From: Dipteris shenzhenensis
Lineage: Eukaryota
Assembly: GCA_047967505.1 (NCBI GenBank)
Contig: CM106538.1
Strand: one strand, 5' to 3'
Length of the DNA stretch: 64,000 bases
The notes below the pieces were generated by a model. It was not told the DNA's origin and searched no databases. It worked only from the letters and a program-made list of their open reading frames with translations. Shown piece after piece: positions 1 through 64,000 of this stretch (within the stretch, counting starts at the first letter, position 1; every line of letters starts with the position of its first letter). Position numbers and translations under genes: made by a program.

Positions 1-938
1 GTTTACAAACAGCTCTATTTCCAAAAACCTTTTTCAGTCCGTGTGTTGGACCTAGTGATTGAGACCACGGTTTCCAAAACCGTCTGTCCCATTGCGTTTC
101 GGACGCCCAAAAACCCCTACCTGTCAATTCTTGCACGATTCGGTGGAGGATTTTCAGAGTTAGAGATCTCTGTGTATTCGATTTCGTCTCTCTGTTATGA
201 ATTTTTTCATTCTAAGGTTTTGAAACCTTAGATTTATGCCACATGGCAATGGATAAGTGTTGACTCCCATTTCTCACTCATCGGTTGGGATTTTGGAGTT
301 CTGGCAGAAGAGAGATATTTGCAGATTTTCTTGCTGAGTCCGATTATGCAATGGTGCCCATGTTTTGAGGCATCTCAAGTTCTATTTTTAGTAGCAGTCA
401 TTACCGTGGGACTATGATTTCTTGAGCATACCTTATGCAGATCACTCTGGTTGCAATTTGAGCAGTGTGCGCTCATTCGTGGTATGCATTGGGTTGCAGT
501 GGATGATTTATAGGCCATTTGGATGCATTGCGGTCCTTATTGGATGCGTTGATAGGCCCAAATTGCCTTGTGGGATGCTATTTTTTATGGACCCTTTGCA
601 CATGTATGCTATTTTATGCTGAGGGACAGCTTTGACACATTGTAGGTGATGCACTGATAGTGCTATGCTCTCTTGGATGAGATATTATTGATGCATATGC
701 TAGTGGACGGTGTTTATGCTTGAGTCATTTGGCACTTATTGGCATTTTCTTTTGGGCCAGATTTGCTCATATGGATGCATAGTATATGCACATGAGTCAG
801 ATGCATCTTTTGATACTTTGAGCTTTGAGTTTTGGTGATATTTCACTCTATTGTGGCATACACATTTGGGTGCACCTGGTATTTGGTGTGATTCTCTCTT
901 GCAGGCACTAGCATTTGTGATTTTGTTTCATTTGCATC

Positions 939-3900
939 ATGGCATCCTCTTCCATGTTTGAAAAGGAGTTTTTCAGCATTAAAAAGTTTGATGGGACAAA
1001 CTTTTCTTTGTGGAAAGAACAAATAAGGGATATGCTTATTCAAAAGAAGTAGATTAAACCCTTGGTAGGGATTGAAGCTAAGCCTACAAATATGTCTGAG
1101 GATGATTGGAATGAGTTGGATGAATTAGCAAAGTCTACTATTAGACTTCATCTTGCAGAGTCAGTTTATTTCATAGTAGTAAATGAGCAGACTACGGAAG
1201 ATTTGTGGAAGAAACTGTGTGCCACTTATGAGAAGAAAATTGCCTCTAATAAAGTTTACCTCATGAAGAGGTTGTTTGATCTGCAGATGAAGGAAGGGGT
1301 CTCCATTGCTTCTCACTTGAATGAATTCAATATTATTTTCAGCCAGCTTCAGGCTCAGAAGATGAATTTTGATGTGGAGACTAAGGCAATATTTCTCTTA
1401 TGTTCATTGCCATCCTCATGGGATACCTTCCGTATAGCTGTCAGTAACTCTGCACATGGTGGAGTACTGAAATATGATGATGTTGTGGGTAGCTTGTTGG
1501 CCGAGGAGATTAGACGGAAGTCTATGGATGGCAACAAGCAGGATGCAGCTTTAAATGTGCAGAGGGGCAGATCACAGTTCATGGGGAAGTCCCAAGAAAG
1601 AGGGAAGTCACGTAGCAAATCCAGGGCACGAAACATTGAGTGTTACCACTGTGGCAAGAAGGGCCATATGAAAAAGGATTGCTACAAGCTAAAAAGAGAG
1701 CAAAAGGATAAGAAAAAGAATGCAAATTGGGGTGCAAATCAAAAGGAAGAGAGTCCAAGGGAGGACAAAGGAAAAGTGAAGATCGAGGAGATCAATGCAG
1801 TCACACATGATAGTGACAATGACGTTCTCTTCATGTCTAGTTTATCTGTAGAGTTGCTTACCACTTCAGATGATGCATATTCCCAGGATTGGATTTTGGA
1901 TTCTGGTGCTTCATTCCATGTTACTCCCCATAGGGAATGGTTCTCCACTTATGACAGTGGAAAGACAAGTTGTGTGCATCTTGGAAATGACTATGCATGT
2001 GACATAGTGGGAGCAGGTGACATAAAGTTTTCTTTTGCAAATGGGTCTGCATTTGTTTTGAAACATGTGAGACATGTGCCTAAGCTGACCAAGAGTCTTA
2101 TTTCAGTGGGTCAGCTAGATGATGCTGGTTTTCACACCACTTTTGGCTTTCAGAGTTGGAAAATTCAGAAGGGCTCTATGCTTTTGGCCAGGGGTGCCAA
2201 GTGTGGGACTTTGTATCCCTTACATGTATCAGGGGTATTTGATCATGTTGTTGCAATAACCGAGCAGCCAAGCACTTCTTTGTGGCATTGCAGGTTGGGG
2301 AACATGAGCCAGAATGGAATGAAACTCTTATGCCATTTGGGTTATGTACCGCATTTGAGTTTCTGTGATTTTGAATTTTGTGAGCATTGTCTCTATGGGA
2401 AGCAGACTAAATCAGCCCATAAAAGAAGGGGAAAGAAAGAGTTTGAAAAGCTTGATTTGGTGCATTCAGACGTATGTGGTCCCATGCCTACACGGTCATT
2501 AGGCGGGGCTGAATACTATGTGACATTCATTGATGATGCAACTAGGAAAGTGTGGGCTTATGCTATAGCTCGAAAGAGTGATGTGTTCCAGGTATTTCAG
2601 AAATGGCTGGCCTTGGTTGAGAATCAGTCAGGTAGAATGCTTAAATGCCTATGGACTGACAATGGTGGAGAGTATCTCTCTCATGACTTTTAGCATTTCT
2701 GTGATACACGTGGGATTAAGAGGGAGCTCACATCCCCTCGTACTCCAGAGCAAAATCCAATTGCAAAAAAGATGAACCGTACCATTCAAGAAAGGTTGCA
2801 ATGCATGCTTTCCAATGCAAGTCTTTCTGGTGGTTTTTGGGCTGAGGCAATGAAGACTGCAGTACATGTGATCAATAGATCACCTAGTAAGAGTTTGGAT
2901 GGTGGTATTCCTGAAGAGGCATGGAGTGGCAAGAAGCCCTCTTACTCTCATTTGCATATATTTGGGTGTGAGGCATATGCACATGTGCCAAAAGAGCTTC
3001 GAAAGAAGCTAGATCCTAAGTCTAGGAAATGCATCTTTCTGGGTTATGGTGAAAGTGGAGAGATGGGCTATCGTCTCTGGGATCCAGAAGCAAAGAAGAT
3101 CATACGTAGCCATGATGTAGTCTTCAATGAGAAAAAGATGCATAAGGCACCCATGAGGGATGTGGAGATGAGGAGAATCACTTTCCAGGATGTGAATCCA
3201 CCTGCATATGTTGATAGACAGCAAGTTGTCCATGCACCAAATGTGCAAGAAATGGTACCACCAAGTACTCCCACAGGTATACAATCAAGGGTAGATGATG
3301 GATTATCTATTGGTGGAAATGATGAGCCAAATGTTGCTGATATGCAGGTGAAACAACAAGCTAAAATGCCCTTGAGAAGATCTTCTAGAGTGTCTAGACC
3401 GCCTGATAAGTTTGTTCCAGGGGTAGACTATGTGATGCTTACTGATTGCGGGGAGCCTTCTTGCTACAAAGAGGCTATGATGCGCGAGGATCAACGCAAG
3501 TGGGAGTATGCTATATGCAATCAGAGATGAGTTCACTTATGAAGAATAAGACTTGGGACTTGGTTTCTTTGCCACATGGAAAGAAAGCATTGCCATGTAA
3601 ATGGGTCTACAAGATGAAGGTCACAGGTGATGATGTGCCTAGGTACAAGGCCCGTTTGGTTGCTAAAGGGTTCAAGCAAGAGAAGGGTGTGGACTTTGAT
3701 GAGATATTCTCTCCAGTTGTGAAGATGACCACACTTAGATGCATGCTTGGACTAGTGGCAGCAGAGGATATGGAGCTTATGCAGATGGATGTCAAGACAG
3801 CTTTCTTGCATGGGGATTTGCATGAGGAAATTTACATGGTGCAACCGGAAGGCTTTAAAGAAAAGGGCAAAGAGCATTTAGTTTGCAAGTTGAAGAAGAG

Positions 3901-4990
3901 TCTCTATGGTCTTAAGCAAGCGCCTAGAGAATGGTATAAGAAGTTTGATGCTTTCATTCGGTCCCAGGGTTTTAGAAGGAGTGAAATTGATCACTGCCTC
4001 TACGCTAAAAGAGCTAAGGATAATAGCCTGATAATCTTGGCACTATATGTGGATGATATGTTATTGGCTAGCAAGAATACCTATGAGCTAGATGCATCAA
4101 AGGCGAAGTTGCATGAGGCCTTTGATATGAAGGATTTGGGACTTGCAGGTCATATTCTTGGTATGCGCATCACGCGTGATCGGAGTAGGAAACTCCTTTG
4201 GCTTTCACAAAAAGAGTATATTATAAAAGTATTGCAGTGTTTCAATATGGAGGGGGGGAAGGCAATGAGTACTCCATTGCCTCCATATGTGAAACTGAGT
4301 CATACAGATAGTCCCAAATCAAATGAGGAAAGGGCCATGATGGCCAAGGTTCCTTCTGCATTAGCAGTTGGGAGTCTTATGTATGCTATGATAGCTACTA
4401 GACCAGACATTGCATTTGCAATGGGAGTTGTTAGCCGGTATATGGCTAATCCAGGAAAGAGGCATTGGGAGGCAGTTAAGTGCATCATGAGGTACATGAA
4501 GGGTACCAAGGAGATGTGCATCTGCTTTGGTAGAGGAGACGCGTGTACTTGGGTACACAGATTCAGACTATGCAGGGCATGTGGATAGTAGGAGATCCAC
4601 TTCTGGTTATGTGTTCACCTTTGCAGGTGGTGCAGTGTCATGGATGTCTCGCGCACAGAAGTGCATTGCTTTGTCTACCATAGAGGCTGAGTATGTTGTA
4701 GCCATAGAGGGTTGCAAGGAGGCTATATGGCTTGATCAACTAGTGGGAGATTTGGGGATTCATACAGGTGTACCGACATTGCATAGTGATTCCATGAGTG
4801 CTATACAGCTAGCACGGAATCCGGTCTTTCATGCAAAGACCAAACACATTGAGGTCAGGTACCATTTCATCAGGGAGGTACTTGAGGACAAGCGCATAGA
4901 GCTTGTCAAGGTTCATACATATGATAACCCTGCAGATATGCTGATGAAGAGTCTACCTAGTTAGCGGTTTGAGTATTGTTGTGTATTGAT
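939..4990 (+). mobile_element. Ty1/copia retrotransposon gag-pol, decayed (gag, zinc knuckle, protease, integrase, RT, RNase H); 3' LTR missing
   Basis: ATG at 939 gives MASSSMFEKEFFSIKKFDGTNFSLWKEQI (TAG at 1050). Motifs: CYHCGKKGHMKKDC, WILDSGAS, LWHCRLG..CEHC, HSDVCGP/DNGGEY, YKARLVAKG/MDVKTAFLHG/LYVDDML, DSDYAG/TKHIEVRYHFIRE. Copia order (IN before RT). Stops or frameshifts near 1050, 2691, 3520, 4530 and 4962. Confidence 0.96.
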
Positions 4991-5146
4991 GGCCAATAAA
5001 GCAAAAGGTTTCAGAAGTGATGTCTCATCTGGAGTGGATAAATTCAAGGAGCACAAAGAGTTCGAAAGTGTTGGCTTATCAAACATGGATGGCATGGATA
5101 TTGACTCAAATGGTCCGAAGATTACTTCAAGGGCTAGAATGAAATC

Positions 5147-5408
5147 AACAAAGGACTATTCGGTATTTGAATTTGACAGCAATGATAAGATAAACAATGC
5201 AACATCCCATGAAAACATGGTGACAAATAAATTCAACGGGGAGAAGTGTAGAATTTCCAAAAACTTGGATGTACAGAAGAAACCAACAAAAGACTATTCG
5301 GTATTTAACTTTGATGGTAGTAAGATGAAGGATGCAACATCCCATGAAAATAAAGTGACAAATAAATTTGATAAGGAGAAGTGTACAAACATACAGAAGA
5401 AACGGACA
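5147..5408 (+). repeat. Two diverged ~135-bp direct repeats (KDYSVF..DATSHEN.VTNKF coding repeat)
   Basis: The block gactattcggtattt...atgcaacatcccatgaaaa...gtgacaaataaatt occurs at ~5153 and ~5292. Confidence 0.8.
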
Positions 5409-5439
5409 TACATATGATCGAAAAGAAAGCGAGTCCAGG

Positions 5440-7680
5440 CAGATGTAGAAAAGCAACCAAAGAGAATAAGAGTATTTAATGAAGATGTTATGCTAAAAGC
5501 AATGTGATCTACATGTTGCAAGCGAAGTTGTATGCATTCCATTAACTTACTTGACATCAAGGGATGTAGAGAATAGGTGTGGCATTAGAAGAGGGAGCAA
5601 AAGAAATGAATACCTACTCACGAGGCTCTCTTGCTTTCTGGTAAATGATACGAAAAAGCCAAATTTCAAACAACAGATAAAGCCTCGTATAAATGGAAAA
5701 AGTATTTGTAATAATTCATATCTCATTACTACAGGATTATCACATGGCACAAATTGGGATTTGGCAAACAAAGCAAAGTATGGAGTAAAGTTTAACATTC
5801 ATGGACACACAGGAAGGCCCAAAACAAGAGCCTCAATAGTCTCGGCAATAGCAATTTTAAAAGACTACATTCATGAAAATGCTTTACCTCAACCCCATCT
5901 ATTTGAAATGAATCATCTGATAGGTTTGACAAAAAAAGAAGTGTTTAAGTCTATTGGAGAAATACAAAGGCAAAGAGGGCATGCTCTAACATCTTTTCAC
6001 AATTTGTATACTCTTTGGAAGAAGATCTTTGTATATGTTAAAATCCCAAAAAGGCAAAAAATATCAAAGTGCAGTGATTGTGATGATCTAAAGCAAGCAC
6101 TCAAGAGTGCAACCTCTCCAGAACAAAGAGAATCATACAAAAAAAAAGAGAATTTTATCATGGACTGGTTCGGCATTCTAGACTAAAATATGCATTTTTG
6201 AAGGAGCAAGCTATTTCTCATCCAAATGAGTACATGTGCGTTATTGTAGATGGTATGGATCAGAACACAACATCATTACCTCGATTCATAAATACTCGAA
6301 CTAAGCTACAAGGAAAATACTTTTTGAAGACACATCTATGTGGAGTGTTAGTGCATGGATTTAAGTTTTTTGCAGGCATATGGATTGATTCCTTGCACCT
6401 ACATGATAGCAATCAAGTTGTAACGTCAGTTATGAAGGCAATTCACAGTGTACATGTAGAAAAAGGTCACCTACTAGCAAATTTGAGAATACAAGTAGAC
6501 AATTGCAGACGAGAGAATAAGAATGTACTCTTTTTTGCATTTTGCTCAATGCTAATCGCTGATCGAATCTTCAATGAGATTGAAGTTGGGTTTTTGTTGG
6601 TTGGACACACACATGAGGATATCGATCAGGTTTTTAGCACAATATCAAGAGAGCTAAAACACAAGGACATGGAGACGATGGATGACTTGATAAGAAAATG
6701 TGGGAGGCAAGTTGGTGGCCACAAGGAAGGTATAGTATGCTCCATGGTTAAAAGGATGTTTGATTGGAAGAGCTTTATTCTACCTTTCATACAAAAAGGT
6801 GGTGATGCCCTGCTTGGTGGTCATAGCGCTCCACACTGCTTTCATTTTTTCTTAAAGGATGAAAACCAGTGATACAGTGGCAACACTATTCTCATGATGA
6901 TATGGGAACCCGAAGAACCTTACTATCTCTTAGCTTCAATCCCGAGCAAAGAAATACATCCAATATGGGCTCCTATAAAAGAATTTAGCGAGAAATCTAA
7001 AGGTGAAATAGAAGGCTTAAAATCTTTTATTGCATACAAAGAGGAAATGCTTCGTAGATTTCCTAACTGGGAGACCTCTTGGAAGGAACACACTACTGTT
7101 ATAATTAAGAAGACCTATCAATTGATAAAGGACCTTGAGAAAATGCGAGCAGATGATGCCAAGGCAAAACGACCTTTATTTTGGCCAAATGTTGGTAACG
7201 ACTTGCACCCAACTCCCACGTCCATATTGTGGTCTAAGGAAGAGAGAGTTTATGCCGTAAGTAGACATAGACATCCACTGTTTTATTGCAGTTCATCGAC
7301 CATCGGACGATGAGCATGAGAATGTTAAGTTCTGGGTTGCAAAAGTGGTGGATGTGACCATGGATGACAAGGGAAAAGTTGCAACATTTATAGCACTATG
7401 GTATGAGCCAAGGGGTAGGAAGGAGAACCACGATAACAATACACTGTATATTAGTTTTTTGAAGAAGGAATGGGTTCCAAACCATGAGAGCTTTCCATAG
7501 AGACAGTCATAGTATATTGGAAATCAAGGACAAAGAAAACAAGAAAGCACATGGGATATGATGTAGAAGAAAAAATAAGAATACCGCTACCCATTATTTT
7601 GCACATTATAGAGTTTTTGAAGATGCTCGCTAAGGAGGAAGTAGAAGGAGATAGCACAAATGAAGAATGCCCATGACAAT
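5440..7680 (+). pseudogene. Sola-like (DUF7869-type) DDD transposase, decayed
   Basis: Consecutive ORFs give SKCSDC, VIVDGMDQ, QVDNCRRENKN and FLLVGHTHEDIDQVFS, then an FWVAKVV..LWYEP C-terminal region. Several stops and frameshifts; termini not identified. Confidence 0.75.
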
Positions 7681-8944
7681 ACCATTCAAGCATCCAAGCA
7701 ACAAGTGACGATGAATTGGACATTCAAACAAACTAGTTACCTATTTGTACTTAACACATTTGTAAAGGCAGAATTGAGTTATTGAAAAGGCTGCGTGTCA
7801 GACTCCTTTGTACAAAGACTCCAAGAGCAATATTTCTTGTAAACATATGACATTGTAAAATTGCAAGCATAGCTATTACTATTTTTGGAGCACATTTAAA
7901 GAGTCTTCTATGCCTCTTGTCTATTTTAACCTTTAAATTTTTTGGGCCTTTAAGAGTGTTATAGTTTTCTACATCAAATTTTAGGTGCATTCTTTTGGAT
8001 TTAATTATATTAATAAGTCTTTATTTTGAAAGTGATTTTTCATGGATTTAAATTAATAACTCATGATTTTTTAAAACGTGAATAGGATTGTTAAAAAGAA
8101 GAAGTACAAAAGTAGGATTTTATCGAAATTTTTGCATTAGTAGTGCACCATTATAGAGAGAGATTGCGAAATTTATTGTGTGGAAATGATAGTGCCAAAA
8201 AGTGAACTTTTGATTCTCGAATGATATTCTCATAAACTTTTCAATTGGGAAGGATTTTTGGGATTATTCCAAGAGTAGACATATGAGTCCAAAATTAATG
8301 AAATAAGTGTTGTATATGAAGTTCATAATTGTGGACCTAGCCTAGATATGCATTTTACTTCGCCTACTTGTGGTCTAACTGAAAGAAGATACTCAACATG
8401 TTGTAGCTTGCTTAAAGCTATACCCTACACCAACACACACTACACTAGAGGGGGGGGAACAATATCAATGGTCCTTGCTATGGATCCGTGAGATGACGGC
8501 GGTCCCTAAGGCTTCATGACACATGAGCTTACACATGTCCTTTCACATCATAAGGCACGTCTTGGGAACTTGGTTGTTTTGGTATTTGTTGATGTTTCCA
8601 AGCTATTACCTTTCAAGCCATTTGAGGCTGCAATGTATAAGGCAATGGAATGCGATGCTGAAGGCAGCTTGTTGGCTTGCCATTCTCTCTAAATGCTTTC
8701 TTGCTGTGTCACCCTCTCTCTCTTTTATAGTCAGTATCACCCTTTAGTTTAAGTGACTAGTTGGTTGTCATGTAAGTGGTGGAAGATGCCAGGCATATTC
8801 ATGGAGTTTGAGAACAATGAGCAGCAATCTCCTTCACATATCATCACACCGGAAGTTCTAGCCACTCTACTGTAAGAACTTGTGCAATCCAATATACACT
8901 TTGCTGATTTGACCGCTAATCACACCAAGCTTTGCATTTAGGAC

Positions 8945-9424
8945 ATGCCTCCAAAGTCCATCCTAAAACTTGATCTGGTACTTTTGAAGAAGATATTTAC
9001 CTTGGAGTACCACCATTGGTTAGCCAAACAAAAAGTAGAAGAGATCAAGTACTCTTTCCAAGGGTTGGCAGCAGCCTGGTACCAACAACTTGATAATAGT
9101 ATTAAGCACTCGTGGGTACATCTGGTTCATGTATTGACGACAGCTTTTGACAACACAAACACCGTAAAGGATGCACTCACTCAGTTATAAGATCTTGAAT
9201 AGCTGTCGACTGATAGTGTTTTCCAACTCGGTGTTGGCATGCAACTAACTCATTTGTTGATGTGTGTTTATCCAAATATGGTGGAAGATATCAATCTTTT
9301 TTTCTTGTGGCGGAGACTCAACTCAAATGTTTCCCAAAGAATGCAAAATCAAGGACCAAAGACATTGAATGAGACATTGACCAATGGACATAGATCATGT
9401 CCAAAATGCATAGAATTTCCATAA
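8945..9424 (+). pseudogene. Ty3/gypsy-type gag remnant
   Basis: FQGLAAAWYQQL..SWVHLVHVLTTAF and QGPKTLNE resemble retrotransposon gag; heavily decayed. Confidence 0.5.
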
Positions 9425-10383
9425 AATTCCCCATCGGCGAAGTTGACCTGAATCTATTTCCGTTCGAGCCAAATTACCAGACTGTGACCATCATGGCAGA
9501 CCTTGTTTCTTTTAATGCAGCAAATACAGCTCATTCGCAAATATTGTAGAATGCTTCAACCTCTGCGAAATTCTCAAATCACAGATTTGATCTCTTCCAA
9601 GTTCTTGGTTTTGGGAAAAGATCAATTTTCTCAAGTGGCACTGCCTTTGCTGCATCAGTGGCTTTCTCTTGTAGAAAAGTCACCTTATGAGACATCTGCT
9701 TATCATATTGCTCAAAAATCCCTTTGAGGGCAAATGCCATCAAGTGCATTGCAACTCCAACGGACTGAGATGAAAATTGGGATTTTCCATCCACACAATT
9801 CTTCATGTTGGTTAACACGCTCTTGGAGATCACCCTTGAGAAAGATACATCACATCCTTTCAGTTGCTCTACTGCTACTTGAACCTACAAGAACTTGTAG
9901 GTTCCTCTCGTATCAGGAAAGAAGTGAATGGTCTTCTTCACCATATCTTAGAGGTCTATTGGCAAGCTCAAAATCTTAACTCCACCATCTTTACTAATCT
10001 GAGCGTTGGGGTATACATCTAGAATATCCTGTCTCTTCCACTGCTTCTTGAAAAAGTGTGCTTGCAATCTTCCTAGAGCATTTTCAATCATGCTTTCATT
10101 GATGGTAATCTTCTGACCTTGATAGACTAGTTGCCTCTCCTTCTCGTTCACCTCCTGTACCAACCTGGTGAAGTTTTGGAGAGCATCCAAATTGGGCTTT
10201 TGAAGAGTGAGAGAGGAGCTCCCATATGTCACAATTTCAAGATCAAGGGAGCAATGGCTCTCACACTGTGCTGCAGAGGGGGAGGAAATTTTGTATGAGG
10301 AGCTCTCAAACTATGCAGGGTCCATTACGAGAGGGGATAGAAGTTGCAAGAAGAGTGCAAGGGAGATAGAAATGGTTGAGAGG

Positions 10384-10538
10384 GATAGAAGATGAAATAT
10401 GAAGGAAATGGAATAGTGGAGGCTTGAGTTTGTGGTCCAATAGCAAGGGAGAAAGAAATGGTCGAGAGAGATAGAAGATGAAACATTGAAGGAAATGGAA
10501 TAGTGAAGGCGTGAGTTTGTAGTCCGATTGCAAGGGAG
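10384..10538 (+). repeat. Two ~86-bp-period direct repeats abutting the truncated copia
   Basis: gatagaagatgaaa..tgaaggaaatggaatagtg.aggc.tgagtttgt.gtcc.at.gcaagggag at 10384 and 10470. Confidence 0.8.
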
Positions 10539-12780
10539 ATGTTGTTTTTGATTAGATGAGTAGCTGGTATAAACCAGTAAATGTGATGATTGATGTAGAT
10601 GCACAAAATGGTAATGCTGCACAGAATTCACAGCAGCAATCACAAAATATCAGTGGACCTGTAGTGTCCTCTAGCAGTGGTTCACATACTTCGCCATGGA
10701 CAGGCAGATTGAGATCAGGAGAATCTCCTCAAAGCAATGCAGATAGTGGTATGCAGGTATCACAAAAAGGAAAAGAGAAGGTAGATCAGCCCATGTTTGA
10801 TGTGAATGCAGGTCACTCTTATGTGGATGGTGAATCCAGTGGCTCAGAACAGAGCATTGATGATGAGTTGGGTATTCCTTCTATTGTTACACCTGGAGTA
10901 AGGAAGACCATGGATGTTTTGAGAGCACCTGGAAGTGAGACTATTTTGCGCAGGTCTACCAGAGCTAGGTATCTTGTGGATAGGCTGAAATATGATGGAT
11001 TTACAGCCATTCACTATGCCTATATGGTCAAAGTGATACAGCAACCAGAACCCACTTCTTTTGAGCAAGCCATGGGAAATGAAAAATGGGAGAAAGCCAT
11101 GGATGAAGAAATGGATGCCTTGGAAGCAAATGCTACATGGGAATTGGTGCCTTTGCCTAAAGACAAGAATGCAATTGGCTGTAAGTGGGTTTATAGGATC
11201 AAGCACAATACAGAAGGTTCTGTGAACAGATACAAGGCAAGATTAGTTGTCAAGGGGTATGCACAGACATATGGCATTGATTATGAAGAAACATTGAACA
11301 GTCTGGTTGCAAGGATGGCAACTGTAAGAGCAGTCATTGCTATGGCTACATCAAAGGGATGGTCTTTACATCAGATGGATGTAAAGAATGCCTTCTTGCA
11401 TGGTGATTTGCAAGAAGAGGTCTTTATGGAGCAGCCACCATGTTATGTTCGTGCTATTCATCCTGAGTTTGTTTGCAGGTTGAAGAAAGCCTTGTATGGC
11501 TTGAAGCAAGCACCTAGAGCATGGTTTGACAAGATAGGACAGTATCTTATCACTATTGGCTTTCAGATTTCCAAGGCAGATTTCTCACTCTATGTGAGAA
11601 AAACAGAGAAAGATATTATGCTGCTTGTTATTTATGTTGATGATTTGATCATCACAGGTGATAGTGATGAAGATATCCTTCATGTGAAAATGCTATTGAA
11701 GCAGAAGTTTGAGATGAAGGATTTGGGAGAGCTGCATTATTTCTTGGGCATTGAGGTGATTAGATCACCAAGTGGGATACAGCTCTTGCAGAGGCAGTAT
11801 GGATTGGACATGCTGTCCAAATATGGGATGACAGGGTGTAAGCCTATTTCAGTTCCTTTGGAGCAGAATGTGAAGCTGAGCACAGATGCAGGTGAGCTTC
11901 TGGAAGACCCTACTATGTACAGACGCATAGTAGGAAGTTTGATTTATATGACTATTACCGAGCCAGATTTAAGCTATGCTATTGGATTGGTAAGTTAGTT
12001 TATGCAGGCTCCAAGGAAACTGCATTTGGATGCGGCTAGACACATACTCAAGTATGTGAAGTCCACATTGCAGTATGGACTATTTTATGAGGCTGGGGTT
12101 CAGATACAGTTGCATGGATACACTAATGCTGATTGGGCTGGTAGTACTTCTGATAGACGATCTACCAGTGGATATGTGTTCTCTTTTGGGAGTGTTGCAG
12201 TCACCTGGAGCAACAAGAAACAGCCTACAGTTGCCTTGTCGAGCACAGAGGCTGAGTATAGGGGTGCAGCAATGGCTGCATGTGAGGTAGCTTGGTTGCA
12301 TAAGCTACTTTATGATATGCATCAATCTATAGATGGGCCAATTGTCATTTATTGTGACAACATGAGCAGTATACACTTGGCAAATAACCCAGTCTATCAT
12401 GCTAGAACAAAGCACATTGAGGTGCATTATCACTATGTGTGGAAGAAGGTTTTACTAGGTCTTATTAATCTAGTTTATGTCAGCTCAGAGGATCGGGTAG
12501 CTGACATATTCACAAAGGCATTAGGCGCAGAGAAGCTGCATAAGTTCAGAGACCTGCTTGGTGTGCAGGAATTGGGATTGAGCTCGAGGGGGAGTGTTGA
12601 GATATCGAGCTCCACTCGTGATATGCCAGGGTGACCGTTGTGCATTTATGTCACCGACTTGTTAGCTGCAGATGCGGTTGGTACACCGCCCACGAATAAT
12701 AGCTGGACGATAGCTATCCTTATCTACTCTAGTTCGTGGCTCAGTTAATATGCCACCTTAGTTAGTTGAGTTTGGTTTGA
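10536..12780 (+). mobile_element. 5'-truncated Ty1/copia element (integrase tail, RT, RNase H, PPT, start of 3' LTR)
   Basis: DVVFD* tail, YKARLVVKGY, MDVKNAFLHG, IYVDDLI, ADWAG, TKHIEVHYH. In-frame TAG at 11996. PPT gagggggag at 12586-12594 is followed directly by TGTTG (LTR start 12595). LTR end not resolved. Confidence 0.93.
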
Positions 12781-14279
12781 GACCCACATATAGGGTTCTT
12801 CTATTTCTTTGTACTAGAGTTCTTTTGGCTTTCACAACTAAGAAGAGGAAAATTGTTTTCAACCTCCACCTGTGTGTGTATTCCCCCATTGTGTATGTGA
12901 GAAAGCCGCAAGTGAGACTCCTTCCCTCTCTCCCACTATCTTCACAGGGGGTTCTATCCTACCTAATCTACCTACTCAAATAAAAACACTACAAAAAACA
13001 ACCACTTAAAAGCGACAAATGAGAGATTTTCCAAGGGGGTGATTGGAAACTCACTCAAGACTTCCAAATCTGATTCAAACTCCATTTTTAGTGAGATTTG
13101 ACAATGCACACACCTTAGCAATCACTCAATCAAGAAAAAAAGAATCCAAAACAAGCTTCAATGCATAAAAAACTCTATGGACAGAAATGATAGTTCTTGC
13201 TTTTCTACTCTAAACACACTCCTTTCCCACTCAAACCAATCCTAATCTCCACTAGAACACTCCTAAGCTAGGAACCATTGTGTAAAGGGTGGTTAATGGA
13301 AGAAATCTTATGCATTTCAAACACATACCTCGAACTCCTCTGCAAAACGGTGCAAAAAATGTGTAGACTGGCGGTGACTCCACATGTCATAGGGATCTTA
13401 GAGGGATGCCGATGGAGACCCCACTCCCGAGAAACTCATTGTGAGAACTTTGTAAGCACGATCCTAACACTTGTGTCACTCAAGTGTCTACCAGATTGTG
13501 GCAATGGAGATTCCACCACATGAATGAAGGAGGGGATGAGTAAGAGAAGAGGAGGTGGAGAGAAGGGGAAGGGGAGTCGAAAGGAAGGAGAAGGTGAAGG
13601 GGGGAGAGTGGTAATGACAAGGCAACACATAATGGAAAGCAAGAAGTCTCACTCATAAGAAGATAAAGATAATGAGAGAGTTTGTATTCCAAAAGTTGCA
13701 AGTACATACTAAAGACCAAAGTCAACATTTTGGCCCTTTACACATTGCACCTTTTGAGGTGAGGGCTAACCCTATACTCTCTTTCACCTCTCTCACTCTC
13801 TTTTTACAAGAACTTGGGCCCATACAGCTCCAAGGTGGATATCGCATTGCCTACCTCACACCCTCTCCTACTTCTCTGCTTCATCTTTACAAACTCCTAC
13901 CACTTGCCATGAATTGTTAACCGTGGTGGTCAACACACACACACACACACACAATCCTTTTCTTCCTCTTTCCATGGAGCTTACATTATTTCCCTTGTCA
14001 CCCATTTGGTATAACTTTTTAAACTACCTTCCCTCTCTCTCTCTCTCTTCAAATAAAACTTCCTCCCGCACTCTATACCCTTGCCTCTCTTTCTTCTAAT
14101 TTCCCTCACACCCTTTCTCAACCCCCCCCCCCTTTTTTTCATAATCTAAAACTGGTTTTTAAATAAAAATATATTTTCTCCTAATATTTCCCTATTTTCC
14201 CCAAAAAAATTTAAATCTTCCTAAAATTTTCCAAGTTTTGATAATATTTTCCCCCTATTTTATCTATGTTTTATGTCCC

Positions 14280-14282
<3 letters not shown>

Positions 14283-14328
<46 letters not shown>
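14283..14328 (+). repeat. (CT)n microsatellite
   Basis: Directly visible. Confidence 0.95.
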
Positions 14329-14331
<3 letters not shown>

Positions 14332-17019
14332 TTCCCCTTAGTTCTTTCAATTTTCCTATTTTCTCCTCTAACTAATCATTCATCTCTCTTTTTCCTAAAT
14401 TCCCTAAGTTGAACTCTCTCAAACTTCTTCTCTCCCTAGTTTCCCTCTCCCTCCCTATTTTTTCTTAAGTTTTGCTTTTCCTCTTTTTTCCTCCTTTTTC
14501 CCCTAATTTCTTTTATTTTATCTGAATTTCCTATTTTTTTCTAATTATTCCCTATTTCTTTCTATTTTTTCTTTTTATCTCTATTTTCTTCTAGATTTTT
14601 TCTATTTCTTTTGCTATTCTCCCAATTTCCCCCCTTTTTTCTTTAATTCTTATCCTAGTTTCCTATTTCCCCCTAGTTGTTCTCTATGTCTCCATATTAC
14701 TTTGTATTTTTTCTAATTCTTTCAAATCCTTTCTGTTTTCCCTAACGAGTAGCATGACCCATCTACGACGGACTAGAGACCCACTCCGTTGGATCTCAAG
14801 GTGGGATCTAAATTTTAATGAAATTAAATTTCAAATTTCAAGACCCCTCTATCTCTTCAATTTGTCAATTGAGAGTGTTGTGATTGTGCCATGAATTTAG
14901 TATCAATCTCATTGTGGTTCTACTTAGGAAATAGAGGAAGCAAAAATTTGAGTAGTTATTGCGACCTTTATTCCTCTCAAATGCTTGGAATATTATGTGT
15001 TATGTATCATGGTTTAGTAGACTTTTGAATGCCCCAAGTGGAAACCATGGGTTTCATGCAAGAAATTCATCATGTCTAGGGCAAAGCCATCAACACTCCA
15101 AAATGGAAATGTATTTAACACGTGTATGTGTTGATTATTTGGACATATGTGAGTGAGTGCATCCATGTATGTGTGTGTGTGGTGTGGCTATACATGTGTC
15201 TTTATGAATGTGCATGTCTATGTTTATGTATGTGCATATGTGTGTGTGCATGCGTGTGTACAATTGTGCATTTGTTTACATGCATGGGCAACTCTTGTTT
15301 CTCTCATTTTACAAAAATCTGGCAAACTTCTTGAGTTCCAAATTTTGCATCCTCCATCCTACTTGTGCAATTGATTTGTGGAGGAGAGACCTACCCTGAG
15401 CTGGAGCAACACCATGCAGGCCATGTTGTACCCCTAACCAATCAAGAGCTCCTCACCTAGATGCTTCCCATGTTCACCAAATGTGGCAACCTAGCCTCTG
15501 TATTGCATTCAATGCACATTGAGATACAAATCCTTTGTCCCTCATGACAATTTGTCTAGGTGCTTGTGGCTAAAGTTTCTTTTTGATTAAGTGCTTCTAC
15601 GCATGAGACCATGTTAATCACTATTGCAATGTCCAATCCCATTGTGACCACTGTACTAGACTATAGTAAGAAATCTCTCTTTCTCTCATGAAATTCATTG
15701 CCCACCAAAATAAAATTTTGAGCTCAGCACTTACATCACATTGCATAATGAGAGAGAAGAGAAAATCTAGGATGCACTGTTAGAGCAATGCAATTTTAAG
15801 AGCTTCAAAGAGCATTATTTTGTGGCAAAGGTCTCCAAAAGATCACACTTGCAAAGTTTGCATGTTTCATTGAAAAGACATAAAGTACTCACACCATAGA
15901 AACATTCACACACAATGGTTGTCCTCCTAAATAGCTAGTTATATAATTCAATAAATATGTAACTATCCATGTAGCAAAATGATCAATCAATACGATCTTC
16001 TTTGGCTATATCTCTATTGTGTCCATATCATAGAGTTAGAGCTTTCTTCAATTTCTTGGCTTGCCTTCCAACATTTGTCCCAAATCTAACATGGTATCAT
16101 TGCAACCTATTGATCCATGATGGTCCTCAACAATTTATTGCACATGCCCAAATGTTCATACTGGTGACCTTATGGCCTAAGCCCCAACTACCCCTATCGG
16201 ATTTATAGATCTCCATTCTTGCTTATCGATTTTTGCAAAAGGAATAAAAAAACTCTTTTCAAGGCCACCCCTACTCAAACTTGTCATAGTTTCTAGTTTT
16301 ACATAGGGTAGATGGGCTGGTAAAGGGGTGATCATGATTAGGGAGGAAAGTACCCCCCAATATTATCCACCTTAGGATTGTATATTGGTCATAGAGAAAT
16401 GATGAAAAGGTTGACATGTCAAGCTCTCCTTTTTGGAGAAATGATGCCTTTGTGTCTACTCTCAATTACCCAAGTACTCGCTCTCATGCCTTTAACAGGT
16501 TTCCATATCCATTTTACTTGGCGATACCATCATATATAAATTCTAAATTCATTAAGGCCACTGTCCTCCAGCTAATAGTGCTTAAAAGTGAGGCTAGGTT
16601 CCATAGTAATCTTGAACCTAAGATAGCCCAAATGGTCATAGTGGCAATGAAAATGTTGACATCAATGCCCATTGCTTATTGTTGTTTTTCCTTGTCAATG
16701 GCCTCTTCCAATATTTGATGTCATCTCGAGCCTTATTTAAGGCAACATGCAAATATGTTAGGACGTGTTCCAATCTGCACTTTATGGGCATTTGCTACAT
16801 GAATAATAGCAAAGTCAAACTCTTCTTGATGGACATGTGCTCACAATGTTACCCAGATGACCTCCATTATGCATATGTGCACAGTTCTCTACTACGACGC
16901 AAGACTCATGAAATGACATCTCCTTAATAAGCTCTAATGCCTCCCATCAACAGAGATTTCTCAAACCCTAGTTATGGCTACCTTTATATATACACATACA
17001 TATTTCTATCCTCCCCCCC

Positions 17020-17020
<1 letters not shown>

Positions 17021-17059
<39 letters not shown>

Positions 17060-17176
17060 TATTTATTTATTTATTTATTTATTTATATAATGTATACACC
17101 TTCTCCCTCTTACCACGTGGCTATCTCCCCCTCTCTCCCCCCATCTCTCTCTCTTTCTTCTCTCCCTCCCTCTCTG

Positions 17177-17221
<45 letters not shown>
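17021..17221 (+). repeat. Compound (CT)n/(TA)n/(TTTA)n microsatellite block
   Basis: Directly visible. Confidence 0.9.
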
Positions 17222-17224
<3 letters not shown>

Positions 17225-19118
17225 GGTCGCCCTGTAGGATGTGCTCTCCTGCCACTCTCCTCGCGTCTCTTATCTCATTGCGATGCCACATGTCCCTTGA
17301 TCCTGTGCCACACGCTCTAGCTTCTGACCTCTGCACTGTGCCACTGCCCTCGAGTTCTCGCGATGCAACATGTCCCCTCTTCCAGGCCTCTAGCTAGTCC
17401 CAGCCGCACATTTCACATACTGTGGCGATGCCACCTCAGCCACCATGCAGGAGTGTCTGCCTCAAATTTGTAGCAACCGTGGTGGTGGCGGCCCCCCTTT
17501 CTTGGGATCATCGGTATGATGCTGAACCCCAAAGCTTTCCTGCCTCCATGAACCTCCTGAGCACTCTTTCTCTTCCGGAGCCTCCACCAAACCTCCAAAG
17601 AGCTTCATCGAGCCTCAAAATGTCTCCACATGGCATAGATTTTGAAGGGGACGTGGATCCTCTCCTTAATAAAAATTATATATTCTTCCCAATTTTCTAA
17701 TTTTCCCTTCTTTGAAATTCCTTCTTTAAATTTATTTCTTTGAATTTCTTTAATTTTCTTCCTTAAAATTCTTAAAGATATTTCTTTAAATACCTTTGAA
17801 ATTCCTTTAAGCCTCTTTCTTATAAATTCTCCTTCCCTTATGCTCTAAATCTTAAAATTACATCTATTGCTCTAATCCTTAATTTCTCCCCTCCTCCTTT
17901 ACATTCACACACCTAAATACACTAAGTTTTTTCACCTTACATAACTATTTATTTAATTTTCCTTAAACTCACCCCAATTTTTTTAATACTTAAAGCATAA
18001 TATAAAAAATTAGCTTTATGAGTCTATAGCATGATCAACTATTTTTATTGTGATCCCAATAATAAGGGAGGGATATTTATAACACCTATCTTCCCAACTA
18101 AGTTAAAATATGGTTCTTATCATTTTTCTTGTTGGATGGTGGCAGGTATGTAGACTCCCTTCAATAAAAGTGATGCTTGCACCTGATGACTTATAAAAGC
18201 AAAACTTGTTTGTACACACACACACAAATTCTTGAGAGAAATAAAAGATGCTATCAACTATTCTCCTAGTGCCTCGGCATTCCTTTGAGTGGAATATTTC
18301 ATATCTGCGTCTATTGGGTTATCTCTCGCTATGGTGGGGGGTGTGGCTTTTGTGATTTGTGTATCGAGTGGGCCATATCAAGAGTGATAATTGACTTTGA
18401 TGGGCCCCTATGAAGATCAGATAAGTTGGAACTCCACCATGCATGCTCTGGTCATCTCTGCACTGTGTGTAGTCTCCGTGGCACTAGCTCCAATATATTA
18501 CTTCTACTAACCTTGAGAGAGCATAGTTCTCTCAAATTAGCAATATACAATTTGCCATTGTTGTTAAAGTCAACGAGTAGCTCATTACTCACTTTATGTT
18601 TTCCTTTCTAAAACTTTTGAATTTTAAAATCTTGAACAACCATACACTCCCCTTCTTAAATTAAGCATCATTTTGCCTCCATTTGAAATTCATCTCATTA
18701 GAAAAAGAACTTCAGCTTTTTCCCCCTTTACTATTGAGAGAAATGTTGAAGGTGGGAGAAGCGACAATGGAGGAAGGGATATGTACACTAGTCTCGTCAT
18801 GCAATATGAGTGCTTTTGGAATGCTAAAATATAATTTAAAAGGTTATCTACATAACCCTACTTAGGAACCCTATTAGACATTTGACACACTATCTTACAT
18901 TATAGAACACTCCCTATCCTACCACTCTCCATACACTTTGCCTCTTGCCATTTACATTGCTCCTATTATGTATATAGTGCAATTTACCTCCCCAAAACAC
19001 CCTCTTTAAAAAATGTTACAAATGATGTGGAGTGTTGAAGAAAAAGAGCAAAAACTACAAACTATGGTGTTGCAATGACAACATTTGCAAAAGTTGGCAT
19101 AAAACGTATCATCCATTA

Positions 19119-19560
19119 CCCCCCTCTTATGTTGCAAGAGGTTTTGGTAGACTCCGAATTGATTTTAAAAAATGAGAACTTGTAAAAGCTCAAGGGATTG
19201 GGAGAAATGTCTGCCACTTGTTCATTGGTGGGGAAATAAACCAAATCAGCTTCTCCAAAAGTTATGTTTTCTTAGATGATGATGCATTCTATGTGCTTGG
19301 TGTGAGCATGAAAGACAAGATTCTTAGCTAAATGTATGCTACTTGTATTGTTAGAATAATTGGGAGTTGGATCCCTTCAAGAGCCTTTGAAACCATATAG
19401 CCTCACAAGCTATATTTGTAGTGGCATCGTCTTAATACGATACTTAGCCTAGGCCACTCTAGATTGTTTCTTGCTTTGCCATAAACTAGCTTAGTTCCTT
19501 AATCTTCATGAGTTCGCTTATGATACACCCGTCGTAGTTCAAGATAGAGTAGAAATAGTT
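19119..19560 (-). pseudogene. Ty1/copia RNase H remnant with PPT
   Basis: Minus strand reads NNTSSIHLAKNLVFHAHTKHIE..ADLVYFPTNEQVADI. A G-rich PPT-like tract lies at 19119-19127. Confidence 0.8.
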
Positions 19561-20168
19561 ATCACCATAGTTAATAGACATTAGTTTGGGTTTCTCGTGC
19601 ATTTAACATCTCTCTCCCATAGTTCATGAGAAGCACAGGTTTAATGTAGGTGAATTGCAAAATTCAAAAATCATAGAAAGAGAAAGAGAAAGTTTGTAAC
19701 ACTTCTTCATTTTGCGTTTATAAAATCTCATGATGTATAAGGAAAAAATCATAGAGGCTTTCCTGTCTATAATAAAAGTTTGTGAATTTTATATACTATG
19801 GTAAGAGAATATGAAAAAATAAATACACACACACATGCATGCACGCACACGCACACAAAACACAGTAATAAATGTATAGGATATGATATATCTTGATTCA
19901 TATTTGTACTTTTAAACTTTCAAACATGGATGGTGGAACTTTAATCAATGTCATTTATGGAGCTCCCACACATTCCTATTCCTCCTCCATCCCCCTCGTG
20001 GCGTCAAGAGTTAGAATGTTATAGCCTCTATCTTTTGCTAATTTGTTAGCACTTCCTTGCAAGGCACCACTTTACTTAGACTTTTGCAAAAAAGTGTCCT
20101 CCTAATAGATATTGGACACCCATGCCTTGATTAACAACTTTCTATTCTAGTTTTTCACTCTTGCATAA

Positions 20169-20171
<3 letters not shown>

Positions 20172-20238
<67 letters not shown>
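20172..20238 (+). repeat. (CT)n microsatellite
   Basis: Directly visible. Confidence 0.95.
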
Positions 20239-20239
<1 letters not shown>

Positions 20240-20595
20240 TCTCATCACCATCATCCTCCTTTATCAATATACTCCAACACTCCATAAAAGCTAAAAAAGT
20301 AAAATAATGAAGGCACTACTATCGAGCGCATCATGTGTCTCTTTTTTTTCACTCACACCACAGCCCATACATTATGTGCTCTCTTTTTTTTTTCATTCGC
20401 ACCCTCCACATACACCCATGTATGCACACACATAGAGTTTGCACATCTCTTTGAATTTGCAAGTGGTTGCATTTTAGCATAAAAACTTTCCAATGGTTCT
20501 GCACGTGGGCTTCCATCACAACAAGGTAGTCATCCATCCATCTTGACATTGACCTAAGGCAGTGCTCATCATGAGGACTTGTACTCAATTGTTCA

Positions 20596-21493
20596 GGGTG
20601 TGATTTTTTGGTGAGCTTTTTGTCATGAGCTTTTTTTCAATTTTCATGAATATTGTGAGCTTTTCATTCACCTAAGAGAGAGAGAGTTGGAGGGGAGGTT
20701 TCATGGAGTGGGGTGGGTGGAAAGTTTGGGTTATGGTTGCAGTTAAGAGGAGAGAGGGGGGAGAGGGGAGATACAGGAAAAGGGGAGGGATGGTCGCATG
20801 GGTAAAGTGGCATGGAGAAGGGAGGGGAGGGGAGTTGGAACATATATTCATTATCATAGTTAGAGGGGGAATTTATAAGGTATGCAAAGAGGAGTGCAAG
20901 GAGGAGAGAGAGGATGAGGAATGTGAAACTTATGTTCATCTCCTAAATGTAAAGGGGAAGGGAGAGCATATGGGAAATTTGTTCATTTTCAAAGTGTATA
21001 ATTTGATAGATTTGACTTTATATTTGGATTCCTCGTCGAATTCCGGTCATTTTGAGTACTGCGCAGACTCAAAATAGGCCCAAAACAGGCCAAAATGACA
21101 AAAACACCATTTTTCCAATTTTTATCGGAATATGGTCATGTTGGTACTCAAAATGACCAGAATTCGACGAGGAATCCAAATATGAGGTCAAAAGTTTCAA
21201 ATTATACACTTTTAAAGTGAACATATCTCCCATAGTTCCTCCCTTCTACTTTGAACATGGACATATTTTCCATAATTTTTTGCCTCCTACTGCCACTCAT
21301 ATCCACCCCCCCCTTGTGCATAGTATACACTCTTCCACCCCTTCCACATGCTATGAAAATGAACATATCCTATATCCTCTCCCCCTCTTTCTAACCTCCC
21401 CAGCTTTCTTATAACAAAAACATGTATGGATTTCTAAAAAAAGCTCTCAAAAACAAAGGAAATGGTAAAAAAGCTCGCCAAAAGATTTTTCCC
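20596..21493. mobile_element. Non-autonomous Mutator-like foldback element (long inverted arms, 9-bp TSD)
   Basis: Starts GGG, ends CCC, and is flanked by AATTGTTCA at 20587-20595 and 21494-21502. Terminal arms (ttttggtgagcttttt / aaaaagctcgccaaaag) and inner arms 20991-21059 vs 21145-21213 are reverse complements. Confidence 0.85.
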
Positions 21494-21829
21494 AATTGTT
21501 CATCTCACCCCCAACTCTCGATCGACTTAGTCTTTGAAGTTTGTAGTTTAAAGCCGTGTACAATATGGATTAACATATTGGAATCTTATGGATTTTGTTT
21601 GAATTCTAGTTAGGCAAGCAAGCTAAGGGGAGCCTAGGGGGAAGTTTCTCACCTCTCCTTGAGCCACCTGTATCATTATCATGCCTTGGATTGATCGTAG
21701 GACTAGAGCATTGCTAGAACAAGGCGAATTATTTCACCGGGCCTGCCCTAAGTTTTTCTCAAATTTTGATGGAAGTACATGTATAAATAATTGAATGGTC
21801 ACTCCAGTAGGCAAAGTTTATTTCATAGA

Positions 21830-24800
21830 AATTTTTTTGTGATTGTGCATTAGTCCAAATGTGACCTAAAGTTGATCCATATATTGTTGTTGGAACATTG
21901 ATGTGTTGTTTCATTTGATGTTGTTCCATGAAGTTATTGAGTGTGGATAGTTCTTTTGTTTTATTTTGGTAGTTGATGTTAAAACCACCTAAAATATATG
22001 TTGTTGTATTTTATTCAATATTTTGGATTATTTTTTCAATGTTATTTAACAAGTTTATAATATTTGCGTTCGATTTTTAGCTTTAGTTTGTTATTGTAAT
22101 GTGTTGCGATTCCTGCACCCTTATTCTTGTAAATGCTAATGAAATCTTTAATTTTTTTATTGATTTGTTGGTTGTTATGTGTCTCTTAAATACATAGTAT
22201 TGTGGCTTCCATTAAGCTTTCTGTTTGTATAATATCATTTATGTGTGTATGAAATCCATTTGTGTTGAGCGATTGAATGTTTATATGTTTTAGTTTTAGG
22301 TCTGTGAAGTTTATTTGGTCAAACTTCCATTCTCTTTGGTTGTGTAATCTTTGAATTTTATCTAAGGCATTCTTGTCCACCTTGATGTGTTTGTTTTCTA
22401 GTTGGTTTATTATGTACATATTTTTCGGGTTTTTTATCCTTAAGAGTGCTATGTAAATAGGGCCATGTGAATTTATTTGCAATGGGTCAAATGCTAACGA
22501 ATTCATTGACAATCCTTGGGAACAATGTATTGTTCTTGCAGATGCTGGTTGAATAGAAAATTGTGTTCTTGTTATAGTGTTCAAGTAATTCTTTCCTACT
22601 TGGAATTCTCTTTGTATTTGTAGAATTGGTGTCTAGTTTTTAGGTATGTGTCCTTCATAAAATTGTTTGTTTTTGTAGCGTGTATTTTTCCCTGTGTTCT
22701 CATCTCTGAATTTTATCCAAGCAATGGGCGGCTCTTTTTCTATGTTTGAGTGCATAAATGTTGCATCTGCACCATTAACAATTCCATCCATGATGCCAAA
22801 ATTTCGTGAGCAAATCTCAATAATCATCCCTACTTCATTTAAGGGATAGTTTTGTATGCAAGCCTGTTGTAGACTTTGGGTCATTTGGTATTTGTATTTT
22901 CTTGCAACATGTTTTGTGCCCTTGCTTGAAGATGATATTCTTTTCCATCGAGTAATTGAAATACTTCATCGTTGTGTTTGTCTTTTAATGCATTTGTATA
23001 GAAAAGGTGAGGTATTGATTTTTCGTCTTGTGGTTTTCTTCCATACAATTTGTTAAGCTTTTGTATGTCCTCATTTGTGTGTTCTCCTACTCTTATTGAA
23101 TGCTCATCCATACAATGGCATGTCCCTACATCTATTTAATATTTGTAGAAAACATAGGTTATCTTGTCTCATTGGTTGTAATAATTCATAGTACTTTACA
23201 TATTCATTCCAGATTGGTGTTGTTGATGTGAATACTAAACTCTTTATAGAGAAGATCCAACTATCTTTAGTAGGACTTGCTTGGCATAGGTCTTCACAAA
23301 ATATGACATTAACTCCTCCAAATGGTTTTGAGTGGTTATGCTTTATTTCTCTCAATCGCATGTATATTGCTTGGAATGTATTTTGACCTACTAATGAAAT
23401 TTTGTCGATCACTAAAACCTCTACTTATGAGTATAGTGTTGCTAGTGCTTGTAGTTTCTTTGTTGTTAACGCCGTGTATGCTGAAGCTATTAGTGGTAAA
23501 TGCAATGCAGCGTGTATAGTTAGCCCACCTATGTTATATGTTGCTTTTCCAATATATGCTAGAATTAGTGCCCTTGGTTTCTCTGTCGTACTTGTATCCT
23601 TATGTGTATAGTGACGAAGTAGTGCTTGTACAAGAAGAAGCAATGTAAATGTTTTCCCTATTCTTGCGTTTCCAGATAGAAATAGAATTAATGTCTCCGA
23701 TGGTTTTAATCTTTTCTTTAGCATTATGTCATCTATAATTATGTGTTGTTCGTTACTAAGTTTTCGTAGCATTGAATGGTATTAATTGTTTGACATCCGT
23801 TCATATGTTTTTGGAGTATATGTTGTTGATGTTTTTGTTTTTGATGGTGTATTCATTTCTATTCCCAAGTCAAAATTTTGTTTGTTGTGCGTTGTATTTA
23901 TTGATTCATCAAAACTTGATGTTTCATCATTGTTGTTTTTTCCCTCAACTGGTATTATTATTTTGTTGAAGTGGGAGAAGTTAAAGTCAATTGTATCTTT
24001 ATTAGCGTAGTATAAGTCATGCCAAGTGTCAAATTTGTTTTCCAAACAGTGTTCTTTTTCAGTGAATGGTAAGTATAACAAGCTTAATTCTCTATAGTGG
24101 TTTTCTAGTTCCTTGTTTTTGTTGTAGTTGTTAAATCTTATTACGATTTTTTTTTCCTTGGTATTATATTGTTTCTTGTTCTTGTAAACGTTGCTGTGAA
24201 CTCTGCCAGGCATATGTTATTTAAGGTAGCAGGGCGATTCAGGTACTTTCTTATGCAATCATCGAAAAAAATATCTTTGCTCTAGGGATCGAGTTGTTGT
24301 AGTTGTGCTTTGCGTTTAAGTAAGTGGGTGCGATCCTCCTTTTCGCTTGTGTTAATGTAAGTGAATTCCCTTGTACTACTTGTTAGTGATAGTGATAGTG
24401 CTACATATACTGCTTGTTGTGAGCTTATGTGATGTGTATTTAGTATGGCATTTCCCATTTTGTGTACTCTCTCATTTGCTGATGTTCGTGCATCGATGCA
24501 CTGGTTCAACGCTTCATTGATAGCTTCAGTTGTTGCTTTGTCTGCCTTTGTCATGTACGAAGTACAGTATGCTGTTGCACCATGTGGATTAAGTACGAAT
24601 TAGATATCTATATTAGCACCCCATAACTTAGTAAGTTTAGGATTAAATTTGTTTGTATGAATGTCTTTTGGTTCTCTTCTTAGGAATATGGTTTTTGTAG
24701 TAATAGTAGATTGAAGAGCAAGTAGATATTCTTCGTCATTTAGTTTAATGCATTGTAGGAAACTATCAAAGTTTAAAGTATTTACATTATGATTTTCTAG

Positions 24801-27222
24801 CATGTTAAATATGTTTTGCATTGTGCTTGTGAGTTGCATTTTCTTCATCAATTTCCAACGGAGTTAGTAGTGTTTGCTGCATTGGTGGCCTTGGAAAACC
24901 AAATCAACATCGCTTTTTTCTCTTTATGCAAGTTCGTTGGTGTCCATGTTTTTGGATATCTAAATGGTCTTCATCCAACAAACTACTAGATTAGTCATAA
25001 TGTACATATCTACAAAGTTAACTAATTCATCATCTGTTGAGTCTTGGATCGAGGGTGCATCTTCAATCCATAATAATCCATGGTCATGTTGGCTTCCTCT
25101 ATTTTGAAACTATGTAACAAAGAAGTAATCGTTAACTTTGCCTACAATTGGTTTTTCTTTTACAAGAAGGTTCTTTAATGCTTGGAATTTATGAACATAA
25201 TAATAACGCGTTGTTGTTATCAGGTCTGACCTAATTAAGTCTCTAATTTTTGATGCAGTAGTTTCTATCTCGCATGTATCATCTCCATGTCAAAGGTAGC
25301 GTAGGCATTGTATTATTGGAGTCCATAGTTTTTCTGCTGGAGATAGAGTTACAAAAAAGGTTGGTGCTCCAAGTTGTCTCAACATTGCAAATACATTTTT
25401 CTTAAGCTTGTTTTTGTAGTCCATTTATGTTCTTAAAACAAACAAAATCCCTATATCCAATATTTGATTGTAGGAGATTTTCTATTTTGGTGTCAACTGC
25501 AACATCTTTTGCAAGTAATGTATGTCCCTTTAATTGTGCTTTATGCATTCTTACCCATGTTGATGATAGTATTTGTCTAACCATTATTTTCATTGCCTTA
25601 AAAAAAGGTTTTCAATGCAATATGCAAATCGTCTATCCCTATTTGATGTACATTAAGGAATATGATATTGCCTTGGATGGCCATAAAATATATTTGGAAA
25701 TGCTAGCTCCTCGCAGTTCTTATCCTTGAACATACTCAATGGAGACAAACCTTAAGAGGGAGCCACATTCATAGTTTTATCCTCATAGTTGACCACTTGT
25801 TGACTAGTGTATATTCCATGGACTAGTGTGCCAGTTTGTAATTCTTCATCAATTACGATGTGTATATTGTCTTCATTGCATGTGTTATTTCTTGCTAATT
25901 GTTCTTGCAATTGAGTAATGTGTTCCATCCATAGAGGATTTAGTTGCACATTGTTCTCTTTGTATAACGGTGACCTTAGTAGCTCCTATAGAGCACGCAT
26001 TGTTAACGTTGGTCGAACAGCGCCACTTATGTAACTATGACTATATTCTAATTTCCTCTTTAAAGCTACCATTATTGTTGCTGAATCAACAATAAATCTT
26101 GGAAGAAATCATTGAGCTCGATCAGTATCTGCAAATACATTTACCATGCTTCCTCTCATATTTAATTAACCCTCATAAGATAGCTCCCTTATTTGTGCAA
26201 ATGGTATGCATATTGAAATAAGCCTATTCTCAATTTGATTTAGTTTTGCAACATAGAATGTTTTAGATGGTAGGACCATGTTCTTAGTACAAAATGTTGG
26301 TAATTTTGACTTTTGTATTTGGTTGAGACACATTGAACACAAACAAGGATGTGTGAAATTTGTTGCTCTTGCAATGATGTCATGATTTTCTAGAAATGAT
26401 TGACTTTTTTTCGACATTACCTTTAGCTTCCTTAGAAATGTTAATGTGCCACAACATAAACATGCATATTTCGGTGAGTCATTGATCTTTATGTTGAATA
26501 AGTCTATTTTGCAATTTGAAGGCCTCTTTCTTTTGTTATGTGTTTTTGTTTTTTGAGGTTGGTTTAAATTTTGTAATGTTTGTAGCGTTGTTTGCATTAT
26601 ATATATTTTTTTCTTTGTTCCTTTCAGAGTGTGGTTTGCTTGTGCATTTATTTGTAAATACATTGTTGCAATTTCATTTGCTGTGTGTCATGGAAACATG
26701 TGTATGAGTTCAAGTAGTTTTTCCTCATCACTTTTACTCCATAATAGATATTTTCTTTTTGAAGAGTTTGCAAGTAGTGGTGATAAAGTTAGAGGGGTCT
26801 TTGTCTCATCTAGCAAAATGTCCTTGCGTTGTGTTGAGTGTAAAGAAATGTTTAGTTGTGGTTTCACCATTATAAAGAAGAACATTACATTCTAGTTTAA
26901 GATGTTTAGATAGGTGTGTTAGGCAATCATAAATCAAAAACCTAGAAGATGATGATGTACATACATAGCCTGCAATGTGTTCTTTAGTGAGATTACTTTC
27001 ATTTACTTTGTCTAAAATTTTAGGCAAGAGACACCAAGGGGACTTTTGGGTGTTTATTGAAGAAGTAATTGACATAAAAAGTATATCGAGTAGTTCATTA
27101 TATGTAATCTTTGGAAGAAGCTCCAAGAAGCAATTTATAATGTCCATGTTACTTGGGTAATGAATGTTGAATTCTTCCATCTTTGGAATGTCATATATGC
27201 TTTCATGTGTATTATGCTCCAT
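21830..27222 (-). pseudogene. Rep/PIF1 helicase/AP-endonuclease polyprotein of the Helentron-like element
   Basis: N-terminal Cys pairs (CLCC..CSMC). Rep motif 1 GAPTFFVTLSPAE (~25350), HUH motif FQNRGSQHDHGLLW (~25090), YCTSYMTK (~24560). Helicase GNARIGKTF, GLTIH, GIVNGA, ARTIHCSQG. C-terminal EEP-like SLNTNG..ILCI*ET..ILGGFNIN..STIYGSTLGHIW. Many stops and frameshifts. Confidence 0.88.
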
Positions 27223-27533
27223 TTTAAATACAACAACACTTTAAATAATACGCAATAAAACAAAGTATTGATTTAACACTACAGGGTATGTTTAGTAGGA
27301 ACTATATTTCTAGTAAAACGAGGTTATGAAACCCTCTTGATTACAAAGCAAGACCAAAATTGAGTTTTGTAAACCCCTTTGTTTCAAACCAAGAGTAAGA
27401 AATTTGACTGTGATTACAAGTAAAATGAGATTGTGCAGCACTCTTGATTACAAAGCAAGACCAAAATGGGTTTCGTGAACCCCTTTATTACAAACCAAGA
27501 CAGAGTAAAGCCAAACTAAAGACAACTCTTGCT

Positions 27534-28917
27534 TCACTCAGTATCAAAAGCTATCACATGCCCAAAGCTATTGATAGTAACATGTCCTATAGGCTTTAGC
27601 TCCAGAAGCATCGAGCGAACACGTGTGATGTTGTTGTCGTGTAGCACCAAGAAGGGAGTTTGTAGTGAAAGCACGCTATCAACGTGTGCACCAACGATCT
27701 GCACTGCTATATCAAAACCGTCCTCTAGAAGAATTCTACCCTTCAGAGATGGTGTAGCAATAGCAACATGCCCAACTCCACAAGTGAAACAATATGGACA
27801 TAGAGGATCATGACTAACTCTTGTTCCAGCGCAAGTTGAGCATTGATATTCCACCAAATCATCGTTGTTGAGAAAGGTGAAGTGAAGAACACCACGTACC
27901 TGTAACAAAAGTAATTAAGACATAAGAATTTGAGAGAAATGAACTAGCAAGAAATAGGTATAGGATTATTGAGATACCTTTCTGCCATATCCAGTTCAGA
28001 GACTTGAGTGATGAAGACTTGCTTTAGATCTTCTCTTTGGCTACCCTCAGGAACATCTCCAAGGATGGTAAAGTCATACACACATAGGCAATCGTGTGCA
28101 CGCATGTATGACACATTCGTATCCCATTCTCATGAAATTCTTGAACCAATTGTGTGTGGATAGTCCTTTGCTCATTCACAAAGGTTAACTATTGTCAGGT
28201 CTAAAAAGAATGCTAACTTAAATTTTAAAGGCAATTGAGATTTGCAAAATGACTTACTGTAGCTCTGTCTTCATTGCGAGGGCCATTAGCAATGATGAGT
28301 TGGTCATTCTTAGAGCACTTTGAATCGACCTTTATCACCACGAATGCAATTGTTCCAGCAACACCAAAGATGTTTCCAAGTCCAGCCTTTATAGTGCTTG
28401 AAGCCCAAGGAAAGTAGCATGCAATGGTGGTCTCAGGGAAAAAGCAAATGCAACCCTCAAAAGGATGACCTTCAGCAATTGCGATTGTGGCGTTCACATG
28501 TAGTGAAAAGCTAGAAGTCCCACCTTCTCCACTACCCTTAGGAACAACGGTAGAACCTTCTACACGATAAAATCCATCCACTTCTAAGTAGTTCCCATAT
28601 TGCTCAATAAAAGCATGCAAAACGACAATAGTGATTGTCTCACAATTCCGATGGTCACAAAAGTCAGCTCGAATACAAATAGAATAGTTGGGATTTCTAG
28701 CCTTATAAGTTCCGTATTTTGCTAACAGTTTCCTCTCAAAAGCAAAACGATGCTGAATGAACTCGGATAAAACATTGATGGCTAGTATGGCTAGAGAGTG
28801 GCTATGAATACTAGGATGCTGCCCAGCTACAAGAACAATTGCATGCAAGGCATAGTGTTTGCTATGGAGGGGAGGTGCATCGATGCGAGTTTTCTTTAAC
28901 GGTGGATTTGAATTCAC
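27534..28917 (-). CDS. RPA70-like multi-OB-fold ssDNA-binding protein (3 exons: ~28917-28258, 28200-27979, 27899-27534)
   Basis: DFCDHRNCETITIVVLHAFIEQYGNYLEVDGFYRVEGSTVVPK resembles the RPA1/DUF223 OB fold. The last exon has a CxxC..CxxCxxC zinc motif as in RPA70-C. GT-AG introns present. Intactness of the middle exon not established. Confidence 0.6.
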
Positions 28918-31900
28918 ATCATCCTCAATGTCTTTCTCTTGGAAAAAATTATTGCTTGCTGGAATTTTTTTTTAAAAACAAACATAAGGAAAGAACTAGC
29001 TAGCAAAATGGAAAATTCAAATTGATTAACTACATTAAACTTGACTTTTAATGGAATGGCTCTTATACACACTATATCAGATTTAACAAAGAAAATATGC
29101 ACAAAACCAAAGAAATTGTAGACAACAATGAGATAATGTTTTCATATAAGCAGAAAGAACAACTACTTCAAAGTAATAAGTAGATGCTCATTGCCACAAA
29201 GGGCTACAACGATATATGAGAACAAACTGAATTCAGTCCATCATTTTGAAAGTAGAAAACTGAAGCACTAGTGCTGCACTAGAAGACATCAGAAAATCCT
29301 CCAGTCAGATGCTAAGAGTATATGAACAACCGAGGTAGGTACAGCAGTAACTGTATAATCGTGGATTCTTAAAGTAATACCTTGCAGGGGATTAAGCTAG
29401 TTAAAGGTTATGCAAGACAGAGAAAGATCGAAACAAAAAAGTGAAGAAAATCAAAGGTCACGCAGATCACCTTCTTCGTAAGCTTCCTTGGTAGCGATTT
29501 GGAGCGCTCGTTTCAGGGACTTCTTGGGCTCCTTGCCTATTGCACTGGTTTTTGCAGCAAAGCAGCTGCCCTTGCCTATCCGACTGGTTTTTGCAGTAGA
29601 GGAGCCGCTTGGAGCATTGTGAGAAGTATCCAGAGCTTGGCGGTACCCAACAGGACGACAGCCAGCTTCACGACCTGCAAATTACCCTTGGAAACATAAA
29701 CTACCACTTACAATAGGCAAAATGAATGTATATATGCACGTATCCAAAGTTATCGTTTACTCACCAACAGGTAAACGTATCGAAGAAACATCCACCTCTT
29801 CACCTATCATAATGGCTTTTCCACGACGTGAATCTCTGGTAAGTATCTCTGTCTCAAGATCAACGGCATCACCCACACCAAGCTTAGGAACTGCAGAAAC
29901 AATTAGATCGTCGGTACCTACTGCAGCAACAATTACATGGTCGCGTTACAATAGAAGGAGATGCAACCAGACAATAGAGGACTAATACATACTAACGTAG
30001 ACAACTAACACGGATACCTTCGGCTAACGATTGACAGTTTTCTGACTCTATTTTGATTTTCACTTCTAATGGAGAGCAGACTTCCGCTATCCAAGAATCG
30101 CAGGTCTCCACCTCTTCCTTTACCTCAACTAAGCATTGACAGACCAGCAAATATGAAACATCCCATCGCGATTACTCCACTTTAATGAAATAGAAACAAG
30201 TATGAAGGGGAGTGCGTGTTTACCAAATTGCAAATGCTGGTTTAAGTCCGAGCTCTCGCCCAAGCTAGATGAAGTGCATAAAAGGTCTCAGGACACATCT
30301 TGGTGAGAAGCACCTACATCAATAGGCGTCGCAAAGTTGTACAGTTCTACAAGGTACAAAGAATTAAAATCAGAATTCGAATAATGGAAGGAAGGAAGGA
30401 ATAATCGAAGGAAGGAATCGAAGGGAAATTTTTTTAAATCAAGAGTTCCTGGGATAGATACCTCACTCGAAGTTATCGCTGCTGGTTTCCATGAATTCGG
30501 CAGAGTATTCAATTTTGCAGGCCATGAGTGAATAGCAGACGGAGCTAGAAGATGGTCTTGTTGCAGAGCAAGGCGAAAGCAGAAACTCGAGTATCATAGA
30601 TCGACTGTTTATATAGACAAAGAGACAATAGAGACGAACACAGGCTCCAAGATTTCCGACCTTTGCATATTTGCAAGGTCAACCCACCGATTGACCTTTC
30701 TGCAACGCTTGCATGCTCGAAAAGCTCCTTACCTGTGCCCTTGCTCCAACCAGAACTCACCATCACGAGCCAATAGAACCACACCGAGGTCGACGTCTTC
30801 CTCCAGCGAAGAGGGGCTATCAGCAACCAACACCTGCACACATTCTCGTAGCTGGAGCAGCAGCACCCCTCTTGGATCGGAGGAGGCCCTCCAACACATC
30901 GCCCCACCAATTCATCTTTTGCTGTTGTAGACCGAAGAGCCACGATCAGGAGGAAGCCGCTGACGATCGTCCGCCAATACCCTTTCTCCTCCATTAGTAG
31001 AAGGTAAGCTAGAGACTCTGCAACGCTTGCATGCTCCATTAGCACCAGCCAACAGGTAGACAAGCTCACGTAGGTGCAGGAGCATGACCCATCCCGCATC
31101 GGAGGAGGCCCTCCAACACGGAGGTGTGATCAACGAACAGAGAGAGAAAAGAGCCTCCACCGAAAACGGAGGCTCCTACAAAAAGCGTGAGCAAACCAAT
31201 CGGTGCGCCACACGTGGACGGTCAGGTGAAGAGTCTGACTCAACGAACAACACGTGCGCACCGCGGGCTGCATGCAAAAGGAAGGTCTGTGACAACCACT
31301 GACGCATTGCCACGTGGAAGGCTTGAAGAAGCTACGCCTGGGGCCCACATGATCCACGCACTAAACACACTGAAAATTCACCATGTGGAAGGGAAAGAAA
31401 TTCGACCCAATGAAAAAATTCCATTTTATTATTTACAAATTCAAAGATTTTTCCCTTCTAGTGAAACCGCCGTAACTAAAGCCTACCCTCCAGGGCAGGC
31501 TACACAAATTCCAAAAAAAAAACAGCGAGTAGGTATGTTAAGAATGGACCGAAAAGGTAAATAAGACACCTCGACCACACATCATTACTTATTTGGATCT
31601 CGCAATTGCGCGCGAGGTGAATTTGAAGAAGCTATAAGCGATTAACCCATTCGAAGTTCTGTGGAGAGCCGGGCTTAACCATCATCACGCAATGCACAAC
31701 TATAGAACCCACGAGATGACATCGAAGGCAGCAGCGCAGGGAGGCAGGAGTGGGTGCCGAAGTAGCCACTTTGGAGCAAGAAACCATGAGAGTTGCTGAG
31801 ACTTGGCAAGTGGGAAATCCCAATCAATGGACAAAGTATATGTTAAGAGGATCGTAGGAGACGGCGTTGGGCAATGATCAAACTAAGCATTCCAAAACAC

Positions 31901-31998
31901 CCAGAAGCTTCTCTCAAAGACGCTTACTCTCAATGGGTCGATGTGAACGTAGATGTTATAGAGATCCTGGTTGCCTTGGAACATAAGGAACTTTGAGA

Positions 31999-32420
31999 CG
32001 TTCTCTGTATAGGAAAAAAAGAGGATTCTCTATATCATTTACTAGTTTGAAATGAACATAACTAGTAAGAGTGCAAACTAGAGAAAATGGAACACGTCCT
32101 AGTTACCTTATCTAGGGAATCAATCAAAAAATTCCCTATGCAAGTCAATGCAGGGAATCATTAGAGAATTTCACCATATAGGAAAATTTTCCTAGATAGT
32201 GAAATTCATTAGCAATTCCCTACATAGTCTAACTAGGAAATGTTCCATTTCCCCTAGTTTGCACACTTCCTAGTTATAGTCTAGTAAATGATATAGAGAA
32301 TCCTCTTTTTCTTTGTAAGACAAACTAGGAAATGCCCCATTTTTCATAGTTTGCAAACTTCCTGGTTATGAACTAGTAAACAATATTGAGAATCTTCTAT
32401 TTCCCTATATAGGGAGAACG
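31999..32420. repeat. Nested palindromic block rich in (TA)TAGGAAA/TTTCCTAG motifs; probable DNA-transposon subterminal region
   Basis: aagaggattctctatatcatttactag (~32019-32045) is the reverse complement of ~32281-32307. Outer ends read cgttctc...gagaacg. Confidence 0.7.
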
Positions 32421-32769
32421 CGAAATAAGTGATTTTGTCTAAGTTATATCATTTAAGAAATGAAGCACTCATGTTTCACATTTTCATATGTAGCAATTTG
32501 AACTTTTAAAGTACCTAGAGCAATAAGCAATTGTTACTATAATTACATTAACTCACATTATCTACACTAAGATTCAACAAAACCATCAAAAAGATTATAG
32601 AGTTCTCTTTAATATTTCTACAAAATAATAAGAAGGTAAAAAGTCCATTCGTTATTACAATATTCAAAAGAAAAAGCAAAAAACTTCTACTATAAGAAAT
32701 ATAAGACAACCAAAGAGAGCTAAAAGAGCTCTACATAACATCTTTGAAGACTTATTTGAATCAAGCTAA

Positions 32770-33850
32770 ATGTCATATCAAAATCTCTATATCTTCTAAA
32801 CTAAGCACACCAGATTTTACCATGAATCTAACCTTTTGACTTTCAATAAGCCAATGCACAATGTCCCTTATCATAATGTTACTGGCTGGTTTCTTGATGT
32901 CTGTAGAGTACTGTTTGAAGCTACTCTCCATCTTTTTAAGCTTCACATATGTACTTTTTAAGGAAAAGTACATATCATGAATTGTGTGGACTCCCATGTA
33001 TTTCAAAAGTATCGTCTCCATATTTTCCTATGAAATGTCATCCACCTGAGGGCATAATAATAAAACAAGTGACAATATATTAACAAATTCGAAGCAAATG
33101 ATTTAAATAATGAAGCCTAATGTAAAAGGCTATCACATACTCTTTTATACTCGCTTGAAATCGTAGTCACCTCCATGTCTATACCTTGAATATCTTTTAA
33201 GTTCTAATTCAAATAAAAAATTGAGATTAAAATCAAGGTATGAAGACTTCAAATCATAGAAAATAAACTCTAAATATAAGAATACCTTGCATCTCTTTCC
33301 TTGGGATTTATCACTTCTTTGCATGGTCTTCTGTTCTAACTGATCTCTCATTTTTTCACTCACCTATGAATGATAAACAACAAGTAGTGTTAATGCCATT
33401 GGAAAGAATTATGTAAAGAATACAAGCATACAAAGTACTTGCTTTACTTTTAAAGGGTATTGCATAAATGAAAACTTTTACCTTTCTCTTTCGTTCACTT
33501 TTTCTAGACATTTCATTCGTAGAATCAATCACATTTGATATTGGATCCTAAAAATATGACAAAATTAAATTAAAACTTGTCTAAAAAGAAGATGCTGATC
33601 ACAATTGAATGCCAGAAAATAGCTTCAATCATAAGCATATCTAAAAGATAAAGGCAATTCATACCTTATCTTCATTTGTAGTGATGTCATCATGAAGCAT
33701 CTTAGAAAATGTCATGTCATTCATATCAGCATTCGCTTCACCATAAGAATCCTGACATAAAATATTCAAGATAGATGAATTGTAAATAACTGAATGGTTA
33801 ATAATACTTTTTCAAAATAGAAGACAACTCATGATTGAAACTTACACACC
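32770..33850 (-). pseudogene. Decayed multi-exon gene of unknown function, likely transposon-associated
   Basis: Short acidic or charged exons separated by GT-AG-like introns; last exon ends ..VKSGVLSLEDIEILI. Confidence 0.35.
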
Positions 33851-35849
33851 TTATCAGAGTGATAATACTCAAGCCCTTCAAATCTCTTCGCCACCACCTG
33901 GGTAGCACATGTGCTGCCATGTGGGAAGCATACAAGCATGGGATCCAAGCGCTGAAGAAGGACCTGGTAGAATTGGAGGTGCCTGCATGGCGGGCCAAGT
34001 GGAGAGGGTAGTGGGCAGGGTCATAGCCTACAAACAGGCCCTGAACATGGCAACACATGGTAGGTGACATCACCAAAGGTACTGCTGCAGTGACGGAGCT
34101 ATTGGAGCAAGTTCTAAGGGCTAGAACAGGCCTCAGCAAGGGCAGGACCAGCAGGACAGAAGGGACAGAGGTGGAGGCTATGGTGGGCCAGCCACCACCT
34201 GGCCATAGATATGCCCAAGGGTAGGGCCCAATGGGGGGCTGCACTTGGGGCCTGACAGCAGCCCAAAAGGGCTTGGCAGAGCCGAATCGACAAGGGGCTC
34301 AGCCCCTGTAAAAGGAGAGGTCTCAGGCCTCATTTCATATCATCTAGAGCAGCCCTCTGAAAGCATATAGGAGCAGCAAGAAGGCAAGCCTTGGGCCTAT
34401 CCTTTCTTCAACCTTCTTCCCCCTTCTATCCCATCCACCTCTCTTTCAGTTCAGCTCTCTCTTCACTCTGACAACAGTGCTCCACAACGTCCTACTCTAC
34501 CCCTAGATTGCATTATAGAAACCGCTCCTACCTTGGAAGCTGCTACAAGGTCTACCTTGCCCAAACCCTACTTGCTCATTTTCGTCCATGCAACCAATCT
34601 GCTCTAGACTTCAGCATAGCTTGCTCGAGCCCTCTGTTTAGTCTGCAGCACCTTCCAGGAGCTGACCCATCGCATGAAGCTGTCCAAGACTGCCGCATGA
34701 TAGCCTTGATCCCTCTACCTCTGTCAAGTATAGACCTGGCCTCTTCTTAAGCTTTGACCAGCTCATGTTGTAGTAAATCCTTGCTATACATGCTGTGCAT
34801 GGCAAGAAAGGCAAAAGGTAAATGACCTTTTGTTTGCACACATTTGCTCCATTGTGCCTATGGTGGGTACATGACCAATGAGATGAAGATCATGAGAATG
34901 ATGGAGATGATGAAGAGGGCAACAGCCACAATGTTGCAAATTTAGATTAATGTGGACAAAGCTGAGTGGATTGCAGAATCATGCATGTACCATTGTAGGA
35001 GGTCTCCTTTCTTGTATAGATTCCAAGACTGTGATTTAAAACAGTGGTGAATTGAGTAACCAAGTTCCTTGAATTGTAAGTTCAAGGTTTCCACTATATT
35101 GAATAATGAGTGTGTTTATGGTTATGATGACATGGCATCCCCTTCCCTCCAATTCCCTAGGAATTTCTCGTTCTCATTCCCCAAAGGGGTGGGCATCTAC
35201 TGCCATGCACTTTCCCTAGTAACCATGATCTAAACCTGTCCTACTGTCTTGAGTGACCATTTGGCAAACCCTACTGTCTTGAGTGACCTTCACCAACAAG
35301 CCAACATGGCTAGAGGACTAGAGACCAATTGCTAAGTTAAACAACTCTTAGGCTCGATCTTGCATACCAAACATGCGGGATTTTTTCATAAGCTCACGTA
35401 CCCCTTCCTTCCATGCACCCACCATAGTGAGATCATTCCACTCACCAAGCTATGAAGTCTTACTCAGGCCATATTGGCACTAATTCAACAGCCCAAATAC
35501 ATCCATACACCCACCAAAATATGGGACTATTTTATAAGTTCATGTATCCCAAACTTTCATGTAGCTATGCTTAGGAATCTCCCACTAATTTTTAGAATGT
35601 ATACGAAATGGGGTGTATTCTTTGAAGATGTGGCATGGAAGCTCGTTCCCCTGGTTATTTCTACAGCAACCACAGCCAAAAAAAAGGCATCCTTTCACAT
35701 TCCAAAGAAAAAGGAACAAAGGCAAACAAAGATAATAATTTGCTCTTATCTTGTTCTAAACACAGCTTTAGTTCTCCAAAGGTGTGTGTGAAGGTACTCT
35801 AGTGAATGATGACTCAAAAAGAGTCATTGTCAAATTCGTAGACCTAGAA

Positions 35850-37052
35850 ATAGGCATCCAAAATAAGTCAATGTCTGCCTGCCATGGTGAAACTCTGGTA
35901 GCCCTGCTACAAAATCGAACCTTTCTTCAAAGAAGGATGGCGGAGTGACTTTGCATAGCTGAGATAGAGGGTTGCAGGTCATAACAATACTTGCTCTTCT
36001 ATGTTTCTCGAGGTACTCCTACACAGACTCAATCCAGTTCTAGTAAGCATGGCCTGGCAGTGATCGATGGGCTGGCAGCATCACTATTTTGCTCGGTTGC
36101 GAGAATGATCTGCGGCAAAATAGCTCTCCTGATCCTACTAAGCAAAAGAGCAATACCCTAACAGATTTTTTGGTCCCTCTACAACACCAAAGGCACAGCT
36201 GAATGGACTCGGTATCTATAAGGCATCCTGAACATCTTGTGCCCGCTCCAAAAAGTCCTCTTCGAAGGTTCACAACTTGATATTGAAAGAACTTACAAAA
36301 ATAAAAACCTTTCTCTTCTAGGGGATCTCCAAAGACATCACAAGATGACTCCAAATCTTTACCATCTATATTGGATAGTTAGTACAATCTACCTTACTAG
36401 CCTCACCAATGCTTGGTATAGCTGAGCTAGACGCCATGGCAAGGTTAATATACCCTGGAATACTTGCTTCTGTCTGAACAGACCACAAACACTTGTCACA
36501 ATCTCACTAGACTGATCCTCTGGTTGGATCCTCTGGGGCTTTTCTATGCCAAGTGTCATCTTCCTAGTTCTTAGACCACATATGACCTTCTTGGCTCTGA
36601 TACCATACTAGAGATTAAGTGTGAGTAGGACTTGCTTCTACACCAAGCCCAAACCACTAAACTCAATGGAAAAAAAATAGAAAACAAGCCCACAAGATCA
36701 CGTACATATATATGTGTACGCTGATGCCTTTGCTACCTGCTGCTGCCAATATATGCCTTCTCTAGTTCCTGGGAGTGCACTTGTGAAGTCTGCTGATTGT
36801 TAATTTTTAACCTCCCTAGGGGGACCTTATATAGGGCACAAGGCCCATGTAATCTAGCTAACCAGGCCCCATGCCTGCTGCCCCAGATCTGAACTTGCCA
36901 AACATGTCAGTTGGCTATCCAACCAGCTCAGTCTGGGGTCAATACCCACCTCTGTTCCAATTTGGCTGTGCTTTGATGCAACCCTATCTGCCCTTTATAA
37001 ACGGCCCACATTTGGCTGCTGTCCAACCCAATGCAAGGGCGCATGTGTGGGC
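35850..37052 (-). mobile_element. Ty1/copia 5' remnant: partial 5' LTR, tRNA-iMet PBS, decayed gag
   Basis: The PBS TGGTATCAGAGCC lies on the minus strand at 36593-36605. Downstream MASSSAIPSIGEASKVDCTNYPI*MVKIWSHLV is gag-like. The LTR is cut off by the TIR at 37053. Confidence 0.72.
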
Positions 37053-37453
37053 CATTAGGGAAAAAGGGAACTCATTTTGGGGCCCTGTAAGAAATTCACT
37101 ATTTTTTGATTTATTTCTCTCCTAAAAGACCTCAAAAATAGTAAAATACGGAAACGTGGCTCAGATTTGTCAGTAAGGACTACAGAACTGTCAATTCAAA
37201 AAGGAATAAGATAATCTTTTATCTGACTAACACGATTTTGTATTAAATATCCTCTTAGATTTTTTTTTGTTTACCAAAGATTCCGCATCTCTTTGGCCGA
37301 CGTGTGCAGGTCTTTCATTAAGAGTCCATCACTGAACTTAGTGATTGCAAGTTTTCAAAATATTCACATGGATACCGCCACACTTCCACGATTCATGTTA
37401 CAAAACGACTATGAGATTGAAAAACAAACTTCGCAACCTGAGAAGCACAAAAA

Positions 37454-39594
37454 ATGGCCGATACTAGTGAGTCACTATCTGAGAAGAAGCGATTACACCA
37501 TCTTCACATCGACTTAGAAGAACAATATGCTCCAGCACAAAAAAGACGAAAGGATATGGTGCTGAATGCTCAACAGCGGGAAAATATGAGAAGAGAAGGG
37601 CTTCAACATATTGACTTATGGTGCGATGGAAGCATATATCCAAAATGTCAAGTAAAAAACTCTACACCTCCATTTGTCAATCCCACCACATTACTGAGGT
37701 TTGCCGGCGATGGACAAAATGGACTTCTTGGTTATATTTCAGCACAGTCTGCATTTGTGGAAACGTATAAAATGATGTACCTACAAGAAAAGGGGGCCAA
37801 GATGGAGGAGATAGCCATTCATGCAAAATTGGAGCAGCAGTTGCAGAATGAAATTAAGGAGCATTCAAAGAGTAAAAAAGAGTTGACAAGAGCAAGAAAG
37901 AAGAGAACCGTGCTTGGAGACAGACAACGTAGCAGGAAGATTAAAAACATTGCAAATTTGAAGGCTGGGACTGGTGGATGCAAGCGACGAATTCAGGAAG
38001 CAAGGTTAGATTGAAATTTATCATTTTGTATACTCAAAAAGGCTCTCTTCCAGACTATATCTATTTCGTTGATTGTCGCAAAATAAGAATGGAGGTGCTG
38101 AATAATATAGTCATATTGTGTTGTTACAATAGGAAATTATTGGAGCCTGCAAAAGAAAATATGGACCCGAACCTTCTTCCTGTTAAACAAATGAAAGGAT
38201 TGCTTTCTTGCGGTGTAGCAAAAGGTTTGATTGAGGAAAAAAAATACAAAACAGTCAAACGCAATGTTGTAGAGGACTTTGTATCCAATAATCAAGTTGA
38301 TGGCACTATAATCCAAGAGGCTCTTGATGTTAGTGGAGTTAGTAGGAAGGGATATAGTTCGATTTTCCATGCGATATCCTCAACTTTGAAAGATCAAAGG
38401 ATTAAACGAGTTTTACTACCAAATCCAGCAACCGTGTGGAGGATAAGAGGTCATTTGAATGAAAGTATAGATGAATTTATTGGGCAATATATCCATATTG
38501 AAGAAATATTTCATGGTGTTAAAGGAACCACTGTGTATGATCCTTGGAACAATATATTTTTAGATCTGCAACAACTTCAAAAAAGAATGGTCGAGTTTTA
38601 TGGAATAACATTTGAGGAGTGCAAAGGCATTTTGAAATTTGTTATCAAACTGGATGAGTGTGAGGTTGTAAAGGAAAAGAAAATGGAAAGAGTTACTATT
38701 ACATTGATGAATGGAGCGATTGATACATCATTGACTGAAGCGAGTTCGAAGTATTTTAGTGTGCAGTCAGAGAAACACATATGGTGGTTAGGCTCCAGGT
38801 ATGATCATGGGTTGTTTTATACTTGATTTTGGTCATTGTTTTCAAATCTGATATAGTAATACTTTTGTTTTCTATAATCTTGCAGGTGAAGACCGAAGAC
38901 CATGAAACACTAGATTGGGTGTTTCACCACACGGAAATACCAAGAATAATCAAAAGACAAGTGCAAGGCGAGAATCTCCATGTTGCAGGAAAAGGTGATT
39001 TTCAAGTAGAGTGGCACATGGCCGGGGATCTTAAAACACTTAAGTGCATGTATAACATTAGTAAAGGAGGCAACTCAAAGTCTCCTTGTCTTTACTACAA
39101 AGAATCAGCTCAAGTAATGGATTCAAAATGGTGGAAGAGAGCACCTAATAGAGATAAAGTTGACCCTGACTTCAAGGCCATTCTGGACATTCCACTATGT
39201 AATGTTCACATCTGCACATTGCATGGTCTATGTCGAATTATTGAAAAATTGGTATTTTTATATATTGGATTTGCTTGGAATCTCCGTCCCGAAAAAAATA
39301 GAAAGGATGCTCTTCAAGCATTGGAAAAAGTGTTATCCGATATAGGTCTGCATGGAGGAGATGTTCAAATCACAAAGGATTTTAAAAAGTCTACCAATGG
39401 CAAGGAGGTACCAATCAAGCCCTCTATTGGTGGTGTTAAGCAAGAAGATTCTTGTCTCGACCCAAACACAGTAAGCAAGTAAGGCAAGGTAGAGCAGTTT
39501 CAAAGATTAATTATGGATTGTGGAAGCAAGTCCATAATGCTGTGAAAGATCATGAGGCAGATGGGGAAGCACGAAATAGGAAGGCAGAGGTGTG
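37454..39594 (+). pseudogene. RAG1/Transib/Chapaev-like DDE transposase, 3 exons (37454-38004, 38133-38798, 38886-39594), 3'-truncated
   Basis: FVIKLDECEV (first Asp); SVQSEKH..VKTEDHETL (cf. RAG1 KPNSE..DESDHETL); MAGDLKTLKCMYNISKGGNSKSPCLYY (cf. RAG1 GYDEKLVR..SVYICTLC); ICTLHGLCR. Frameshifts near 38795 and 39440; abrupt switch to unrelated coding sequence at ~39594. Confidence 0.75.
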
Positions 39595-40761
39595 ACATCT
39601 GAAGCTTCTGAAAAGGAGGATGTTTCTTTGGTCACAGAAATGGCAGAGCAAGAAGAAGATATCAACCTTCAGGATGAGGGGCTGCAAGTGGCTGCTCTTG
39701 ACCTTGTTCAACTGAGGACAAAAACTCTGAGGGGAGCAGAGCCAGTTGAAGATTTTGATGTTCAGAGCAGCAACTATGCAGTGCCCATGCTTCCAGGTGT
39801 GTTGATTGGTGGAAAGGATTATGTTTTCCTCCATGATATAGAGTGTATGTTTGATTTGAGGGAGGACTATGCCATTTCCCTTATTGCCCAGGCTTCAAGG
39901 CTTGACAAGGAGGTTGGCATAGAGGATGACCATTCACTACTGGCTTTGGAAACAATGTTTGATCCTGTAGAGGCCCTTTCATTTTGTTTCAAAGAGGCTG
40001 AAAAGTTCCAAGAGCCAGATGAAGCTGCCTTCCAGCTCACACAGGAAGCAATGAATCTCTCAGCACTATACACAGAAAAGCCTAGAGAAGAGGCTGGACA
40101 AGAAGGGAGAGGGATAAATCTTTGGAAAGATGAACTGCTTGTTGCTGATGAAAATGAGAAGGTACTTCAAATCATATACTTTGACTTCTGCTTAACTTTG
40201 GTTTTGTAGGTTGTGTATTGTCTCACTCCAATCCTTTGATATGTTGCAGCTACAAATTGAGGATGACACATTCCTCCAGAGATCAAGTGGAAGCAGGCAG
40301 GTTGGGTTTCGCAAAATGTCAGGCCTAGCTCATTATATTCATGATCTAGGCAGTGCCAAGATCTTGATTTACCATAGGCAGTTGAGCAACAATGGAGAAG
40401 TGCTCTTTCATGGCAAAAGGAAAAGATCATTTTGATAGAGAGGTTGTCTGCCATAGATATATTTGGAGATTATGTGAATAAGCAGGCCTCTAGGGCCGCT
40501 TACTTTTTGTCTTACACTTCTTATGCATTAGCATGTGGTGTTAAGGACCCCAAATATCTGGAGGGCTATGGAAAACACCAGCTCGTAAGGTTTCGAGAGC
40601 CACCCATGATTGCATCAGGCCACACAGTCCAAGAAGAGGAACAGGTGGAGAGAGCTGAAGAAAAGGATAAAGAGACAGTCGACATCAAGCCAATAAAGAA
40701 GAAAAAGACTCCAATCAAGATAAAAAAGAGAGTTCCGATCGGCAGGCCCTGGGAGAAATAG
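39595..40761 (+). pseudogene. 5'-truncated cargo gene of unknown function (intron ~40162-40209)
   Basis: An acidic 205-aa open frame is followed, after a GT-AG intron, by a frame with several TGA/TAG stops running into ERLSAIDIFGDY..KKKKTPIKIKKR (NLS-like). Confidence 0.55.
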
Positions 40762-41109
40762 GATTTAGTCATCGAATATAGCACAAACATTATATTAAAT
40801 TTGAACTGATTTGTATAAAGTCTGTGATATCTGGTATGATCTTGTATAAATGATTAATAAGTTGATGATGAAATGATTTGTACATTTACATAGAGTGGTG
40901 TCGTTAAATATTAAATGAACAATATATTGAAATTGTAAACAAATTGTATTAAGTTCAGATCATATGTTTCACATTGAAATACTTTTCATGCATAACACCA
41001 AGAGTCACTTGTTCCACTAAAAAAATTTCTATTGAATGAGTTTGAAAACATGTGGACATAACACCAATAAGTTACAAATGAGTCCTATTCATGTTTACTT
41101 GTCCATTTA

Positions 41110-43000
41110 TGGTTTCTAAATATCTTCGATTCCCTCCATTGTCTATGTCTCTCTGTTGCAATTGAATTGTCTAGAGCTTGTCTTCGTCTTTGCTTTTGGG
41201 CTAGAAGAAAAGCAAGCTTGATTTTGGAGCTAGCAACTTTTCTTTTAGCATGCAACCTCTATAGTATGCCTCGGTAAAACCATTGGAAGACTTCCTTCAG
41301 ACTATTCGCCTTTTCTGACTCCCTCCATAGTGTTGTGTGTGTCTAAAAAATGCATTACGTGCCATGTAGTGAGACTTCTCCATGCCTTGGGTAGACCAAA
41401 TAGCTGGGCATCCATACTTTTTGACAAAATAGGGAAGGTGGTTGTATATGATATGCTGTAAGACATAAGAATGCATAGTAAGTAATAAAAAAAAAGAAGA
41501 TCACACTTAAGTAAAAGAAAAAGACATAACCTTACCATGTAGTGAGTTATATTGCAGGCTGTCCACGTTGAGCACTCTGCACTTTCTGGTGTGCAAAGTA
41601 CAGTTGAATTTATAGTGATCAGGCAGGCTGTCAAATCTTCTGTTCACATGGTACCTCAGCCTGTCATTGGAGACAATATGATTTAGGTGCACAAAAACCT
41701 TTTCTCCTCCCACAATTCTTCCTGCCTCTGTCAGTTCTTTGAAGGCATCCCAATAGTCTAAAAGAAAATCTTTGTGCTGCTCCAGTACAGAGCTCATTGT
41801 GAACTCCATGTTGAAAATACAGTGGTATATATGGAAGTTACTCTGAGCCTTGCATTTGTGAAGAAACTCAAATAGGAGCAAATCTGGAGAACTGTCCTCT
41901 TCTGGTTCCATTTGTTTTTTGATGGAAGAATCAGCACTCTGCTCCAGCCTCTTCTTTTTGCCTGTTCAAAAACTTATATACTATGAATTCTATATGCTGA
42001 CATATGCAATCAGTGAATGCATTGTATATCACTAGATAATTCCTTCATGACATCTCATCACTCACCTGGTGATTGCTGTGGTCTAATAATAGCAACAGAA
42101 AAGTCCAGCTTCCTCTTGAAAGGTGGGGCCTAGGAGCCAGTTGTTCCAAAACAAAAACATTTCTCATCATCAAGGAAGATTTCCACAGGGCTAAAGATAG
42201 CAAATTAATGAGGTAGAAGTGAGAAACAAATAATACACAGGAATTTGCAGCAAAATGCGATATGGGCTGTTTAGAGAATTGTAAACCACTCTCCTCGCAT
42301 TTTGTTGCAAATTCTCAAATTCTGTTCATGTGCATGTCAAATCAAGCACTTGGTTCATCTCAGTGATTCCTGGACACTATGATCTCATATGCAAGAGAAA
42401 TAATGGAATGAGTGAAACTATTCATGAGGAATGTGTCAACAACAAGAATTTGCAGCAAAATGCGATATGGGCTGTTTAGAGAACTATAAACCACTCTCCT
42501 CGCATTTTGTTGCAAATTCTCAAGTTCTGTTCATGCGCATGTCAAATCAAGCACTTGGTTCACCTCAGTGATTCCTGGACACTATGATCTCATATGCAAG
42601 AGAAATAATGGAATGAGTGAAACTTTTCATGAGCAAGGAGTCCACAACAGGAATTTGCAGCAAAATGCGATATGGGCTGTTTAGAGAATTATAAACCACT
42701 CTCCTCGCATTTTGTTGCAAATTTCTTGTTTCTATTCATATCAACCTACAATCTAATTTCTGGGTGATTTACCACATTCTTGAACAGTATTAATTGAAAA
42801 TGTAAGAAGAAGGATGGAGCTGAGTGAAGACATTGGGACATCAAAAATCCAATGGATGGAAGAAATAAATGTTGAAAAACATTGAAACCAAACTAGAATT
42901 CTGACCTTTTTTTTCCTTTTCCATGCTGATTGAGTTGCACTGGTAAATCTCCTGCTCTTTCTCTAGCTTGAACTTTGCACTCTAGGTAACCTGGAGATCT
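41110..43000 (-). pseudogene. Multi-exon cargo gene of unknown function, divergent from the H3-like gene
   Basis: Exons at about 43000-42906, 42190-42066, 41962-41533 and 41458-41110 with GT-AG boundaries; a 134-aa open core (MEPEEDSSPDLLLFEFLH...). Confidence 0.5.
42241..42725. repeat. ~205-bp tandem repeat (2.4 copies), each copy with a hairpin
   Basis: gaatttgcagcaaaatgcga...tcgcattttgttgcaaatt begins at 42241, 42446 and 42651. Confidence 0.92.
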
Positions 43001-43194
43001 GGCAGTACTGTCTTCAGGCAGGTTGCAGTCTGGATGGAGTGTGCTGGGTAGGAAAGGATCAGAGAGAAGGAAATGGAAGATGCGAGGGTCGTGGCAGGGA
43101 TGAAAGATTGGAATCCAGGGGAGGGAAAAGTGGTTGTGGTATTGATGATGAAATCATGAATGGCACAAGTTCCAAGGAATAAAGTGTACTTTCA

Positions 43195-43272
43195 CACGTG
43201 CCAAATTTCAAACTCCAAGAGATCTGAGTCCCATCCACACGTGTGAAAAACGACTAGATTCCACACGTGTGG
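43195..43272. promoter_or_regulatory. Cluster of three G-box palindromes between divergent genes
   Basis: CACGTG 43195-43200, CACACGTGTG 43236-43245, CCACACGTGTGG 43261-43272. Confidence 0.5.
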
Positions 43273-43485
43273 GATTTAGTGATTCTTTAATTCTATTTGC
43301 ACTTATTTGTGGTATCCTGTTTTAGACCTCTTGCCCTCCAGTCTCTGCTCTCTTGCCTCCCTACCTCCATACTCTGCAGCATCAGCATCTTGTCCAGCAG
43401 CACAGGTTCATCCTCAGCACAGATTACTCCTCAGCAGCACAGCACATCCACAGATAGATTCCAGGTCAGTAACAATGGGTTCTCC

Positions 43486-44421
43486 CCTTAGTCTCTACAA
43501 TCTTCTTGCCTAAAATAGAAAAAATACATCCTGTATGGAAATGCATAGACTCAAACCAAGACAGAGAAATCACTGTAGGAATGTAGATCTTCAAGTGTGA
43601 TATTTGCATGTGATCTTCTTGCATAACCTCCATTCATACTGTATTTGGTTGGAGAAACATAGAAATCACTGTAGGAGTACACCAGCATGTCATTTAAAAA
43701 ATTTGTAGCAAAATGCGATGTGGACCTGTTTGAAATTCCAAACTGCTTATATCACATTTTATTGCAAATTTCTCTATTTGGCTTCTTCCACCCCTGTGAT
43801 TGCCTTTTCTTTGTTAGAACATGTTCTGGTTTTGTGACTTTCATAGCTATAATCTTCTTGCATAAACTCCATTCATACTGTATTTGGTTGGAGAGACAAA
43901 GAAATCACTGTAGGAGTGCACCAGCATGTCATTTCAAAAATTTGCAGCAAAATGCGATGTGGACCTGTTTGAAATTCCAAACTGCTCATATCGCATTTTA
44001 TTGCAAATTTCTCTATTTGGCTTCTTCCACCCCTGTGATTGCCTTTTCTTTGTTAGAACATGTTCTGGTTTTGTGACTTACCTTAGTCTCTGCAATCTTC
44101 TTGCCTAAAATAGAAAAAATACATCCTGTATGGAAATGCATAGGCTCAAACCAAGACACGGAAATCACTGTAGGAATGCAGATCTTCAAGTGTGATATTT
44201 GCATGTGATCTTCTTGCATAACCTCCATTCATACTGTATTTGGTTGGAGAAACATAGAAATCACTGTAGGAGTGCACCAGCATTTCATTTAAAAAATTTG
44301 CAGCAAAATGCGATGTGGACCTGTTTGAAATTCCAAACTGCTCATATCGCATTTTATTGCAAATTTCTCTATTTGGCTTCTTCCACCCCTGTGATTGCCT
44401 TTTCTTTGTTAGAACATGTTC
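43486..44421. repeat. Three tandem 230-355-bp repeats in the presumed 5'-UTR intron of the H3-like gene, each with a hairpin
   Basis: Units at ~43486-43840, ~43853-44080 and ~44082-44421. Hairpin aatttgcagcaaaatgcgat..atcgcattttattgcaaatt at ~43700, 43939 and 44295. Donor ag|gtcagt ~43465; acceptor ~44459-44467. Confidence 0.9.
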
Positions 44422-44471
44422 TTCATGTCTTTGATCTCTTTCCAATCCTTTGTATGCAGTTTTTCAGAGTG

Positions 44472-45292
44472 ATGGCAAGAACCAAGTCAACTGCAAGGCA
44501 AGTTGGCAAAGGACCAGGTCTTGCAGCAACAACAGCTGGGGCAGGTACCAAGAAGTTTAGTGTGCCTCCAAAGGGAAGAGCTTCACATGGCAGGAAGGGT
44601 AAGCCAATGAGCTTGCTCAAGCAAAAGGCCAAAAGATTGAATAAGGGTGCAGGTGTGCTAAGGGAGATAAGGAGGCAACAGAAAGCCATAGGCTTTGCAA
44701 TACCCAAAGCACCCTTTCAAAGACTGGTGAGAGAAATTTGTGACAGTTGGAACCTTGGGTTCAGGTGGAATAGAACTGCCATTCTTTCCTTGCAGGAAAT
44801 GGCAGAGGATTACCTGGAGAAATATTTTGAGGATGCAATGCTTGTAGCAGCCCATGCTCACAGGGTGACTTTGATGGCCAAAGATTTCAACACTTTGTCC
44901 AGAGTGAGATGGAGGTATGACAAGCTAGTTCATCCTGTGGAATGGCAGGACATCAAAATGAGAGATATATTGCTAATTCCACCTACAAGGAAGGTGAAGG
45001 TTGATGAGGTAAAGGTTGTTGAGGTAACACACTCAAAGAACACCAGAGGGAAGGCTGCTTATGAGGACTCACTGAAGCAGCAAATAAAAGAAACAAAATC
45101 TGTTATAGATGTGGAGACTGGAAAGAAGGAGCTACAAATACATAGAAGGTTGAAGGAGCTGGGCCCTGATGTAGTTGTACATATTGAGGATGAAGTTTCA
45201 GTCAATGATTTTGATTTGACAAAACAATGCTTAGCAGCATTGGCTAACAAGAATGAGTATTGCTCAGATACTATCATTCTTGCAATGCTCTA
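44472..45292 (+). CDS. Histone H3-like domain plus linker (exon 1 of an H3-Ulp1 fusion gene); open frame
   Basis: MARTKSTARQ...VLREIRRQQK..IPKAPFQRLVREI..RWNRTAILSLQEMAEDYL..FEDAML.AAHAHRVTLMAKDF aligns to the H3 fold without gaps (to ~44909). It continues ~125 aa to YCSDTIILAML, where the apparent TAG overlaps a TA|GTGAGT donor. Confidence 0.92.
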
Positions 45293-45383
45293 GTGAGTGT
45301 CTTTAAATTTTACATTTTTTGCAAATCAATCCTCCTTGTAACTCCTTTATAACCTACCCTAATTATGTTCTGATCCTATGCGG

Positions 45384-46572
45384 CATGATGAGAAGCTGGC
45401 TTCACCCCTCTGTACAACATACAGTCCATATTGTTGATCCAGCCATTTCTTCTAGATTAAGAGATGCAAAGGAGACTCCCATGAGTATTTCCAGCTGGTT
45501 CAAACACTGCAATTTTGAAGTAATTGACATTTTGCTACTTCCATACCATAGCAGGTATGTGGGTGACTACTTCTTTTAAGATTCTTCTTTAATATTGGGA
45601 ACTCTTGTAGCCTTTCATTTTCTTATGCTTTTTTCCTTATGCAGTGACCACTGGAGTTTTGTGTCTATTGACATCCAACAGGAGCAATGCACTTTCTATT
45701 CAACTCTCTAAAAAACACACACAGAGAGCTGAAATTGTAAGTGTTGTGTGTGCTTTTTGAACTTAAAACTTCATTATTTTGATACCATACTAACTAAATT
45801 ATACATATTGCAGTTGTATTAGAAGGCTATTAGATGCATTGGATCATTGTCCTCCAAATGTCTCTCTGTTGGATTCAATAGAGCCAATAAGTCTAGAGGT
45901 AAAAAGTCTATTAAATGCTATGTCTTTGAACTTATTGAATAATTTTGTTTTGTGCTGATGCTCACAGTTTCTAACATTTTTTTCTAACTGTACAAACACC
46001 ACAACAAAATGATTCAAGTAGCTGTGGATGGAGGGTGCTGATCAATGCAAAATATATACTTTCAAGCTACTTTGAAAAGGAACAGCCAGATCTGGTAAGG
46101 AAAAATACTTTTCATTTAGCTTGAAGATAATTCATAATGATACAAAGTGTTCTAAATTATCCTCTGCCATTGCAGATGAAAGAGGATAGCTTCAGCCCCA
46201 ACTATGTACATAATTTTAGAGCTCATACAATTTGGAGGTTTTTGAGCTATGCCTCCCCCAAACCTATTGTACCAGCTACTGTGGAGCTGGGTGAAAGCTC
46301 TAAAGTACAAGAAGGTGTCATACACCTTGATCCCACATATGAAGCACCTAATGCTGAGGACTAGAAGCCACAGGAGCAATCACAGAGTGCTGAGGAGGAG
46401 CAGACACAGGAGCAAAGACCTGCTACTGATGTTGAGGAGAAGGTGGAGAAGCAGCAAAGAGAGGCTTCTGGGGCAGTGGAGGAGACAGGATGGAGCACGG
46501 ACAGGATGGAGCAGCAGAGAGAAGATCCTCCAGAAAATGTAGAGCAGCCTCTGGATGAAACTGTACATAAAT
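45384..46572 (+). pseudogene. Ulp1/SENP (C48) cysteine-protease exons and acidic tail of the H3-Ulp1 fusion
   Basis: Phase-compatible exons 45384-45554, 45645-45736, 45814-45898, 45996-46094 and 46176-46572 give IDILLLPYHSSDHWSFVSID..Y/NSL..TPQQNDSSSCGWRVLINA..VHNFRAH. Lesions: 1-nt deletion ~45700, two decayed acceptors (45382, 45995), TAG at 46362. Confidence 0.82.
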
Positions 46573-46658
46573 AGAAAATGGATGTTAGAAATATGTTCTA
46601 CAGATTCAGCTAAACAATTCTGTACAAAATCTTACTTGATTGAATACAAAACCTTTCT

Positions 46659-48097
46659 TTATGGAGTCTGTGTTATCTCAATTTTAAAATTTTCTATGTC
46701 TTTGCATTTAACTGAGCTCTCTCTTCTTCTGAGTAACTGCGAAAAAGCAATATGAATTAGAGTGGTAAATTAAACTAATAGCAATGCTTAATGAGACTAG
46801 GATAAATCAGATGGTGTACCTTTCTGTTCTTGTAGATAAATAAAAAGTCGTTTGAGATAGAACCTTCAGTCTCAAACAGAATGTCACTGCGCAATTGAGC
46901 TAGGGAGCAACATTCTCTTAACGAGATATTGGCTACCACATCACCATTCTCAACAACATCAATATCAATAAGTTTATTTTCTGCACCAAAAGACTCTTCA
47001 TCTTGATCCATTGGGACAAGCTTTGTGCCTAGCATTCGACTGCGCTTGTAATAAAAAGAGAAAATAAAATTTTGTGATGCAACCATGTACTTCAGTTGCA
47101 TAGAAGGTTGGACCACCTCACAAAACACTGAACTACATGTCTTCTTATCCCAACCTTTATCCAAAAATTGTGGCATGCATGCCGAATTTGTTGCTTTAGC
47201 TGTGAACATTGTTTTTGAAACCTTTACTGGAAAGGTATTAAACAAGTCTACAAAAACTGTGAGAGGCATGCACAAAGAAATTTTTACTATCCTAGTGGCA
47301 ATATTGGGCCTCAGAGCTTTCTGTACTTCTGTAAAAAGCTTTGCCCTATATGCCTCTGTAACACTAGAATGTGGGTGAGGCCAATCCACCGAATTCCATG
47401 CCGGAAGGTCTTGTTTTATTAATACACCATGTGTGTTAGCTTTGTCCAGAAACTGATAAAAATGATCAGTAAAAAATATACCCGATTGAGCTAGCTCTGT
47501 TGCACATCGACCTTGGTATTGTTGTTCTCCTATCGATCCATGCAGAACATCTATAAATCCCAGAATACAATCGATGTTTTGCCATGTCTCATACGATGAA
47601 GGATATAAATCTGAAATAAAACAACACAAGAATGTCAATAAGTTAAGAGAGAAAGCTTCATCTTAAAAATCCATACACCTCATGAAGAAAAAAACCACAA
47701 TAGAAAAATATACAATTAGGCCTGTGTTGCGGAAGATTTTTTGGATAGTCTCACAAGACAAGTTCTTTATGCATGTACACGTGCTGAATCAAAACTTCTT
47801 TCACGGATATCTTCCCTTTGGTGATTTTAAAATCTCGTACTCTTCCCTTCCACGATGCCAAGAAAATGTTTTTTGTCTGGGGTCTTTTTCTTTTGCTAGG
47901 TTGCATGAGCACCCATGCTCCTTTCGAAACACTAAACCTTTCCCAAGTTCCTTCTGTTTTGACTGTACTTGAATTCTCTACCGACGAAATGAAGAAGCAG
48001 GTCGACGGGGTAAGGATGTTTGGTATAATTCTGCCTTCGTAGCATTATCATCCACAGAGCGTCTTCCACAAGAACGACCGTGGTTTTGGTTCACCAT
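46659..48097 (-). pseudogene. Probable BAH-domain protein with C-terminal ubiquitin-like domain (exons ~48097-47714, 47610-46820, 46736-46659)
   Basis: Spliced translation FSVSKGAWVLMQPS..WKGRVRDF..VLIQHVYMHKEL..RPNYLYPSSYETWQNIDCILGFIDVLH..GIFFTDHFY follows the BAH pattern. The C-terminus SLAQLRSDI..FLFIYKNRKLLRRRES looks beta-grasp-like. One in-frame TGA (~47751) and a 5' frameshift. Confidence 0.55.
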
Positions 48098-48599
48098 GGA
48101 GATTTTCTGAATCTGTAACAATAGCAAAGTAATGTAACTAAGATAACAATTTGAAGTTTCAAGAAAGAGAAAGTGGGCAAACAGACAGTTGACGAGAAAC
48201 ATCTTACTCTACGCCAAACAGGATCAAGGGAGCAGTTTTGGAAAAGAAAGGCTGTTGCACAATGAGGCAATGGTGTAGAATGGTAGACCTTTCGCACGAA
48301 AGGCGGCACAACATTTGAAAATTCAAAGGAAGGTGGAAGCGGGAAGGATCTTGTCAGATAAAATGTCAGTTTAGATTCTATCTTCTTGTCCAAAGATCTT
48401 CTAAGAATAAAAAACCAATCTCCTCATTAATGTAGCACGCTTGTACTTACATAAAGTATTGTTTCTTTTTTCTATTTTCGTGAATTTTCAACGTTACGTT
48501 GGCCTTCTATTGATTGGTTGAGAGCTTATTTTTCCAAACCGTAAAAGGCCCCAAAATGAGCTCCCTTTTTTCCTAATGCATTGGATGGTCACCACAAGG

Positions 48600-49560
48600 G
48601 CCGCCCTGGAGACTGATCTCATAAACTACATCAAAGAAGGAAATGTGTATGCTACCGGCATGGCAGTTGCTCAGTTCATCCTTCACAAATTTCCCTAAAT
48701 ATCTACAAGTGTCACTCCCACCTCATATGGGGGCTTACATGTGGGGAGTTGATCCTTACTCTCCAACACTAGCATCTCCTTCTCAAGCATCCTTCTCAAG
48801 CATTGGACTTCCTGTACATCATTCCACTTTTGGATTCATAAGCAAGTGGGTGACCACCCTGCATCAACACCCCACCTAAGACAAATTGGAATCTGAGACT
48901 GTACGAATTCGAAGAGGTGATGCAGCTTACCATCTTTATCTCTCAAATGCCTTGGTGCCATTCAAGCTTATAGCTTACTCTCTTAATTGTCAAATCTGTC
49001 AATCGTGACACTATAATTTTTCACAAAATGCATGTTCAACTTGCAGCCCAGAATTCTCTGATTCTTTCTCACCCTATAAAGCTTGCTTTCCCGTCATCTT
49101 GCAAAGACCACCTTTATTACAAGCCCCAACTAAACACTACAAACTCATCAATGTAGAGTATTATAACATCATCAAAGTACTCACAACACAACAGAAGCAG
49201 GGGTGAGGTCAAAGGACATTACCAACTCATATATTGTTCAAAATGTAGGCTTCTCCACATCCTCCTCTGCCATTCAGAACAAGTCAATATGACTAATGTA
49301 TTCTACTCTGATGTCCTCCAACATTGGCATTGGTGCTTGTTCTTTATTTTTACATTTTAAAAGCTTGATACACTCATTTTCCCAACAAGGCCTAATGAAG
49401 TTGCCCTCCTCAAACTCATTCATTTGTTTCTTCAACTCTCAAAACTATAAAGCTCTCACATAGTATGGAGCTTTTACTGACGTGATTCAATGGTCGCACC
49501 TGGGGCTCTTCTATCTGTGATTTGATCACCTTGTCTACAATCTCCATCCTCATTTACTAG
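48600..49560 (+). pseudogene. Heavily decayed gypsy-type pol (RT/RNase H) remnant
   Basis: ctctgatgtcctccaacattggcattggtgct resembles the RNase H motif TDASNIGIGA; otherwise fragmentary. Confidence 0.35.
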
Positions 49561-49829
49561 GAGTGTGCGATGCATGAGCACGAGTGCAAAGCTAGCATGC
49601 TATTTAAAGCAATCCTTGAGGAAGCGATCTTCTCCAAGTGGCCAGAATCTACTCCCAAAAAGAGTTTCACCTGTGTACTACAAAGTAGAACTGAATTTTC
49701 CTAGAAGATGTACGGGTGCTGGCTAGAAAAAGAGAAAAGTCATGTGCTTGCACTTGGCAAAAGTGAAAATGTTGGCCATCCGTCCTGTCCCCAAAGTCTT
49801 AGGATTGGAATATGAAAGTACTACCAACG

Positions 49830-49873
49830 AACTCAGTGACCTGAGATGAGTTCTCCTCTCAGGTCACTGAGTT
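49830..49873. repeat. Perfect 17-bp-stem hairpin
   Basis: AACTCAGTGACCTGAGA (49830-49846), 10-nt loop, TCTCAGGTCACTGAGTT (49857-49873). Confidence 0.9.
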
Positions 49874-50015
49874 AAATCAAATTTCAATGCAGAGATGCAG
49901 GGTGTGGAGGGGCAAATGAGCAATGCCACACCTTAATTTCAAGATTTGGAGAAATTAGGAAGGACGAAAACAGCAAGAAAGAAGAAGATCGAGTTGAGGT
50001 GCAGTGCGGAGATAC

Positions 50016-50574
50016 CTAGAAAAGATTTGTAAGCGTCTCGATCGAAGCAGTCTTGTCAAACAACCTCATATGAATGGATGACGAATGCCCTATAAACAAA
50101 TTTGTTCTCCACGAATCTTCCCCTTTCCAATGCATCTAGTGGAATCTAACGCTTCTCCTTCTCCTTTTGCAGCTTACCCAATAGAGCTACATCGATTACT
50201 GCCACTGCAGCATCTAGATGGCTTCCCGTGTCGGAAGAAACTGACAACACTACGGCCTCCTTCGACATTGTCGTAGGACATTGTCGTAGAGCAGCAACAG
50301 CACTTATCATGCTTTCCAATTTGCCATCCAACAACACTTATCTGCCTCCACCTTGCTCTGGTTCGGCCTCGAGTTCACCTTTGAGAAATTGCTCGCAACT
50401 GCCCTGATGCAATGTACCCTCCTCCCCTTGCTACTGCTGCTTCTGCTGCTGGAAAGAAGAAGTCCCCGCTTCCCGGCCCATGAGCCGACTTGGCCAAATC
50501 GTGCATCTGGATGCTTGCCACACATTGGCATGTGGCTTAGCGCAGAGAGACATCACGGTGGTTGTAGCTTCCAT
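50016..50574 (-). pseudogene. Acyl-ACP thioesterase (FAT family) first-exon pseudogene fragment
   Basis: LDALERGRFVENKFVYRAFVIHSYEV/FDKTASIETLTNLF* followed by a GT donor matches the plant FAT motif GR.V....V.RQ.F.IRSYE.G.D.TASIETL.N..QE. Frameshifts and stops present. Confidence 0.8.
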
Positions 50575-51541
50575 GGTGGCTTAAAATGTCAAGGAGCATC
50601 TATAAGAGAAGGGCGCACTGAGCAAACAAGAGCTCGAAGCAACAGGGCAAGACGTCCTCATTTGCAGAGATGTGGAAGTCAGAGCAGGGGAAAGAAACTT
50701 GTGAGGGAAAATCCAAAAATTGATTTCGTGTATTATGATAAATCGTATGCTTTTTTTTTAATTAAATAAAACCATGCCGACTTATATTAAAGAAGGAAAA
50801 GAAGGATATACAAAAATGGGCCAAGAAAGGGGCCGAGCCCTAGGCCTAAGCTTATGTTAGCAGGGCCCAACCTCCAAGACTAACCCATCTTATCAGCTAC
50901 TTGAACTAAACAGTCAGATAACAAAGAGTCAATGGACCTATAAATACTAGCCAAGTCCATTATAGTAGTCCTACACAATGCCAAAAGAGCCGAATCTATA
51001 TAGCCAAAAGACTTAAGTTGAGCTAAGCATAGCTCATTGCGCACAGACAAGATTGTCTTTACCACGACAGCATGGACCAGGGGCCAGCAGGCTGCTAGAG
51101 TTGAGGGGAGCCCCTGAACGTCACCAAGTAACAATAGCTTTCAGTTTGTGCCCACATTAACCCTGAACTCCTAATAGCCAATTCCACCTTATTCTAAGGC
51201 GCTCTTGAAGTTGGACATCGTATGCTTTACGTTTTGCATTTTTTGGCATTTTGGTTGGATTGAATTTTTTTTTCAAGCTTTGGATGACTTGGCATTAGCT
51301 TTCGAGAAAGAAACATGGTTTTGAAAATGACAGAAAAATACATTTACTAATTTTAGGTTCAATAAGTAAATATCAGTGACATCCACTTCCAGAAATTGAT
51401 GTACATAATGAAGCAATGAAGTTCATACAATAACTAAGACTATTTAAAAACCTTGCAAAGGTCTTTAAAAAATCAGTTTTAATGTCCTTGCAATGTATCA
51501 GGTAGATCACATGCCGTATGTGCCACCAGGGAACAAGAATG

Positions 51542-54158
51542 TGTTGGTAAGCTAAAAGGAAAGGAAAGAGTGGACACAAACTCAGAATTCTTGCATTACT
51601 TGCATTATGGAATGAAGAAGAGTGAGGTCCTTAAGTAGGCACCTCATACATGCTCACTGACATCACTGATGACTTCAGAGCTCCACAATCATCTCCTCAA
51701 TCTGCTCCTAGATTCTCTCAATCATCCTATGTGGCTCTCCACCACCTAACTGTGCTTGTGGGCACCTAACTGTGCCTCTAGCACTCACACATAGAAACCA
51801 AGGTGTGCCTGAGGCATACACCTTGAGATATCCCATCAAACCCCCCCTCAAGGGAATGCCTCAGGCTATGTCAAGGATACATCTAGTCTCATAGTTTCTC
51901 ATGCCATCTCATGGTGGTCAAGGATGAATCTATGGCTAGGTTCTCATGCTAGCAAGGGTTCCCATGGGTGTAAGGTAAACAAAAGGGATACAAAAAGACC
52001 TTCCAATGGTTATCTCCCCTGCATGTACATGCACACAATGTCTGCACATGGAGCAAAACATACACATGGCCTACATCATAAGGTGACCAGAGGTGTTTAC
52101 AAAACACACAAAACACAATAGTTTATTTCATTCATTTTGGAGGACTATCCAGGCTGAGTACCTTGACATAAAAAGAGAGATCTGGAGCATACATAGAGAT
52201 GTTTTAAAATGCATAATCTTCAAAGGATGCCTCATCTTGTGGAGGCTCATCAACTGAAAGTAGATTTGCATTTTCTGTCTTTGCTTTGGCTCTGCAAAAC
52301 TTCTCATTATGGTTGTTCTTGCCACAGTGCTTGCATGGATTAATTTTGAAGCAATCCTTTGAAAGGTGATTTGTCTTTCCACAGTGATTGCAAGGAGTAT
52401 ACTTGCCCTTCTTAAATTTTTACAGCATAAACAGTGTCATTGCCTTTCCTGAGCTCCATATGCCTTTCTTCTTCTTGGAGAGCAGAGATAATACCTTCAA
52501 GATTAGGATTAGGAAGATTTTTCAAAGTGGTAACTATGTGATCATAATCTTCAGGCATACTCTTAAGTAACACTGCCATAGCATCATCTGGAGTAATAAG
52601 AGAGTTGATAGAAGCTAATTGAGTCATAAGACTCCGCATATAGTTGACATGAGCTGCTAAAGTAGTACCACTAGCCATCTTCAATTCAAAGAAAGAGATT
52701 TTAAGTGATAGTTTAGAGATGTGAGAGCTAGCACCAAAAATCATGTCAAGCTTCTGCCAAGCTTCTGAAGGAGACTCCAAGTCAGAGATATGGTGAATAT
52801 AATCATCTCCTAAAGCAAGAGCAATGATTACATATGCATTTTCTTCTCTAGCTGGATCCCTTGCCGGTCGTGTCGGAGTTGAGGATTCTCCAGCATTGGA
52901 GGCCGTAGAAGAAGCGGTAGGAGTCAGTTTGACAAGTCCCCATAAGTTCTCCCTCATCAATGCAAATTTCACCTTCATCTGCCATGTGCGGAAGCCCTTT
53001 CCATTGAACTTCTCTAGATTCAATAGGGTAGCCATGAGAGGGTCTAACCCAGATATTGGGCAGTGTCTTTCTCTCTTACAAGGCAAAAAATAACTGAAAA
53101 ACTTCCAAAATATGAGCACTTGATGTAGCAAAGACTAGTGACCAATATTCAATCAATGATGCTTCTTCTTACATGCTTCATAGAAGTGGCTAAAATGAAT
53201 AACCAGGTCTAGCAATTCAAAACAAAACTGAAGCCACACTTGTACTGAAGTTATTGAAAGATTCAAAAAACCAGAAATGCTAGAGTAGCATTTTATGTAG
53301 CATCATCTTCAAAAACTTGTCCAAAACTATCAAAACTAAAAGGCTGAACTTGGAGGGCTTGTAGCTCACTCTTCAAAGCAAAGGAAAAGGGGGTTTTTAA
53401 GGCAAAAGAGAGCTGTTATACCACAAAAGATCCTCTGGGAAGAAGAGGCGCAAAAAGGCATCAGAACTCCATAGCTTGCCTTTCCAACGTCGACTGGTTT
53501 TTCTCTGTTTTCAGCTTGAATAAGCAACCATTGTTGCTCAGATTTCAGCACAGGATAGCCCAAGGCATGGAGAATCTACCCCTGAAAGGAATTAGAGGAA
53601 GATAAGGTGTGCTGAGAGAAAACGCAGAAGGAAGAATCGACGAAAATCGTGTAATGGCGACGAAACGGGCGCGGTTTTCTTTGATTCCTCTCAGCCAGAG
53701 GTTCACCCCTTCAAGGTGGATCTCCAGCAGGAAGGACGTGGGAAATGGCTGAGAACCGGAGAGCTTAAGCAAACTTTGGGAAGAAGAGGGAGAGATGGTG
53801 AAGAAGAAGATGATGATGTGGCAAAAATGGGCTCAAGGGGGATCAAAGGGCTCTGATACCATGTTGGTAAGCTGAAAGGAAAGGAAAGAGTGGACACAAA
53901 CTCAGAATTCTTGCATTACTTGCATTATGGAATAAAGAAGAGTGAGGTCCTTAAGTAGGCACCTCATACATGCTCACTGACATCACTGATGACTTCAGAG
54001 CTCCACAATCATCTCCTCAATCTGCTCCTAGATTCTCTCAATCATCCTATGTGGCTCTCCACCACCTAACTATGCTTGTGGTCACCTAACTGTGCCTCTT
54101 GCACTCACACATAGAAACCAAGGTGTGCCTGAGGCATACACCTTGAGATATCCCATCA
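51542..54158 (-). mobile_element. Structurally complete gag-only copia-type LTR element
   Basis: 297-bp TG..CA LTRs at 51542-51838 and 53862-54158 (5 substitutions by eye). TSD GAATG at 51537-51541 and 54159-54163. PBS TGGTATCAGAGC at 53850-53861; PPT at 51839-51850. No pol. Confidence 0.96.
52204..53035 (-). pseudogene. Copia-type gag with two zinc knuckles (frameshift ~52415)
   Basis: MATLLNLEKFNGKGFRTWQMKV..LLKSMPEDYDHIVTTL, then CNHCGKTNHLSKDC and CKHCGKNNHNEKFC; stop at 52204-52206. Confidence 0.9.
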
Positions 54159-55484
54159 GAATGCACATAGTCGCACGTGGATGGAACGCGATATGAAGGA
54201 AAAATGTGCAATGGTCACTAAGATCTGTATATCCTATTGTTGGATCAGCACCAAACTTTGCAAGGGTCTTAAAACAAGTTATTTTAATGTCCTTGCAAAG
54301 TTTGAGGTGCATTGGATGCCAAATGTGACATCGTGGAGCAAGAATGCCCATATTTGCATGTGGATGCTATGTATATGAAGGAAACATGCGCAATGGACAT
54401 CGACATCCATATACCACCCTGTCGTACTAGCACCAAACTTTTGAAGGGTCTTAAAACAAGTTGTCTTAATTTCCTTGGAAAGTGTAAGGTGCATCGGATG
54501 CCAGATGTGACACAGAGGAACAAGAATGCTCATATTTGCATGTGGATGCTATGTATGTGAAGGAAAAATGCACAATGGACATCCACATCCATATATCCCA
54601 CCAGCGGATCAGCACCAAACGTTGCAAGGGTCTTAAGAAAATTAGTCTTAATGTCCTTGCAAAGTATCAGGTGGATCGGATGCTGTCTGTGCCACTGGGG
54701 AACAAGAATGCACATAGTCGCACATGGATGCTACGCGATATGAAGGAAAAATGTGCAATGGACACTGACATCCATATATCCCACCGTCGGATTAGCACCA
54801 AACTTTGCAAGGGTCTTAAAACAAGTAGTTGTAATGCAAAACCACCGGTTTACATCATATTCCAAACCATACAAAATCTGCAACCTTCATACAAAATTTT
54901 AACCAAAAGTTTCAAGCTATGTGTATGCCGTTTTTGGATTTGGTGACTAACAACAGATAATCTGGCATGCGAGTGCTGCTACTTTGATTTTGTGCTCCTT
55001 GCCATAGTCCATATTAACTACCCTTGAAAGGGGCTCTACAAGGTGATGTTGATGGCATCCTTGTGGTGGTAAGTATCAAGGTTTGTTTGTGGAAATGAGA
55101 TTTGAGCTTCAACTTCCATTTGGTATTTGGTGGAGTTTTCCTTTCAACCTCGATCAACCAAAGCTTATCAACCTTGGTCGCTAAGAGCCTTTGCACCTTG
55201 CCCAAGTATCTTGCAAAAGTTCAAGGATTTGGATCTACTCACTTGCTATCTAATGGAAGTCCCGCTACATTGTTTTGATCTAGCGGGTATATTGTTGGCT
55301 AGAGGCATATTGTGGGATCATTTGACAAGTTCATGTATGGGTTCAATGTCCATTTGATAAGTCCCTTGCATACACCAAACAAAAGGTTTGTATGATGGTA
55401 TGCCTTCCACACACCAAAATAGACCCTTTCATAGTCCCTTCAAGTTGGATCATGTAAGTCTAATGGTATGACTTCCACACACCA

Positions 55485-55635
55485 ATCTTCCTTACATGCA
55501 TCCACCATAGTGGAATCATTCGATAAGTTCATGCAGGACTTACTTCAGGTCATCGAACCATCTTCCTTACATGCATCCGCCATAGTGGAATCATTCGATA
55601 AGTTCATGCAGGACTTACTTCAGGTCATCGAACCA
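55485..55635 (+). repeat. 75-bp tandem duplication
   Basis: atcttccttacatgcatcc.ccatagtggaatcattcgataag...gtcatcgaacc occurs twice; diverged related copies flank it. Confidence 0.9.
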
Positions 55636-56363
55636 TACACCTAGATGTAACTTGCATAGACCACCAAAATTTGGGATCATTTGATAAGTTCATGCAATAC
55701 TTACCTTCATGTGATTTCCATACACCCAGATTTCCTGTGCATAGACCTAACCGACAAACCTAACCCCCCCCTTTCCCCCTCCCCCCTCTTGTCTTAGGAC
55801 CTCTTGTGTTCTTAATGGTAATTGCCTACACAATGGATTTGGTGAATGGTCTAGTGATGGCTGAAAAGCTCATGCAGCATTTCGAACGTCTAGGTGGCAA
55901 ACTCCGGTTGATGGCTACAATGTTCTACTTTAGGTTGTCTTGAGTCCCCCCCCCCACCCCCACGCTATTTAGTAGCATAGCCCCGATAGGCTATAGGCCC
56001 TTTTTCAATTGGCCCAGTCTCCATAATTTCCTCCTTACTTGTAAAAAAACTCAGTTTTATTATTATAAGATTTCCAATTAAGAGAAATTCTCCTTTACAT
56101 CTTAGTTGTTAAACTTGACCTCTTTACTACAAAATGTTATGTGGAGTCCGATTTGATGTTTAAACCCTATAGTAATATAGGATACAAAATTGTATATGGC
56201 CCTCTTAGGAGGGTGATCATAATATTTATGCATTGAAGAGGATCATCCATCTTTACTATGGAAGAGAGGATCATAAGTAACTATGCAAGAGGAGTGTCCT
56301 TAACATAGACACTAATACGCTCTATGATATTTTGGACTAGCCAATGTTCATCTTAGCTCCATC

Positions 56364-58220
56364 TCATCCCACCTTCTTGACCATAGCTTGTCTAAAACCC
56401 ATGAACCCATTCGCAAGGCAAGGGGTTCCATTGACATCATTACCAGAGGTGGCGTCCCATTCCTTACATAGGTCAAAAAAGGCGGATCCATGCTCAACCC
56501 ATAACTCCCTAATCTCTCTATAAAATCTTTGGGATTCTAAAAGTCTCTTCTTACTGGTGTAGGGGATATCCAAGTATCTCCCTGCCACTAGCAGGGTACC
56601 AAATGTATAGACCCCTAGCACATGATTAGATAGACCCGAGTTAAGAATAGGTTCACCATGCATGGGGCCTCTTAGCCACCACCCCTCTTCCTAAGTGTAG
56701 AATCGATACAGTCTAGTAGCCCTGTACTCTTCACCTTTCTGTGGTTGGACCACAATAATTCCTTCAGATTCACAGGATCTAGCTGGGCACAATCCACTAA
56801 GCCTTTACTCATCACCAACTGCTCCCATGCATCCTTTTTTTGACTTGAGATAGACGAAGTTGGGTGAGACCGATCTAGCTCATTGGTTATGAAGTTCCAA
56901 TCCCACTCGACTATCCAGTGAATCAAGGACCATGCAATCCTCTAAGCATTCCCAACAATTGATCCTATCTTGCATAGAATTTGGTCCATACACTGAAGCA
57001 ACCCTAAGCACAAAGCCATCCTACATGCAACAACTGCAACAATTGAGCCTTTGTTATCTCTGTAGATTCCTTGGGGCTGAGAAGACTCTGCAACAAGGTT
57101 GTCATGCCACCCTTACCCCGATGTGGACAATTAGCAAAGAATTCAAAACCAAGCCTACGATTAGAAGCAGATTGGATTGGTGCACCCTCTTGCATGAATC
57201 CGTTAGTGAAGAGACCTTGTCCGCTCACACGAGGGCCATGCTAGTTGGCCTCTCTAGACACTCCTTGGCGAAATGACTTGTCTACTTACAAATGAAGCAG
57301 GATCCAAGAATGGCACAAATTTGACTTGTTGAGAAAACAAAAGCCTACTTGGGTGTTTAACCTAAATAAAATACAAAACTGGCTAGGCACGATCCCAAAG
57401 GATCTAGGCACTCTTATGACCAAAAGGAGAACATGTAGTCCAAGGAATAAGCAGCACTTTCGCCAATGTTGTAGCAATCTTATCGATGGACTCACCCAAC
57501 CAAGGTGGGAGATTCACAAAATCCATCCACACTGGACAGTTGTGGTATAGAAATTCATCCACAAAGAAGTCACACTCCAAGGAATAACAAGCACATAACC
57601 ACCAGCAAACATGAAGGACCTACCCAAAGTATTGTTGCAAAGAGATCTTGGAACAAATCGTACAATAAAAAAGCCTTTATCAATTAATTTTGCCATATAG
57701 GCCAAGGATGGAATATCACATTCAAAAACCAAGAACTGTTGGAGCTCCTCCAAAGTTGGTAGTCTGCCTCTAAAGAAGTATTATGCACTTCCTCTTGCCA
57801 ACCGCTCAAGCTCAAGCCTAATGTCTTCAACTTGAAACTCACAATGTGCAACATGCTTCTGACCTGCTTCGTACCACCCTTTGGTGGCAACTTCCATGGT
57901 GCGTCGAGCAACCTCTGCTTGTAGGATCTCTTTGCTTCTTCCAAATCCAACGGAGTGAGCCGGCTTGGAGATTTTTTGCCAGTTCTTCCATGTAAGAAAT
58001 CAATTCTCCACCCTCCTCGAGCTGTTGGCCTAAAGCCCCACCGGTAGAGATCACATCATTTGTGGCACTGCTCTCCAATTCTTTCGAGGTACTTCCATCC
58101 TCACCACACACCACACTCATTGGTTTCGCATACTCGACGGCTGGTGAATCGCTTCTCCATCTTTTCAAGGAGCCTCTACTCCCTAGCACCACATAGGGAC
58201 GGGTGGAGACCCAATTGAAA
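56364..58220 (-). mobile_element. L1-type LINE remnant (ORF1 DUF4283-like and AP endonuclease; RT missing)
   Basis: ORF1-like IDKGFFIVRF..FMFAGGYVLVIPW; endonuclease-like GFMQE..RGKGGMTTLL, VYGPNS and DWNF. Decayed. Confidence 0.72.
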
Positions 58221-58849
58221 ATTTGTGCACTGGAGGATATCAACATCTCATTCACAATTAATTTAATCAACTTAATAAATCTATTGGAAAAATATATTTA
58301 TCTAATACTCAAGAGCATTTATTTTGAGTATCATTCAGATTAACATTAAATAACTAATTTTTATACCAAAACATTTCATTTGACATGACACATTGTGCTT
58401 TATCATGGCTTAAGAAATTATTTGCCCTTTATTGGCAACCTTTTTCTTTGAAAACCTTAGACAATTGAGACTTTCATCTGAATATCAGTTCCACATTGTG
58501 CATTTACTTTTAATCGACACTTATATTTAAAACATCAATTTGATATTACATACCATTTTTTATTATTTACACATTTGACAATTTACATTGACAATATTGT
58601 ATCTTGCACTTACAAATAGATATAATATTATATATTGCACTTAGAATAGATAAAACTTCATTTCACATTCATTTGAAATTTTTGGATAATAGGAGAGTTT
58701 TAAAATTAGAAAATTTATAATTAGCCTGTAGAGTATCTTATTAAAATTACAATTAAACAAGCTTGTTATATATATGCTCGTTTTTTAATATAAAAACTTT
58801 TTTCTACATGGATAATCCAATATTCTTTCTTGCATATTAAACAACTCAT

Positions 58850-59238
58850 TTCTATGCAGGTAATTGAAATCACCACATAGAAAAGATACATTCTTGCTAA
58901 TTACCTATATAGGAAACTTTGATTCTCCACGTAAAAGCTCACATTTCTTAGAGAAGACGTCATTTCCTATATAGGAAACTTAAAATCCACTTCATTCACC
59001 ATATAGAAAGTGACATTTCCTAGAGTTCTATATAGGAAATATTATTTCCTATATATAGAACACCTCATTTACTATATAGATAACATTGATTCTCCGTATT
59101 AAAGTCAAATTCCCTAGAAAGCACTACCTGGTCTATATAGGAAATAGAATTTCCTAGATAGAGAGTATAAAATCCCTCTTCCTATCTAGGAAATATGATG
59201 AAATTTCCTAGTTACCTAGCAATTTCCTAACTAGAGTG
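58850..59238. repeat. Subterminal repeat array ending in GAGTG (CACTC on minus); probable CMC/EnSpm-like transposon end
   Basis: Many ctatataggaaa / tttcctag motifs in both orientations, ending abruptly at ..ttcctaactagagtg. The same motifs occur at 31999-32420. Confidence 0.5.
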
Positions 59239-59687
59239 CTTGGCCAGCTGGGCTCTTGATGAATACTTCTCTCTTTTGCTATCTTGTTGAGGTTCACATG
59301 AGTCACGTTGTCAGAAATGATGCAGAAGATTGATGTTCAATTGCATGCAACCTTTTCTAGAGATTTCGTTATCATCCAGTCCTGCTTGCACTTGATGTTG
59401 TTCATGTCGACAGTAAAACGTAGTTTTTCTTTTTTTCGAAGGAAGACAAATTCCTATTCTTTGCACTGTAAGCAAATCTATTGTCATTCCACTTCGAGCG
59501 AACTACGAGGAGATGTATTTCAAAAATGTATAAATAATAAATCAAAACCAAATTGAGCCAGAAGCATGCAACTGTGACAGGAAAAATCCAAACCCAATTC
59601 TGCATTGCATGTACGACAAAAGTTCCAGCACCATTTGCAACTTCATTGGATCCCTTTTTTCGAAGGCACAAATGTTTATTTTTTGGG

Positions 59688-60556
59688 TCAAATTATGTTC
59701 CTACGCTTTAGGAAATAGTACTTCCGCGCTCTAGCTGGATGGCCCTCGAGCGTGTTGTAACCTAATGGACCTACTGTGTTGTGGCTCCTTATGTAGTACT
59801 GCTCTAAAGTTCGTGCTTTGTCTACGGTGTCTGTTGTTTCCAAAACTTTGATTTCGAAATTTTCTTCGAAGGGCTTGTAACGTTGCAAGTCCTCTTTCAT
59901 TTTCGCCAGTGGTTTTTTATTGTGCTGTTTGATCCTCCGCGGCAGGTCCGTCGTGCTCCCTATGTATTTTCTGTTGTTGGGCTTGCACGTGATGCAATAG
60001 ACGACGAGGCTCGCGCGATTCCCTTGCACGGGCGCTTCAGTGGAGGCTCCTCCTTCATCTCGAGGCTCGCGTCTTTCAATGTCGTCCCTGCGTAAACATT
60101 GACAATTACGTTAGTCATCGAGGTTTTCGGTCTTTTTTTTTCCGTTTGACGTCCATAATAGAATGCATTTATTTACTTGCCCTGGTTTTTCTCTGTTGCC
60201 GTGAAAGGATCGTTTCCAATACCGAAGCGCTCCTCGTATAAGTCCCTGTCGAAAATATACGTAAGCTTCTCCATTGTCGTCACCAGGTGCGTCACGTCGT
60301 GCATCCCTCCAAATTGTTCCATGAATTGTTCGAGTATAGCCATTGCTTGATCGCGCGCCGTGTCCCTCAGCAACTCCAAGGATACGTTGTACCCGTAATG
60401 CAGTAGCTCGCACGCATACGCTGTGATCCCTTTCGTCTTCGTGTCTAGTAGCTTCTGCCCCTCCAAACTTTCCATCATCCTATCGGTCTCATCGAACTCA
60501 ATGTCAAGCTCGACAAGGATCTCTTTGAGGAGTCCTGCAGGAGAAGTGCAATCCAT
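59688..60556 (-). CDS. Two-exon GIY-YIG endonuclease gene (60556-60177 + 60087-59688) with an unknown N-terminal domain
   Basis: VVYCITCKPNNRKYIGSTTDLPRRIKQH..LEQYYI..GYN. A GT-AG intron at 60176-60088 joins the two ORFs in frame with no stops. Confidence 0.85.
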
Positions 60557-61117
60557 GATGTTCTTGCAACTCGTTAATTCTTTTTCTCAACTGTTGCAGT
60601 TTTATTTAATTTTCGGAAGCATTACGCACCATTTGCGAATCTCAAGCCTCCTGGCTCTCTTTTAGCTGGCAAACGCCTATTGCAGTTGTCAATGAAGTCG
60701 CGTAGTTCCGCATACGTGTTGAAGCCGTTGATGTAAGCTCCCGGACGTTCTCCTGCATTGTTTGCTAGCCGGAATTGCTTTGTGGTTAGGAAGAACCTCC
60801 TCTTTGCTGGTGGAGGTTTTGTTGCCTTCGCGTTGCTTTTGTATAGCTCAAATAGCTGCTTGCAGGCACGACTTATTACACCGTCTTTTCAAATGAGCCG
60901 TCTTTTTAAATCTTCAAGAAAAAAAGATTCTTTCATGCTGGTGGAATTTACCTTGTCTGCGTCCATGTCTTATGCTGCAATGTCCTGAGCTTTATGATTC
61001 TCTGCACCTGTTCTCGACAACAGACAAGATATTAAAACCATTTTCCTTGCACGCATGTTTGACGTAACATATTCATGACTTGCCTATGCCTTTTTCAATC
61101 TCTGGTAGTGAATACCT

Positions 61118-62955
61118 TTATGCGCGTGGTTGTGTTGTCGACTGTGAGAACTCTCGTGGAATTGGTCTGAATATGTCTGGATGTGGGCAATGTAGTATGC
61201 GCAGCCTCGTTCTCTCAGTCACTCTGGACAACATCACGTATGCCATGCCAGGGGCAAACACTCCTCGGAATATGAGCAGCGCTTTGTTGGATATGGTTGC
61301 GCCTTGGGATTTGTGTCCCGTGATAGCGTATGCTAGGGTTAGTGGAAATGTGGACTTGTGGAACCATTTTCCATTTATTGCCTTTCCCTGATGCTTCGAG
61401 CGTCGTAATGTGAGCACGGCCGCCGTTGTGTCCATGACGACAGTGATACCGTTGATTTCCCCCCTGCTAGTTGCATTGATGCTCTTGATTTTGCACATTG
61501 CTCCATTTGCGGCACCTATGGCGAGGTCAATGTTTTCCGTTATCATTGCCTTCGCCCCCACGCAAATTTTTCCTATCTCGTTGAAGCTTTTGTCCTCCAA
61601 CCATTCTTTGAGAGCTGGTTCGCTCGCGGCGTTACTGTGTATTTGAACATGCACAATCATCTCGGGAGTGTTGAATTTCTCCACAAGCTCATCGTTGAAG
61701 GTAGCGACATCGACTCTGTGCGTGCAAATGATGGTTGTTTCGGCATCGATGAAGTGGCATGCACCTTCCTTGTCGACAATGCACTGCCCCAAACAGTCGA
61801 AAATCTCGTCAGTTGTGGGCGTCCTGAGTCTTATGGTATGCAAGAATGCCAGGAACGGCATGTCTCATGCATGTCGCATCGAGAATTGCATGTGGTACAT
61901 TTTCGCTTGAACCCAGTGCACGGAGGACGTGATGTGGCATGGCTCGCAGAGATCCTCGCGATGTTTGCAGACTGGCGGTAATTGCGCGAGGTCACCAAAA
62001 ATTATGAGCATTTTGTGTCTAAATGGCTCATGCAATGTGCCATTAGTCACATTGACGATTTGTCTTACCACGAGATCGAAAGTCATCCTTGTTAGCATGG
62101 ACATCTCGTCAATGATGATCACGTTGGCTTCCTTGATTGCGAGGTGTCGCTCATCCGTTTCATGGATGTTCAGTGGGTACTGACTGCTGCGCACAGGGAT
62201 CTTGAATTGGTAGTGTACAGTGGTTGCAATCCCGCTCAGCTGCGTCGCAACCGCCCCTGTTGATGCACAGAGTATTGTTGTTTTGTTTTGCGCTACCAGA
62301 TGCGAAACATAGTACCGTATCAAGAAGCTTTTGCCGCTACCTGGTGTTCCACAGACAACGTGCAGCCCCGAGCTTGTTGAAGCTAGGCTTTCGAAGACTC
62401 TTTGTTGTTCTACTGTCAATGCGGCATTGGCGAGCGACGGTGCGAAACTCGGCCATTTTTTCCAACATCCTCGCGCGTGTTGGCCCTTCGACGGTTTGCT
62501 GGTCGATGTTAGGCGCTTCCATCGGGCAGTCTCGGATGATTCAAGACCAACCGTTCCACGTTGCGTTTCCTTGGGCTTTCGTATCACATATTGCCTATGG
62601 AATCGTAGAACGTGCTCTCCTCGATGACGCTCGGTCTCCCGCAGTATATGTCGACCGGGTGCAGGGTGACGTTGTTGTTTCGCGAGACGATGCGTTGTCT
62701 TAGAGATGGTGGCGAGGAGTCGACATAGTGAACGGTCTCGCTCCTTGTGATTGTTGGTATCTGCATGCAGTTTAGCGCGGCCTCTGTTGGAGAGGTTGGT
62801 TTTGATAGGAGGCTCGCGGCGATGAGTTTCAGCTTTACTTCGCCGAGATGTTGCAACCCCAAACGCGAGGCGTCTTCTGAACGGATGTTCAGTTTGCCCA
62901 TTGGTTCAGATTTCATCGCGTACTTGAGGAGGTAGTGAGAGATTGAAGAGTTTGT
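61118..62955 (-). pseudogene. Helitron-type Rep C-terminus and PIF1 helicase, lightly decayed
   Basis: HYLLKYAMKSEP, SPTEAAL, GTPGSGKS, IIDEMSM, GDLAQLPPV, GAANGA, FPLTLAYAITGHKSQGAT, YVMLSRV. TGA at 61865; frameshifts near 62440 and 62585. Confidence 0.9.
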
Positions 62956-62957
62956 CA

Positions 62958-63410
62958 CGCAGAGATCAAGTTCAAGAGCCGAGACAGAATGCTCCACACA
63001 AACGCAAAGAACCCTTACGACCGTGGCAATAAGTGGAGTTCGGTGCCCTTCAAGTACCCCTCCACCTTCCAAACTCTGGCAATGGATCCCTCCCAGAAGC
63101 AAAAGATCCAGGAGGACCTCACCGATTTTGTCAACGGCGAAGCTTTCTATAACAGGGCAGGCCGTTCCTGGAAGCGCGGGTATCTTCTGTATGGACCTCC
63201 TGGTACAGGCAAGTCCAGCATGATCGCTGCCATGGCCAACTTCCTGCAATACAATGTCTACGATTTGGAGCTCACTGAGGTAAAGTCTAACGCAGAACTC
63301 CGAAAGCTTCTTATCCGGACGAGCAACAAGTCTATTATAGTTATAGAGGACATCGATTGCTCGCTGGATTTCTCCGACAGGAAGAAGAAAGCTGAGAAGT
63401 CTCCGTCACG
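62958..63410 (+). pseudogene. Fragment of plant BCS1-like AAA-ATPase
   Basis: WSSVPFKYPSTFQTLAMDP..WKRGYLLYGPPGTGKSSMIAAMANFL..IIVIEDIDCSL. The N-terminal domain and the downstream TLSGLLN..DG region are both absent. Confidence 0.9.
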
Positions 63411-64000
63411 TAATTCAACCTCTCTTTCAAACAAACAACGATTGATGATCTAATATATGAGTTGAAGGCAAGTAAGGAAGTAGAAGCAAACCTGATTGTG
63501 ATGATGAACAAACAGCAACACACTTGAAATTTTATGTTTCTCCTATATTTAAAGGTTTTGCCTTGGCTTTTTACGCAGTTGGCTTTTTACGCAGCTTTTG
63601 GGCTTTCAGAATTTAAAAAATCTAAGGGTGTATATTGTGCCATGTGGAAGCACAGGATTTCAGAATTTGGAAAAACGTCCTAGTGCTGGCCAAGTAAATA
63701 GGGATTGGGCCAAAGTCCCTTGTGGAAGAGTTGATTCGAGACAGGTGCAAACGGCAACACACCTGTAGGTGAGGAATAAGAAAGCTGTCTTGGGCAGTTG
63801 ATTGCCGGCCTTGAAGGTCTTCTCACGTTAAATTGTTCCGACAATGTTTGTCAAGCAATCTGTTCTGAGCGTGTGACATGCTGGTTTTCATTCAGGCTTT
63901 GATAGGGAACAATGGATGGAGCTCTTTGAGCCTACAGGGAAGACTGTATCATGTTGGAACAATTCCAAATTTGAAATGGAACATCTACGCTACGGATCTA

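Follow-up and report, generated by a model that had tools for sequence, protein, structure and literature searches.

A predicted histone H3–C48 protease fusion in a fern gene family and its putative transposon carrier

Canonical histone H3 is about 136 amino acids long and ends shortly past helix alpha-3, a length that is not kept in the protein predicted from one locus of the fern Dipteris shenzhenensis (contig CM106538.1, assembly GCA_047967505.1). In the 64,000-nucleotide stretch of this contig that was analyzed (referred to here as the window), a frame coding for an H3-like protein continues past the histone fold for about 130 further codons within exon 1, and five more exons follow. A preliminary description of the locus proposed that these exons rebuild a Ulp1-type (C48) protease, that the gene is borne by a transposon, and that its product could counteract silencing. 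The locus raises the question of whether a single gene joins a histone to a protease and, if so, what carries such a gene and what its product might do. By comparing the window copy with related proteins, contigs and solved structures, we find that the locus is a broken copy of a multi-copy fern gene family, itself apparently undescribed; the observation made in the preliminary description is confirmed, and the interpretation offered there is partly supported.

The H3-like part and the linker

Exon 1 (44472-45292, plus strand) starts with the ATG at 44472, and its frame is open to a TAG at 45291-45293. As delimited by the Pfam Histone match and the family alignment, the exon codes for a tail beginning MARTKSTAR, the H3 fold, the linker (..KMRDILLIPPTRK..) and the start of a C48 domain; a divergent, complete histone H3 thus leads through a conserved linker into the first ~35 residues of the protease domain, which align to the SENP2 N-terminal segment at the start of that domain (27-letter alignment). 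The match to Histone (PF00125) covers residues 45-141 with an E-value of 4.7e-27 and 95.1 bits (cut-off 26.4), which bears out the earlier reading of an H3-like frame running past the fold into a linker, and a family profile that includes the H3 part matches solved H3 chains at about 1e-31 in a PDB sequence search. Because one uninterrupted exon codes for H3, linker and protease start, the H3-fold/C48 fusion, as read from the DNA, is independent of gene prediction. Many ORF-type relatives carry the same exon-1 layout and stop at the same point.

The apparent stop of exon 1 overlaps a splice donor, as had been noticed before: the exon ends in phase 2 at CTA/gtgagt, and the TAG at 45291-45293 lies over the GT of this donor, whose phase matches that of exon 2. 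It could be argued that exon 1 alone is the product, a stand-alone H3 variant with a greatly extended C-terminus beside protease exons that are separate or dead, given that the frame stops here and that gene callers yield many exon-1-only proteins. We consider this highly improbable, as exon 1 closes with ~35 residues that form the N-terminal segment of the protease, the stop is placed over an in-phase GT donor, related copies have AG at 45382-45383, and gene models from Adiantum join both parts. Splicing of exon 1 to exon 2 is predicted from the sequence.

The H3 tail was compared among 18 non-redundant, N-terminally complete family members, in which residues 1-8 are nearly invariant: R2, T3, K4 and T6 are each found in 18/18, A1 and R8 in 17/18, and A7 in 16/18. 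The window copy reads ARTKSTAR where the canonical N-terminus reads ARTKQTAR, and has Q at position 9; a related contig carries a C>A change at 44499 that gives K at the position-9 codon. Across the family K9 is variable (7/18 members), and the K27-type motif ARKS occurs in none of the 18.

Pairing of the H3-like part with histone H4, an idea already raised in the preliminary description, was examined by complex prediction. The predicted complex scores 0.83 (best of three controls, 0.00), with at least 80% of contacts shared between runs and a partner pLDDT of at least 72; 51 of 78 solved complexes and 2 of 108 mismatched pairs attain the mark applied. Since H3-H4 is a solved textbook pair, this pass shows likeness to H3-H4 and not binding.

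The C48 domain and the decay of the window copy

The remaining exons, all on the plus strand, complete the putative protease. Exon 2 (45384-45554) contributes the C48 segment ..VHIVDPAISSRL..SSWFKHCN..LLLPYHS. The proposed 45292/45384 junction is right in position, although its acceptor is GG in the window copy; position 45382 is A in contigs of three DNA runs (X1, X2 and X3), where an AG acceptor results, and an alternative in-phase AG is located nearby in the window at 45394-45395. Exon 3 (45645-45736) codes for the motif DHW, with the catalytic His, and for Asn-Ser at the Asp-Ser position. Its frame is broken by two extra nucleotides near 45690 that lead to a TAA, and two nucleotides are missing at 45690 in one contig each of X1 and X3; their removal lets the frame read through. 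Exon 4 (45814-45898; CIRRLLDALDH..) has canonical AG and GT borders and is collinear with the relatives P0008 and P0003. Exon 5 (45990-46094) codes for QQNDSSSCGW, containing the oxyanion Gln and the catalytic Cys; its acceptor (..taact/GTA) lacks AG, and tblastn matches of P0003, P0019, P0169, P0171 and P0010 begin at 45990 or 45993. Exon 6 (46176-46574 including the stop, coding to 46571) codes for the C-terminal part of the domain and an acidic tail. This tail is present as described earlier, except that an in-frame TAG at 46362-46364 parts it from the protease, 69 codons before the TAG at 46572-46574.

In this exon model all five donors are GT and three of the five acceptors are AG, the exceptions being exon 2 (GG) and exon 5 (CT). 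The joined model, with X at the exon-3 break, is collinear with the Adiantum proteins P0003 and P0008, and so the in-phase joining of five downstream exons stands, with the correction that the frame break involves 2 nt instead of the proposed 1-nt deletion (the effect on the frame is the same). The motifs DHW, NSL and QQND..SCGW are all present in the window, as claimed. With two non-AG acceptors, the exon-3 frame break and the TAG before the acidic tail, the window copy is a decayed member of its family, and the earlier judgment that its protease half has decayed is confirmed. The related contigs from the three runs are 85-99% identical to the locus; none spans the whole gene, and exon 5 and the greater part of exon 6 have almost no cover or none. 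When relatives were searched against the 64-kb window by tblastn, only exons 1, 2 and 5 were found and no second gene copy; a search of the window against Rfam gave no matches.

Taken singly, exons 2-6 of the window have no Pfam match because they are too short, and assignment to C48 is therefore based on relatives and on fold, the Pfam comparison having succeeded for Histone on exon 1 and for Peptidase_C48 on the relatives P0019 and P0051. Both Pfam thresholds are passed by relatives from two Adiantum ferns. P0019 has Histone at 2.6e-23 and Peptidase_C48 (PF02902) at 25.6 bits with a cut-off of 20.7, and P0051 reaches 22.8 bits for C48, while P0003, P0010 and P0171 fall below the cut-off; P0170 has both domains in its precomputed annotation. 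The protease part of the joined model gives local matches to 14 relatives, the best being P0010 (2e-24), with P0170 at 2.2e-22, and its matches to the group of P0019, P0051, P0003, P0010 and P0171 range from 2e-24 to 5e-19. An AlphaFold2 model of P0170 has a mean pLDDT of 69.4; within its protease part, most blocks of ten residues lie at 82-94. In Foldseek this model, which shows the Ulp1/SENP fold for the relative and not for the window copy, matches SENP2 (3zo5_A, E 9.8e-10, TM 0.76), Ulp1 (1euv_A, 1.9e-9) and NEDP1 (2bkr_A, 4.6e-9), with 72 matches at E <= 0.001 and TM values of 0.74-0.77 on the target for the top matches. At the level of sequence, the family profile was searched against solved structures after removal of its H3 part (H3 chains having swamped the full profile, A2), and matched SENP8 (4.7e-6), SENP2 (7.6e-5) and Ulp1 (2.3e-4), the best solved match being the deneddylase SENP8. 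The product is thus predicted to be one polypeptide consisting of an H3 N-terminus, an H3 fold, a family linker and a C48 (Ulp1/SENP-fold) domain, and the proposed H3-C48 fusion holds in the relatives, both in the domain matches of P0019 and in the fold of the P0170 model.

In the family motif alignment of the C48 domain HW is found in 8/8 covering sequences, Q..D...CGW in 7/7 and WF in 9/10; both tunnel Trp are retained. No acidic residue occupies the catalytic Asp position in any of eight sequences, which read NS (window, P0008, P0051), ANS (P0019, P0169, P0170), ANF (P0172) or SY (P0010), with Asn at or beside this position in seven of the eight. Lacking an acidic third catalytic residue, the domain may have weak activity or none. 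One possible, though doubtful, reading is that the architecture and carriage are as proposed but the protease is dead through loss of Asp, the protein acting by SUMO/UBL binding as a histone-like SUMO reader or decoy. The absence of Asp or Glu from all eight sequences, with Ser-Tyr in P0010, would fit a dead protease, as would the two tunnel Trp, which suit binding of a Gly-Gly tail. However, the catalytic His, the oxyanion Gln and the nucleophile Cys, all needless in a pure binding module, are kept in every covering sequence (8/8 and 7/7), and Cys-His-Asn triads function in papain-type and some ubiquitin-specific proteases.

A multi-copy family and a candidate DNA transposon

The named members of the family belong to two species of Adiantum; many others are found in further assemblies, and the post-histone linker is common to at least 53 of 174 proteins compared. 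Paralogues within A. nelumboides are 82-96% identical, and several are truncated or fused with retroelement domains. Between family clades identity falls to 35-46%. Relative to the related contigs, 17 of 29 listed coding differences are synonymous (22% expected; binomial p 2e-5), as are 7/7 listed differences in histone-fold codons 66-138; this excess comes from 40 of 88 differences pooled over contigs of the three runs, which are not phylogenetically independent, with transition bias uncorrected.

The linker of exon 1, used as a query against metagenome contigs, gave 267 pattern matches and no relatives. A viral origin of the fusion was considered and dropped: the family alignment found seven loci in viral contigs, matched only over residues 1-146 or 1-156 (H3 alone), and tblastn detected no linker or protease sequence in them. 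In agreement with the preliminary description, which knew of no such fusion, no paper describing H3-C48 proteins was found in full-text searches of the articles themselves. Family members are already public as "hypothetical proteins".

The surroundings of the locus are dense in transposable elements, and a repeat search identified a candidate terminal inverted repeat whose left arm (CATTAGGGAAAAAGGGAACTCATTTTGGGGCC.., 37053-37089) pairs with a right arm at 48542-48578, enclosing an 11.5-kb unit (37053-48578). The arms agree at 89% over 37 nt, and at 94% over 32 nt in a local blastn (37053-37084 and 48547-48578; E 1e-8). A 19-nt core of the repeat occurs at only these two sites of the window, where shuffled sequence leads one to expect 0. 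No target-site duplication is seen: the left flank (..GTGGGC) and the right flank (CATTGG..) have no direct repeat of 2-5 nt in common, except for a possible TA that lies within the inverted repeat.

Within this unit, on the plus strand, a transposase-like gene at 37442-40209 is broken into four open frames (37442-38014, 37945-38826, 38805-39482 and 39580-40209). The frame 37945-38826 matches residues 48-180 of A. nelumboides P0171 at 49% over 133 aa (E 4e-39) and P0173 at 58% over 69 aa, and the gene models of both proteins consist of a transposase-like ORF that runs on into H3-C48 sequence. The fusion gene of the window is located 4.3 kb downstream of these frames on the same strand. Between them lies a tandem array of 205-bp units (42237-42851; TRF and repeat search), containing a motif of 37-53 nt that is found again, in inverted orientation, in the array ahead of the gene, and tandem repeats with 239/356-bp spacing (43486-44430; same methods) directly precede the start codon. 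The candidate element also holds a 295-codon frame on the minus strand (46775-47662) that has no Pfam match.

Taken together, the transposase-like linkage kept in Adiantum, the many paralogues and the unique bracketing inverted repeat support carriage of the fusion gene by a transposon, as first proposed, and we regard this as the probable context of the gene. An identity as a MULE or CACTA element, the kinds in which the preliminary description places recurrent Ulp1-like cargo, is not supported. None of the six ORFs of the candidate element gives a usable Pfam match to a transposase domain, even at E-values up to 10, nor any match of MULE, MuDR or VANC type. A CACTA reading of the CATTA termini was rejected, as these are one base off CACTA and come without a 3-nt duplication or a Transposase_21 match. 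The ORF 38805-39482 produced chance-level rows only against PDB sequences, and its AlphaFold2 model, made without an alignment, has a pLDDT of 42.4, too low for use. The same ORF lies nearest to the RAG1_RNase_H/ZnC2/ZnH2 clusters (0.96, 182 of 256) in an Atlas language-model feature search, one search with low recognition values (1937 and 1735), so that a RAG1/Transib-like transposase is a lead only; we know of no report of a RAG1/Transib-type transposase from land plants.

Alternatively, these may be ordinary or domesticated fern genes residing in repeat-rich DNA, the transposase-like neighbor and the inverted repeat being coincidental or co-domesticated. The purifying selection and the clade divergence of the family fit a host gene family equally, and the inverted repeat has no target-site duplication. 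We nevertheless find this alternative unlikely, since the many close paralogues of a single species include several that are cut short or joined to retroelement domains, the copy in the window has decayed, and both the window and two Adiantum models have the same transposase-like ORF ahead of the fusion gene and on its strand.

Comparison with known systems and a possible role

According to the available text of a review, Ulp1 domains carried by transposons have been on record for some two decades without a role having been assigned to them; KAONASHI/KIU are genes of VANDAL-type non-TIR MULEs in Arabidopsis and other eudicots, and the elements that carry KIU cause hypomethylation of related elements (PMC13317346). 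The fern family resembles KAONASHI/KIU in that a Ulp1 (C48) domain, probably carried by a transposon, is joined to another module; in contrast, the partner is a whole histone H3 and not VANC, no MULE transposase domain is detected, and the hosts are ferns. Neither "histone" nor "fern" occurs in the accessible text of the review (PMC13317346). Ginger1 represents a further group of eukaryotic DNA transposons with a Ulp1 domain (PMC2836005); Ginger elements have an integrase-like transposase, whereas the candidate element has no rve-type domain by Pfam. Carriage of an H3-like gene also has a precedent, as the available portions of two papers on Pyrenophora tritici-repentis report H3L, an expressed full-length H3-like gene located between hAT inverted repeats and amplified (PMC3538342, PMC6710886). 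As far as these portions go, H3L likewise is an H3-like gene carried and multiplied by a DNA transposon; it differs in being fungal, hAT-borne and a separate ORF without a protease, whereas the fern gene is a fusion and no hAT domain was found here.

Plant MULEs have captured Ulp1 and a fungal hAT element has captured H3, as far as the accessible texts cover them (PMC13317346, PMC3538342), and such cases could also suggest a Pack-TE-style transduplicate, a chimera of host H3 and ULP fragments without function. This seems to us barely credible: the H3 part is no fragment, being full length and having its start intact, the linker is conserved in 53 proteins, synonymous changes are in excess, and catalytic and tunnel residues are kept.

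The C48 domain itself shares its fold with Ulp1, SENP and NEDP1 (MEROPS C48), and can be aligned with them in its N-terminal segment and at the two tunnel Trp, the His, the Gln and the Cys. It differs from them in having Asn or another non-acidic residue for the catalytic Asp and a histone as N-terminal partner, and its profile scores are weak, at 25.6 bits for the best relative. On the histone side, Arabidopsis H3.15 and the sperm variant H3.10 are host H3 variants whose tails are unable to take up K27 methylation and which counteract silencing. Those variants have normal H3 length, unlike the fern family, in which ~300 extra residues follow the fold, K9 is variable and ARKS is absent.

With somewhat more confidence than doubt, we hypothesize that both genes are cargo of one transposon, that the H3 part is directed to chromatin, and that the C48 domain removes SUMO or another ubiquitin-like modifier (UBL) as an anti-silencing activity. 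The transposase-like and fusion genes would travel together in a DNA transposon of the cut-and-paste type, spanning 37053-48578 in the window. The H3 part would pair with H4 and be handled by chaperones like H3-H4, or be built into nucleosomes, and such handling would bring the protease to chromatin. Placed there, the protease could strip silencing factors or histones of SUMO or of another ubiquitin-like modifier, and the element would thereby more easily escape silencing. In most members the H3-like tail itself lacks K9 and K27 as sites of silencing. The deSUMOylase activity and the anti-silencing role are what we infer from these features. Counting against this proposal, it leaves unexplained what advantage a histone-like protein acting in trans would bring to its own element. 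A bolder version, to which we give only a small chance, is a transposon-coded "unsilenceable" H3 that keeps its first eight residues, K4 among them, and the H4-pairing fold, has shed the K9/K27 sites and bears a SUMO/UBL protease; once loaded into nucleosomes or chaperone complexes of H3-H4, it would strip SUMO-dependent silencing machinery off chromatin, its transposase possibly being of RAG1/Transib type.

The partner of the Ulp1 domain is one with an obvious address: joined to histone H3, it suggests a concrete place where such proteases may act, either chromatin or the chaperone complexes of H3-H4. A tail like this one (residues 1-8 kept, K9 variable, no ARKS) is the kind of signature expected of a counter-silencing histone, and the pairing of the family with a transposase-like gene suggests a jumping gene equipped with an enzyme of its own that is aimed at chromatin. 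An active protein would amount to a naturally occurring deSUMOylase tethered to chromatin, and its carrier would be a mobile element coding for a histone variant for its own benefit.

An H3-C48 protein family in ferns

The fusion of a histone H3-like part, a linker and a C48 (Ulp1/SENP) protease domain is a real protein family, whose members are labelled 'hypothetical protein' in public databases. Exon 1 of the window copy (44472-45292, + strand), used in a word-index search, brought up H3-domain proteins 499-551 aa long from Adiantum nelumboides and A. capillus-veneris, and an exhaustive HMMER search with the A. capillus-veneris relative P0003, cluster look-ups and a search with the family member P0019 gave many further relatives. 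Among 174 collected proteins, 53 match the post-histone linker of the window (E <= 1e-3) and 14 its protease part; many ORF-called relatives from other assemblies stop exactly at the end of exon 1, a conserved boundary. P0019 lies above both Pfam cut-offs (Histone 2.6e-23; Peptidase_C48 25.6 bits vs 20.7), a second member, P0051, exceeds that for Peptidase_C48 (22.8 bits; cut-off 20.7), and a third, P0170, carries both domains in precomputed annotation. P0003, P0010 and the A. nelumboides gene model P0171 fall under the C48 cut-off, and P0008, also from A. capillus-veneris, has no Pfam C48 match at all; judged by sequence, the protease domain is far from typical Ulp1.

In the window, a 273-codon open frame starts at ATG 44472 (MARTKSTAR), matches Pfam Histone over residues 45-141 (E 4.7e-27), and is closed by a TAG at 45291-45293 that overlaps a GT splice donor (CTA/gtgagt). 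Exons 2 to 6, placed by homology and splice signals, follow on the + strand at 45384-45554, 45645-45736, 45814-45898, 45990-46094 and 46176-46571, with GT at all five donors and AG at three of the five acceptors. Joined in phase by script, with an X at the single frame break, the model reads DHW, NSL and QQNDSSSCGW in order, then an acidic tail, and is collinear in alignment with two A. capillus-veneris proteins. Exon 3 is exactly what P0003 is missing and exon 5 exactly what P0008 is missing, so the exon limits are common to the window and Adiantum. Searched by tblastn with relatives, the window yielded exons 1, 2 and 5, with no further copy of the gene. The H3-like frame with downstream protease exons reported in the preliminary description is confirmed; of the Pfam profiles proposed there as a check, Histone matches exon 1 and Peptidase_C48 the relatives P0019 and P0051, while none of exons 2-6, each scanned by itself, has a Pfam hit.

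The AlphaFold2 model of P0170, built on a 30-row family alignment, has a mean pLDDT of 69.4, with values of 82-94 in most ten-residue blocks across its protease part, and Foldseek matched it to SENP2, Ulp1 and NEDP1 (E about 1e-9; TM 0.74-0.77 on target; 72 matches at E <= 0.001). A family profile without the H3 part found the solved structures of SENP8 (4.7e-6), SENP2 (7.6e-5) and Ulp1 (2.3e-4), the best solved sequence match being a deneddylase. In the same profile alignment, the last stretch of exon 1 (~35 residues) falls on the protease domain's N-terminal segment; exon 1 thus encodes histone fold, linker and protease start, and the fusion is therefore independent of any gene model. HW is kept in all eight family sequences covering it, Q..D...CGW in 7/7, and the second tunnel Trp (WF) in nine of ten. 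None of eight has an acidic residue at the catalytic Asp position, where most read NS or ANS (ANF in P0172, SY in P0010); the NSL for DSL, correctly noted before, is accordingly a family trait rather than decay of the window copy.

Decay of the window copy

The window copy is a pseudogene. Contigs of three DNA sequencing runs (X1, X2 and X3), 85-99% alike, cover parts of the fusion gene, and in all three an A at 45382 gives an AG acceptor where the window has GG, exactly at the 45292/45384 junction named earlier; the donor in all three is GTAAGT. Two nucleotides at ~45690 are absent from one contig of X1 and one of X3, and exons 3-4 are open once they are removed (SDHWSFVSIDIQQEQCFLFNSLKNTH...), so that the frame break first read as a 1-nt deletion exists but is better described as two extra bases in the window copy. 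Exon 5 has no preceding AG acceptor, and an in-frame TAG (46362-46364) is followed by 69 further open codons. The relatives are intact at those lesion sites that could be checked. Both X2 and X3 are labelled 'algae metagenome' and hold near-identical pieces of the fusion gene; such samples may contain the host plant or one of its close relatives.

The selection estimate drew on 40 of the 88 differences between the window and related contigs, with 29 inside exons: 17 synonymous and 12 not, against an expectation of 22% for random exon-1 changes (p 2e-5; p 0.004 if one third is expected), an apparent synonymous excess that, with differences pooled over runs and non-independent, is an indication only. 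Histone-fold codons 66-138 hold seven of the differences, every one of them synonymous.

A candidate transposon setting

The window is plant-type, repeat-rich DNA, with copia gag/integrase/RT sequences (1053-4964 and 10556-12634), a further copia gag (52412-53134), mobile-element-like gene ORFs (5497-7313, +; 6087-6872 matching Pfam DUF7869, E 4.7e-47), and no Rfam families. Close together on the - strand are two ORFs, one for a GIY-YIG nuclease (59688-60110; E 4.3e-15), the other for a PIF1-like helicase (61865-62905; E 2.9e-27), which may be Helitron- or Penelope-type remnants; an AAA-ATPase fragment (62947-63453, +) overlaps this region (59688-63405, -).

A 32-nt inverted repeat of 94% identity (37053-37084 and 48547-48578), found nowhere else in the window and with no target-site duplication seen at it, encloses a candidate element of 11.5 kb holding a transposase-like gene, the fusion gene, two tandem-repeat arrays and a 295-codon ORF. 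The transposase-like gene consists of four overlapping open frames (37442-40209), 4.3 kb upstream of the fusion gene on the same strand. ORF 37945-38826 resembles the N-terminal part of P0171 (49% over 133 residues, E 4e-39) and the Adiantum gene model P0173 (58% identical over 69 residues), and both models continue into H3-C48 sequence, so in a distant fern, too, the two genes are neighbours and follow each other in this order. The stretch from the transposase-like gene to the H3-C48 start codon contains the arrays (205-bp units, 42237-42851; 239/356-bp spacing, 43486-44430), which have a 37-53 nt motif in common, in inverted orientation, and could serve the candidate element as promoter or protein-binding repeats. 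The 295-codon ORF (46775-47662, -) lies just downstream of the fusion gene, runs towards it and has no Pfam match; it may be the third gene of the candidate element or a chance frame.

The four frames have no Pfam match, and the MULE or CACTA identity implied earlier is unsupported; the earlier interpretation is supported in part, with the architecture and its conservation, the linkage of the two genes and the decay of the window copy being shown. A language-model feature search placed ORF 38805-39482 nearest RAG1_RNase_H/ZnC2/ZnH2 clusters (0.96, 182/256 features; recognition low); for ORF 37945-38826 the nearness was weak and to RAG1 DNA-binding/pre-RNase-H clusters (0.84; recognition low). 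Pfam, and for 38805-39482 also a PDB sequence search and a single-sequence fold, gave no confirmation. In ORF 38805-39482, AGDLKTLK..SPCLYY is followed further on by H-x4-H, an arrangement that resembles the RAG1 zinc-site layout. A RAG1/Transib-type gene is thus a lead from sequence features; we know of no report of such a transposase in land plants.

The histone part and a possible role at chromatin

Among 18 non-redundant family members whose N-terminus is complete, H3 positions 2, 3, 4 and 6 never vary and positions 1, 7 and 8 hardly do, while position 9 is K in seven, R in five, V in three, Q in two and W in one, and the ARKS motif occurs in none. The histone fold retains PFQRLVREI and AAHAHRVT-M-KD across the family and is followed by a family-specific motif, RYDKL..P....D.KMRDIL.IPP.RK. 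Predicted as a complex with the H4 sequence from protein P0021, window residues 50-175 scored 0.83 vs 0.00 for the best of three controls (runs agreeing in at least 80% of contacts; partner pLDDT at least 72), a mark that 51 of 78 solved complexes attained, as did 2 of 108 mismatched pairs. The prediction shows that the histone part retains the look of an H4 partner; because H3-H4 is a textbook pair with solved structures, the result speaks to likeness, not binding. Seven IMG/VR contigs (L001-L007) encode H3-like proteins 39-41% identical to exon-1 residues 1-146 or 1-156; none of the seven has linker or protease sequence, and they were rejected as relatives of the fusion, being ordinary or viral H3 genes.

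The closest known system is formed by the KIU/KAONASHI genes of VANDAL MULEs, in which VANC is joined to an Ulp1 domain acquired by capture; their elements are reported to cause hypomethylation of related elements, with the role of the Ulp1 domain given as unknown (PMC13317346). A near second is found in Pyrenophora, where a hAT element carries an H3-like gene (PMC3538342; PMC6710886). Neither of the two systems has H3 and Ulp1 together. Full-text literature searches brought up no published account of a histone-C48 fusion; a chromatin-evolution preprint reports reader domains captured by transposons and contains neither 'Ulp1' nor 'peptidase' (10.1101/2021.11.30.470311).

The H3 part would enter the H3-H4 handling pathway or nucleosomes and thereby take the protease to chromatin, where it could free silencing factors of SUMO or of a different ubiquitin-like modifier. 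The tail, with the K4 context kept and the K9/K27 sites lost, suggests a histone that would not itself be markable for silencing. Weak points of this mechanism are the missing catalytic Asp, the deneddylase as best solved match, and the unexplained favouring of the element's own chromatin. The H3-C48 fusion is a new domain combination within a known kind, transposon-carried Ulp1 or H3 cargo, and is clearly of interest for transposon and chromatin biology.

Follow-up and report, generated by a model that had tools for sequence, protein, structure and literature searches.

A probably transposon-associated gene joining an H3-type histone variant to a putative SUMO protease in Dipteris shenzhenensis

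In the fungus Pyrenophora tritici-repentis, a hAT transposon carries H3L, a histone H3-like gene, according to the available text of its description (PMC3538342). In plants, the KIU (Kaonashi) proteins of VANDAL Mutator-like elements are anti-silencing proteins of the VANC type that have captured an Ulp1 domain; elements that carry them induce hypomethylation of related elements, and the accessible part of that report leaves the role of the Ulp1 part unexplained (PMC13317346). Transposon fusions with Chromo, PHD, SET and SNF2 appear in the available text of a survey of eukaryotes (bioRxiv 10.1101/2021.11.30.470311), and the part available of one survey preprint gives only 35 recovered transposases for the Transib superfamily. 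The tails of plant CENH3 are described, in the accessible sections of one study, as conserved blocks at both ends with a variable middle (PMC4314295). Our literature search, which covered the main text of articles outside subscription journals, returned no histone–Ulp1 fusion and no transposon-borne histone in ferns.

Here, we report a gene from Dipteris shenzhenensis that lies in a window of 64,000 nucleotides (the whole stretch of DNA analysed, contig CM106538.1) and is adjoined by a transposase between inverted repeats (Table 1). It opens with a 273-codon ORF on the (+) strand (ATG at 44472, stop 45291-45293), which begins MARTKSTARQVGKGPGLAATTAGAGTKKFSVPPKGRASHGRKGKPMSLLKQKAKRLNKGAGVLREIRR and matches Pfam Histone PF00125 at E 4.7e-27 (95.1 bits; cut-off 26.4); because of this match it is no chance ORF, and the H3-type histone variant named in the preliminary description is real. 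The window gene is one copy of a multi-copy family, whose proteins begin with a short tail derived from H3, followed by an H3-type fold, a linker that is conserved and contains a long helix, and a cysteine peptidase of the Ulp1/C48-like (SUMO-protease) type. We read it, at a probability of about 0.6, as a transposon-associated H3-variant/SUMO-protease gene, the function of which we infer.

Table 1. Positions of the features discussed, numbered along the 64,000-nucleotide window.
Feature	Position	Strand	Remark
Left arm of 37-nt inverted repeat, candidate terminal inverted repeat	37053..37089	+	33/37 complementary
Transposase-like gene, at least four pieces in three frames	37484..39592	+	matches P0131 residues 5-657
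Fragment (C-terminal part) of a transposase of this kind	41300..41965	-	rearranged element or second partial copy
Tandem or direct repeats, spacing 239-356 nt	43486..44380		directly 5' of start codon
Putative exon 1, histone part and linker	44472..45292	+	phase 2 end at GTGAGT donor
N-terminal H3-like tail, residues 1-62 counting Met	44472..44657	+	
Codon CAA, Q at H3 position 9	44499..44501	+	
R-K-G-K-P box	44592..44606	+	first K 21 residues before L48-equivalent
H3-type histone fold, residues 63-152	44658..44927	+	
Family-specific extension past helix 3, RWRYDKL.HP...D.KMRDILLIPP.R...V.EVTH..TR	44898..45056	+	
Putative exon 2, WLHPSVQHTVHIVD...LLLPYHS	45396..45554	+	aligns to start of Ulp1-like part of P0124, P0166, P0185, P0199
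Putative exon 3, His-Trp peptidase motif	45645..45737	+	
Segment VQTPQQNDSSSCGWRVLINAKYIL, Gln...Cys active-site motif of Ulp1-like peptidases	45990..46094	+	
Acidic low-complexity C-terminal region	46131..46575	+	in-frame stop 46362-46364
Right arm of 37-nt inverted repeat	48542..48578	-	

From GT-AG sites judged by eye and from homology, the histone exon of the window copy would be spliced to the peptidase exons; the donor position and phase of exon 1 are identical in L001, the one related locus returned by a metagenome contig scan with an alignment query. Zero relatives came from the metagenome scan with the window extension alone and from a viral contig scan for the family. P0166 matches Pfam Peptidase_C48 at E 1.3e-5 (25.6 bits, over the cut-off of 20.7), P0124 stays below the cut-off (E 0.013, 15.8 bits), and the separate peptidase-exon ORFs of the window have no Pfam match. 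Against PDB, P0185 is best matched by 6dg4_A, a Ulp1-like SUMO protease (E 0.12), in an alignment that pairs both the His-Trp and the Gln...Cys motifs. The His-Asp-Cys triad of C48, which goes with a Gln in the oxyanion hole, is incomplete, i.e., His-Trp and Gln...Cys are present and the Asp is replaced by Asn, and because this Asn stands at the catalytic Asp position in three intact relatives (P0166, P0185 and L001, the last with an intact HW exon), protease activity is uncertain. The predicted model of P0166 is of low confidence beyond residue 280, peptidase part included.

The window copy itself is decaying, with its peptidase frame broken and the neighbouring transposase fragmented and partly inverted. 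The HW frame (from 45646) stays open for 21 codons only; past the stop the sequence goes on in another frame, and the break falls between the catalytic His and the Asp/Asn position. Related contigs of the public runs X1 and X3 are without 2 bases at 45690. For the Gln...Cys segment, no canonical in-frame splice acceptor could be located, and the acidic region can be aligned, though weakly, to the acidic tails of Adiantum proteins.

The family was compared through database relatives and contigs of public runs (X1, X2 and X3), and the post-fold extension (RWRYDKL.HP...) served as the marker HMM, which 65 of 288 collected proteins match at E <= 1e-3. Every named family member is from Adiantum ferns: 12 gene models of A. 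nelumboides (P0013, P0019, P0021, P0122, P0123, P0166, P0286, P0287, P0199, P0150, P0185 and P0148) and one from A. capillus-veneris (P0124). The A. nelumboides models span deep subclades and several of them are truncated or chimeric, e.g., P0286, which is joined to a retroelement part. In a 55-row tree, which gives no root for its three clades, the 34 family folds group together in a single clade (SH-aLRT 99). The diagnostic H3/CENH3 residues of the family are mixed.

The neighbouring transposase was assigned by the predicted fold of its relative P0131. Of the Foldseek matches of the P0131 model (mean pLDDT 61), the 44 at E <= 1e-3 are without exception RAG1, RAG-like or HzTransib, with 6b40_A as the best (E 1.4e-6) and the next fold at E 0.22; residues 694-781 of P0131 map to 41571-41313(-), in the inverted fragment. 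The protein atlas gave RAG1-type leads for the ORF at 38805-39479 and nothing for the ORF at 46778-47662(-). Neither the window transposase ORFs nor P0131, P0141 and P0138 have a Pfam match, and the transposase profile met PDB sequences at chance level only. Among the structures met in the search there was no solved CACTA-type transposase, so that the CACTA superfamily may still apply to this neighbour. The ends of the inverted repeat read CATTAGGGAAAAAGGG, and its 30-nt core occurs exactly twice in the 64-kb window, in inverted orientation (0 occurrences expected by chance). Transib ends have a 5-bp target-site duplication and a CAC-type heptamer; ends of this type were not found at the inverted repeats, and the flanks hold no 2-5-base direct repeat beyond the letters of the palindrome. 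We consider it probable that a DNA transposon, with the 37-nt inverted repeats (37053, 48578) as its boundaries and a RAG1/Transib-like transposase among its products, carries the gene as cargo.

The alternative that survives best is a host gene family with a cellular role, e.g., chromatin-bound deSUMOylation, next to which the transposase would be one of many unrelated repeats; we consider it rather unlikely. The window is indeed full of unrelated elements, its gene structure is common to L001, and the fold is apparently under purifying selection, all of which a host family would explain; the gene and the transposase nevertheless lie inside one pair of inverted repeats with just two occurrences in 64 kb, and both are decayed, as they would be in a dead element. 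L001, the single other locus with flanks, has two NIF-phosphatase-like ORFs in the 3.2 kb downstream (no NIF ORF was found in the window) and no transposase there, which suits a host family as well, and because of it the linkage of histone gene and transposase is one observed in the window only. A. nelumboides by itself has at least 12 models, and their deep subclades and several truncated or chimeric members point away from a host role.

The preliminary description had taken positions 44472-44650, i.e., ORF residues 1-60, for an H3-like tail that keeps K4 and lacks the silencing lysines, and as an observation this stands. Canonical H3.1 and H3.3 have an invariant tail with K9-S10, A-R-K27-S28 and K36 and end about 5 residues past helix 3, whereas the window copy has Q9, V10, no ARKS and more than 120 residues beyond the fold and is neither of them. 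In H3 numbering (A1 = 1) the tail start MARTKSTARQV retains K4 and has Q9 and V10, as claimed. The second ARKS is missing, too: the window tail has zero ARKS, compared with two each in the canonical-type H3 proteins P0202 and P0204, and the 61 residues before the LREIR helix, vs 47 in the same two proteins, bear out a tail 14 residues longer. The loss of K27 holds only for the literal ARKS motif; a lysine may remain at the equivalent place in the RKGKP box, the RK of which was aligned with R26-K27 of canonical H3 (MAFFT), and the 21-residue spacing of this box from the L48-equivalent is the same that separates K27 from L48 in canonical H3.

Comparison of 38 related tails gives a different picture of position 9 from the one proposed. 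These tails open with ART in 30, T6 in 32 and R8 in 31 cases (K4 in 38/38 is circular, as the tail-picking pattern required it); the 27 family proteins that were not picked are mostly truncated gene calls, and four of the unpicked ones (P0165, P0180, P0178 and P0206) have other N-termini. Tail length runs from 27 to 67 residues, and a box of the RKGKP type is found in 18 of the 38, in 8 with the exact K27 spacing. ARKS occurs in none of the tails and S10 in four, i.e., the canonical K9-S10 and ARKS-27 contexts are missing throughout the family. At position 9, K (17) and R (14) prevail over V (3), Q (2), W (1) and D (1). Other copies do have K9 and the position varies, and either outcome had been named in the preliminary description as refuting its reading. 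An X1 contig, with 6 differences in 179 bases over 44464-44642, has C>A at 44499 and reads AAA (K) for CAA (Q). The C of the Q codon is retained in a contig of X2; besides the window, only one close contig keeps this C, and it has 2 bases missing at 44539, within the tail-coding part (depth 2.7; the gap may be an error). Q9 and V10 are private to the close lineage of the window copy, and within its subclade the ancestral state at position 9 was probably K. We conclude that Q9 is a quirk of one decaying copy and not a design of the family, and nothing in the data points to loss of K9 as a working principle. E or D at position 10, seen in 13 of the 38 tails, was considered as a mimic of phosphorylated S10 and dropped, since the position is too variable.

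An acetyl-mimicking, non-methylatable Q9 together with a removed K27 had been thought to shape the tail for escape from silencing, with nucleosomes or a decoy that could not be marked by H3K9me2 or H3K27me. We consider this improbable. The family-wide loss of the K9-S10 and ARKS-27 contexts would fit it, as would the transposon-like setting of the gene and the restriction of K9 to 17 tails (the R of another 14 is likewise not lysine-methylatable); against these stand the two Q9 tails in 38, the K of the nearly identical X1 copy, the broken window copy, the 2-base gap in the other close contig with the Q-codon C and the RK that persists at K27-equivalent spacing in part of the family. The tail is moreover built like a plant CENH3 tail, i.e., with a constrained A-R-T-K-x-T-x-R start, a variable middle and a constrained R-K-G-K-P before helix N, and such a pattern is normal in plant CENH3 as far as the accessible text goes (PMC4314295). 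In our own comparison, 14 of 15 CENH3 sequences have the MARTK start and then diverge; a kept H3 start with a diverged rest is the ordinary CENH3 pattern, and so by itself it is no argument for silencing resistance.

In the histone fold, the residues for DNA contact and for the dimer are conserved. A Foldseek search places the predicted model of P0166 with H3 chains from nucleosomes (257 matches at E <= 1e-3, target TM 0.66-0.78). Among 34 family members, the DNA-contact arginines R69 (34), R72 (33), R83 (28, and K in 4 more) and R116 (33) are kept, together with T118 (33) and the pair at the H3-H3' interface, H113 (31) and D123 (33), and the window copy has all of the residues checked. This bears on another improbable alternative, a functionless captured fragment, in which a transduplicated H3/CENH3 gene drifts and the tail changes are decay: the peptidase frame of the window copy is broken and its tail residues are variable, and captured genes in plant transposons mostly decay, according to the accessible part of the KIU report (PMC13317346). 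However, these contact and dimer residues are kept in 28-34 of 34 members at a fold identity of only about 40-50% between subclades, and both the extension and the position of the intron have been preserved. The differences of exon 1 from related contigs (n = 24, drawn from the best-supported differences, with 58 others beyond that set, so that the 8:0 ratio may be biased) comprise 8 synonymous and 0 non-synonymous ones in the fold, which argue against drift, 5 and 5 in the tail and 2 and 4 in the extension.

Returning to a transposon-associated histone–protease gene, we tentatively propose how it could work. The histone fold may pair with H4 and enter nucleosomes, or bind histone chaperones, and would thereby deliver the peptidase to chromatin, where SUMO might be stripped from chromatin-bound silencing factors in favour of the element. 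The conserved ARTK start could be a handle for the usual readers or importers of the H3 N-terminus. A more specific version, which we regard as doubtful, is a fern RAG1/Transib-like transposon with its own CENH3-like nucleosomal histone, the C-terminal SUMO protease of which would deSUMOylate the silencing machinery in situ. The element's own nucleosomes would then possibly be the site of incorporation, and the protein would be a chromatin-embedded anti-silencing factor that acts in a VANC-Ulp1-like manner with the histone fold as its address. The strictly kept ARTK start would in that case serve import, deposition or reader binding, and K9 would be dispensable.

That K9Q fails as a route of silencing escape is worth knowing. 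The object is unusual in any case, i.e., a core-histone fold joined to an Ulp1-type peptidase, in many diverged fern copies, and in the window with a RAG1/Transib-like neighbour. Should the protein enter chromatin, it would represent an enzyme-carrying histone encoded by a transposon and would offer a direct handle on SUMO's support of plant transposon silencing and on the long-unexplained Ulp1 domains of plant transposons. The family is also a natural experiment on the indispensable parts of the H3 tail: residues 1-8 and the basic box are kept, and the K9-K36 region is free.

Compared with known systems, the neighbour is like Transib/RAG1 in that the predicted fold of its family matches RAG1, RAG-like and HzTransib structures only, and the spacing from an invariant D to a C-x2-C pair resembles that of RAG1; it is unlike them in having no Pfam or PDB sequence match, no CAC-type heptamer and no 5-bp duplication. 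H3L is alike as an H3-type gene flanked by the terminal inverted repeats of its DNA transposon and amplified along with the element, and differs as a fungal, hAT-borne gene of 26 nearly identical copies, for which the available text mentions no protease fusion (PMC3538342); here the histone is fused to an Ulp1-like domain, in a plant-like setting with a RAG1/Transib-like transposase fold and deeply diverged subfamilies. KIU, as far as its report is accessible, likewise is a plant transposon gene linking a chromatin- or DNA-targeting part to an Ulp1-type peptidase domain (PMC13317346). KIU is eudicot, whereas the H3-like/Ulp1 family is fern-related, with a histone fold as the N-terminal part and a RAG1-like rather than Mutator-like neighbour, so that the Ulp1-like part alone is common to both. 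The eukaryote survey also has mobile elements co-opting parts of the chromatin machinery, and the fusions in its available text are with readers, writers and remodellers, no core histone–protease fusion being among them (bioRxiv 10.1101/2021.11.30.470311). With CENH3, the family has in common a tail that opens MARTK and then diverges, with varying length and constraint at both ends, and the fold residues P63 (26/34 members), W84 (34/34) and D98 (33/34) of angiosperm CENH3. A host CENH3 paralogue, for which this tail architecture and these three residues would speak, is nevertheless highly improbable, as the family has K64, Q68 and R131 in the H3 state and a loop 1 of H3 length in 28/34 members (11 residues from R72 to position 84, as in 5/6 H3-type sequences, vs 12-13 in 15/15 CENH3, i.e., 1-2 residues longer), is present in many copies (12 models in A. 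nelumboides, vs one or few CENH3 copies per genome), is prolonged at its C-terminus by a long extension with an Ulp1-like domain and forms a separate clade of its own.

A search of the protein collection returned 173 relatives, the best of which differ from ordinary histones by a conserved extension after helix 3 (consensus RWRYDKLLHP..F.D.KMRDILLIPP.R...I.EVTH..TR, followed by a helical stretch and by a segment that ends in ...SDTI.Y..L). The extension HMM delimits the family, i.e., 65 of the 288 proteins collected at that stage, and its named members are all hypothetical proteins of Adiantum ferns (12 A. nelumboides gene models and one from A. capillus-veneris). The C-terminal continuation of the longer members is a Ulp1-type peptidase. 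P0166, a single continuous gene model of 403 aa, matches Pfam Peptidase_C48 with E 1.3e-5 (25.6 bits; curated cut-off 20.7), P0124 matches it under the cut-off (E 0.013), and among solved structures P0185 matches best 6dg4_A, a Ulp1-like SUMO protease (E 0.12; His-Trp and Gln...Cys motifs in alignment). The catalytic Asp position of C48 peptidases is occupied by Asn in all three intact examples examined (P0166, P0185, and 1900-2150 of the metagenome contig L001). In the AlphaFold model of P0166, a confident histone fold is followed by a long helix (176-222) and the first part of the peptidase, beyond which confidence is low; the predicted fold finds its structural match in nucleosomal H3 chains.

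The DNA-contact and interface residues of the fold are well kept among 34 family members: R69 in 34, R72 in 33, R83 in 28 (plus four with K), H113 in 31, and R116, T118, and D123 in 33 each. The fold shares 50-53% of its residues with H3-type proteins and 47-58% with CENH3. P63, W84, and D98 are shared with CENH3, whereas K64, Q68, R131, and a loop 1 of H3 length (28/34) are shared with H3; in a quick tree search over 91 columns the family forms its own clade (SH-aLRT 99). Of the best-supported differences between the window and related contigs, a set that leaves 58 further ones aside, 24 lie in exon 1: the fold has eight synonymous and no non-synonymous changes, the tail five and five, and the extension two and four. 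The synonymous-only changes in the fold are suggestive of constraint, as a count among these differences and not a formal test.

A 273-codon open frame (ATG at 44472, stop at 45291-45293) encodes the window protein, which begins with MARTKSTARQVGKGPGLA and matches the Pfam core histone model over residues 45-141 (E 4.7e-27). Its translation and the comparison with P0202 and P0204, two canonical-type H3 proteins, bear out the tail described preliminarily: K4, Q9 (codon CAA, 44499-44501), and V10 are present, ARKS is absent from the whole tail, and the tail is 14 residues longer than that of canonical H3, because the LREIR helix begins after 61 residues versus 47 in both P0202 and P0204. A histone variant in a transposon setting was likewise inferred, and the variant is genuine.

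The proposal that K9Q makes this a silencing-resistant variant or decoy did not survive, because other copies carry K9 and position 9 is variable. Briefly, every family protein starting with M-[APTS]-R-x-K was taken as the tail sample (n=38). Position 9 is K in 17, R in 14, V in three, Q in two (the window protein and P0123), W in one, and D in one; K4 is present in 38/38, a circular count since the selection pattern demanded it. Position 10 is most often E (10), followed by L (5), V and S (4 each), D, A, and I (3 each), and Q, T, and K (2 each). A-R-T at positions 1-3 is found in 30/38 tails, T6 in 32/38, R8 in 31/38, and ARKS anywhere in the tail in 0/38. The remaining 27 family proteins are mostly gene calls beginning within or just ahead of the fold, and four of them (P0165, P0180, P0178, and P0206) have unrelated N-termini. 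X1, X2, and X3 are public sequencing runs with contigs related to the window copy. Over 44464-44642 the X1 contig differs from the window at six positions, including A for C at 44499, which turns Q into K. The X2 contig, the sole close contig sharing the C of the Q9 codon, misses two bases at 44539, within the tail-coding part; at a depth of 2.7, it may be a further dead copy, or the gap may be an error of the assembly. The window protein falls in the tree together with P0159, P0004 (R9), P0010, P0005, and P0006 (all K9). Judging from the 38-tail counts, the X1 and X2 contigs, and the tree neighbours, Q9 is a recent, private change within a lineage of decaying copies.

Residues 1-8 of the family tails are retained, followed by a middle part that is variable in both sequence and length; in the 38 tails, 27 to 67 residues precede the helix. 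An R-K-G-K-P-type basic box occurs in 18/38, and in eight of these 18, the window included, its first lysine lies 21 residues ahead of the L48-equivalent, exactly the spacing of K27 in canonical H3; MAFFT aligned the box with R26-K27. The K27 lysine is therefore not necessarily lost: the earlier statement that the tail has no K27 stands for the ARKS motif, and the lysine is possibly retained. For the plant CENH3 tail, the part of Maheshwari et al. (PMC4314295) dealing with it describes conserved blocks at both ends common to canonical H3 and a hyper-variable middle. In our angiosperm CENH3 sample, 14/15 proteins start with MARTK and then diverge. The family tail has the same layout of kept ends and variable middle, a pattern that is usual for plant CENH3-type tails.

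The window copy itself is frame-shifted relative to its relatives, because the His-Trp frame stops, the expected continuation of exon 3 with the Asn-Ser motif is in another frame, and the X1 and X3 contigs have two bases fewer than the window at 45690. No canonical acceptor joining the Gln...Cys segment in frame was found in the window copy, which may be a second lesion. L001, found by an extension-alignment search, carries a P0006-like gene whose predicted exon 1 donor agrees with the window's in position and phase and whose HW...NS exon is intact.

Features of the window copy and the surrounding candidate element
Feature	Position	Strand	Remark
Predicted exon 1	end 45292, phase 2	+	ORF stop lies in GTGAGT donor
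Predicted acceptor AG	45394-45395	+	first downstream AG keeping frame
Predicted exon 2	45396-45554	+	encodes WLHPSVQHTVHIVD...LLLPYHS; aligned with start of relatives' peptidase part
Predicted exon 3	start 45645	+	His-Trp in frame from 45646; stop after 21 codons
Gln...Cys segment	45990-46094	+	VQTPQQNDSSSCGW; peptidase motif
Transposase-like gene	37484-39592	+	ORF pieces in three frames; residues 5-657 of P0131 (783 residues); upstream of histone gene
Transposase C-terminal fragment	41300-41965	-	P0131 C-terminal part matched at 41571-41313
37-nt inverted repeat	37053-37089 and 48542-48578		33/37 complementary

The transposase-like gene and its relative P0131 gave no Pfam match and no family in profile searches. 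For an AlphaFold model of P0131 computed together with 15 relatives (pLDDT 61 on average, 70-90 in the core), all 44 structural matches at E <= 1e-3 (best 1.4e-6) were to RAG1, to amphioxus RAG-like, or to Helicoverpa Transib structures, the next fold being at E 0.22. RAG1/Transib-fold transposases are perhaps poorly known from plant-like genomes. Past the end of the transposase similarity, two open frames of 209 and 127 codons without Pfam match occupy 39580-40758 (+), possibly the breakpoint of a rearrangement.

The inverted repeat, whose 30-nt core occurs exactly twice in the 64 kb, encloses the transposase pieces, two tandem-repeat blocks, the histone/peptidase gene, and a 295-codon minus-strand frame (46778-47662) that lacks both a Pfam match and a usable Atlas match. 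The histone gene is separated from the transposase pieces by the repeat blocks, at 42237-42851 (205-nt units) and 43486-44380 (239-356-nt spacing), which have a 37-53-nt motif in common in inverted orientation. We lean toward the histone gene being linked to the transposase as one element. This linkage rests on the window and on the multi-copy, often broken state of the family, because no target-site duplication was found at the inverted-repeat ends (37053, 48578), these ends are not Transib-like, and L001 has no transposase after its histone/Ulp1 gene. What follows there is two NIF (CTD-phosphatase-like) ORFs (3281-3754 and 3830-4399, +; Pfam E 1.9e-12 and 2.7e-14). Please note that L001 may be chimeric, because its first ~700 bases (1-693, -) encode a bacterial CdaA diadenylate cyclase.

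The window is repeat-rich: gag, integrase, and RVT_2 parts of Copia polyproteins, an ORF with DUF7869, another RVT_2 piece, and a Helitron-type PIF1 helicase ORF lie at 1053-4588, 6087-6872, 10556-12634, and 61868-62905 (-). A Copia-type gag ORF on the minus strand (52415-53134) sits between two direct repeats of 297 nt (51542-51838 and 53862-54158, 98% identical), an arrangement resembling a short LTR element that has gag only. It is followed at 54158-54836 by 3.7 tandem copies of a 182-nt unit (79% matches).

The family demonstrably joins an H3-type fold, whose contact residues are intact, to a conserved linker and a Ulp1-like domain that has His and Cys; equally plain are the CENH3-like tail layout, the many diverged copies, and the dead copy in the window. 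Such a protein could bring a SUMO-type protease onto chromatin, because its histone fold would pair with H4 and its C-terminal extension would be tolerated in nucleosomes. The C-terminal tail of CENP-A is tolerated, and so are C-terminal tags on H3. We put a chromatin-targeted anti-silencing role at a probability of roughly 0.3, and nothing here supports loss of K9 as its mechanism.

Among open-access papers and bioRxiv, we found no histone-Ulp1 fusion or transposon-borne histone in ferns, and the word "histone" is absent from a plant gene-capture review (PMC13317346). As that review describes, plant transposons carry Ulp1 domains, which in VANDAL elements are joined to the anti-silencing protein VANC, with a role there that is unknown. 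The Ulp1-type domain is thus common to both systems, joined there to VANC and here to a histone fold. An H3-like gene borne by a fungal hAT transposon is described in another report (PMC3538342). The object reported here is a variation on known kinds, i.e., transposon-captured chromatin genes, transposon Ulp1 domains, and H3 variants.
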